This document shows, piece after piece, positions 1-32,000 of a DNA stretch of 32,000 bases. The notes beneath the pieces were generated by a model. The model did no database searches, was not told the origin of the DNA, and saw nothing but the letters and a program-made list of their open reading frames with translations. Position 1 is the stretch's first letter, and every line of letters starts with the position of its first letter. The stretch spans positions 120,001 through 152,000 of the forward strand of contig DIRZ01000002.1 of assembly GCA_002421785.1 (NCBI GenBank), written 5' to 3'. The translations under genes and the position numbers were made by a program. The DNA comes from Candidatus Saccharimonadota bacterium. Its GTDB lineage: Bacteria; Patescibacteriota; Saccharimonadia; Saccharimonadales; Saccharimonadaceae.

Positions 1-42
1 ATGCTGCCGCTGGAGTAGCAGTTCGCCAACCCCCTTTTCATA

Positions 43-83
43 CCCCCGTACCATCCGAGCCTCACGGCTTGGGAGTGCGGGGG
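43..83 (+). terminator. GC-rich stem-loop followed by a T-rich tract, a possible terminator of a gene ending left of the window
   Basis: CCCCCG (43-48) pairs with CGGGGG (78-83). An inner stem CCGAGCC/GGCTTGG is present, followed by TCTATTTTAT. Confidence 0.4.
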
Positions 84-156
84 TCTATTTTATATCGCCG
101 CTATACGTCGCGCCGAAAAAGTCAAAGCGTGCAACAGGAGTGTGCACTTACTCACA

Positions 157-900
157 CTAATTCTTCTTAAACGACTCCTCGATGCGCATAATCGGATCAT
201 ACCAACCTCTTTCAAGTACATACTCTTGGACCTTTTTGTCTAAGCCGGCTATCACAAACACCCCGACGAGAATGAACAGTATGCCTACTATTTTTTTTGA
301 ATATACCGTGGGGGTTGCTCATCCATTTCATTTTATTCACCAATAGTCGGCCGAAGATACTTACAAGGAACAGTACCAGGCCGAGTCCTAAAGAATAAGC
401 CGCCAAATACCCCGCGCCACTCGCAAACGATACCGGCAAAATCACCGCCACAATCAGCGCGTAGGTTGGACTGCAACTATTGAACACAGGCCCGAGAGCT
501 GCGCCAAGCACTATGTCTCTACCGACACCCTGCTTCCCTTGTGGTGCACCCATGAGACGGCTCGTCAGCGCACCAATGCCCGTCGCGAGCGTGAACCTAT
601 CCCACATGGCAGGAAACAGTAGGTTAACACCAAATAACAAAACAATTCCTCCCGATACAACCGCCCACACCGCCGCGGGTATTCCCAGCAGCGCCGTAGT
701 TGCTTTGAGCAAGAGTGTGAAAACGAGTATCGAAACGACAAGACTAGCAATAGTAACGAGTGGCTGCTTGAGCGACACGCTTTTTTGCCATCCTGCTGCA
801 ACGAACTCCCGCCAACAATCACTGGAAGCAAAGGCAGGATACAAGGGGCAAGTACCGTCAGTACCCCGGCAACAAACGACACTACATACAGTTCAATCAT
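157..900 (-). pseudogene. ccdA: CcdA/DsbD-family thiol-disulfide transporter (cytochrome c biogenesis protein CcdA) with the reading frame broken twice
   Basis: The N-terminus MIELYVVSFVAGVLTVLAPCILPLLPVIVGGS lies in the 565..900 frame. The body (LLKATT...GAALGPVFNSCSPTYALIVAVILP...) lies in the 212..844 frame. My own translation of a third frame gives the expected C-terminus IVGILFILVGVFVIAGLDKKVQEYVLERGWYDPIMRIEESFKKN, stopping at 157-159. The frame switches coincide with T6 (781-786) and T8 (291-298). Confidence 0.75.
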
Positions 901-1145
901 CGCAAGAGCTCGCGCTCGACCGAGCTAAAGCGGGGCTCTTCATACGCCACATAGCTGGCAACCTTATTACCCTCATCGTCGACCTTCACAAATGTCGTCT
1001 GCAAGGTAACCCCGTACTGCTGGCGTAGGCTTTGGTTGGAATCGTAATCAACTTTAAATACCGTCACACCGCTTGGAATGCCGCGCTGTTGAATGCTCGC
1101 CTCCATTTCGCGACACTGCGGACACCATGGAGCATGAGCAATTTG
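897..1145 (-). pseudogene. Thioredoxin-fold thiol:disulfide oxidoreductase, 5'-truncated remnant
   Basis: The open frame reads QIAHAPWCPQCREMEASIQQ..., with the WCPQC redox motif at 1113-1127. It is preceded in frame by TAG (1146-1148) and TGA (1149-1151). No ATG/GTG/TTG lies upstream of the CxxC; the only ATG (1106) is downstream of it. Its stop overlaps the ccdA start (ATGA at 897-900). Confidence 0.6.
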
Positions 1146-1184
1146 CTATCAAATGCTGCCTATAGCCCTTATACTTTAAAGGGT

Positions 1185-1850
1185 ATGAATGGACCTGAGT
1201 TTATCCTCCCTATTTGGTACGACCTCGTTGCCACATTCGCATTTGCGATCACCGGTGCGATTATTGGCTTACAGAAAAAATACGACATCGTCGGAGTAGT
1301 TGCCCTCGCTATTGCAGTGGGTGTCGGTGGCGGCACTATTAGGGATGGTATATTCCTGCAAACCCCACCCGCCATTGCGACCGACTGGCGCTACATGGCC
1401 GCTATACTTACAGCGGTTGTGGCTGCTATCGGATTGTTTCATGTCTTGCACAACAAGGCACTGAGGTTAACGGTAGACATGCTCGACGCGCTCGGGCTGG
1501 CAGCCTACACCATTGTAGGCACCCAAAAAGCCACCCTTGCTGGATTTGTGGTGTTCGGTGCCGTTTTGGTGGGTGTTATCAATGCCGTGGGCGGAGGTGT
1601 GCTTCGGGACATCTTAAGTGGCGTCGAACCACGCATCTACCGCCCTAGCCAGTGGTATGCCATTATATCCGTGGGTGGCTCACTGCTGTTTTTGGCGATT
1701 GCAGGGCTGGCGGGACTTGATATGCAGGTATCCGCAATCATCGCCATCGCCACCATGGTCATCATCCGCGCCATCGTCATTGTATTCGACATCAAGACGA
1801 GGCCTGCCGAATCGGTGAGGAATATTGTCCGTGGCAAAAAGCAACCCTAA
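1185..1850 (+). CDS. TRIC/UPF0126-family (YadS/YicG-like) integral membrane protein
   Basis: Two internal repeats carry the glycine-rich signatures GVGGGTIRD and AVGGGVLRD, and the protein is hydrophobic throughout. ATG 1185 (MNGPEFILPIWYDL...) was chosen because the ORF-track start at 1032 overlaps the thioredoxin remnant. Confidence 0.75.
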   Translation: MNGPEFILPIWYDLVATFAFAITGAIIGLQKKYDIVGVVALAIAVGVGGGTIRDGIFLQTPPAIATDWRYMAAILTAVVAAIGLFHVLHNKALRLTVDMLDALGLAAYTIVGTQKATLAGFVVFGAVLVGVINAVGGGVLRDILSGVEPRIYRPSQWYAIISVGGSLLFLAIAGLAGLDMQVSAIIAIATMVIIRAIVIVFDIKTRPAESVRNIVRGKKQP

Positions 1851-2305
1851 GCAATTGGGTTCATAAAGCCAATTTTTTGCAATGTGCGGCAGGTGGGAAG
1901 TCCGATGTTTTCTGTAGCTAATTCGTCCGCCGTAAACCAGCGGGGGCTCGTCCAGTCATCTTCCGCACACACAACAACACTATCTGCATCCTGCGGCAGC
2001 GCAATACTATAGTCATAAAAAGTCATGTTTACATGAACTCGCTCACCCGTATCTCGCAGGGTCTTTTCGTGCTCGCCCGTCGACGTGTTCACTTGGGTGA
2101 TTTTGCCAGTCGTTATGTCGATGCTGGTTTCTTCCTGCATCTCGCGCCGCAATGCTTGATATTGTGATTCGCCCTCATCAACTCCACCACCCGGCACAAC
2201 ATAACTGCCTTCATACACGCCGCCCTGTCTATTCTTGCCAAGCAGCACTTTGTTGTCCTTGGAAAATATAAATCCACCCACGATATCACGATGTATTGTT
2301 CTCAT
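1847..2305 (-). CDS. NUDIX hydrolase
   Basis: Nudix box GGGVDEGESQYQALRREMQEETSI matches GX5EX7REUXEEXGU. Confidence 0.85.
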   Translation of the reverse strand: MRTIHRDIVGGFIFSKDNKVLLGKNRQGGVYEGSYVVPGGGVDEGESQYQALRREMQEETSIDITTGKITQVNTSTGEHEKTLRDTGERVHVNMTFYDYSIALPQDADSVVVCAEDDWTSPRWFTADELATENIGLPTCRTLQKIGFMNPIA

Positions 2306-2351
2306 AGCATCATTATGTCACACCCCCATTGTTTTTAGCTGGGAGGTTTAA

Positions 2352-3716
2352 TTATAGCTTTGTCAGTTCTTGCCATATGCGCACCATTGCCCAGGTGTCC
2401 ATTTTGCAATATTCCGTCAGGTCTGCGAGGATTTGCTCTTTTTCGTCAGGTCGTGCACCAGTTAGCACCGCTTCCATCCACAACCGTTGCGCTGAATTGC
2501 CGTCATGAATACCAAGGTCTTGGTAGCTAAGCTCTGGGCACATAACCGGCAACACCTTTTTGATGCTGGCGCTTCCTTCAAATCGCGGATCGTCATACCA
2601 TTTTGACTTAAACGGAATCATAAGGTCAACGACTCGTTGGTTAATCGCCGCAATTCGCTCGGCAAACTCTGGGTACATACGCCCGAGCTCTTCGTTGACG
2701 GACTTTTCGAACCGCATATTCCACGCTATAATCGAGCCGCTATCGCCCATATCTTTTACGAGCTGTTCAACCAGCATTGGCGCTGGGTTAGAGGTATCCC
2801 CATGGAGATATTCTGTATGCTCCACTCCCCCGCCTGGCTCGCGGATGATGTGCAGCGAATACTGGAATGGCACCTGCCGGTACGGTCGCTGACCATCAAA
2901 GTACGGCACAACACCCTGCATAGTTTCATAGTCGAAAAAGTACAGAGGATATTGCAGTTCATCCAAGAAGCGTTTAATCTCTGCCTTGTTAATCTCAGGC
3001 GCAATGCCCTCTGGCCATACTTTAGGTTCTGGTGGAAATATATTGTTATATACTCTCATCCACTCAGGCTTCGAGCCGAACCTGGCGAGGTTAGGGTTTG
3101 GGTCGGGCATCGTTAACTGCGTAGCCCCACTAAGTGCAGCCTGCATATACCCAGGGGTGCTGCGCGCGATGTCACTCACTTCATTAGTCACGTCGGCAAA
3201 AACAGCCAGTTCTTTGGGGTCGATTTCGCCGTGCCGGACATACTGATTATTTACATGGACTACTGATACCTGTTGCACGTCATACCCATTGCCTTCTAGC
3301 ACGACTTTCTGGAACGCAAGATCTTCCAAGTGCTCTGGCTTCACCCTGGTATTCGATTTAATCTCATACAGATGCACCGCCCTATCGCCAATCACCTTTA
3401 CGATGTCGGGCATACAGGTAAATTCTTTCCATTCAAATCGCGACTGGAAGAGCACCTCCGCGCCAGCGTCGAGCGCCTGCTGCGTGCGCCGTGGCAATGA
3501 TGCATATTCATCCGCATCCGCAAAACCAAGAGTCACGCCGCCTGCGAACTGCGACTCGACGTACGGTTCAAACGCATGCCCTGCATCAAACGTGGCCTGC
3601 GTCGCATCATCAATTGGCGGAATTTTGCTTGGATCATTCTTTTCCACCCACAACCAGGCCGGGTGTTTACGTGAAAGCATGTAGTCAGATTTGGAGATTT
3701 GCATATTACACGACAT
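2352..3716 (-). CDS. DUF2779-type two-domain nuclease (N-terminal PD-(D/E)XK, C-terminal DEDD-like exonuclease fold), paralogue 1
   Basis: The N-terminus ISKSDYML..PAWLWV and the core D..HLYEIKSNTRVK fit a PD-(D/E)XK nuclease. YFFDYET, PFQYSLH and YCKMDTWAM fit exonuclease motifs. It is roughly three-quarters identical by eye to the ORF at 25342..26703. The second ATG at 3704 (MQISKSDY) aligns better with the paralogue. Confidence 0.7.
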   Translation of the reverse strand: MSCNMQISKSDYMLSRKHPAWLWVEKNDPSKIPPIDDATQATFDAGHAFEPYVESQFAGGVTLGFADADEYASLPRRTQQALDAGAEVLFQSRFEWKEFTCMPDIVKVIGDRAVHLYEIKSNTRVKPEHLEDLAFQKVVLEGNGYDVQQVSVVHVNNQYVRHGEIDPKELAVFADVTNEVSDIARSTPGYMQAALSGATQLTMPDPNPNLARFGSKPEWMRVYNNIFPPEPKVWPEGIAPEINKAEIKRFLDELQYPLYFFDYETMQGVVPYFDGQRPYRQVPFQYSLHIIREPGGGVEHTEYLHGDTSNPAPMLVEQLVKDMGDSGSIIAWNMRFEKSVNEELGRMYPEFAERIAAINQRVVDLMIPFKSKWYDDPRFEGSASIKKVLPVMCPELSYQDLGIHDGNSAQRLWMEAVLTGARPDEKEQILADLTEYCKMDTWAMVRIWQELTKL

Positions 3717-3802
3717 TATACTCTAATTACTTCACGAATTCACCATACAGCGGATGAATATACTGGGTATTGCCAAGAAAAAACACCCCCATGGGGTGTC
3801 AT

Positions 3803-3829
3803 TTCTTGGCTCCGCTTACAGGTCACGGA
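3803..3829. repeat. Intergenic repeat, family A, copy 1
   Basis: TTCTTGGCTCCGCTTACAGGTCACGGA, preceded by the hairpin ACACCCCCATGGGGTGT with an A-run on its left. Confidence 0.8.
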
Positions 3830-3932
3830 ACAATTACAAGGGTGGCGAGACATAAACGCATGCTTTAGGGTTTGTCTCATTTCAAAGAATATTACCGAAC
3901 AAGTCCCGTTCTTGAATCGTGGCTTTATAACT

Positions 3933-3958
3933 GAAAGAAGGCCTTAAGGCCTTCTTTC
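3933..3958 (-). terminator. Perfect palindromic stem-loop just downstream of hsp20
   Basis: GAAAGAAGGCC-TTAA-GGCCTTCTTTC lies 20 nt after the hsp20 stop. There is no clear U-run. Confidence 0.5.
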
Positions 3959-3977
3959 ATGCAAGCACGAGCGGCCG

Positions 3978-4403
3978 CTATTTCTTCTTCGATGAGATAG
4001 CAATTTTCTTTGGCTCGGGCAGCGGTGTTAGCGGGATGCTCACTCTTAGGACCCCATCGTCGAGATGTGCTTCAATCTTTTCAGCATCTGCTCGCTTAGG
4101 AAGTGCAATGCGTCGATAGAAGCTACTTGAGCTTTCACGCACAACGTATTGCTTGCCTTTATCTTCCTCTTTTTCGTGACGCTCGGCACTAATCACGAGT
4201 GTACCGTTCTCCACTTCGATATTGACATCTTTCTGCTCAAAGTTAGGCAGATGCGCCTCAACCACAAGGTTATTATCTTTAGTAAAGACGTCAGTCGTCG
4301 GAATGTTAACGCCTTTTAGGGGCGACATCCAGTCATCACCAAAGAATTGTTTTTGTAATGCAGAAAGTTCTGCAAACGGATCCCACTTTACAAGGTTGCT
4401 CAT
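3978..4403 (-). CDS. Small heat-shock protein, Hsp20/alpha-crystallin family
   Basis: The alpha-crystallin domain is recognisable: VVEAHLPNFEQKDVNIEVENGTLVISAER...FYRRIALP...AHLDDGVLRVSIP. A CIRCE-bearing promoter lies upstream. Confidence 0.9.
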   Translation of the reverse strand: MSNLVKWDPFAELSALQKQFFGDDWMSPLKGVNIPTTDVFTKDNNLVVEAHLPNFEQKDVNIEVENGTLVISAERHEKEEDKGKQYVVRESSSSFYRRIALPKRADAEKIEAHLDDGVLRVSIPLTPLPEPKKIAISSKKK

Positions 4404-4464
4404 AATTTTCTCCTTTCATCATTGCATTAATGGTTTCCAGAGAAGCATAAAAGCTTCTATTTCT

Positions 4465-4502
4465 AATATAGAGAATTAGCACTCTCATGTCAAGAGTGCT
4501 AA
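4465..4502 (-). promoter_or_regulatory. hsp20 promoter with embedded CIRCE (HrcA operator)
   Basis: CIRCE TTAGCACTC-N9-GAGTGCTAA sits at 4476-4502. On the minus strand, TTGACA (4488-4493, inside the CIRCE spacer) is followed by N17 and TATATT (4465-4470). Confidence 0.8.
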
Positions 4503-4538
4503 TTTACGGATAGCTGCTAAACCTAAAAGCACATTGGT

Positions 4539-6680
4539 TTACCGATATTTTGTGTCAAAGTGAAACGCGTTGTTCGTATAATCGACCGTTACCACCGATC
4601 CTAACTGGATTGATCCGTCGATGATTCTTTTGGCGAGTTCATTGAGGATGCGCTTTTGAATGACTCGTTTTAGCGGGCGGGCACCAAATGCCGGATCATA
4701 GCCTTCGTCGGCAAGTGCTTGTTTGGCGCTCTGCGAAAACTCGAGCTTAATGTCTTTTGAACTCTCGACTTCTTTCAGAAAGGCCGCGAGTTGCATCTCA
4801 ATAATATGCTGTATGTCGTTTTTATCGATGCGATCAAAGATGACTATATCATCGATACGGTTTATAAATTCGGGGCGGAAATTGTGACTTAATTCTTGTT
4901 GCAAGCGATTTTCTAGTTCACTGAAGTTTTTACCGTCCCATTCCTGAATGTACTGCGAACCGATATTGCTGGTCATGATAATGATCGTATTTGAGAAATC
5001 GACCGTTCGGCCTTGACCATCCGTCAAGCGGCCGTCATCAAGTACCTGCAGCAATATATTAAATACGTCCTGGTGAGCTTTTTCAATCTCATCAAGCAAC
5101 ACAATACTGTACGGGCGACGACGCACTGCTTCGGTCAGCTGACCACCTTGGTCGTAGCCAATGTATCCTGGCGGCGAACCTATCAGGCGCGACACGGCGT
5201 GCCGTTCCATGTACTCGCTCATATCGATACGCGTGATAGCTCGCTCGTCGTCGAATAGCGCGACGGCAAGACTTTTGGCCAACTCGGTTTTACCGACGCC
5301 GGTCGGGCCAAGAAAGAGAAACGAGCCAATCGGTCGGCGATAATCGCCAATACCAGCCCGCGAACGGCGAATAGCATTTGCGACCGCTTCAACGGCACGG
5401 TTTTGGCCAATCACGCGCTTATGCAGGTCATCTTCGAGATGCGCAAGCTTTTGCGTTTCGCTTTCTTTAAGCCGATCAACCGGAATACCCGTCCATCTCG
5501 ACACCACAGCGGCAATATCATCTGCCGTCACTTCATCGCGGAGCAGGCGCTGGTCGGCCGGTATCGTATTTATTTGGCGCCTGAGTTCGGTGATATTTTT
5601 CTCTATTTCAGGAATCTCACCGTATTTGACACGACTTGCGGTAGAAAGGTCGCTCTCATTCTCGGCCATCTCGAGTTTGGTTCTGGCCGCTTCGAGTTTT
5701 TCGCTTTCGGTATTGAGCTTGTCTATCAAATTCTTTTCTTTTTGCCATTTCGCATCTAGCTCGTCAGCTTTAGCCTGAATAGTTTTGATTTCTTGCTCGA
5801 TTTCGGCTTTTCGCGCTTTGGCGCTGTCGCTTTTATCTTTTTTGAGCGCCGTTTGTTCAATCTGCAGCTGCATGATTTTGCGGTTTAACCGATCAAGTTC
5901 GATTGGCTTTGAATCAAGCTGCATCTTGAGCGCCGAAGTCGCCTCGTCGATAAGATCGACCGCTTTGTCAGGCAAAAAACGCTCGGTAATGTAGCGGTCA
6001 CTGAGCCGTGCTGCCGCAATAATTGCTTCGTCCAGGATTTTTACACCGTGATGGACCTCATATTTTTCTTGCAGTCCACGGAGTATCGCGACAGTATTAT
6101 CAAAGTCCGGCTCGCCCACATAGACAGGCTGCAACCGGCGCTCGAGTGCAGCGTCTTTTTCGATGTACTGGCGATATTCGTCGAGTGTCGTGGCGCCGAT
6201 TAAATGCAGTTTACCGCGCGCCATCATAGGCTTTAGCATATTGGCAGCGTCGACCGCACCTTCAGCCTTGCCAGCCCCAACAAGCGTGTGTATCTCGTCA
6301 ATGAATAAAATGATTTCTCCAGCAGCATCTTCAATTTCTTTCAGAACCGACTGCAGACGCTCTTCAAATTGTCCACGATATCCGGCTCCGGCGAGCAGAC
6401 TACTAATTTCAAGACCCACGACGCGTTTGTTTTTCAGGCTTTGCGGCACGTCACCTTTGACGATACGCTGCGCCAAGCCCTCAACAATAGCCGTCTTACC
6501 GACACCTGGCTCACCTATTAGTACGGGGTTATTTTTACTCCGGCGAGACAACACCTGCATACATCGACGAATTTCTTCGTCGCGGCCAATAACTGGATCT
6601 AACTTGCCTTCGCGCGCGAGTGCCGTAAAATCTTGACCAAATTGTTCGAGTGGTTTTTTTGTACTTTCTTGTGGCTGCAT
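4539..6680 (-). CDS. clpB: ClpB-type AAA+ disaggregase lacking the N-terminal domain
   Basis: Two AAA+ modules carry Walker [10 protein letters not shown] and GPTGVGKTE, with a long coiled-coil middle domain between them and GARPLKR near the C-terminus. The start is ATG 6680 (MQPQESTKK), 9 nt after GGAGG. The ORF-track start at 6722 lies inside the operator. Confidence 0.9.
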
Positions 6681-6704
6681 ATATCTATACCTCCTGTAGC
6701 TATT

Positions 6705-6742
6705 ATTATAGTAAATTAGCACTCTAGGTGCAAGAGTGCTAA
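6705..6742 (-). promoter_or_regulatory. clpB promoter with embedded CIRCE (HrcA operator)
   Basis: CIRCE TTAGCACTC-N9-GAGTGCTAA sits at 6716-6742. On the minus strand, TTGCAC (6728-6733, in the spacer) is followed by N17 and TATAAT (6705-6710). Confidence 0.8.
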
Positions 6743-6814
6743 TTTAGACAATTTGGTTGTAATCAAAAAACATCCATAGCGTGAATGCTTACTTGATATC
6801 CTATAAAATAAATG

Positions 6815-6841
6815 CTCTTGGCTCAGCTTACAGGTCACGGA
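6815..6841. repeat. Intergenic repeat, family A, copy 2
   Basis: CTCTTGGCTCAGCTTACAGGTCACGGA. Confidence 0.8.
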
Positions 6842-6979
6842 TCCTATAGTGATACAAGTAAAGGCTCTATTGATCCTAAAATCCGATAGTGATCTTCAGC
6901 TGACAATCGTGGAGCCCTCAGCTCCAATCAATAATTAAGGAGATGAGGGCTTAGTAGGTTGAGATTTACCGCTTGTTAA

Positions 6980-8602
6980 CTAGTACATTCCCATACCCGG
7001 AGCAACAGATGAAGAATCTTCCTTTTTTGGCTTTTCAACGACCAATGCCCCCATAGTCATGGCTGTACCTGCAATTGATACGGCATTCATAAGCGCCTCA
7101 CGGGTTACTCGTACTGGATCGATAACACCAGCTGCTTTCATATCAACGAGTTTAGTTGGATTGGTTACATCGATACCATACCCGGTCTTTGCTGATTTGA
7201 CCTGTGGCAACCATTCATCTGCGTTGAGGCCAGAATTTTTAAGCAAAATCGCAAATGGCTTTTGCAAGGCTTCAACCAAAAGTTTTTCTCCCGCGGCGAT
7301 TGCAGGATCGTCGCTTTTTATAGAATATTTAGTTGCGAGGTTGACGAGAGTGACACCGCCACCAGGAACAATACCTTCGACAAGCGCAGCTTTTACCGCG
7401 GCAACAGCATCATCGACTCGGTATTTTTTTTCTTCAATTTCGGTCTCTGTTGCACCGCCGACTTTTATCACAGCAACTTTTCCACTGAGAGCAGCGTGAC
7501 GCTTCATGAGATTTTGTTTGGCATATTGGCTCGTTTCGTCATCAGCCTGAGACTTTATAGTATCGAGGTGATCACTCAGTAATTTCTTATCACCATCGCC
7601 TTCGACAATTGTCGTTGAATCTTTAGAAACAATAACTTTTCGTGCCGAGCCTATGACACTTACGTCTAGCTCTTCAAATGATACATTCTCATCCTCAGCA
7701 ATCAAGTGCGCACCAACCAGTATCGCTATATCCTTAAGCTTGTCTTTATCAGTCGGTGATTTAATTGCGACGGTATTAAATGACCCCTTCAAGCTATTAA
7801 GTACGAGTAGAGCAAGTGCTTCTCCATCGACGTCACTCGCGATCAATACCAAATCTTTTTTGCCTGACTGAGCCACCATTTCGAGTACGGGGACGATCTC
7901 TTGTGCTGAACTGATTTTTTTGTCAGTGACAATCACTGCGGGCTTGTCGAGAATAGCTTGCATTCGTTTCGTGTCTTTTGCCATGTATGGACTGACAAAT
8001 CCGCGATCGAGTGTGTAGCCTTCGACAATTTCACTCTCAAGCTCGAGACTTCGTCCTTCCTCTACAGTTACCACACCATCTTTACCGATGCTATTCATAA
8101 CTTCAGCGATTTGTTGACCAATTTCACTATCGCCTGCAGAAATCGTTGCGACCTCAGCTATCCGAGACTTTTTGCCTTCGATTGGTTCAGCTAGTGTACT
8201 CAAGGTGGCAATAACTTCATTAGCAGCTCGCTCCAACCCCTTACGGATAAGCATGGGGTTATGGCCAGCAGCTATGAGTTTGTTAGCCTCCTTGAGGATA
8301 TTGTAAGTGAGAACAGTAACAGTAGTCGTACCATCTCCTGCAATATCATTCATTTTGTTTGCAGCCTGCTTGATGAGTTCAGCGCCTGTCTTGTAGCCTA
8401 ATGTTTCATCGGTTTCTTCGATATCAATACCCTTTGCGACTGTCACGCCATCATGGGTAACAGTTGGTCCGCCGTATTGCTTACTGATGACGACATTGCG
8501 TCCTTTTGGACCCATTGTGGTCTTGACGGCATCATAAAGCATCTCCGCACCACCGAGTATCCTACGGCGCGCTTCTTCGTCGTAAAAAATTACATTACCC
8601 AT
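6980..8602 (-). CDS. groEL: Chaperonin GroEL (Cpn60)
   Basis: The N-terminus ...[31 protein letters not shown] and the AGDGTTT nucleotide motif are present. The protein is 540 aa and ends in a short GMGMY tail. Confidence 0.97.
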
Positions 8603-8605
8603 ATG

Positions 8606-8881
8606 TTATTTACTCCTCACGAGGACACCCAAAATATCCTCGGCTTTGATAATTGTGTATTCGGTTTTTTCGATATCAACATTTGTGCCGGCATAGCTTT
8701 TACAAATTACTTCATCGCCAATCTTTAGTGTTTCTACGTCGTCAGCTACTGCCGCGACGACTCGAGCTTCTGTTTTTTCCTTAGCGGCGTCGGTAAGCAA
8801 TATACCTGATTTTGTCGTTGAATTTTGTTCTTTCTGCGTGAGTACAACATGACCAGAAAGAGGTTTGATAGGGACGTTCAT
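8606..8881 (-). CDS. groES: Co-chaperonin GroES (Cpn10)
   Basis: MNVPIKPLSGHVVLTQKE..., 91 aa, with AAGGAGG immediately upstream and the stop 3 nt before groEL. The ORF-track start at 9025 runs through the operator. Confidence 0.93.
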   Translation of the reverse strand: MNVPIKPLSGHVVLTQKEQNSTTKSGILLTDAAKEKTEARVVAAVADDVETLKIGDEVICKSYAGTNVDIEKTEYTIIKAEDILGVLVRSK

Positions 8882-8939
8882 ATATCCTCCTTGGGTATTT
8901 ATTGGTATTTCATCAGAAGAACCATGTCTTCTATGTCCA

Positions 8940-8977
8940 AGTTTAGCGAATTGGCACTCTAGCGTCAAGAGTGCTAA
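8940..8977 (-). promoter_or_regulatory. groES-groEL promoter with embedded CIRCE (HrcA operator)
   Basis: CIRCE TTGGCACTC-N9-GAGTGCTAA sits at 8951-8977, with one mismatch. On the minus strand, TTGACG (8963-8968, in the spacer) is followed by N17 and TAAACT (8940-8945). Confidence 0.75.
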
Positions 8978-9343
8978 TTTGCTAGCCCAGACTTGCTTAG
9001 CACCTTTAAAATAAGAAAATGTCACGTCACCACTTGCGCCAGTTACCCGGTTACGTTGAACAGTTAATGTTATGATCTATCAGAACCAGAGGGCATTAAC
9101 TCTGACACAACTTAGCAAGTTTGCATGCAGTGCTAGCGTTACGAATAGTTGCCGATTGGCATGTTTCGCCTCGCCCGTCTCGGCTATTATCTCTTCGGCT
9201 TTCTTCGGAGCATTAACAAAAAATGCATTATGCTTGGCGTCGCTGCCATCGCTCTACCACTTCTGCGCATGCAGTAGTGCAATATATTTCATGGTGTCAT
9301 TATATAAGAATTAGTCCAATATCTTCCTGTTACTGGCATCAAA

Positions 9344-9637
9344 TTACAAAAACTTCGTGAGTATTAGTGTGCTGATAAAAATAACGTAGACGACTAAGGC
9401 TGTGTACGCCAAAATTTTCGATAGATCATTTTTCTCTGTTATTGCCCATAGACTACTTGCTCCACCCAGTAGAATCCAGCAAAGCGAATGGCCGTACGTA
9501 AGAATTATTTTTTGAAGTCCGCTAGCACTTGATACCTCTGCGGGTATAACTTTGAGATAGATTACTGCAACAACAAAAGCAATTATTCCACCAATACTTC
9601 CGACTAGTTTGCGGTGCTTATCTAGATAACTTTTCAT
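9344..9637 (-). CDS. Small hydrophobic membrane protein, about 3 TM helices, unknown function
   Basis: The 97-aa ORF has three hydrophobic stretches. A hairpin plus U-run terminator of the preceding gene lies just upstream. Confidence 0.55.
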   Translation of the reverse strand: MKSYLDKHRKLVGSIGGIIAFVVAVIYLKVIPAEVSSASGLQKIILTYGHSLCWILLGGASSLWAITEKNDLSKILAYTALVVYVIFISTLILTKFL

Positions 9638-9707
9638 GCGTTAATTATAAATCAAAAGAAGTCCAGTAGTATGAATGCTTACTGGACTTCTTGTCACATA
9701 TATACTT

Positions 9708-9748
9708 TTGGCTCACAACAATAGAGAAAGTTATAACTGCGATTAAGG
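9708..9748. repeat. Intergenic repeat, family B, copy 1
   Basis: TTGGCTCACAACAATAGAGAAAGTTATAACTGCGATTAAGG. It follows the hairpin GAAGTCCAGTA-N11-TACTGGACTTC (9656-9688). Confidence 0.8.
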
Positions 9749-10303
9749 CTAACTACCTAACAAGATAGTTACCGTTCCACGGGCGTCGAGCGAATCCACT
9801 ATCCTCCAGAAAATAGCCATATCAAAATCGGGATGTTGGAATAGTTCGTTAAAATCGTCCAAATCGTTATGGTGCTCACGGCGAGAAATGAGTTTGAAGA
9901 CGGCGACCTTTTCGGCGGGTACAAGCGTTACTTTTATGTTTTTGAATGCTACGGGTACTGTCTCCGTTGGTGGGGAATGGTAAGAGTGGCCATCGATCTT
10001 GGATGTGTACCTATTAAGAAAGTCTACTGAACCATCATCAACGGGCGTTGATTTATTCATGCTATTGTATGGTCGCTCTATGTGCCGTGGCCCCAGGTTA
10101 AAAAGTGCATTTGCTCGATCAAATGCTTCGTCCGTAAACATGATGTCTACATCTTTTGGTTTACGATCATTACCCTGAACATAAAGAGCAACGCTTCCGC
10201 CAACGGCATAGGGGATATTAGCGCTATCGAGTTGCTCAAGAATAGATTCAAATTTTGGAAATGTAGCGATGACTTCTTGAAATCTTTTTACGTCCGTTTT
10301 CAT
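9749..10303 (-). CDS. Pol-beta-fold nucleotidyltransferase family protein
   Basis: GGSVALYVQGNDRKPKDVDI matches the minimal G[GS]-x(9-13)-D-x-D nucleotidyltransferase signature. Its size (184 aa) resembles small-molecule nucleotidyltransferases, and the substrate is unknown. Confidence 0.65.
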   Translation of the reverse strand: MKTDVKRFQEVIATFPKFESILEQLDSANIPYAVGGSVALYVQGNDRKPKDVDIMFTDEAFDRANALFNLGPRHIERPYNSMNKSTPVDDGSVDFLNRYTSKIDGHSYHSPPTETVPVAFKNIKVTLVPAEKVAVFKLISRREHHNDLDDFNELFQHPDFDMAIFWRIVDSLDARGTVTILLGS

Positions 10304-10365
10304 GCTATTACTATAGCAGAGCTAAGTTGTAGAACGGTTTCAGTTCTGGCTGGGGTATACAAAAA

Positions 10366-10391
10366 GTCAGAACCGAATTATCAGTTCTGAC
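10366..10391. terminator. Shared hairpin module T, copy 1 (bidirectional-looking stem-loop)
   Basis: GTCAGAAC-cgaattatca-GTTCTGAC, flanked by AAAAA on the left and TTTAT on the right. Confidence 0.6.
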
Positions 10392-10406
10392 TTTATCTAT
10401 TACGGC

Positions 10407-10447
10407 CTGGCTCACAACGATAGAGCAAGTCATAACTGCTATCAAAC
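10407..10447. repeat. Intergenic repeat, family B, copy 2
   Basis: CTGGCTCACAACGATAGAGCAAGTCATAACTGCTATCAAAC. Confidence 0.8.
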
Positions 10448-10469
10448 AAGATTTTGCTACAATCAGAAT

Positions 10470-11009
10470 ATGAAAATTACGTATTTCGTGCATTCAATCA
10501 CTGAAGATAACGAGAAGAGTCTTGCAACTGGATGGATGCAGGGCAAATTGTCCGAAGAAGGCGTAAAGCGTGCCCTTGCATTAAGACCAGACTTAACAAG
10601 TCGGGACTTTGATTCAGTATTTTGTTCTGATCTAGAACGTGCGTTACAAAGCACGGAGCTGTTTTTTGATAAAAAGTTTCCACTATTCATTGATTGGAGA
10701 CTCAGGGAATGCAATTATGGGAAATTTGACGGACTACCAGCAAAACAATTCAAAAAAGATCGTGAGCAAGAATATATTCAGGCAGGATATCCATCCGGAG
10801 AAAGTTATATGGAAGTAGAGTCCCGTATGAAAAGTTTTTTATCAGACTTGAGCCGATTTAATTATGATCATATTGCAATTGTCGCCCATCAAGCCCCACA
10901 GCTTGCTTTAGATGTGATTTTAAAAAATCAGACCTGGGAGGGAGCTATTGCAAGTGATTGGCGTAAATCGCAGTCATGGCAACCTGGATGGGAATATTTC
11001 CTAGACTAG
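10470..11009 (+). CDS. Histidine phosphatase (phosphoglycerate mutase-like) family protein
   Basis: The N-terminal YFVHSITEDN aligns with LVRHGETExN. CSDLERALQST and IVAHQAPQLAL match downstream family motifs. Confidence 0.7.
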   Translation: MKITYFVHSITEDNEKSLATGWMQGKLSEEGVKRALALRPDLTSRDFDSVFCSDLERALQSTELFFDKKFPLFIDWRLRECNYGKFDGLPAKQFKKDREQEYIQAGYPSGESYMEVESRMKSFLSDLSRFNYDHIAIVAHQAPQLALDVILKNQTWEGAIASDWRKSQSWQPGWEYFLD

Positions 11010-11046
11010 TCCGTCGGTTTCAATTCTACTTTGGGTTTATAAAAAG

Positions 11047-11070
11047 TCAGAACCATTTTCACAGTTCTGA
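11047..11070. terminator. Shared hairpin module T, copy 2
   Basis: TCAGAAC-cattttcaca-GTTCTGA, flanked by an A-run on the left and a T-rich tract on the right. Confidence 0.6.
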
Positions 11071-11078
11071 TTTCGTCT

Positions 11079-11119
11079 TTCTTGGCTTGACCCCCACTAG
11101 TGGACGTACTTCGTAACTC
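11079..11119. repeat. Intergenic repeat, family C, copy 1
   Basis: TTCTTGGCTTGACCCCCACTAGTGGACGTACTTCGTAACTC. Positions 11097-11118 are identical to 12523-12544. Confidence 0.85.
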
Positions 11120-11138
11120 AACTTTAAAAGCCGAGCAC

Positions 11139-11438
11139 TTACAACGCCTGAATCTTCTCAATCAATTCTGCGCGTAGTTCTTCCGCATTACTCGGGTGGA
11201 TTTCTAACTCGCCTGCGATAGTCAGTATTTTATCGATTGGATCAGAAGAATTTAATGATTGCGCAAAATCAGTAGACATTAACCCGGCAATTTCATATGC
11301 CGTCCCGGTTGCATCATTAATGTCACCGTTGAGCGGTGCGAGCTTATTTTTCAAAAATAAAATAAACTGAGTTCTCGTCTGTTCTGGAACATCTTGATTA
11401 TGTTCTTGAGATATTCTGTTCATAAAATGTATTGGCAA
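11139..11438 (-). CDS. Hypothetical small acidic protein (99 aa)
   Basis: An open frame 7 nt downstream of the preceding ORF, with no motif recognised. Confidence 0.5.
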   Translation of the reverse strand: MPIHFMNRISQEHNQDVPEQTRTQFILFLKNKLAPLNGDINDATGTAYEIAGLMSTDFAQSLNSSDPIDKILTIAGELEIHPSNAEELRAELIEKIQAL

Positions 11439-11445
11439 TCTAATC

Positions 11446-11772
11446 TTAGATCATATTCGACAAAATCTTAAGACTCTCCTCGGTATCTATTAAGTACTGC
11501 TCCCATTCGTTAGATCCAGTTCGCCTCGCTATTGCGTCTCGCTTAAAATCTACCGCCTCCCCGAGACTAACGCCTAGGTCTTCCTGAAATCCTTCTATAG
11601 ACTCACTGTACGTACTCGCTAAAACCGAGAACTCAGTAACAACAGAGCGTATCGCAGCTAAATCATCAACGTTATTCGCGGATTTCACTGCAGCACACAA
11701 GGCATAACCCCAATCTATAAGTAGCCTTTCGATGGCCGTGCTTTTTTGAAATCGTATATCCTCGACATGCAT
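11446..11772 (-). CDS. Hypothetical small acidic protein (108 aa)
   Basis: AAAGGAG lies 8 nt before the ATG and TATAAT is present upstream. No motif was recognised. Confidence 0.55.
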   Translation of the reverse strand: MHVEDIRFQKSTAIERLLIDWGYALCAAVKSANNVDDLAAIRSVVTEFSVLASTYSESIEGFQEDLGVSLGEAVDFKRDAIARRTGSNEWEQYLIDTEESLKILSNMI

Positions 11773-11848
11773 ACAGTGACTCCTTTGTGCTTTTATGTAT
11801 TATATATGAAAATGAGTCGAGTTAGCGTCCCGACTCAAGACGTGTAGG

Positions 11849-12175
11849 TCAGTGGCCCGGGCCAGTGTAGTGACCGCGGTCACCGTCAACGTAGCCGTCA
11901 TCCTCACGGTTGGGGCCGTAGTGGTTGTGACGAGCGTCGAACTGACGCGCAGACTTCTCGCCATCGGAGATGAGAGTGTGACCCTCATTGTCTCCCGTTC
12001 CTTGGCGGAACGTCACCTCCGTGCCGTCCGCCATGGAGCCGACCGTGCGTGGCGTCCAGCCGCCTCGCCTTCGACCGCGCCTGTTCTCCGCCTGCCTTAC
12101 GGCCCTCTCGAGCCCTGCAGTCGAAACCCAGACTCCGCCCTCGTCGTAGTAACCTGGTCCGCGTCCGCGTCCCAT
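11849..12175 (-). CDS. Hypothetical Gly/Arg/Asp-rich protein encoded in a GC-rich, foreign-looking patch
   Basis: Of five overlapping ORFs here, this frame has G/C-dominated third positions (gac, ggc, acg, cgc, tac, ttc...). ATG 12175 (MGRGRGPGYYDEGG...) is preceded by AAGGGTG. The ORF-track start at 12229 is a GTG. A hairpin GAGTCG..CGACTC follows the stop. Confidence 0.55.
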   Translation of the reverse strand: MGRGRGPGYYDEGGVWVSTAGLERAVRQAENRRGRRRGGWTPRTVGSMADGTEVTFRQGTGDNEGHTLISDGEKSARQFDARHNHYGPNREDDGYVDGDRGHYTGPGH

Positions 12176-12256
12176 CTGAACCACACCCTTTCGAGATGTT
12201 CGTGCATTTTCCTGCACGGAGATTGCCACACATTAGGCTCCGGTTGAAACCTGCTG

Positions 12257-12285
12257 ATAATATACTGTTTTTTGTATTTAGTCAA
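12257..12285 (-). promoter_or_regulatory. Candidate sigma-70-type promoter for the GC-rich gene
   Basis: On the minus strand, TTGACT (12280-12285) is followed by N17 and TATTAT (12257-12262), inside an AT-rich spacer between two GC-rich blocks. Confidence 0.4.
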
Positions 12286-12299
12286 TATTTCTGAAAACA

Positions 12300-12480
12300 G
12301 CGCCTCTGAACCGTCGACGCTTGGAATGACTACAATTCCGGCAGCTGGGATTCGGCTAAAGCCTCTTCCGCTTCGAAAGGAACGTGAGCAAGATTCCATT
12401 TCCTTTCTCCGCTACACCGAACCGCGACCATACGCGAGCGAACTCGCGCGGTCGCTAGCCCAAACTCAATATCGCAGCCA
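12300..12480. other. GC-rich non-coding segment with dense nested stems (candidate structured RNA, family unknown)
   Basis: On the minus strand: GCGACC-G-[CGCGAG-TTCG-CTCGCG]-TAT-GGTCGC, GAAAGGAA-N17-TTCCTTTC, GGAAT-N7-ATTCC, GGC-TTTA-GCC, and GGTTCGG pairing with CCGAATCC. No convincing ORF is present. Confidence 0.4.
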
Positions 12481-12486
12481 CGTAAA

Positions 12487-12507
12487 AACCCCACACAAGG
12501 TGGGGGC
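12487..12507 (-). terminator. Rho-independent-type terminator after the P-loop kinase gene
   Basis: On the minus strand, CCCCACC-ttgt-GTGGGG is followed by TTTTTA. Confidence 0.6.
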
Positions 12508-12512
12508 TTTAC

Positions 12513-12545
12513 GTGGCTCCCGCTAGTGGACGTACTTCGTAACTA
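12513..12545. repeat. Intergenic repeat, family C, copy 2
   Basis: GTGGCTCCCGCTAGTGGACGTACTTCGTAACTA. Confidence 0.85.
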
Positions 12546-12550
12546 TCGTC

Positions 12551-13084
12551 CTACGTCTTGAATGAATCATTACAGAAATTACTAGTCTCTATAATATATT
12601 CAATTGTTTCATCTAATGATGATTCTTCCGAAATGATTTTTTCATTATCATGAATTGAGCCATATTCATTGTTATAAAATGTTCGTAAGTCGTTCTCGGT
12701 GTATGTTGACGTATTTCTAGATGGCCTAGTCCTGTGACGCCTGATTGTTTCTTCGAGGCTAACATTAAAATAGTAGGAATAATTTTCCGTAGGGTGCTGT
12801 CTAAAGATTTCATTAAAGTCATTCGCGTATGATTTGGTGCTAAATATACCCTCTGCAATTACATCGTAGCCATCGCTAAGAGCCGTCAACACATTGTTTG
12901 TTATCATTTTGTGCATTGTAGCTGAGTTTTGCTTACTCCCGTGATCACGCGGGCGGAATATAAACCGATAATAGTCTTGCTCGATCAAACATGTATTACG
13001 ATTAGCTTTCTTGAAAAGTTCAGTTGCAACAGTGCTTTTCCCGGATGCCGAAGGACCTCTTAGGATTATTAGTTTCGATGTCAT
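12551..13084 (-). CDS. P-loop NTPase / small-molecule or nucleotide kinase-like protein
   Basis: Walker A GPSASGKST follows directly after the start (MTSKLIILRGPSASGKSTVA). The ORF-track start at 13126 adds an implausible leader. Confidence 0.65.
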   Translation of the reverse strand: MTSKLIILRGPSASGKSTVATELFKKANRNTCLIEQDYYRFIFRPRDHGSKQNSATMHKMITNNVLTALSDGYDVIAEGIFSTKSYANDFNEIFRQHPTENYSYYFNVSLEETIRRHRTRPSRNTSTYTENDLRTFYNNEYGSIHDNEKIISEESSLDETIEYIIETSNFCNDSFKT

Positions 13085-13139
13085 GACTATTATTATTACA
13101 CAAAACAAAAAACACTCTGTTTTCACAAAGTGCTTATGC

Positions 13140-13180
13140 TTTGCTCACAACAATAGAGGAAGTTATAACCACAATTAAGC
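13140..13180. repeat. Intergenic repeat, family B, copy 3
   Basis: TTTGCTCACAACAATAGAGGAAGTTATAACCACAATTAAGC. Confidence 0.8.
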
Positions 13181-13188
13181 GAGATTAC

Positions 13189-13677
13189 TTAGTTGTCTAG
13201 GTTCGTATTTTTAATGATATGAAGAATAGAATTGACCGTCTCATCAAGCGTAAGATCAGAGTTATCGATAATGTGTCCAAATTTGGGCGACGCAATGCCC
13301 CTATCGTAATGATGTTTTATTCTCGAAACTTCCCATTCTGATAACTCACGGTCGCCTCTTTTGCTTTGAGCTACTTCCAGACGGGGTGCTAGTGTAATGA
13401 CGATCTGAGGCTGAGTTTCGACTTCATTCTCAAAACGATCGAAATCTTTTTGTCGCACAACATAATTAGCGATGACGTCTTTTCCTTGTCTCGTAGAGTT
13501 ATTAATAGTCTGAATTGCTAAGTCCATGGACTTATCCAGATCGCTTGCAAGGTTAAAGTTTGGTATGGTGTCATTTAGGTCATCGACATTTACGAAAACA
13601 GCTCCGAGCTTCTTGGCTAAAGCTTTTGCTGTTGTAGTCTTCCCTGAATTAATACTACCGCTGATAAAAACTAACAT
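13189..13677 (-). CDS. P-loop NTPase / kinase-like protein
   Basis: Walker A sits at the N-terminus (MLVFISGSINSGKTTTAKALA). At 162 aa it is the size of a kinase fold. Confidence 0.65.
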   Translation of the reverse strand: MLVFISGSINSGKTTTAKALAKKLGAVFVNVDDLNDTIPNFNLASDLDKSMDLAIQTINNSTRQGKDVIANYVVRQKDFDRFENEVETQPQIVITLAPRLEVAQSKRGDRELSEWEVSRIKHHYDRGIASPKFGHIIDNSDLTLDETVNSILHIIKNTNLDN

Positions 13678-13731
13678 TACCCAATAATAACAAAGTCCAG
13701 CAGTTTCAGCTCTTAGCTACGTATACAAAAA

Positions 13732-13754
13732 ACAGAACCGAATTAACAGTTCTG
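13732..13754. terminator. Shared hairpin module T, copy 3
   Basis: CAGAAC-cgaattaaca-GTTCTG, flanked by AAAAAA on the left and ATTTTT on the right. Confidence 0.6.
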
Positions 13755-13767
13755 ATTTTTATATAAA

Positions 13768-13794
13768 TTCTTGGCTCCGCTTACAGGTCATGGA
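13768..13794. repeat. Intergenic repeat, family A, copy 3
   Basis: TTCTTGGCTCCGCTTACAGGTCATGGA. Confidence 0.8.
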
Positions 13795-13900
13795 CTTTGC
13801 AGACACTATTCTTGATATCGAGCCATAATTGACTTTGGTCAAGGAACTCCTGAGTAAACAGCCCTATAGTCATAGGTACTATCAAACAAAAGGAGTAACT

Positions 13901-14116
13901 ATGACAAGCAAAACCCTTCAACTACAAACCCTCACCTGCCCGAGTTGTATCAACAAGATAACTGCCGGCGTGAAATCACTACCGGGTGTCGAGCGGGTCG
14001 AAGTGCTATTTAATTCCAGCCGAGTTAAGGTCGACTGTGCAGAAGACACCTGTTCATATGAGGATATTAAAAACACCATCGAGCAGCTCGGCTACGAGGT
14101 GCTAAGTGAAAAATAA
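13901..14116 (+). CDS. copZ: Heavy-metal-associated (CopZ-like) metallochaperone
   Basis: A 71-aa ferredoxin-like HMA domain with the CxxC metal site LTCPSC. AAGGAG lies 5 nt before ATG 13901. The ORF-track start at 13829 is an upstream extension. Confidence 0.8.
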   Translation: MTSKTLQLQTLTCPSCINKITAGVKSLPGVERVEVLFNSSRVKVDCAEDTCSYEDIKNTIEQLGYEVLSEK

Positions 14117-15965
14117 ACTTCTGTCCAGCCTAGGCACTAGGCTCGCAGTTGCAGTCGGTCTGACTATATCTGGCTTGCTACTCAACTTCACCTATCCATC
14201 GCAATTTGTCAGCACATTTTTGCTTTTGCTGGCTACTATCATCACCGGTTTACCTATAGCACGTAATGCTCTTAGTGCTTTGCGCTACAAAGTGATCGGT
14301 ATCGACTTATTGGTAACAATCGCTGTGATTGGGGCGGTGTTTATTGGAGAGTACTGGGAGGCCGCCATCGTAGCTGTACTATTTACGCTAGGACACTACC
14401 TCGAAGCTCGATCGATCAAGAAAACTCGCAGCGCTATCAAATCGCTACTCGACCAGGCGCCAGATGTTGCTTGGGTGGAGCGTGATGGCGAAATCATCGA
14501 ACTACCACCGAACGAAGTCGTGCCGAGTGACGTCGTAGTCGTCAAGTCCGGTCAAAAGATTCCAGTTGACGGTGAGATTTCGGGCGGACAGGCTTCTGTT
14601 AACCAAGCTACTGTAACTGGTGAGTCGATGCCGGTCGACAAAACAGAGGGTGATTACGTTTATGCCGGAACTATCATCACCTCTGGTTACGTAAAAATAT
14701 CCGCTGAAAAAGTTGGTGCCAATACTATGTTCGCCCGAATCCTTGAGATGGTCGAAGACGCCCAAGACAAAAAAGCCAAAACTCAAGTCTTTTTAGAGCG
14801 CTTCGCCAGCTACTACACCCCGGCTATCATTGTCCTGGCAGTTACCACCTACCTGATCACTGCTGATATTTACCTGGCACTAACCTTGCTTGTTATCGCC
14901 TGTCCTGGTGCCCTGGTGATTGCGACGCCTATCTCGATTGTCGCCGGCATCGGTAACGGTGCCCGCAATGGGCTGCTGATCAAAGGCGGTGAGTCAATCG
15001 AAAATATCAACTCGGCGCGCGTAATCGCGTTTGATAAAACTGGCACATTGACCGAAGGACAGCCACGAGTCGTGTCGGTCGAGGCCTATGATGTAAACCA
15101 GGACGAACTGCTCACTCTAGCCGCCACCGCTGAATATTATTCCGAGCATTCGCTCGGTGCTAGTGTTGTTGATTTTGCTACCAAACAAACCGGGTCAACT
15201 CCAGCTGCGCCGCTTCATACAGAAGTCTTGACTGGCCTTGGCATCAAGGCTGAGACCGAGTCAGGCACAGTCTTGGTCGGCAATCGTCAACTAGTCCATA
15301 TGCATGACCTTGTGATCAAAAAATCAATCGAAGACCACTTACAGGCTCGAGAAGCCACTGGCGAGACAGCGATGCTAGTAGCCCGCGGCAAATCAATCAT
15401 TGGCGTTATTTCAGTAGCCGACCCGATCCGTACTGGTGCTAAAGATATGATTAAACAACTGCAGAAATCTGGCAAAAATATCGTTATACTGACTGGCGAC
15501 AACCAGCGTACCGCTGCGGCTATCGCCAGGCAACTTGAGATCACTGAAGTCTACAGTCAGCTCATGCCGACCGATAAGGTAGAGCATGTCGCCAGGTTAC
15601 AGAAAGAATACGGCAAAGTCATCATGGTCGGTGACGGGGTCAACGACGCTCCAGCTCTAGCTGCCGCCGATGCTAGCATCGCTACTGGGGGTGTCGGTAA
15701 AGACATTGCCATGGAAGTAGCCGATATCGTCTTGCTCTCAGGAGATGTTAGTAAGCTTAGCTACGCACTCGGCCTAAGCCGCGCGGTGGTGCGCAACATG
15801 AAAACCAATATATACTTCGCCGTGGCTCTGGTCATTATCTTGCTGATCGGCGTCTTGACCAAAAACGTCATCATGAGCCTTGGCATGCTGATTCATGTCA
15901 TCAGCGTGCTGCTGGTTATCATGAACGCTTCAAGGCTATTAAGGTATAGTAGAGACTATGCATAG
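14106..15965 (+). CDS. P1B-type heavy-metal-translocating ATPase without a fused N-terminal metal-binding domain
   Basis: TGES, DKTGTLT, TGDN and GDGVNDAPAL motifs are present. The TM6 motif reads ACPGAL (CPG, not CPC) and the nucleotide-domain motif reads SEHSL (not SEHPL). The GTG start overlaps the copZ stop. Confidence 0.9.
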   Translation: MKNKLLSSLGTRLAVAVGLTISGLLLNFTYPSQFVSTFLLLLATIITGLPIARNALSALRYKVIGIDLLVTIAVIGAVFIGEYWEAAIVAVLFTLGHYLEARSIKKTRSAIKSLLDQAPDVAWVERDGEIIELPPNEVVPSDVVVVKSGQKIPVDGEISGGQASVNQATVTGESMPVDKTEGDYVYAGTIITSGYVKISAEKVGANTMFARILEMVEDAQDKKAKTQVFLERFASYYTPAIIVLAVTTYLITADIYLALTLLVIACPGALVIATPISIVAGIGNGARNGLLIKGGESIENINSARVIAFDKTGTLTEGQPRVVSVEAYDVNQDELLTLAATAEYYSEHSLGASVVDFATKQTGSTPAAPLHTEVLTGLGIKAETESGTVLVGNRQLVHMHDLVIKKSIEDHLQAREATGETAMLVARGKSIIGVISVADPIRTGAKDMIKQLQKSGKNIVILTGDNQRTAAAIARQLEITEVYSQLMPTDKVEHVARLQKEYGKVIMVGDGVNDAPALAAADASIATGGVGKDIAMEVADIVLLSGDVSKLSYALGLSRAVVRNMKTNIYFAVALVIILLIGVLTKNVIMSLGMLIHVISVLLVIMNASRLLRYSRDYA

Positions 15966-16590
15966 TTGTTTAGTCAGAGTACCTATTTTTCAACACCTGA
16001 GCAGTGATGACATGGAGCATATTCATCAGTTCATCCGCCCAAAGCGCTTTGCTAAAGGCGAGTTTGTTCAACTGGCTAGTCATTATAACCCGGAATTACT
16101 GATACTTAACCGTGGCAATGTCAAAGTCTACCGCGGAGATGAAACCGGCACCGAGCAAGTTATCCGCTTGCTTCAGCCGGGCGACTATCTTGGAGAGGCT
16201 GCCGTATTTTCTGCACAAGCCGTCCAATACGATGCCGTGGCCCTAGAAGATTCAACCTTTTGCTCGCTCAGCAAAGATTATCTACATCAGATACTCCGCG
16301 GCAACCCAGAGCTGGCTATCAAGATCCTTGGCGACATGAGCCAGCGTCTACAGTCAGCCGAAACACAGCTCGAGTCACTTGGGCAAAAACCAGCTGAGCA
16401 AAGGCTCTTGAACGCCTTGCGCGCGTATGCTGGTGGTCAGACAACCTTCACCCTACGTATCAGTAAAAAAGACCTGGCCAGCCAAATCGGTGTTCGTCCT
16501 GAGACGCTGAGCAGACACCTTAGTCGTCTTCAGAAGAATAATCTAATACATGTAGATCACAAAACCATTACTTTTCTTTCGCCAAAATAA
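15958..16590 (+). CDS. Crp/Fnr-family transcriptional regulator
   Basis: An N-terminal cNMP-binding-type beta-roll (GDYLGEAAVF) and a C-terminal HTH (KKDLASQIGVRPETLSRHLSRLQKNNLI). The ATG overlaps the ATPase stop by 8 nt. Confidence 0.85.
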   Translation: MHSCLVRVPIFQHLSSDDMEHIHQFIRPKRFAKGEFVQLASHYNPELLILNRGNVKVYRGDETGTEQVIRLLQPGDYLGEAAVFSAQAVQYDAVALEDSTFCSLSKDYLHQILRGNPELAIKILGDMSQRLQSAETQLESLGQKPAEQRLLNALRAYAGGQTTFTLRISKKDLASQIGVRPETLSRHLSRLQKNNLIHVDHKTITFLSPK

Positions 16591-16612
16591 AACCTGCGAC
16601 TCAGTAGTATAT

Positions 16613-16639
16613 TTCTTGGCTCCCCATACTGGTCACGAA
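16613..16639. repeat. Intergenic repeat, family A, copy 4 (diverged)
   Basis: TTCTTGGCTCCCCATACTGGTCACGAA. It also shares GCGAGACAnA further right with copy 1. Confidence 0.7.
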
Positions 16640-16777
16640 CTTTTTAACGGGGGTAAAGCGAGACAAATGAAACACGAGAAGGCATATTTTCAGTTTGCAT
16701 CTAATAGACTAAATTTTTAGAATCTAAGCGTCTTCACATTTTCGTCTTCCATTATGGTCTATGCGTTTCTATCCTGA

Positions 16778-18400
16778 TTAATTAAGCATGTCTTTCTTTT
16801 CATCGAGAAATGTCACCCATTGTCGAGCTCGGCGTAGCACTGTTTTAATGGGCAGCTCTATCGCAAAGTCTAATATAACTGCGATGATGTTGAATCTTGA
16901 ATAAGTACCCGATATCCAGCGGCCAAGCAGAATGAACGGGGTGTATATAAAGTCCCGAATAAAACCAGCGATTGTCTGGTTCGTTTGGATTAGTTCCAGA
17001 TCTTTAATGATTAACGATAAACGATACCCTAAGAATGTGGCCGTCGAAAGGAAAATGAAGAAAATAATTCCCTGAACTATATTGAATCCCCATCCGGAGA
17101 GACGCCAGGCAAACCAGATGAATATTGCCACAGAGAAAAAGGAGTAAAGAATGCCGAGCGTCCGGGAGTTTGATGTGTTCATGCCTTTACTTGCTCCACT
17201 GGCCCGGACACCTTGACGCTCATATATAGTCATGTCAATATACTCTCGCAGTGCCTCGGTATTACGTGGCCCCGGAACCTTAAGTGTAAAACGTTGAATA
17301 ACCATGAACAATGGCGGTGCTAGCAAATTAATGGCGAGTGGCAGCAGCAGTATCTCGCCGTAAAGCCACAAATCAAACGGTACTTCTATGGCGACGCCGA
17401 TTAGAACTTTGGTAATGATAAGAAAGACGATACTGCGTACGATGCCGTTGTTCAGCTTGCTCTGAGCAAGCTCATATTGCTGGCGTGCCGTTCTCTCGAT
17501 ATGCGCTAAAAACGCTTGTTTCTTATATAGTACGTCGGGCTTATTTTTATCTTCGTCAAAGAAAGCCGCGCGTAGAATTCGTAGAGGCGCTCCGATCTTA
17601 TTCACCAATGCATTAGCTACTTTTGCCTCTTTATCATCGGAAATCCGTTCAAAATCTTGATTAAGACGAATGAACGCTTCAGTCGAATCGTTCACCCTGT
17701 ACGTACGAACGAGGACAGCTCTAGCCATTGCTTTATCGGCTTTGATTATATTTTTGAGAATAGCGGCATAATACATGAGTGCTATTTCATTTACGTGCAG
17801 ACTTTCGTGACTGATGTTATATTCCTTTAGCTTGCCGAGAACATGAGAATGAGCATAATGCATAAACGCGAATAGGTAGGAAGGATCGCTAAAGACCCAT
17901 TCGCATTCCACCGACATGACATCAAGAATCCATGTACGGGCTTCACCGTCTGAGGGTTTCAAATACCGCATCTCATCATACATATGACGATACGCCCGGA
18001 TGATTTTCGTAGCTTCCTTTATTTGGGTGGTCGTTACGGCATCTTGAGGCAAATAGCCACCGTGGGTAAGCTCAATCACCATCTCTTCCGTTAAATTGTC
18101 GTGATTGTTGCGGACGTCGACAAATAGATTTCGATAGAGATATCGCCTGATCGCCCGCTGCAACAGAAGGTGTTGCTCGGTATTTTCCGTCGTATTTCGG
18201 AGCTTTTCATATGCTCCCCCGATAAGCTTTCCTATGTTTGAGACATGGTACACATCGCCAGCCAGTGTCTTCTTTCGCTCCTCGCTGCTTCGTGCTGCAT
18301 ACTCCAGCATCTGGTACAGTAACATACCATCTTCACTGAGTGCTGTTTGGGTATTTTCGGCGACTTGAGCCCTGGAAAAGTCATATAAAGGATTTTTCAT
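16778..18400 (-). CDS. Large membrane protein of unknown function (about 330-aa soluble N-terminal region plus C-terminal TM helices)
   Basis: ATG 18400 (MKNPLYDF) was chosen because the ORF-track start at 18574 overlaps the divergent MMPL gene. Several long hydrophobic segments occur in the C-terminal 200 aa. Confidence 0.6.
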   Translation of the reverse strand: MKNPLYDFSRAQVAENTQTALSEDGMLLYQMLEYAARSSEERKKTLAGDVYHVSNIGKLIGGAYEKLRNTTENTEQHLLLQRAIRRYLYRNLFVDVRNNHDNLTEEMVIELTHGGYLPQDAVTTTQIKEATKIIRAYRHMYDEMRYLKPSDGEARTWILDVMSVECEWVFSDPSYLFAFMHYAHSHVLGKLKEYNISHESLHVNEIALMYYAAILKNIIKADKAMARAVLVRTYRVNDSTEAFIRLNQDFERISDDKEAKVANALVNKIGAPLRILRAAFFDEDKNKPDVLYKKQAFLAHIERTARQQYELAQSKLNNGIVRSIVFLIITKVLIGVAIEVPFDLWLYGEILLLPLAINLLAPPLFMVIQRFTLKVPGPRNTEALREYIDMTIYERQGVRASGASKGMNTSNSRTLGILYSFFSVAIFIWFAWRLSGWGFNIVQGIIFFIFLSTATFLGYRLSLIIKDLELIQTNQTIAGFIRDFIYTPFILLGRWISGTYSRFNIIAVILDFAIELPIKTVLRRARQWVTFLDEKKDMLN

Positions 18401-18467
18401 TTCACACCCAAGTATAGTATTATAAGGAATATAAGTCCAAAAAAATAAACGCATCGGAGAGTAGATA

Positions 18468-20738
18468 ATGTCTGAGTTTTTGCATCGGTTAGGGTTATTT
18501 TCATTCAAGCATAGGTGGATAGTATTAAGTAGCTGGCTTGTCATCGCCGCTGCCGTTATCGCTCTGATGTTCACCTATATGCAACCCGCCTCGGATGAGA
18601 TTTCCATCCCCGGTACTGAAGCCCAGACTACGATCGACAAAGTTGGTGAACTATTCTCCGGTGCCAACGGCGGTACGGGTCGAATTGTCTTTGAAGTTCC
18701 CAAAGGCAAGACGATCGACGACTATCGCCCTGCAATCGAAGCGACACTGAACGAGGCAGCCAAGGCAAAAGATGTCGAACAAGTTGTTAGTCCGTTCATG
18801 TTCCCACAAGCAGTATCCGATGATCGTACCATCGCCTATGCTCAACTGCAGCTTGGTGTCAGCCGAAACAACGTAAGTGATACGACAGCGGAGCAAGTAA
18901 CAGCCTCTCTCGACACTTCCCGTAATGCGGGCGTTACAACTGAGGCAGGGGGTGACATTGTACGCCTTGCACCAGATCAAATATTGGGAATCGGTGAGGT
19001 ACTAGGTGTGATCGTGGCCGCTGTAGTGTTAATGGTCATGTTCAAAACCGTACTCGCGGCTGGTCTACCACTCATGGTTGCCCTCTTTACGTTAGCCGTA
19101 GGGGTCGGGAGTATTTTTGCCCTGAGTGGCGTCGTGGAGATCAACGCGACAACACCCGTGTTAGCCGTGATGCTCGGACTGGCCGTCGGGATAGATTATT
19201 CCTTGTTTATACTCTCACGCTATCGAAGCTACGTACTTGAAGGTGACGATCCCGAAACCGCCATCGCGACTGCGATCGGGACGGCCGGCAATGCCGTCAT
19301 CTTTGCCGCCATAACGGTCGTTATTGCTCTTTCCGCGTTATCTGTCATACAGATTCCACTTCTAACCACCATGGGGCTTGCGGCCGCCGGAACAGTTGCT
19401 GTAGCTGGGATTGCAGCCGTCACTCTCCTGCCTGCATTAACCGGTTTTTTGGGGGGGCGTATTCTTAGTAAAAAAAGCCGCTTGTCTCACCATTCATCGG
19501 CTGGTCATCATGAAGTCCATGTTGATCACGCCTCACCTTGGTACAAAACGGGCCGTTTTATTTCTCACCGGCCGATAACGGTTATCATTCTAGCTGTCGT
19601 GTTGCTTGCTGGATTGGCGTATCCGCTCACAGATCTGCGACTTGGTCTACCAACCGACGAATATGCGGCGACCGATACGACACAACGAAAAGCCTATGAC
19701 ATATTGAGCCGTGGATTTGGTCCAGGCTTCAATGGGCCACTGCTAGTGCTGGCCGAAGGAATTGAGGAACCGACCGAGCAGGAGGTTCAGCAGACCGCGC
19801 AGGCGTTGGCCACCGGTCAGCTGCAGCTTCCGCCAGCTGCTCAACAGCTCTCCTCGGGAGACTCCGGTCAGCAGGACCCGATGCAGCTCAGCTCCACGTT
19901 AGTAGCGTACGGCAATGTACAGGACATTGCGACTCGCATCTCAAAGCTTTCCGGAGTTACCGAAGTCACTCCAGCGGCGGTTTCGGATGATGGTACCTCA
20001 GCTCTGCTACAAGTCATACCATCAACTGGGCCATCAGACGAAGCGACGGTGGATTTAATCCGCACACTCCGTAATGAAACGATAAACCAGCAAGGCGACG
20101 CGATTGACTTGTCAGTTACCGGCACTACTGCTATTCAGATTGATATCGATCAAAAGATGCTTAATTCGTTATTGCCATACCTTGGAATAACCGTCGGATT
20201 ATCATTCATTATTCTCCTTGTAGCCTTCCGTTCCATCCTGGTGCCACTCAAGGCAACGCTTGGGTTCATACTGTCAGTCGGCGCCATGTTCGGCGCACTC
20301 GTTATGGTATTCCAGTGGGGTATATTCGGCATATTCGAACCGGCACCAATCATTAGCTTCCTGCCGATTATCGGACTCGGTATCCTGTTTGGCCTGGCGA
20401 TGGATTATGAGTTCTTCATGACGTCTAGCATCCGCGAAGCTTATGTAAAAACCAAAGACGGCAGACAATCAGTAAAGGACGGGTTCTCACTCGGCGCGAA
20501 AGTTGTTACCGCCGCCGCCATTATCATGGTTTCAGTGTTCGGTGGCTTCATGTTCAGTCATGACGACATCATCAAACAGGTCGGGTTCGGCCTGGCCTTC
20601 GGTATCCTTATCGACGCCTTCGTTATCCGTATGGCCGTCGGGCCAGCCGTGATGTCACTGCTCGGCGATAAGGCATGGCGCATTCCTAAGTGGCTCAGCC
20701 GTATCATTCCGCGTATTTCTATCGAGGGCAAAGAGTAG
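18468..20738 (+). CDS. MMPL-family (RND superfamily) transporter
   Basis: The 756-aa protein has two blocks of about 6 TM helices, each preceded by a large soluble loop, and a typical N-terminus (...RLGLFSFKHRWIVLSSWLVI...). Confidence 0.85.
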   Translation: MSEFLHRLGLFSFKHRWIVLSSWLVIAAAVIALMFTYMQPASDEISIPGTEAQTTIDKVGELFSGANGGTGRIVFEVPKGKTIDDYRPAIEATLNEAAKAKDVEQVVSPFMFPQAVSDDRTIAYAQLQLGVSRNNVSDTTAEQVTASLDTSRNAGVTTEAGGDIVRLAPDQILGIGEVLGVIVAAVVLMVMFKTVLAAGLPLMVALFTLAVGVGSIFALSGVVEINATTPVLAVMLGLAVGIDYSLFILSRYRSYVLEGDDPETAIATAIGTAGNAVIFAAITVVIALSALSVIQIPLLTTMGLAAAGTVAVAGIAAVTLLPALTGFLGGRILSKKSRLSHHSSAGHHEVHVDHASPWYKTGRFISHRPITVIILAVVLLAGLAYPLTDLRLGLPTDEYAATDTTQRKAYDILSRGFGPGFNGPLLVLAEGIEEPTEQEVQQTAQALATGQLQLPPAAQQLSSGDSGQQDPMQLSSTLVAYGNVQDIATRISKLSGVTEVTPAAVSDDGTSALLQVIPSTGPSDEATVDLIRTLRNETINQQGDAIDLSVTGTTAIQIDIDQKMLNSLLPYLGITVGLSFIILLVAFRSILVPLKATLGFILSVGAMFGALVMVFQWGIFGIFEPAPIISFLPIIGLGILFGLAMDYEFFMTSSIREAYVKTKDGRQSVKDGFSLGAKVVTAAAIIMVSVFGGFMFSHDDIIKQVGFGLAFGILIDAFVIRMAVGPAVMSLLGDKAWRIPKWLSRIIPRISIEGKE

Positions 20739-20750
20739 GCGGGAATAAAA

Positions 20751-21074
20751 ATGACCAAGCCACGCGAACAGTTCATTGAATGTTTACCAATATTCAATGC
20801 ACTCGGTGATCAAACAAGGCAAGCTATCCTCTTTCTGATTAACGAGGAAAAAGGATTGAATGTTCTGCAGATAGCAACCAAGATAGGCCTTTCCCGCCCG
20901 GCCGTTTCCCATCATCTGCGAGTACTGCAGGATGCAGGAATCATCGATCACCGAAAAGTAGGGCGAGAACGAATCTATTACTTCTCATTTGAGAAGGCCC
21001 TCAAAAAGATGAGTCGACTAGTACACTCTGTCGAAACATCTTGGCAGTCGCCAAAAACTAACCCCTCCACTTAG
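20751..21074 (+). CDS. ArsR/SmtB-family transcriptional regulator
   Basis: ALGDQTRQAILFLI...LNVLQIATKIGLSRPAVSHHLRVLQDAGII forms a winged HTH. It starts 12 nt after the MMPL stop. Confidence 0.85.
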   Translation: MTKPREQFIECLPIFNALGDQTRQAILFLINEEKGLNVLQIATKIGLSRPAVSHHLRVLQDAGIIDHRKVGRERIYYFSFEKALKKMSRLVHSVETSWQSPKTNPST

Positions 21075-22161
21075 CAAGACGCCTTCTATCGTCTATGCTT
21101 TCATAGGCCTTTACTCGCCCATTCAAGTATCCGAGCCGATATGAGATGCCGTCGCTCATGAGGCGCCAATTGGTGTCCTCGAGTGCGCTATCGACTAGCT
21201 TTTTCAATGTCTTTCTGCTGTCGTAGTCTTTTCGATCAGACTTACTGTCTAGGCAGCTGAACCCGACATATACATCTCGCCCCAATTCTGGTTTGTCGAG
21301 ATGGAATTCAATATACCCTTCCTTTTCGAGCGGTTCGGACAGTAGCGGGATAAGCTCGGCGATCTTTGGCGTTTTGATCTCTTTGACGGCATCATAGATA
21401 TGCTTGTTGTCACGCTTTTCTTGCATCTCTTTGCCCAGCTGAGCCATCCCTTCGAAGTCGCGCTTCATAGTAAATAGGCGATCGCGGAATTCTTTGTCGA
21501 CCAGGCAGAAGTGGATACGGTCTTCATCAAAATGAGGATCAGGCTCCTCTTCTTTGGTAGATAGATCCATTCTGTCCTTGAAGCAGTGATCACATGACGT
21601 ACATGTGTAGGTGATGGTAATCGCTTTTTTGGTCTTGCTTGTTTTATGTGTAACATCCGAGTTACATTTCGGACAGAGTGTCGGCTTTACCTCCCAGGCG
21701 GTACCGTCTTCCCAAAACGCACTGTTCTTCTCGCAGTGAGGACATTGAAGCATGAATAATACTTCTTTCGGGTCATCGATTTCGTAGTTTTCGCCTCGAT
21801 GCATCAGTGATTTGTCGGTAATTCGCAGGCCTTGCTTGCCGCAGTGATGGCAATATGGCTCTTCTAAGAGACGAGCATTCGCTATCCGCTCGTCCAAAGA
21901 TTCGTCACGAGCCATCCACTCGCCGATAGTTGATTCGCGTTTTTCGTAGCAGTGGATTAGTTCATTGCCAACGGTCTGCATGTAAAACACGTTTACAGCG
22001 AAAGCATTGCCCGGCTTATCGAGCTTCTCGCATTTCGGGAGCTTACTCTCAAATTCAGTGAGGAATTTATCGTAATGAACCATGCCACGACGAGCAGCTT
22101 CGATGGTGAGCCTATCGTAGAGATCTTCGTAATAATGGCGATCTTTGAGATGCGTGTACAT
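21058..22161 (-). CDS. Hypothetical protein with four CxxC pairs (two predicted zinc ribbons)
   Basis: CHHC, CPHC, CPKC and CTSC are clustered in the middle third of a 367-aa ORF. It lies 54 nt downstream of the FtsK-like gene. Confidence 0.6.
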   Translation of the reverse strand: MYTHLKDRHYYEDLYDRLTIEAARRGMVHYDKFLTEFESKLPKCEKLDKPGNAFAVNVFYMQTVGNELIHCYEKRESTIGEWMARDESLDERIANARLLEEPYCHHCGKQGLRITDKSLMHRGENYEIDDPKEVLFMLQCPHCEKNSAFWEDGTAWEVKPTLCPKCNSDVTHKTSKTKKAITITYTCTSCDHCFKDRMDLSTKEEEPDPHFDEDRIHFCLVDKEFRDRLFTMKRDFEGMAQLGKEMQEKRDNKHIYDAVKEIKTPKIAELIPLLSEPLEKEGYIEFHLDKPELGRDVYVGFSCLDSKSDRKDYDSRKTLKKLVDSALEDTNWRLMSDGISYRLGYLNGRVKAYESIDDRRRLAKWRG

Positions 22162-22215
22162 ACATCTATTTTACGCCTATAGCGATATAAAGCTGCTTAG
22201 CTAGAACAAGTGAGG

Positions 22216-23994
22216 CTATGGAAACGGATTTGATTCATGAGCGGTTTTGACCGCTTCTTCAAGCAGTTCGGGGTCGTTCATAATTTTATCCGCAATATCT
22301 TCGTATAGTCTTTGAGCTTCTTCTTCGCCAAGCTTTTCCTTCACAAGTCCCGGCACACCCATATTCGTAATCCTCGACTGCCACACTTTTACTAGTTGCC
22401 AACGCAGCTTTGCCTTCCAGCGAAAGCCTTTTTTGTAGTGATGCCCGACCTGAGCAGTAACAAAATATTCGAAGTCTTCCATAAGATCAGTCTTAACGAC
22501 TTCGTTATCAGTGTCTTTCACATCATTACCTTTCTGCATCGATTGCTGTGACCAGAAACTTGTCAACGATTCAACTTCTTTATCACTGATATAGGCCGCT
22601 TGAACTCGTTGCAATGAGCTGTTGGGACCCTCCCTAAAAAGAAGGTCGCCTTGACCAAGGAGTTTCTCCGCACCAGCCTCATCTAGCGTGGTCATGCTAT
22701 CTAATTTACTGGCCGTCACAAATGACCAATGCGTTGGCATACTAGTTTTTAATATGTCCGTGAATACATCAACGCTTGGGCGACTAGTTGAAAAGATAAG
22801 GTGTATTCCAAAATTATTAGCCTTGTTCGATATCTTTCTCACCACTTCCTCTACTCTTCTTCCATCGACCATCATAAGGTCTGAGAGTTCATCTGTGAGA
22901 ACGACTACATTAGGAAGATGCTCAGTGGCTATGCGGTTGAGCTCATCTATCGAACTTACATGGTAGTGGGCAAAGATATTTTCTCGTCGATCAACCTCTT
23001 TGCTCAACCAATCCAAGGCATCAGACCATTGCTCTGGCCTTTCAATTACTGGCATCAGTAGATGGGGCAGCTCTCGATAAGGCGCTAGCTCTACCTGTTT
23101 CGGGTCAACAAGCATCAACTTCAGTTCATCCGGATTGTTTCGGAATAACAGACTGGCAAGTATCGCATTACTCATGACTGATTTACCAGATCCAGTCTGT
23201 CCTGCAAATAATAAATGTCCTATTTTGGACAGGTCAGCAATAACTGGCTTTCCGTATAGATCTTTACCGACAGCAATGCTCAGCGGGCTCGTTGAATCTC
23301 GCCATTCCGTACTATCAAAAATACTGGCAAGCGGTACGTCCGCAGCCTTCACATTCGGAACTTCGATGGCAACAAAGCCATTACCAGAGGTTGCTTTTGT
23401 GATTCTGATTGAAATTGCTTGCAAATTCAAAGCTATATTTGACTCAAGCTGCATTATTTTTTCTGCTTGAACGTTTTCTGGAAGCTGCAGTACATATTGC
23501 GTCACTTTATGTGCGACATTTGCCTCAATAGCTTCAGCATTAATTCCAAATTCTGAAATAGTATCAATAATATTATTTGCAATCTGCTGAACGTCACCAG
23601 CATCCGCGCGACCAGCTACCGGCTCGCCTAATAGAGCTAACGAAGGAAGCTTCCATACTAGTTTGGTTTTACCCGTTGAGTCCGATGAATCGATCTGGCC
23701 GGCGTCTTGTGGCTGCGCGCCTTCTGTAGATACTCCAGTTATATAGTCCGATATGTTGGTGGGTGAAAAATCAATGTCATCGATGTCTACCTGTTTTAAC
23801 AAGCCCGTACTCTCGTTTATCATCCAGCCACCGCTCAAATGCATAGGCACACCAGTCGAACCGATAAAGTGATTTTTCCACTCCCCATCTTTTGACTTTT
23901 GTGGCAACCAAATCCCCGGCGGCTGTGCGGTTAATAGGCCATTCTCAAACAATTCCCTGAACTTCGATTCAACATTATCACTCATTGCTTCCAT
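22216..23994 (-). CDS. FtsK/SpoIIIE-family DNA translocase-like ATPase, soluble (no TM region and no recognisable gamma domain)
   Basis: The WKLPSLALL linker motif, FtsK alpha/beta-like region, Walker A GQTGSGKS, Walker B VVVLTDELSDLMM and RPSVDV are present. The N-terminal ~110 aa are hydrophilic and the C-terminal ~110 aa are unrelated to the winged-helix gamma domain. Confidence 0.8.
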   Translation of the reverse strand: MEAMSDNVESKFRELFENGLLTAQPPGIWLPQKSKDGEWKNHFIGSTGVPMHLSGGWMINESTGLLKQVDIDDIDFSPTNISDYITGVSTEGAQPQDAGQIDSSDSTGKTKLVWKLPSLALLGEPVAGRADAGDVQQIANNIIDTISEFGINAEAIEANVAHKVTQYVLQLPENVQAEKIMQLESNIALNLQAISIRITKATSGNGFVAIEVPNVKAADVPLASIFDSTEWRDSTSPLSIAVGKDLYGKPVIADLSKIGHLLFAGQTGSGKSVMSNAILASLLFRNNPDELKLMLVDPKQVELAPYRELPHLLMPVIERPEQWSDALDWLSKEVDRRENIFAHYHVSSIDELNRIATEHLPNVVVLTDELSDLMMVDGRRVEEVVRKISNKANNFGIHLIFSTSRPSVDVFTDILKTSMPTHWSFVTASKLDSMTTLDEAGAEKLLGQGDLLFREGPNSSLQRVQAAYISDKEVESLTSFWSQQSMQKGNDVKDTDNEVVKTDLMEDFEYFVTAQVGHHYKKGFRWKAKLRWQLVKVWQSRITNMGVPGLVKEKLGEEEAQRLYEDIADKIMNDPELLEEAVKTAHESNPFP

Positions 23995-24032
23995 TGTAGC
24001 TTACGCAACACCTAAGTTACAATTGGCTACAG

Positions 24033-24677
24033 ATGTCTGGCAGATACTCAAAAATAGAATGGCAAGAGACCATGAACGGCGTCACCATCGACTGCTCGCT
24101 CGATATTGCTATTCATCCTGCCGATAGTAAGGTTGTTTTGCTTACTGTGCCAGGTGTTGACGGGTCAATTGACGGGTACGAAAACAAATACGTGAGGATC
24201 GCTGATAGCGTCCAGGAACAGCACGGAACTGCAATCGTACGAATTGCAAATCCTTTCATTACGTCGTATCACTGGGAATCTAACATACGCCAGGCTGTCA
24301 ATTACATCCTCGTGAATACAGAAGAAATAACTGGCAACAAAGATGCTGAGATCCGTATTATGGCGCACTCTGCCGGTGCAGCTGTAGTGGCCCAGATAGC
24401 CTGGGAATACCCAGAGATTACTAGGTTACTATTGATCAATCCTGCCACAAAGCTCGGAATCGACAAGATACAATACGGCTTATCTGAATTCGACGGCAAC
24501 ATGATTACTGTTTTATTTGGAAGCGAAGACCCAAGCGTCGGTGACGTGGATGAAATCGCCAAACTTTCTATAGCCAAGCGTGTATATATGCACATTCTCG
24601 AAGGGGTTGATCATAACTTTTCTGGGGAGTCACTGGAAGCATTTATTGCTGCCCCGGCATTATATTTATTTGACTAA
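24033..24677 (+). CDS. Alpha/beta-fold hydrolase
   Basis: The nucleophile elbow is MAHSAGA, and later acidic and His residues (GVDHNF) fit the fold. The protein is 214 aa. Confidence 0.6.
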   Translation: MSGRYSKIEWQETMNGVTIDCSLDIAIHPADSKVVLLTVPGVDGSIDGYENKYVRIADSVQEQHGTAIVRIANPFITSYHWESNIRQAVNYILVNTEEITGNKDAEIRIMAHSAGAAVVAQIAWEYPEITRLLLINPATKLGIDKIQYGLSEFDGNMITVLFGSEDPSVGDVDEIAKLSIAKRVYMHILEGVDHNFSGESLEAFIAAPALYLFD

Positions 24678-24685
24678 ATAGGTAC

Positions 24686-25108
24686 TTATTTTAAATCTTT
24701 TTCAACGATCGACTTTAGAAGTTTTAGTTCATGCACCATTTGATCCGGATATTTAGCTAAAATAACCTCAATCCACGAATTGAATACTCCGTGCTCGTGG
24801 AGATCAATCCTCTCGCCGCTAAAGCAGTCGTCGTCGAACCACAGAAATGGTTTCGTAAAGTCGATCGCTTCAGTTTTCTTCAAGCTCCAAGTGACTGGCT
24901 TAAACTTTTTCAGCCATGGTCGTATATCTTCATCACTTCCACGTTGCAGATATTCTATTGCATGGTCGGTCGACCCGTCCATGCAATGGGTTGTTAACCA
25001 ATATACTTCGAAGTTATCTGCGGCATATTTTATAAACTCAGCCGCACCAATAGCCAAGTTCTCTTCATTTGCCAGTAGCACCCCGTCAATATCAACGTAT
25101 ATATTCAT
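24686..25108 (-). CDS. Small capless HAD-superfamily phosphatase-like protein
   Basis: Motif I DIDGVL, motif II LTTH and motif IV WFDDD are present. ATG 25108 lies 4 nt after the upstream stop. The ORF-track start at 25201 overlaps the Zn-ribbon gene. Confidence 0.65.
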   Translation of the reverse strand: MNIYVDIDGVLLANEENLAIGAAEFIKYAADNFEVYWLTTHCMDGSTDHAIEYLQRGSDEDIRPWLKKFKPVTWSLKKTEAIDFTKPFLWFDDDCFSGERIDLHEHGVFNSWIEVILAKYPDQMVHELKLLKSIVEKDLK

Positions 25109-25112
25109 AATT

Positions 25113-25340
25113 TTACCTGCCGTGTAACTCCTCGTCGATAGAGCGTCGTGCCTTAGTGTCGAAATCAGTTTCACAGTCATTACAGTGGCGATTTGGATCA
25201 TCGAAAGATACTACACATCCACCAAAATGTACGCGTCCTGCATTGGCCTCGGCCTCGAGCTTTTCATCCACGGCGGGTTCTCCATACATGATACGGCAAG
25301 TATTCGAAGAGTTGCAGTTTGGACATTTTATTCGTGGCAT
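25113..25340 (-). CDS. Small zinc-ribbon protein (75 aa)
   Basis: CPNC...CNDC forms a four-Cys ribbon. AAGGAG lies 8 nt upstream, and the ATG is 1 nt after the DUF2779 stop. Confidence 0.6.
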   Translation of the reverse strand: MPRIKCPNCNSSNTCRIMYGEPAVDEKLEAEANAGRVHFGGCVVSFDDPNRHCNDCETDFDTKARRSIDEELHGR

Positions 25341-25341
25341 A

Positions 25342-26703
25342 TTATAGCTCCTTTAGTTTTCTATATATCTCAACCATCGCCCACGTATCCATCTTGCAAT
25401 ACTCAGTCAGGTCGGCGAGTATCTGCTCTTTCTGATCGGCACGCGTCTCATCGAGTACCGCTTCCATCCAGAGTCGTTGAGCGGAGTTGCCGTCTTGAAT
25501 ACCGAGGTCTTTGTAGCTTAGCTCAGGACACACTACGGGCAGCACTTTTTTGATGCTAGCACTTCCCTCGCAGCGCGGATCGTCATACCATTTTGCCTTA
25601 AATGGAATCATGAGGTCGACAACACGTTCGTTGATGGCCGTGATTTGCTCGGCATACTCCGGGTACATCCGTCCCAGCTCTTCGTTTACTGATTTTTCAA
25701 AGCGCATATTCCAGGTAATGATTGAGCCGGAATCGCCCATATCTTCTACTAGCCGTTTAGCTAAATCTGGTGCTGGATTTGTGTTATCTTTATGGAGATA
25801 TTCTCGATGCTCTACTTCACCACCAGGTTCACGGATGATATGTAGTGAGTATTGGAACGGCACCTGCTGATACGGTCGTTGTCCATCAAAATATGGCACG
25901 AGGCCCTGCATCGTTTCGTAATCAAAGAAGTAGAGTGGGTACTGCAATTCACCCAAAAAGCGCTCGATCTCTTGCTTGTTGATTTCGGCTCGAGTATCTT
26001 CTGGCCACACCTTGGGTTCAGGCGGAAAGATATTTTCATATACCTTCATCCATTCAGATTTCGAGCCGAGCTTTGCTAGTTCCGGATTCGGATCAGGCAT
26101 TTCGGCTTGCGTGGCAGCTTTCTTCGCTGCTTCCATGTATTCTGGTGTTTTAACGGCAATTTCATTTACATCTTCTGTCACATCTGCAAACGTTGTAAGC
26201 TCTTTTGGGTTAACGTCACCCTCGCGAACATACTGATTATTTACATGAATTACAAAGATATTTCGGACCGTAAATCCATTACCCTCAAGCACGGTTTTTT
26301 GAAAAGCCAAATCGTACAGATGATCTGGTTTAACGCGTGTGCTGGATTTAATCTCATACAGGTCAATCGTCTTATCCTCCACGACTGAAACAATGTCAGA
26401 TATGCAGGTAAATCCATTCCATTCAAAGCGGGGCTGGAATACTACCTGAGCACCCGATTCAAAAGCTTGCTGGGTTCGCAGTGGCAGTGAGCGATATTCA
26501 TCGAAATCACTAAAGCCGAGCGTGACTCCTTCTGGAAACAGCGATTCCACATACGGCTCAAAAGCATGTCCGGCGTCGAACATTGCTTGTGTCGCTGCGT
26601 CGACGGGTGGAAGTTTGCTCGGGTCATTCTTTTTTAACCAAAGCCAAGCCGGCTGACGGAGAAAGAGCATGTAATCGGATTTGGATATTTGATTCTGTGC
26701 CAT
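25342..26703 (-). CDS. DUF2779-type two-domain nuclease, paralogue 2
   Basis: It carries the same motifs as paralogue 1: ISKSDYML, DLYEIKSSTRVK, YFFDYET, PFQYSLH and YCKMDTWAM. Its start overlaps the upstream stop (TAATG). Confidence 0.7.
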   Translation of the reverse strand: MAQNQISKSDYMLFLRQPAWLWLKKNDPSKLPPVDAATQAMFDAGHAFEPYVESLFPEGVTLGFSDFDEYRSLPLRTQQAFESGAQVVFQPRFEWNGFTCISDIVSVVEDKTIDLYEIKSSTRVKPDHLYDLAFQKTVLEGNGFTVRNIFVIHVNNQYVREGDVNPKELTTFADVTEDVNEIAVKTPEYMEAAKKAATQAEMPDPNPELAKLGSKSEWMKVYENIFPPEPKVWPEDTRAEINKQEIERFLGELQYPLYFFDYETMQGLVPYFDGQRPYQQVPFQYSLHIIREPGGEVEHREYLHKDNTNPAPDLAKRLVEDMGDSGSIITWNMRFEKSVNEELGRMYPEYAEQITAINERVVDLMIPFKAKWYDDPRCEGSASIKKVLPVVCPELSYKDLGIQDGNSAQRLWMEAVLDETRADQKEQILADLTEYCKMDTWAMVEIYRKLKEL

Positions 26704-27122
26704 TATCTTATCTTCCTACTCCGAGCTTGATCATTTATCCGCTTGAGGTTATTGTAAATCTCCTCGTACGACGAACTGGCAGTAGCAGACCGTTTTTTCG
26801 ATGCCTTCTTCGATTTTCGTGCTGGCGGTCGAACATAAACGTGCATTTTACCGTCACCCTTCAGTTTTACGAAGATAGTCTTACCAACACGCAAACCCTT
26901 ATTAATCCTCAGACTCTCAATAAATGCCCTTTTGCGATCAGGGCTCATGCTCTTAATGCTCCCCGCAATTTGATCAACATGAGTTACAGTTTTGAGAAAC
27001 TTATAATCAGGCGTCACGCCACCGCCAGTCGAATAAGCACTGTCGTCACGACCCTCTCCGCCAGTCTCTATTACGCCATGACCCTTTGTTGTGTAGTCGG
27101 AGTAAGAGTAGCGGATGCCCAT
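26703..27122 (-). CDS. Hypothetical protein with a Gly-rich N-terminus and a strongly basic C-terminus (139 aa)
   Basis: An open frame 7 nt after the helicase stop with no Shine-Dalgarno, which suggests coupled translation. No motif was recognised. Confidence 0.55.
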   Translation of the reverse strand: MGIRYSYSDYTTKGHGVIETGGEGRDDSAYSTGGGVTPDYKFLKTVTHVDQIAGSIKSMSPDRKRAFIESLRINKGLRVGKTIFVKLKGDGKMHVYVRPPARKSKKASKKRSATASSSYEEIYNNLKRINDQARSRKIR

Positions 27123-27129
27123 TTGACCG

Positions 27130-29853
27130 TTACCAGCGTGCCTTGAAATGCTCTACTTTTATAAACTCATCAAGCACCTTGCTGCAACGTTCCCAGTCGT
27201 ACGCCTGCACCATTGTAGGGTTCTCGTATTTAGCTTCAAACGGACTCTTTTCAGGCAATTCATTGATCGTTTTCTTCGCTTCATCAATTTTTCCTTGGGC
27301 AACGAGTGTCCAGGCTGATTCGAGAACGTCAGGGACCTGTCCGAAAATTTCATTAATCGACTTAAGCCGATCCGAAAGAGCCCGATGAACCTTGTCTTCT
27401 ACGGAATCTTTGTACCGCATATTATAAACATAAACTTCATCACGTTTCTGCCCGATACGCTGTATTCGACCCTTTCGCTGCTCAAGCTTAGTCGGATTCC
27501 AAGGTAAGTCGATATTTATTAATGTTCCGAGAGTCTGCAGATTGAGACCTTCACTAGCAGCATCTGTGCCAAATATAATTTTTATCTCACCGCGCTTCAC
27601 CATGCGCTTTAGCTCGTCCTTGGGACGCTTTACAAATTCGCCATTTACAAATAGTCCGGATTTATCTCCACCGGCATAAATTGCAATCTGTTGATCAGGA
27701 AACACATTGTCTCGAACAAGTTTTTCTGCGAACCACCAGACCGTATCAAAATACTGAGAAAATACAATGCAGCCCATTTCGGCCCATTTTTCATCACGGA
27801 GCAACTTAACAAGTAGTCCATATTTTGGATCACTGTCCAGCTTGTCAGAAATAATACTCAAGAATTCGTGAAGAGCAGACTTTGTCGGTGCATCAATCTC
27901 AATCTCTTCGCCCTTTACCGCCTTCGAGGTATCTTCGTCGCTGTTTCCCTCATCCTCTTCTGCAAGGGACATTTCAAGCTCCGAGCCCTGTTCACCAGCA
28001 CCTTTTTGAAGCATCTTTTCTGCCGTTATCTTACCTGCATACATCGAGCTACCTACGCGCCTGAGGATCATCGTAGTGATAAATCCGCTATTTTTGTGCC
28101 CCATATCTGCGGCTATCTGCTCGGCTTTTGCATATGCATCCTGCAAGTAAACTGTAAGTGGCAATGCTTCTTTTTCATCTTCGCCAAATAGTTTTACGTG
28201 TATCGGCAAAAGGTACGGCTCGCCTGTTGCTGGGTCGACCGTCGTTTCAAGATATTTTCTTGTGCGTCGAATAATTCTAGTTATGAAAGGATTATATTTT
28301 GCTGCAAAATCTTCTGAAATTTGCTCGAACAATGACCGCTCATGCGGCGAAAGTTCACCATACTGCGATACCGCAAAATAATCACGCGGCTTCATATTAA
28401 ATTGCTCTCTAAGCACTCGGTATGTCATAGGGTTTCGCATGCCATCCGGGAATGGATTCCGAAGCCAATCCCACAGCTCCTGCTTACTGTGGATTTCATA
28501 GCTGCCAGAGAGTATATTTAGAGCGTCGTCGACTCGTGTTCGCCACGGGCTAGCCTGTGAGCCCATAACTCGATCGTCACCTTGTGCGAGTATATTTAGC
28601 AAGTCCCACGCCTCTACAGGCAGTAGTTGTACTGGTGTTGCCGTACCCATGAGCATATGCTCGGTCTTTTTCGATATTCGCATGAGATAGCTATATAGAT
28701 TGTTTGGTTCTGGCGGCTGAGCCTGCTTGTCTTTATGTAGATTCTTTCGTCTTGATCGGTGGCATTCGTCAACGATTACCGTATTATATTCGACGTTCAG
28801 TAAGCTCTCGGCCGCTTCAGTGCGTGCGGTAATAATACCTTGCGATACAATACCAATTTTTCGCGGACAACGGCGAATATCGTCGGGACGACGACCAGTA
28901 GTAGTATTACCCTCTTCGTCAATCCACGACTTGCCATCCCAGACGGCCGACGGTAATCCCATCAAATCCCTTAACTCATCTTGCCACTGATACAAAAGTG
29001 TCTTCGGCGCAATAATCAGGACTGGCTTACTGCTATCAAGAGATAGTATTTGAGCACTGAGTCCGAGCTGAACGGTCTTACCAAGACCTACCATATCAGC
29101 CAGTATGTACCTGGCATTTAGCCCAGCTTGTTTAGTGCGAAAAACTAGATCTATAAAGTACTTCTGATGCTCCCAAAGCCCTAAGCCCCCACGATAAACA
29201 GGTGATTCAACGATACTTTCCTCAGGCTTTTTGACTTTCTCAATCTCATATATTACTTTGCGTTCAGCTATTCGCTGAATGTCTTCTACGATAAAGTCGA
29301 TGAGCGGCCGTGCAGACTCATGATTCCACAACGTATCAAACTCTTCTTGCACCCAATCTACTGATCCTTCGGAATCATCTTCCCAAACCAGTTCGTAATT
29401 TCGCTCCCAGCCAGACTGACTTTCGTTCATACTACCTAAAAACGATGTTTTCGAACCATCACCAAGCGTTACAACTCCTGCTTTACCATGGATAAAACCA
29501 AAGATTTCATCGGGTACAACGCGCACTTCAAGCTTGCCACTTTTTAGCAAGGCGTATAGCTTTGTTAGTCTGTCAGGATACCCTACGTGTGCTTTCTCTG
29601 GGCTTTCTTCGCACCATTCCTGACGGATCGAAGACTCGTAAGCCTTCACACTTCGTACGTCGTCGATTTGCAGATGAGCGTTGCAGACAATCCGGACCTT
29701 GCCTTCGATTTGCTCAAGGGCTTCACCGGACACATCAAACAGCGATGTGGCAAAATAACCTGCTATACGGTCATATTGCTTCGCACCGGCTAACCGCTGG
29801 TTCAATAACGATTCACTTAATTTTTGGCGACGTGAAGAATACCGCTGCAGCAT
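27130..29853 (-). CDS. Fusion protein: N-terminal phospholipase-D-family (HKD) nuclease domain plus SNF2/DEAD-like helicase
   Basis: The HKD motif is FIHGKAGVV...GSMNES. Helicase motifs are ADMVGLGKT (I), VIVDECH (II), GTATP (III) and QRKGRIQRIGQ (VI). The protein is 907 aa. Confidence 0.88.
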   Translation of the reverse strand: MLQRYSSRRQKLSESLLNQRLAGAKQYDRIAGYFATSLFDVSGEALEQIEGKVRIVCNAHLQIDDVRSVKAYESSIRQEWCEESPEKAHVGYPDRLTKLYALLKSGKLEVRVVPDEIFGFIHGKAGVVTLGDGSKTSFLGSMNESQSGWERNYELVWEDDSEGSVDWVQEEFDTLWNHESARPLIDFIVEDIQRIAERKVIYEIEKVKKPEESIVESPVYRGGLGLWEHQKYFIDLVFRTKQAGLNARYILADMVGLGKTVQLGLSAQILSLDSSKPVLIIAPKTLLYQWQDELRDLMGLPSAVWDGKSWIDEEGNTTTGRRPDDIRRCPRKIGIVSQGIITARTEAAESLLNVEYNTVIVDECHRSRRKNLHKDKQAQPPEPNNLYSYLMRISKKTEHMLMGTATPVQLLPVEAWDLLNILAQGDDRVMGSQASPWRTRVDDALNILSGSYEIHSKQELWDWLRNPFPDGMRNPMTYRVLREQFNMKPRDYFAVSQYGELSPHERSLFEQISEDFAAKYNPFITRIIRRTRKYLETTVDPATGEPYLLPIHVKLFGEDEKEALPLTVYLQDAYAKAEQIAADMGHKNSGFITTMILRRVGSSMYAGKITAEKMLQKGAGEQGSELEMSLAEEDEGNSDEDTSKAVKGEEIEIDAPTKSALHEFLSIISDKLDSDPKYGLLVKLLRDEKWAEMGCIVFSQYFDTVWWFAEKLVRDNVFPDQQIAIYAGGDKSGLFVNGEFVKRPKDELKRMVKRGEIKIIFGTDAASEGLNLQTLGTLINIDLPWNPTKLEQRKGRIQRIGQKRDEVYVYNMRYKDSVEDKVHRALSDRLKSINEIFGQVPDVLESAWTLVAQGKIDEAKKTINELPEKSPFEAKYENPTMVQAYDWERCSKVLDEFIKVEHFKARW

Positions 29854-29854
29854 A

Positions 29855-32000
29855 TTAAACTCCGTCGTTCTCCACTAGGCTCTTGACGTATTTTGCGTAC
29901 TGCACCGAGTCTACCCAGTGCTCAGCACCTTCGACTGTCTCAAATGCAATGATCGCGTCAAACACTTCTGATATTTTCGGCCGATCTGTCCAGTATGTCG
30001 GTACCTCATTGCGAAGCCAGTTTTTACCAGCCGTTGCATCATCGTTTTTTATTGAAACATATATTGCCATGAGGATTTGTCGTACTAAGGTACCAGCTAG
30101 TGGATGGCTATCGGAGATATACTTATTTGCAAACTCAACCGGTGTTTTGACGCGGGCGGCATTCGCCTTGCTTGATGCCAGCATAGTAGTGTATTCAGCG
30201 ACTCCCAGACCCCTTGCAAGCTCTTGGTATGACGATAGTGCAAAGTTACCTGTACGCTCAAACTCTAGAGCTTTAATGTAATACTTTTCTTCCTTAGTGA
30301 AGTCTTTCCAAGTGGCTTTAGAGAAACCTTTTGGTATTAGGTATTCAAATGCTACACGCACGGCCGATTCGATGATCGTTTGGATTGGCGATTTGTTCTT
30401 TTTGTCACGCTCGCGGTTGAGTTCTAGCTCCACGTTTACGTCACCGAGAGTTTTGTAGCTAGTGAGGACTTTTAGGGATGCTGCGTAGGCTGCGAGCATG
30501 TAGTCGTTGTCAGTAAAATCTGGTTCTGCGCCAGCATCAAGATCTCGCATACTATCAATTTGCAGTTTCACCTCACGCTTGATCTGCGGGTAGATGTCTT
30601 CGAGCCATCCGCTTTCGTTCCCTAGGTTTTTGCGAAGCACCATGAGCACAGTACCTTTTACGTAGTTGCCCGCCTTTAGACCGCTAGCGTCTGTTTCGGT
30701 GGCTATATTCCAAGCCGCAGTTACCTGCAGACCAGCAGACCAGAGAATAAGTGACATTTCTGCCCAAACCGCCGGGTCTTGATGTGTAAACATAACAACC
30801 TGCATACCGTCGTCGGGCATATGATTAGCAAGATTCTTGTAAACGTCTACCATTGAATGAGCAAAGGAGCTCCCTGTGCCCTTTACTGCACGGTCCCTGT
30901 TGCTATGGCTATACCATTCCGGAAATGTCTTTTTGATGAGTTTATTGTCCCAGGCGAGGAAAAATTCAGAGAGCTCATGATAATTAACTGCATCTGCGTA
31001 CGGTGGGTCAGTAATCCAAAAATGACATACATCATTTACAGTTCTTGCGTCTTCAACTTTTACCGAAGCGCTCGTTTTAATGCCGTATTCTTTTACTTTC
31101 ATACCCCACAAGTCTTCTAGCATCGGTAGAGCACGTACGGGATAATTGTATACTGTGTTTAGTGCCTGATTATAGAAAGTTTGCGCTGCAGATTCACGAG
31201 CTTGGCCAGTTCCCCAGCGACAAAGCTTACTATTCCAATCAGCAATTTTGTTAACACCTAATGTAGCGAGGGCTAGTTCATCTTGCTTAGCGCGCCTAAA
31301 GCTAGACTCGATAAATAATCCCAGCGTAAGTAGCTGTCTTGGGTTGAAAAGTTGGTGCCAATAACTCCACCCTCGCTCGCGGATAGGTTGGTCGGTGTTA
31401 TAGCCCGACTCTATCCGATCGGATGGCAAATAGCCCTTTTCTTGCCAATCTATAAATCGCTCACTTAACAATTCGATGACCTTTTTTTCGCGTTGTATAT
31501 CTCCGGCCGTAGGAGCGGTGTAGTATCTTGCGCTTTTGCCGTTAACATTTCTTTCGTAACGTATTGCAAAAAGTCTTTCTTGGAAAATATCATCGTCTCG
31601 AGGGTAAAAATCGGACTTTTCCCATGATCTTAATCCGCTCGTAGGTTTCCCTTCAGGACTTTTGCGATCTCTACGAATTGAAGATATAGGAGTTACTGTT
31701 TTACAATTCAGGCAATTAACGCCATCACTAGTAATGGTAGAGGTTGAATTTACTTGTGCGATTTCTTCCTTGGAGGCATTCATTTTAATTGATATATCAA
31801 AGGATTGCGAAGAAAAATTTGGTTGCAGCTGAGCTATAGTCTTACTCCCCATGCCAACAATCCATGAAGGAGATAATGGAACTCTCCATCCGCATGCTGG
31901 GCACGTGACTTCATTGCAATATAAATACATGTTTGCACGGTCGCCTATCTCATTGCGTTCTATTCCCCACTGCTCAAGCTGGGAGTCTACCTCGGCGTAT
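29855..32000 (-). CDS. Zn-ribbon-containing DNA methyltransferase of the DUF1156/COG1743 type (5' end outside the window)
   Basis: The catalytic motif IV is WITDPPYAD. The Zn ribbon is CPAC...CLNC. The frame stays open upstream of Met 31930 to the window edge (YAEVDSQLEQWGIERNEIGDRANMYLYC...). Confidence 0.8.
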   Translation of the reverse strand, partial: YAEVDSQLEQWGIERNEIGDRANMYLYCNEVTCPACGWRVPLSPSWIVGMGSKTIAQLQPNFSSQSFDISIKMNASKEEIAQVNSTSTITSDGVNCLNCKTVTPISSIRRDRKSPEGKPTSGLRSWEKSDFYPRDDDIFQERLFAIRYERNVNGKSARYYTAPTAGDIQREKKVIELLSERFIDWQEKGYLPSDRIESGYNTDQPIRERGWSYWHQLFNPRQLLTLGLFIESSFRRAKQDELALATLGVNKIADWNSKLCRWGTGQARESAAQTFYNQALNTVYNYPVRALPMLEDLWGMKVKEYGIKTSASVKVEDARTVNDVCHFWITDPPYADAVNYHELSEFFLAWDNKLIKKTFPEWYSHSNRDRAVKGTGSSFAHSMVDVYKNLANHMPDDGMQVVMFTHQDPAVWAEMSLILWSAGLQVTAAWNIATETDASGLKAGNYVKGTVLMVLRKNLGNESGWLEDIYPQIKREVKLQIDSMRDLDAGAEPDFTDNDYMLAAYAASLKVLTSYKTLGDVNVELELNRERDKKNKSPIQTIIESAVRVAFEYLIPKGFSKATWKDFTKEEKYYIKALEFERTGNFALSSYQELARGLGVAEYTTMLASSKANAARVKTPVEFANKYISDSHPLAGTLVRQILMAIYVSIKNDDATAGKNWLRNEVPTYWTDRPKISEVFDAIIAFETVEGAEHWVDSVQYAKYVKSLVENDGV

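Follow-up and report, generated by a model that had tools for sequence, protein, structure and literature searches.

In staphylococci, SCC/SCCmec elements and arrays of recombinase-less pseudo-SCC elements are located at rlmH (orfX) and are moved by the Ccr proteins, which are large serine recombinases (LSRs). Tandem accretion is also described for ICEs and IMEs, for example in the ICESt1/ICESt3 family of Streptococcus thermophilus, and the related cis-mobilizable elements (CIMEs) have an att site on either side but no longer possess integration genes of their own (PMC5704250). In Prochlorococcus, the tRNA-anchored islands named tycheposons have partial tRNAs of about 40 nt as att sites, often carry replication genes, and contain tyrosine recombinases in 910 of 937 (bioRxiv 10.1101/2020.12.28.424599).

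Here, we describe a 32,000-nucleotide stretch of Saccharibacteria DNA (hereafter, the window) whose repeated TGGCTC blocks are probably joints made by a serine integrase in stacking small gene cassettes at the tRNA-Asn 3′ end. As such joints, they would make the 13-kb stretch that they span a row of eight exchangeable cassettes, not a REP-like repeat.

Repeat sites in the window

The nine sites and three tail families proposed in an initial annotation were recovered by a repeat search, all of the sites being intergenic and in one orientation. Within the window, tail family A (27 nt, 85-100% identity) is found at 3803, 6815, 13768 and 16613, family B (40 nt, 83-100%) at 9708, 10407 and 13140, and family C (38 nt, 84%) at 11081 and 12507. 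The search also returned the hairpin block common to three sites (10362, 11042 and 13727) and the TGAATGCTTACT block common to copies A2 and B1 (6777 and 9667). On the minus strand, the order at each site is tail, GAGCCAAG, and hairpin with a U-run.

TGGCTC itself, which had been attributed to all nine sites, is exact in seven; C1 reads TTGGCTT (11081-11088) and B3 reads TTTGCTC (13139-13146). The 8-bp core also deviates at B2 and C2 (CCTGGCTC and CGTGGCTC), and the mutated cores, four out of nine (B2, B3, C1 and C2), may be fossils. Two copies had been reported to have no convincing stem, which holds for A4 (z +0.4) but not for B3, where a stem-loop with a U-run is found on the minus strand (13135-13110; -12.5 kcal/mol, z -3.1). 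Stem-loops are therefore present at eight of the nine sites and absent only from A4.

By itself, the short core is barely enriched, with 23 matches of the 6-mer or 8-mer against 14.8 expected, and 35 against 23 when one mismatch is allowed. The signal resides in the tails (18-45 nt) and the hairpin modules (45-90 nt), not in the short core alone. Since no site occurs at 1-3800, at 16700-32000 or in roughly 10 kb past the right end of the window, the elements are not a generic terminator context, an objection that the initial annotation had raised against its own reading.

Cassettes, modules and tails

All combinations of tail family and module family are found across joints, and the hairpin module had been regarded as a freely swappable part of a mix-and-match architecture. 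This architecture vanishes when the unit is defined as hairpin module, gene(s) and tail. Within non-redundant cassettes, M1 is found with A in 14 of 14, M3 or an LSR end with B in 13 of 13, and M2 with C in 4 of 5; the pairing holds in 31 of 32, a value reached by 0 of 100,000 permutations. Each hairpin belongs to the next cassette, where it co-varies and pairs with that cassette's own tail (M1-A, M3-B, M2-C). With the units re-phased and each module paired with its own tail, positions 3805-16622 therefore most likely represent eight cassettes, arranged head to tail on the minus strand with the common core GAGCCAAG (CTTGGCTC on the plus strand). All eight are recombinase-less, measure 0.6-3 kb, have both arms, and are flanked by att joints, like CIMEs and SCC arrays. 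The parts, from 16622 to 3805, are the following:

16615-16622, minus: core A4, whose minus-strand sequence is GAGCCAAG; the furthest upstream of the array's joints in the window, with no hairpin after it
16623-16677, minus: tail A4, a long A variant (..TTTGTCTCGCTTTACCCCCGTTAAAAAGTTCGTGACCAGTATGGG) that aligns with long-A tails of other species
13778-16614, minus: cassette 1, 2.8 kb, with tail A3 at its end; HMA protein, P-type ATPase and Crp/Fnr regulator, all on the plus strand (ORFs, Pfam)
13770-13777, minus: core A3, with tail A3 at 13778-13795 (repeat search, alignment)
13147-13769, minus: cassette 2, 631 bp core to core; M3 hairpin module 13700-13769, P-loop kinase 13189-13677, tail B3 13147-13185 (Pfam, folding, module-tail table)
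13139-13146, minus: core B3, degenerate (GAGCAAAG; repeat search, core comparison)
12520-13138, minus: cassette 3, 627 bp core to core; M2 hairpin module 13095-13138, AAA_33/zeta-like kinase 12551-13126, tail C2 12520-12544 (Pfam, folding)
12512-12519, minus: core C2 (GAGCCACG; repeat search)
11089-12511, minus: cassette 4, 1.4 kb; G+C-rich hairpin 12489-12505, small ORFs with no assigned function, tail C1 11089-11118 (ORFs, Pfam, folding)
11081-11088, minus: core C1, degenerate (AAGCCAAG; repeat search)
10414-11080, minus: cassette 5, 675 bp core to core; M3 module 11015-11080, histidine phosphatase 10470-11009 (plus strand), tail B2 10414-10452 (L028 match, Pfam)
10406-10413, minus: core B2 (GAGCCAGG; repeat search, L028 alignment)
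9715-10405, minus: cassette 6, 699 bp core to core; M3 module 10335-10405, nucleotidyltransferase 9749-10303, tail B1 9715-9752 (L028 alignment)
9707-9714, minus: core B1 (GAGCCAAA; repeat search, L028 alignment)
6825-9706, minus: cassette 7, 2.9 kb; M1 module 9645-9706 with the conserved hairpin loop GTAAGCATTCA, 97-aa membrane protein, CIRCE-groES-groEL, tail A2 6825-6842 (ORFs, repeats, folding)
6817-6824, minus: core A2 (repeat search)
3813-6816, minus: cassette 8, 3.0 kb; M1 module 6755-6816, CIRCE-clpB, CIRCE-hsp20, long tail A1 3813-3867 (ORFs, comparison with L028 and L018)
3805-3812, minus: core A1, last joint of the array, followed by a terminator hairpin (3782-3800) and a DUF2779 gene

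In L028 and L018, clpB forms its own cassette between two cores, and in L028 hsp20 is in a separate cassette. GroESL and clpB are odd cargo for mobile cassettes, and their presence in the array counts against such a nature.

The tails are conserved as primary sequence: the covariation analysis proposed in the initial annotation detected neither a conserved fold nor covariation in 30 A tails and 16 B tails. This type of conservation would fit protein-binding half-sites. No dyad symmetry was detected on testing the sequence around the core, where at best 33.5% of positions were complementary. In the M1 modules, the loop GTAAGCATTCACGC is conserved and the stems are variable. Together with the recurrence of the hairpins with conserved sequence, this would suit REP/BIME or IS200/IS605-derived hairpins moved by a Y1 transposase (RAYT or TnpA), an option that had been put forward for this locus. 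However, the elements are clustered in a single array rather than dispersed, are strictly unidirectional, and always adjoin the tRNA-like core; their tails have no conserved fold, no Y1 transposase or TnpB was found in the window, and the associated enzyme is an LSR. We give this origin almost no credence.

Exchange of cassettes between genomes

The gains and losses of cassettes are precise and bounded by the 8-bp core. Cassette 6 (9715-10413, the 699-bp nucleotidyltransferase cassette) is missing from CP011211 (L028), relative to which it is an insertion, and in the alignment L028 has a single junction, whose left part equals that of B2 and whose right part equals that of B1. Cassette 5 (window 10408-11081) matches L028 3600-4274 with 93.9% identity, with cores at both ends and different neighbours, and a 98.7% match of L023 to cassette 1 starts exactly at the core, at 13767. 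Where one copy of GAGCCAAG is present in L004, L015 contains an extra 515 bp with GAGCCAAG on either side, and this cassette is found elsewhere in L018 with 97.9% identity. A 3.9-kb block common to L006 and L014 also has cores at both ends. This comparison of related genomes, which the initial annotation had recommended, bears out its suggestion of recombination sites bounding gene modules: homology breaks exactly at GAGCCAAG, and the genes between copies are present or absent as whole units.

Such exchanges might also occur with no dedicated recombinase, if tails and modules acted as short homology arms in RecA-dependent or homology-facilitated swaps after natural transformation. Saccharibacteria are naturally competent, both tails and modules are conserved across species, and the window lacks a recombinase. 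However, new tail/module combinations need a crossover within the 8-bp core, and the same cassette has differing sequence on both sides, with only GAGCCAAG in common. Neither the module-tail pairing within cassettes nor an LSR fused at exactly the core is expected from homologous exchange, and we consider this explanation unlikely.

The core and tRNA-Asn

GAGCCA is the 3′ end of tRNA-Asn(GUU), and the core comprises the last bases of this tRNA (acceptor end ..GGA, discriminator G and CCA) plus 1-2 nt. The tRNA-Asn 3′ end as the common junction had been missed in the initial annotation. Genuine tRNA-Asn genes are located on the same strand as the sites in L006, L009, L018, L022, L024, L035 and L036; the 3′ ends that were read, including that of L036, stop in ..CCGGAGCCA(A/G) and are followed by the same hairpin modules as in the cassettes. 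In L024, L009, L006 and L022, the arrays start directly at tRNA-Asn. The exact 19-nt A motif is present in 29 loci, of which about 25 represent distinct species of Saccharibacteria, and is confined to one 8-kb locus per near-complete genome (relevant contigs of 0.9-1.0 Mb). Neither tRNA-Asn nor the LSR is found in the window or in roughly 10 kb past its right end; its tie to them is through homology of the sites only.

The tail and GAGCCA could instead form a tRNA-like 3′-UTR element located before the terminator, such as a processing or stability signal. In minus-strand genes, the block does lie after the stop codon and ahead of the terminator, and tails A and C are similar to tRNA-Asn from the T-loop to the CCA (17 of 24 positions for tail A). 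However, it has no Rfam or tRNA match, the A and B tails have no consensus fold, and the same block follows cassettes with opposite-strand genes (10470-11009; 13829-16590). Since it also leaves the cassette indels and the LSR fusion unexplained, an RNA-level origin is very unlikely; such a role could coexist as a secondary function.

A large serine recombinase at related loci

The LSR, which has Resolvase, Recombinase and Zn_ribbon_recom domains, is homologous to YokA of SPbeta and to the integrases of A118 and TP901-1. Of 120 homologues, 101 have a C-terminus (WL..DSN) that is the antisense translation of the tRNA-Asn 3′ end, with the fusion point at Ser-Trp-Leu (= TTGGCTC); in others, the part joined at WL is the antisense of tail A, B or C, or of an additional family, D. 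The LSR gene and tRNA-Asn share 42 nt in L035 and L036, where the far end of the element, 9.3-10.5 kb away, consists of tail B and the core. The same kind of element is inserted at a C-tail core instead of the tRNA in L041. L040, an 8,960-bp MEGAHIT contig, has an exact 141-bp terminal overlap and is therefore an 8,819-bp circle; it carries tail B, then GAGCCAAG, then the LSR 3′ end, an arrangement that constitutes an attP. For families A and C, no LSR was found that has a matching M1 or M2 arm, and none of the recombinase-less cassettes was seen as a circle.

An integron-like system, with a tyrosine recombinase encoded elsewhere and the sites as attC equivalents, would likewise produce an array of small cassettes that share one orientation and mostly carry one gene. 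The identical 8-bp core fits the overlap-region requirement of tyrosine recombinases, and the tails have stop codons built in. However, the sites show neither an attC-type imperfect palindrome nor a GTTRRRY core, and promoters and terminators appear to belong to the individual cassettes. A crude regular expression detected no box motif of tyrosine recombinases in 256 kb of array-bearing loci, as against four loci with the LSR catalytic motif. We regard this system as highly improbable here.

Proposed mechanism

In the serine-integrase mechanism that we favour, the core would be the crossover region of site-specific recombination, and the recombinase, at least for the B family, would be the LSR. 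The autonomous element, seen in the related loci, measures about 9 kb and integrates at the tRNA-Asn 3′ end, leaving the LSR gene converging on and overlapping tRNA-Asn, and tail B plus core at the other end. A cassette consists of a hairpin/terminator module, then usually its own promoter, the gene(s) and a tail. The module would be the left att arm and also terminate the tRNA or the preceding cassette, and the tail would be the right att arm. There are three end-pair families (M1...A, M3...B and M2...C). We infer that small cassettes are moved by the LSR acting in trans, being excised as circles and re-inserted at any core; alternatively, they may be carried along with a neighbouring element. 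The array would grow by repeated insertion at the tRNA or at secondary cores. To our knowledge, canonical LSRs recombine attP with attB only; insertion at attL-like or hybrid joints and trans mobilisation are assumptions of the model.

Comparison with known systems

Like integron cassettes (IntI/attC), the cassettes described here are small, have one orientation and their own recombination site at the 3′ end, and encode resistance-like enzymes, such as a nucleotidyltransferase and kinases. In contrast to integrons, no IntI and no folded attC were found, the recombinase is a serine recombinase, and promoters and terminators appear to be the cassettes' own.

CIMEs and accreted ICEs also form tandem stacks at the 3′ end of a conserved gene, with newcomers inserting at existing att sites. 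However, the units here are very small, often a single gene within 0.2-3 kb, and one core is common to at least three end-pair families, with tRNA-Asn as the target and an LSR as the enzyme; no conjugation module has been tied to the cassettes. Tycheposons are likewise tRNA-seeded islands, with small adaptive genes as cargo, in which successive integrations displace older elements further inward and leave partial repeats of the tRNA; here, identity is limited to about 8 bp, and the arms are family-specific sequences.

As in SCC, insertion of cassettes by an LSR leaves intact the housekeeping gene whose 3′ end is the target, and composite arrays with and without a recombinase have short direct repeats between cassettes. 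The differences are that the target here is a tRNA gene, that the cassettes are much smaller, that the LSR belongs to another lineage, with YokA/SprA, A118 and TP901-1 as its best solved relatives, and that its reading frame crosses the crossover point.

The repeat sites in the window

The hexamer TGGCTC, read on the plus strand, marks nine sites (A1 to A4, B1 to B3 and C1 to C2, named by tail family), and a repeat search recovers the tail families, as well as two shared blocks, where the initial annotation had placed them.

3803, 6815, 13768 and 16613: tail family A
9708, 10407 and 13140: tail family B
11081 and 12507: tail family C
10362, 11042 and 13727: hairpin block CAGAACC...GGTTCTG
6777 and 9667: block TGAATGCTTACT

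The single orientation and the intergenic position described there hold for nine of the nine sites, and two details are corrected. The hexamer is exact at only seven of them, C1 reading TTGGCTT and B3 reading TTTGCTC; of the two sites thought to lack a stem, A4 is indeed unfolded, but B3 has a hairpin with a U-run, so that eight of nine fold on the minus strand. Read on this strand, every site consists of the tail, the 8-bp core GAGCCAAG and the hairpin with its U-run, after which comes the next gene's promoter. The short core by itself is hardly over-represented in the window, the signal being carried by the longer tails and the modules, and no copies of the site are found in the remaining 19 kb, outside 3.8-16.6 kb of the window, or in L037, which extends beyond its right end. 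Since four of the nine cores are mutated, part of the array may be fixed.

Phage or T7-like promoters were rejected as a reading of the sites: the window, with a G+C content of about 46% and genes for Hsp20, ClpB, GroEL-GroES, a P-type ATPase, an MMPL protein and FtsK, is bacterial chromosome, and a phage match is absent. Sigma-70 promoters on the plus strand, with TTGGCT as the -35 box, were rejected as well, as only family B has a plausibly spaced -10 box and the genes run the opposite way.

The junction and the 3' end of tRNA-Asn

A scan with the 19-nt A motif, using one genome per species, gives 29 loci, about 25 of which are from different Saccharibacteria species, and the exact motif occurs at a single locus in each near-complete genome (contigs of 0.9-1.0 Mb). 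The likeness to REP/BIME elements proposed initially is not upheld by this distribution, which, with nine copies within 13 kb in one orientation and one exact-A-motif locus per ~1-Mb genome, shows no dispersal; a RAYT/Y1 transposase is also absent among the window proteins. IS200/IS605-type elements and PATEs have similar subterminal hairpins at both ends and insert 3' of a tetra- or pentanucleotide, whereas here the hairpin is at the left end only and the tails do not fold.

When every GAGCCA(A/G) copy is listed across the A-motif loci, some turn out to be genuine tRNA ends (...GGTTCGAATCCnnnnnCCGGAGCCA), and ARAGORN finds tRNA-Asn(GUU) in five of these loci (L006, L009, L018, L022 and L024), in which it is the sole tRNA. 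These genuine ends show that the junction consists of the tRNA-Asn acceptor end with its discriminator G and CCA. The tRNA and the sites lie on the same strand, the hairpin modules located 3' of the tRNA are the same as those in the cassettes, and the arrays begin at the tRNA, as in L024 (tRNA at 2958, A at 3158, B at 3866 and 4536) and likewise in L009, L006 and L022. By direct reading, 17 of 24 positions in the T-loop-to-CCA part of the tRNA recur in tail A (GTTCGTGACCTGTAAGCGGAGCCA), tail C retains GTTnCGAA...CCA...GGAGCCA, and tail B has only the core in common with the tRNA; GAGCCA(A/G)(A/G) is common to tRNA-Asn and the three tails.

Partial tRNA repeats follow tRNA-Asn in L006 and L022, and the tRNA-like tails A and C are also present. 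L022 shows that the tRNA-Asn site has been used repeatedly, with a second, degenerate tRNA-Asn-like sequence after an A joint (4470-4580) and two partial tRNA ends at 5266 and 5124 (..CCAGTCCCCGGAGCCA). In the window, neither a tRNA gene nor a known RNA family is found. A tRNA-like fold of the long A tail was discarded, hand pairing being poor and RNAalifold finding nothing. Viral contigs gave no match to the A motif, and their four matches to the tRNA-Asn end are all unrelated phage tRNAs.

Pairing of modules and tails

The hairpin parts of the sites fall into three module families.

M1: hairpin with the conserved loop GTAAGCATTCACGC
M2: CATAAGCAC...GGTGTTTTTG
M3: CAGAACyG...GGTTCTG

Across the joints, each tail family (tRNA, A, B and C) meets each module family, and the arms assort freely. 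The pairing was counted within the cassette, that is, the core-to-core unit of module, gene or genes and tail, and cassettes whose interiors are similar were counted once. M1 goes with A in 14 of 14 cases, M3 or the end of a large serine recombinase (LSR) gene with B in 13 of 13, and M2 with C in four of five, which places 31/32 pairs on the diagonal, a value reached by 0 of 100,000 permutations. The window pairs comprise M3 with B three times (kinase, phosphatase and nucleotidyltransferase), M1 with A twice (groESL and clpB-hsp20) and M2 with C once. The initial annotation took the hairpin as a swappable module, which does not hold within a core-to-core unit, where the pairing is almost perfect. 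The hairpin shared by three sites with different tails is real, but it represents the starts of three B-family cassettes rather than free mixing, and TGAATGCTTACT, correctly seen as common to A2 and B1, represents the starts of two A-family cassettes. Because the tails have no conserved fold and no covariation, they would fit protein-binding half-sites rather than RNA.

Gain and loss of cassettes at the cores

Each of the eight window cassettes is bounded by a core on either side and has a tail and a module, and the cargo includes kinases, a nucleotidyltransferase, a phosphatase, an ATPase and unknowns according to Pfam, as well as chaperones identified from ORF translations. Comparison of related loci shows how such units differ. 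L004 has a single GAGCCAAG at a position where L015 carries 515 extra bases between two core copies, and the sequences to either side are 98% identical in the two loci; the 515-bp cassette, which encodes a glyoxalase-type protein, recurs in a different context in L018 with 97.9% identity. L006 and L014 share a 3.9-kb block (96.8%) with a core at each end, and L009 and L024 have nothing in common beyond the tRNA and the first cassette, of 200 bp. Another example is the histidine phosphatase cassette of the window (10408-11081), which is 93.9% identical core to core to that of CP011211 (L028), with different neighbours. In a three-way alignment, one L028 joint stands against two in the window, its left side corresponding to B2 and its right side to B1, which identifies the 699-bp nucleotidyltransferase cassette (9715-10413) as an insertion between two cores relative to L028. 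In both cases (515 bp in L004/L015 and 699 bp in L028/window), what the occupied site has in excess of the empty one is precisely the element and a single core copy. clpB is a separate cassette in L028 and L018, and hsp20 of L028 is in another one. The suggestion of recombination sites bounding gene modules is thus borne out, as rearrangement breakpoints coincide with the elements in the L004/L015, L006/L014 and L028/window comparisons.

Some features of the window genes were noted on the side. In cassette 4, a stretch of locally high G+C content (11849-12247) has ORFs that overlap on the two strands, the minus-strand product being Gly/Arg-rich (..GRGRGPGYYDEGG..) and a Pfam match being absent for either ORF. 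The divergent genes with ATG at 10470 and at 10303 have candidate extended -10 boxes, TGCTACAAT (10448-10472) and TGCTATAGT (10304-10325), the last base of which is six bases ahead of the ATG, suggesting that their transcripts may be leaderless. Three CIRCE inverted repeats (TTAGCACTC-N9-GAGTGCTAA) at 4464-4506, 6704-6746 and 8939-8981, upstream of hsp20, clpB and groES, suggest an HrcA-type heat-shock regulon, the members of which are spread over separate array cassettes.

A large serine recombinase at the same junction

In L010, a large ORF with the domains Resolvase, Recombinase and Zn_ribbon_recom runs into the core; its relatives among the solved serine integrases in the PDB are YokA, A118 and TP901-1. 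An LSR of this composition adjoins the site in L010, L035, L036, L039/L040 and L041. The homologues number more than 1,700, with 68-100% identity for the best 120, the few with a named source being from Saccharibacteria. The C-terminus reads ...SWL(R)..DSN.RP in 101 of these best 120, which is the antisense translation of TGG CTC CGG ... GAT TCG AAC C.., the tRNA-Asn 3' end. In the remaining ones, the fusion point is again this W-L, and what follows it is the antisense of tail A (WLCLQVTD), B (WLPVIEEVIT), C (WL.LVDVLR) or a further family, D.

The geometry of the LSR elements is of the same kind. In L035/L036, the LSR gene (10001-11638, plus strand) overlaps tRNA-Asn (11597-11671, minus strand) by 42 nt, and the next core, preceded by a B tail, is 9.3-10.5 kb off. 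In L041, such an element is inserted at the core of a C tail instead of the tRNA, and its end is again a B tail. L040 is an 8,960-bp MEGAHIT contig, the first 141 bases of which equal the last 141, and these identical ends mark it as a circular element of 8,819 bp; it carries an attP, namely tail B, GAGCCAAG and the LSR 3' end in this order, and L039 holds two tandem copies of the element. The circular attP form is seen for the LSR-bearing element only. Together, the C-terminal fusions and the arrangements in L035/L036, L041 and L040 point to the TGGCTC junction as the predicted crossover region of this integrase, in which tail B would be the element-borne arm and tRNA-Asn and the tRNA-like tails the chromosomal arms. 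The search for dyad symmetry around the core gives 33.5% complementary positions at the best centre, close to background, and AG dominates everywhere at core positions 7-8, which does not fix the crossover position. B tails pair with either M3 or the LSR end; the similarity between M3 and this end is limited to GGTTCTRAC, located about equally far from the core, and is too weak for a claim of homology. A second LSR, 33% identical, adjoins a long-A tail in L019.

As a further observation, the LSR ORF crosses the predicted crossover point, its last 10-30 residues being set by the partner arm (homologues P0001-P0120; L010 7280-7400; L040 1700-1820). In the antisense frame, 16 B tails give WLTTIEEVITxIKxD, with a variability of 0.32 at the third codon position versus 0.14 and 0.11 at the first two, which hints that the B tail codes for a different C-terminus of the integrase; the third positions coincide with those of one sense frame, and the periodicity alone is insufficient.

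The cargo of L040/L039 consists of the LSR, an EcoRI-type methylase, a GmrSD/HNH nuclease, a DUF4268 protein and a small HTH_17 protein; the 8.8-kb element looks like a mobile restriction-modification/defence module, and the L041 element carries an AlwI-type restriction system. A protein of ~155 aa (MSDNEQ...), with a zinc-finger-like CxxC and a C-terminal, excisionase-type HTH_17, is found in L003, L010, L011, L016, L019 and L021, adjoining long-A tails and always divergent from them (e.g., L011 4880-5350); it is a candidate directionality factor or regulator.

Surroundings of the array

No LSR was matched in the window by tblastn, and LSR and tRNA-Asn are both absent from it and from ~10 kb past its right end. 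Extension by the 691-aa window ORF found no record, the DUF2779 protein retrieves a single 2.6-kb contig only, and the SNF2 protein leads to L037, in which defence genes are present, with no tRNA or core. The region upstream of A4, with MMPL, FtsK, DUF2779, SNF2-PLD and DUF1156/DUF3780/DUF499 genes, may be one large element or unrelated DNA.

A defence-island-like cluster spans window 27130-32000 and L037 1-10000, with DUF499, DUF3780, DUF1156 (cut by the window end) and an SNF2 helicase-PLD nuclease fusion, and a ParB-methylase and a terminase-like gene are located further upstream. DUF2779 (PD-(D/E)XK / RNase H-like) paralogues occur at 2352-3716 and 25342-26703 (77% identity in the first 300 nt compared); one of them is located directly after the last joint of the array, and homologues are near arrays in L015, L017 and L021. 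Genes for a TerY_C-like zinc protein, an FtsK/SpoIIIE ATPase and a small HAD-like protein, which are upstream of A4 in the window (21058-23994, 24686-25201) and beside a long-A tail in L011 (1223-3550), may be parts of a larger integrative element.

Proposed mechanism and significance

The proposed mechanism takes as established that the core corresponds to the tRNA-Asn end, that LSR elements sit at this core and also at a secondary one, that circles have tail B in their attP, that cassettes are gained and lost exactly at cores, and that end pairs are family-specific. The cassettes that have no recombinase would be excised and re-inserted by the LSR in trans or, alternatively, carried along with a neighbour in the fashion of cis-mobilizable elements (CIMEs). 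The hairpin module would also be a terminator, which the element must bring because insertion parts the tRNA or the previous gene from its own, and the cassettes would have their own promoters, such as TGnTAnAAT, seven bases ahead of the ATG at 10470 and at 10303 in the sequence reading.

Taken as a whole, an integron-like cassette platform that is run by a serine integrase, moves even groESL and clpB, and has the integrase C-terminus rewritten at each recombination is a tentative proposal, regarded as rather unlikely in this full form. One 8-bp core, the tRNA-Asn end, would serve at least three miniature, recombinase-less families with cognate end pairs, and the C-terminal 10-30 residues would read ..WLRGLDSNQRP in the tRNA-antisense state, WLTTIEEVITxIKxD with tail B and WL.L.D.LRT...IKE.L. 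with tails C/D. The rewritten C-terminus would be a state-dependent switch and could set the direction of the reaction, a testable idea for direction control.

The cassette system would explain accessory-gene exchange at one defined chromosomal site in ~1-Mb genomes with few known mobile elements, the cargo here being resistance-like kinases and a nucleotidyltransferase, a metal pump and heat-shock genes. Genetic manipulation of Saccharibacteria is very hard, and the tRNA-Asn 3' end as a natural landing pad, together with candidate attP/attB sites and a matching serine integrase, could become genetic tools. For annotation, the variable region would be cut at GAGCCAAG, each unit being module, gene and tail.

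Comparison with known systems

Literature searches turned up no description of such a system in Saccharibacteria. Among the closest concepts are integrons, yet no IntI lies beside the array, the genes adjoining tRNA-Asn being SmpB-like or LexA-like, and a crude regular expression finds no tyrosine-recombinase motif in 256 kb of array-bearing loci. The array is also unlike the integron attC, for which an imperfect inverted repeat and RYYYAAC / GTTRRRY core sites are characteristic: its tails have no conserved pairing, and its core is GAGCCAAG. Tycheposons are tRNA-anchored islands with full and partial tRNA repeats, as are the related arrays of L006 and L022, but their hallmark is mostly a tyrosine integrase and a replication module (bioRxiv 10.1101/2020.12.28.424599). 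The LSR elements of L036, L040 and L041 differ from this, carrying restriction-modification and other cargo, with neither a primase nor a replicative helicase among the listed Pfam matches.

CIMEs are att-flanked elements without integration or transfer genes that arise when an autonomous element decays and that are carried with a neighbour (PMC5704250), and the window cassettes resemble them in being att-flanked and in the absence of a recombinase by Pfam and ORFs. The Saccharibacteria array works like CIMEs with tandem accretion and like the SCC arrays moved by Ccr serine recombinases; it differs from both in its target, which is a tRNA, in the several end-pair families on one core, in the very small size of the cassettes, in an integrase ORF that spans the predicted crossover, and in its lineage (CPR), which is new for such systems.

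Follow-up and report, generated by a model that had tools for sequence, protein, structure and literature searches.

A compact run of six genes on the minus strand of a Saccharibacteria genome, coding for a methylase, a PLD-SNF2 helicase, a small basic protein, a DUF2779 nuclease, a zinc ribbon and a mini-HAD protein, raises the question of whether so close an arrangement represents a single extended defence system. We addressed it in the window (the whole stretch of 32,000 nucleotides analysed here) and on L001, a longer contig identical to it. In our estimation, with a probability of about 0.75, the block is composed of two juxtaposed units, and the MANTIS genes are cargo in a variable slot bordered by DUF2779. 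The first unit (27130..32000) comprises mtsC and mtsD of a four-gene MANTIS operon, whose mtsA and mtsB lie beyond the window end; the second (24686..26703) would comprise DUF2779, a sporadic zinc ribbon and the mini-HAD gene, which, together with the FtsK-like and multi-zinc-ribbon genes further downstream, may form a conserved CPR gene frame. MANTIS would be the slot cargo of this particular genome, with the P139 gene placed at the cargo/frame junction.

Table 1. Features of the locus; coordinates are those of the window unless L001 is named.
Feature	Description	Position	Strand	Basis
Zn367	367-aa multi-zinc-ribbon protein	21058..22161	-	weak TerY_C and Zn_ribbon matches
FtsK-like	soluble FtsK/SpoIIIE-like translocase	22216..23994	-	FtsK_SpoIIIE + FtsK_alpha; PADLOC SspH and mad8 matches
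Hydrolase-like	alpha/beta-hydrolase-like gene, convergent, between HAD140 and FtsK-like gene	24033..24677	+	weak Hydrolase_4 match
HAD140	capless mini-HAD-like putative phosphatase	24686..25108	-	DxDG, T, K, DDD motifs
ZnR75	75-aa four-cysteine zinc-ribbon protein, sporadic	25113..25340	-	CxxC...CxxC in translation
DUF2779a	Cas4-like PD-(D/E)XK fused to DEDDy 3'-5' exonuclease domain	25342..26703	-	PF11074
P139	small basic 139-aa protein	26703..27122	-	no domain match
mtsD	PLD(HKD) nuclease fused to SF2/SNF2-like ATPase, MANTIS effector	27130..29853	-	
mtsC	DUF1156 N6-adenine methyltransferase	29855..32000	-	3' 714 codons, N-terminus beyond window
mtsA	DUF499 AAA+ ATPase	L001 3442-6555, just past window end		PF04465
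mtsB	standalone DUF3780 protein	L001 6530-7108, just past window end		PF12635
Second DUF2779	second DUF2779 copy; neighbours Hsp20/ClpB/GroESL	2352..3716		PF11074, 138.5 bits

The original prediction described six tightly packed, co-directional ORFs together with a list of motifs, and the window sequence and its translations confirm all of these, coordinates included. The gaps along the block are 1, 7, -1, 1 and 4 nt, represented by TAA-T-ATG at mtsC/mtsD, TAA + 7 nt + ATG at mtsD/P139, the TAATG overlap at P139/DUF2779, TAA-T-ATG again at DUF2779/ZnR75 and TAA + 4 nt + ATG at ZnR75/HAD140. For HAD140 the longest ORF begins at 25201, but we place the start at ATG 25108 because all homologues begin with MNIY and an independent gene call gives 140 aa. 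The block is tighter than the rest of the window, where gaps extend from 46 to 318 nt. In 81 CPR loci, made up of 80 genome loci and the extended window contig, gaps of at most 20 nt separate 50% of the co-directional neighbours. A single tight junction is thus ordinary, while five consecutive junctions of at most 7 nt are operon-like. A search for minus-strand terminator-like sites inside the block found none, and promoter-like matches within it do not exceed the shuffle level. Co-transcription of the block is plausible. The very tight junctions and the lack of an internal terminator-like site indicate that the genes are probably co-expressed, which could reflect function. Nevertheless, the spacing probably corresponds to read-through co-transcription, which is usual in genomes as compact as these, and co-transcription does not turn the downstream genes into MANTIS components.

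Profile matches and gene order identify the methylase of the upstream unit as MtsC and its helicase as MtsD; their genes form the distal half of a canonical MANTIS operon of four genes. The mtsC frame stays open to the window end, and the partial protein, in which DPPY and a four-cysteine ribbon (CPAC...CLNC) are visible, scores 945.6 bits against NCBIfam NF042963; its full-length form on L001 scores 1301 bits and passes the equivalog cut-off of 1000. MtsD passes the cut-off of NF042964 (1182 bits against 1100). It carries the Pfam domains PLDc_2, SNF2-rel_dom, ResIII and Helicase_C and the motifs HGK...GSMN (HKD), GLGKT (Walker A), DECH (Walker B), TATP and QRKGRIQRIGQ. Both proteins are matched by PADLOC models, DUF1156_MTase (E = 3e-204) and PLD_Helicase (E = 1.6e-228), respectively. 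The original prediction had expected such a pair to travel with a DUF499 ATPase and had proposed a rightward extension of the contig in search of DUF499 and DUF3780, and this was borne out: L001 carries DUF499, DUF3780, DUF1156 and PLD-helicase genes in this order, with the two former immediately upstream of the window genes, and then the four downstream genes. Those metagenomic MANTIS loci that include enough upstream sequence show the same A-B-C-D order. The four NCBIfam anti-phage equivalog models align with their proteins over the full length, nearly so in the case of MtsB, although MtsA and MtsB score below the equivalog cut-offs (763 bits against 1200 for NF042962 and 150 bits against 200 for NF042961, respectively). 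No MtsR-like gene was called upstream. The locus thus has the four families of MANTIS in the same order, with MtsC and MtsD above the cut-offs, and differs in representing Saccharibacteria (CPR), in the lower scores of MtsA and MtsB and in the four tightly packed extra genes 3' of mtsD, which are missing from other MANTIS loci.

MANTIS is the same system as Gao_RL (Gao_29) and the DUF499-centred BREX-related type 2 (bioRxiv 10.64898/2026.09.23.753747; PMC12839542). Its activity has been defined experimentally as adenine hemimethylation at an asymmetric 6-bp site, with restriction requiring MtsA-D (10.64898/2026.09.23.753747), and in Pseudomonas the four genes are enough for both methylation and restriction. 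A missing cofactor of MtsA-D is formally possible, since their cleavage activity has not yet been reconstituted in vitro in the literature. By homology to the Pseudomonas system, and with the mechanism taken from 10.64898/2026.09.23.753747 and PMC12839542, one can suggest that MtsA loads the MtsC methyltransferase onto short asymmetric sites and that MtsB boosts hemimethylation, marking self DNA, while unmodified sites, inverted pairs above all, would license the dimeric MtsD ATPase-PLD nuclease, resulting in the restriction of incoming DNA.

The comparison with class 1 DISARM made in the original prediction did not hold beyond the level of domain types. An SNF2-like helicase, an adenine methyltransferase and a PLD nuclease domain occur in both, but PLD is fused here to the helicase, whereas DISARM has a separate DrmC; DrmA and DrmB are absent, neither a DUF1998 (DrmB) gene nor a second helicase gene was found on the 22.7-kb extended locus, and MtsD remains far below the cut-offs of the DrmD models (169 bits against 610 for NF038317 and 129 bits against 950 for NF038318). 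BREX of types 1-6 was rejected as well: the genes called on L001 contain no PglZ or BrxC/PglY domain, and the only PADLOC match to PglX, that of the methyltransferase, is weak.

The downstream unit begins with DUF2779a, which scores 145 bits against PF11074 (cut-off 23.3), with additional weak Cas4 and RNase_H_2 matches. In an alignment of 18 homologues the PD-(D/E)XK residues (D103, E117-I-K119) and DEDDy residues (D261-x-E263, N..FE336, Y435-x3-D439) are invariant; residues were assigned to motifs by inspection and by analogy to PMC13621843. The reading of DUF2779 as a PD-(D/E)XK + DEDD-like dual nuclease was correct, and it matches published work in which the family is already described as Cas4-like + DEDD (PMC3985635, PMC13621843). 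The family is large, with 4548 homologue clusters and relatives in more than 532 species. As in the DUF2779/UU173 family, including MMSYN1_0389 of JCVI-syn3.0, the N-terminal half is Cas4-like PD-(D/E)XK and the C-terminal half is an RNase H-fold exonuclease of the DEDD(h/y) type, and the catalytic residues of the two halves are intact. At about 450-530 aa, the CPR proteins fall short of the NCBIfam UU173 profile with its 650 positions, and the window holds two copies, which are 76% identical.

HAD140 has no match in Pfam or NCBIfam, although it is represented by 1293 homologue clusters, and its motifs I-IV (DIDGV, WLTTH, K78, FDDD) are invariant in alignments of 13 and of 25 homologues. A PDB profile search returned HAD proteins only, at weak values (E = 0.46-1). 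The AF2 model (pLDDT 88) gives weak Foldseek matches, mostly to the HAD superfamily (best HAD E = 0.04-0.3, TMq <=0.57), with generic Rossmann folds at the top. Taken together, the conserved motifs and the model make the mini-HAD assignment of the original prediction reasonable. In 15 of the 80 loci DUF2779 has a HAD140 homologue no more than 10 kb away, usually within three genes downstream, and HAD140 is a frequent partner of DUF2779 in Saccharibacteria. ZnR75, which matches Pfam Zn_ribbon_8 below threshold, occurs sporadically: its homologues were found only in L004, between DUF2779 and HAD, and in L153/L154, where they precede a gene resembling P139 and a further PLD-SNF2 helicase.

Beyond HAD140, the order DUF2779, HAD, FtsK-like, Zn367 is kept in L017, L018, L021 and L165, with L019, where the FtsK-like gene precedes HAD, as an exception. 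Homologues of the intervening hydrolase-like gene occupy this position in L029 and L083 as well; the gene is missing from L017, L018 and L021, in which the FtsK-like gene directly follows HAD. Zn367 homologues are located downstream of DUF2779 in 7/80 loci and on several IMG/VR contigs. The FtsK-like gene and Zn367 are part of a conserved right-hand frame.

The boundary between the units becomes visible in comparison with close relatives. These, among them the complete genome CP011211, share 86-94% nucleotide identity with the window in Hsp20, ClpB, DUF2779 and HAD, and DUF2779 and mini-HAD show core-gene identity (85-89% nt) in close Saccharibacteria relatives. The homology begins at about codon 5 of DUF2779, and nothing aligns upstream of that point. 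According to Pfam, the cassettes that occupy the slot elsewhere include HsdMSR with YgjP and NUDIX-SRA (type I), type III Mod/Res, SNF2 with an Eco57I-like methyltransferase, MmeI (IIL) with DEAD and T5orf172, GmrSD, Thoeris ThsA/ThsB, reverse transcriptases and type ISP. Of 74 loci, 26 have labelled defence genes no more than four genes upstream of DUF2779, whereas 0 of 76 have them downstream, a contrast biased upward by the choice of the labelled families from clusters seen upstream; a PADLOC scan does detect a few defence genes downstream. In the census, the downstream genes include thioredoxin/DsbA, FtsK, ITPase, Macro and tRNA synthetases. DUF2779 (+HAD) is best read as the 3' border of a variable defence slot in CPR, and we found no mention of DUF2779 at the 3' end of defence cassettes in the literature searched.

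On the other side, the slot would often be bordered by a divergent ParB-methyltransferase and a small-terminase-like (TerS-like) gene, frequently with a large serine recombinase nearby. The ParB-methyltransferase was found in 8/80 loci (in seven of them upstream of the slot and in reverse orientation), the TerS-like gene in 6/80 and a serine recombinase in 7/80. The ParB-methyltransferase/recombinase frame is therefore seen in only about a tenth of the loci, with flanks limited to 10 kb, which hides larger slots. The same frame genes accompany DUF2779 on IMG/VR contigs. Since such genes often border the slot, they suggest a putative mobile-element-like island with a defence-cargo hotspot. Hotspots of this kind are known on mobile elements, e.g., those of P2/P4 prophages, hotspot 5 of the SXT ICE and defence islands. 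The locus shares with them conserved flanks around a slot that switches unrelated defence systems among close relatives, as well as recombinase and phage-like genes nearby. It differs in belonging to CPR/Patescibacteria and in a 3' flank composed of DUF2779, often with mini-HAD, an FtsK-like gene and a Zn-ribbon gene; the element as such, with its boundaries, att sites and mobility, is putative.

Against this background the original prediction, that the six genes (eight with mtsA and mtsB) represent one extended modification-dependent defence or DNA-end-processing system with DUF2779, the zinc ribbon and HAD as extra effectors, appears highly improbable, in spite of the operon-like packing and of the fact that auxiliary nucleases adjoining BREX-related systems are a described theme (PMC12839542). 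Among 64 metagenomic MtsD loci fetched, 40 extend at least 500 nt (25 of them at least 1.5 kb) after mtsD, and none of the 40 has P139, DUF2779, ZnR75 or HAD140 there. Reciprocally, MtsD lies near DUF2779 in 1 of 80 species-level CPR DUF2779 loci (L054, with two other genes between), and the same 80 loci contain P139 in no case and ZnR75 in one. The closest relatives have type I or type III RM before the same DUF2779 (+HAD), a pair that follows many unrelated defence systems; HAD140 homologues also occur without DUF2779 or MANTIS; and four genes suffice in Pseudomonas. The arrangement does recur in L086 (MtsD 98.7% and DUF2779 94% identical) and on the partial contig L002, and L086 and L054, the latter with a 50%-identical paralogue, are two additional Saccharibacteria contexts in which MANTIS lies upstream of DUF2779. 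In L086 mtsD (90-99% nt identity to the window) is closer than DUF2779 (85-89%), as would fit if lineages had recently exchanged MANTIS and inserted it into one and the same slot. Judged by synteny, the four genes are not recurrent MANTIS components, and the original prediction stands for the methylase/helicase defence pair and for the DUF2779 and mini-HAD calls, while the six-gene system and the DISARM comparison are abandoned. A narrower proposal, that P139 is a lineage-specific fifth MANTIS gene of Saccharibacteria (e.g., a regulator, adaptor or self-protection factor) and only DUF2779, ZnR75 and HAD140 are unrelated neighbours, is doubtful, yet the least improbable of the alternatives. P139 follows mtsD at a conserved distance of 7 nt in L001, L085 and L086, it accompanies MANTIS without DUF2779 beside a serine recombinase in L085, and a distant relative adjoins another PLD-SNF2 helicase in L153. 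Nevertheless, family members also occur after a C5 methyltransferase without MANTIS (L083) and after DUF2779, just before an FtsK-like gene (L156), and P139 is missing from all 40 other MANTIS loci with room for it. Moreover, P139 and MtsD do not co-evolve, since P139 of L086 is only 48% identical to that of the window, against 98.7% for MtsD. The family is very small, with 14 clusters when grouped at 90% identity and 20 representatives in a set of 1.84 billion proteins, and its N-terminus is invariant; it has no match in Pfam, NCBIfam or PADLOC, and no fold match was found for its AF2 model (pLDDT 66.6). These comparisons mark P139 as an orphan gene, tiny and quick to diverge, where cargo and frame meet; it does not belong to MANTIS in general.

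The reading of two juxtaposed units has also to be weighed against a more active role of the border gene. DUF2779, frequently accompanied by HAD or NUDIX, might be a cassette-independent partner of any upstream restriction-type system, co-transcribed with it as a generic processor of DNA ends or degrader of restriction products in genome-reduced CPR. In 66/74 loci DUF2779 is preceded by a co-directional gene, against a background of 67% (p = 1e-5), a bias that counts for the slot reading as well, and many start/stop overlaps occur with unrelated upstream genes; the share of gaps of at most 20 nt (39 of the 66 co-directional loci, or 59%) is, however, close to the 50% background. The upstream cassettes are mainly DNA-cleaving systems, both nuclease active sites are conserved, and DUF2779 repeatedly has HAD, NUDIX, ITPase or HD genes as neighbours, but Thoeris and reverse-transcriptase systems, also found upstream, create no DNA ends to process. 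Many DUF2779 genes reside in housekeeping contexts, such as rpoB-rpoC-dnaG-rpoD in L060, L066 and L070, FKBP, or Hsp20/ClpB/GroESL for the second copy in the window, and the quasi-essential homologue of the minimal Mycoplasma JCVI-syn3.0 suggests a housekeeping role (PMC13621843). We consider this generic partnership unlikely, and no higher do we rate its wider form, in which DUF2779 (often with mini-HAD, NUDIX or ITPase) would be an active module, independent of the cassette and transcribed from the 3' end of any restriction-type system that fills the slot, to process or recycle the DNA ends made by that system, while the ParB-methyltransferase...DUF2779 frame would serve CPR as a dedicated mobile vehicle for defence cargo. 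If this were true, the task of DUF2779 in cells with reduced genomes would be RecBCD-like or one of salvage.

The two upstream genes of the six-ORF block belong to an already described defence system. The methylase matches the PADLOC model DUF1156_MTase (E = 3e-204) and the helicase matches PLD_Helicase (E = 1.6e-228), while NCBIfam names the pair as the "anti-phage-associated DUF1156" and "phospholipase D-like anti-phage" equivalogs, the helicase passing with a score of 1182 against a cut-off of 1100. An exact-protein look-up revealed a longer contig, L001, which shares 14.9 kb with the window at 100% identity and in which the genes are arranged as DUF499 (1037 aa), DUF3780 (192 aa), DUF1156 methyltransferase (962 aa) and PLD-helicase (907 aa), with the four downstream genes of the window behind them. 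At full length, the methyltransferase exceeds its equivalog cut-off (1301 vs. 1000); DUF499 and DUF3780 give full-length NCBIfam matches, both below the equivalog cut-off. This four-gene set is Gao_RL, which was recently classed as BREX-related type 2 (PMC12839542), and its mechanism has been dissected under the name MANTIS, with components MtsA-D (bioRxiv 10.64898/2026.09.23.753747). The original prediction of a methylase/PLD-helicase defence module was right, the module now being a named and characterised system, and the contig extension proposed there as a check indeed places DUF499 and DUF3780 upstream of the methylase. The likeness to DISARM that it drew is one of domain types: DrmA and DrmB are absent and the DrmD models score far under the cut-off, so that membership is rejected. 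BREX membership was also considered and rejected. This corrects the finding as first written: the locus encodes MANTIS/Gao_RL in a Saccharibacteria version and no new extended system, and its annotation should say so.

The six co-directional minus-strand ORFs are located where they had been predicted, and every motif listed for them is found in the translations; the motif residues of DUF2779 and of the HAD-like protein are invariant across homologues. The methylase frame stays open up to the window end. On the minus strand, the successive junctions are TAA-T-ATG (methylase/helicase), TAA + 7 nt + ATG (helicase/139-aa ORF, P139), a TAATG overlap (P139/DUF2779), TAA-T-ATG (DUF2779/Zn ribbon, ZnR75) and TAA + 4 nt + ATG (ZnR75/HAD protein, HAD140), where the HAD start is set at 25108 and not at the longest-ORF start 25201 because homologue N-termini and an independent gene call agree. 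Since, across 81 CPR loci, half of the neighbouring genes with the same direction lie at most 20 nt apart, a single tight junction is ordinary in these genomes; five consecutive junctions of at most 7 nt are operon-like. Judging from the sequence, co-transcription of the block is plausible. A sequence scan found no terminator-like site inside it, the promoter and terminator scans of the window giving shuffle-level, uninformative output. Neither PLSDB plasmids nor complete E. coli genomes gave a megablast match to the 7.3-kb region.

Features of the window and of the comparison loci (L-numbers)
Feature	Position	Strand	Remarks
NUDIX hydrolase	window 1847..2305		after second DUF2779 copy
Second DUF2779 gene	window 2352..3716	-	454 aa; 76% identical to the 25342..26703 copy
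Hsp20	window 3978..4403		upstream of second DUF2779 copy
ClpB	window 4539..6722		upstream of second DUF2779 copy
GroES/GroEL	window 6980..9025		upstream of second DUF2779 copy
Two adjacent small P-loop (GxxGxGKS/T) kinase-like genes adjoining heavy-metal-type module	window 12551..13677; 13829..16590	-; +
P-type ATPase	window 14106..15965		heavy-metal-type module, with HMA-like CxxC protein
Crp-family regulator	window 15958..16590		heavy-metal-type module
Soluble FtsK/SpoIIIE-like ATPase (592 aa) + 367-aa multi-Zn-ribbon protein	window 21058..23994	-	PADLOC SspH and mad8 matches to ATPase
P139 genes compared for divergence	window 26703..27122; L086 5606..6025; L001 12788..13081
mtsC central part	L001 7700..8900 (from L001 7854 = window 30955..32000)		40-60% nt identity to L085, L086
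ParB_N + N6_N4 methyltransferase, Sf6-type small-terminase-like protein, 100-aa protein, DUF4268	L001 1..3063		divergent block upstream of mtsA, beyond window end
MtsD (67%), 230-aa gene, GmrSD-like DUF262/HNH enzyme (585 aa), DUF2779 (50% identical), Macro-domain gene	L054 2336..6802		second Saccharibacteria island
ZnR75-like (38%) and P139-like (39%) genes directly upstream of 1098-aa PLD(HKD)-SNF2 helicase	L153 44..4394; also L154

The membership of the four downstream genes was assessed from both sides. From the MtsD side, 64 metagenomic loci of 38-92% identity keep the A-B-C-D order wherever they reach far enough upstream, and relatives of P139, DUF2779, ZnR75 or HAD140 follow mtsD in none of the 40 loci with at least 500 nt of downstream sequence (25 of them with at least 1.5 kb). 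From the DUF2779 side, with each GTDB species represented by one genome, the scan detected relatives in more than 532 species; among the best 80 loci, with flanks up to 10 kb, Mts genes lie near DUF2779 in one (L054), P139 in none, ZnR75 in one and HAD140 in 15, mostly no more than three genes downstream. The reciprocal synteny tests being both negative, the extended six-gene system of the original prediction is unsupported, and we regard a fully integrated system as very improbable. We suppose, with a probability of roughly three in four, that canonical MANTIS is cargo in a variable defence "slot", that DUF2779 (with HAD140) represents its conserved 3' flank, and that co-transcription is a by-product of compaction. 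In L054, the DUF2779 start overlaps the stop of the preceding gene.

Homologues of DUF2779 with 65-95% identity belong to Candidatus Saccharibacteria MAGs, and the complete genome CP011211 is 86-94% identical to the window at the nucleotide level across Hsp20, ClpB, DUF2779 and the HAD gene. In the closest relatives, whose DUF2779 is 85-89% identical in nucleotides, the alignment with the window starts at about codon 5 of this gene; upstream of it, nothing aligns. Saccharibacteria strains that are about 90% identical at the nucleotide level carry different cassettes at this position. We called 1315 genes from the loci, clustered them, applied Pfam to the recurrent upstream clusters and surveyed each of the 74 genes that adjoin DUF2779 on the upstream side. 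In 66 of 74 loci, the gene directly preceding DUF2779 has the same direction, the background rate being 67% (p = 1e-5). The upstream cassettes include type I RM (HsdM/S/R with YgjP and NUDIX-SRA), type III Mod/Res, an SNF2 helicase with Eco57I-like methyltransferase, an MmeI-like enzyme with DEAD helicase and T5orf172, a 1402-aa T5orf172-ResIII-Eco57I fusion, type ISP methyltransferases, GmrSD, Thoeris ThsA/ThsB and reverse transcriptases. Labelled defence families occur within four genes of DUF2779 upstream in 26/74 loci and downstream in 0/76, with the caveat that the labels were picked from clusters seen upstream, even if the clustering itself was global. The downstream census is composed mainly of thioredoxin/DsbA, FtsK-like, ITPase, Macro, T4SS pilin and tRNA synthetase genes, and a PADLOC scan of this side gave scattered defence genes only.

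The co-directional bias and the restriction cassettes might also mean that DUF2779/HAD is a partner for restriction systems of any kind that lie upstream. We consider this unlikely: some DUF2779 genes are placed in housekeeping contexts, e.g., rpoB-rpoC-dnaG-rpoD. The combination of a Cas4-like domain with a DEDD exonuclease domain in DUF2779 has already been published, and a Mycoplasma homologue is quasi-essential (PMC3985635, PMC13621843). A little more room may be left for P139 as a lineage-specific MANTIS accessory, which is still improbable. Its members follow mtsD directly in L001, L085 and L086; others are found after a C5 methyltransferase (L083), after DUF2779 (L156) and, in L153, between a ZnR75-like gene and the different 1098-aa PLD-SNF2 helicase. 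P139 is a genuine but tiny family with an invariant N-terminus; it forms 14 clusters at 90% identity, and a profile search of 1.84 billion proteins yielded about 20 small representatives; its AF2 model is of moderate confidence (pLDDT 66.6), and Foldseek gave it no credible match.

Several observations on these proteins may be added. The second DUF2779 copy of the window is itself in a housekeeping context, between Hsp20/ClpB/GroESL and the NUDIX gene, and two copies are present in several other CPR MAGs too (L010/L054, L052/L058, L057/L065). HAD140, with 1293 homologue clusters, conserved HAD motifs I-IV and a confident AF2 model (pLDDT 88; Foldseek matches weak, mostly HAD members), is with moderate confidence a mini-HAD and probable phosphatase. 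It is also found apart from DUF2779, next to other RM, SIR2-HerA and recombinase genes. Single-sequence searches of PDB with HAD140 and DUF2779 gave no match, and the HAD profile gave sub-threshold matches to HAD proteins only. ZnR75 is sporadic in occurrence. The PLD-SNF2 helicase of L153/L154 is 23% identical to MtsD, and P139-like and ZnR75-like proteins may have a wider link with PLD-helicases.

Some observations point to exchange of the cargo. Between L086 and the window, mtsD is 90-99% identical at the nucleotide level and DUF2779 85-89%, the latter like core genes in CP011211. In L085, a MtsA/MtsD set of about 95% identity adjoins a serine recombinase, without DUF2779. Since cassettes differ between closely related strains and a near-identical mtsD is found in a more diverged background, defence exchange looks active. 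MtsC is 73-74% identical between L001 and L085/L086, whose MtsA and MtsD are 95-99% identical, and the target-recognition part of mtsC falls to 40-60% nt in L086; this fits swapping of target-recognition domains and differing methylation specificities. P139 of L086 is 48% identical to that of the window (39-58% nt) between flanks of 98.7% (MtsD) and 94% (DUF2779) amino acid identity, with ORF length and the 7-nt spacing conserved, which could reflect allele swapping or diversifying selection.

The slot is set into a "frame" of conserved genes. On L001, its left boundary is formed by the divergently transcribed ParB-methyltransferase, small-terminase-like gene and DUF4268. ParB-methyltransferase is found in 8/80 loci, in seven of them before the slot and in opposite orientation, with DUF2779 identity spanning 47% to 66%; the TerS-like gene occurs in 6/80 and a large serine recombinase in 7/80. 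ParB-methyltransferase and TerS-like gene mostly lie across the slot from DUF2779, and a large serine recombinase often accompanies them. To the right, DUF2779, HAD140, the FtsK-like gene and the multi-Zn-ribbon gene follow in this order in the window, L017, L018 and L021, while in L019 the FtsK-like gene precedes HAD. The FtsK-like/Zn-ribbon pair, kept in several Saccharibacteria and in the IMG/VR contig L165 with the same order, may be a translocase for conjugation or packaging, or else a defence module of HerA/FtsK type. DUF2779 relatives are present in only 12 of 2.9 million IMG/VR contigs, which speaks against a typical phage gene; seven of these contigs also carry ParB-methyltransferase, a TerS-like gene or a serine recombinase. 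We infer that frame and slot form a mobile-element-like island with a hotspot for defence cargo, and we keep this as inference because att sites and element ends were not found and the window has neither recombinase nor tRNA genes. Between the chaperone genes and the frame, the kinase-like genes and the heavy-metal module seem to be additional accessory cargo.

The finding as first stated is of modest interest, and the part worth pursuing is the DUF2779-anchored defence slot of CPR, a phylum in which, to our knowledge, CRISPR is largely absent. DUF2779, a widespread uncharacterised dual nuclease, is repeatedly located at the 3' edge of this slot, and so gives searches for defence systems in CPR genomes a practical anchor. 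The active-looking exchange of defence genes in Saccharibacteria epibionts matters for their genetic manipulation.
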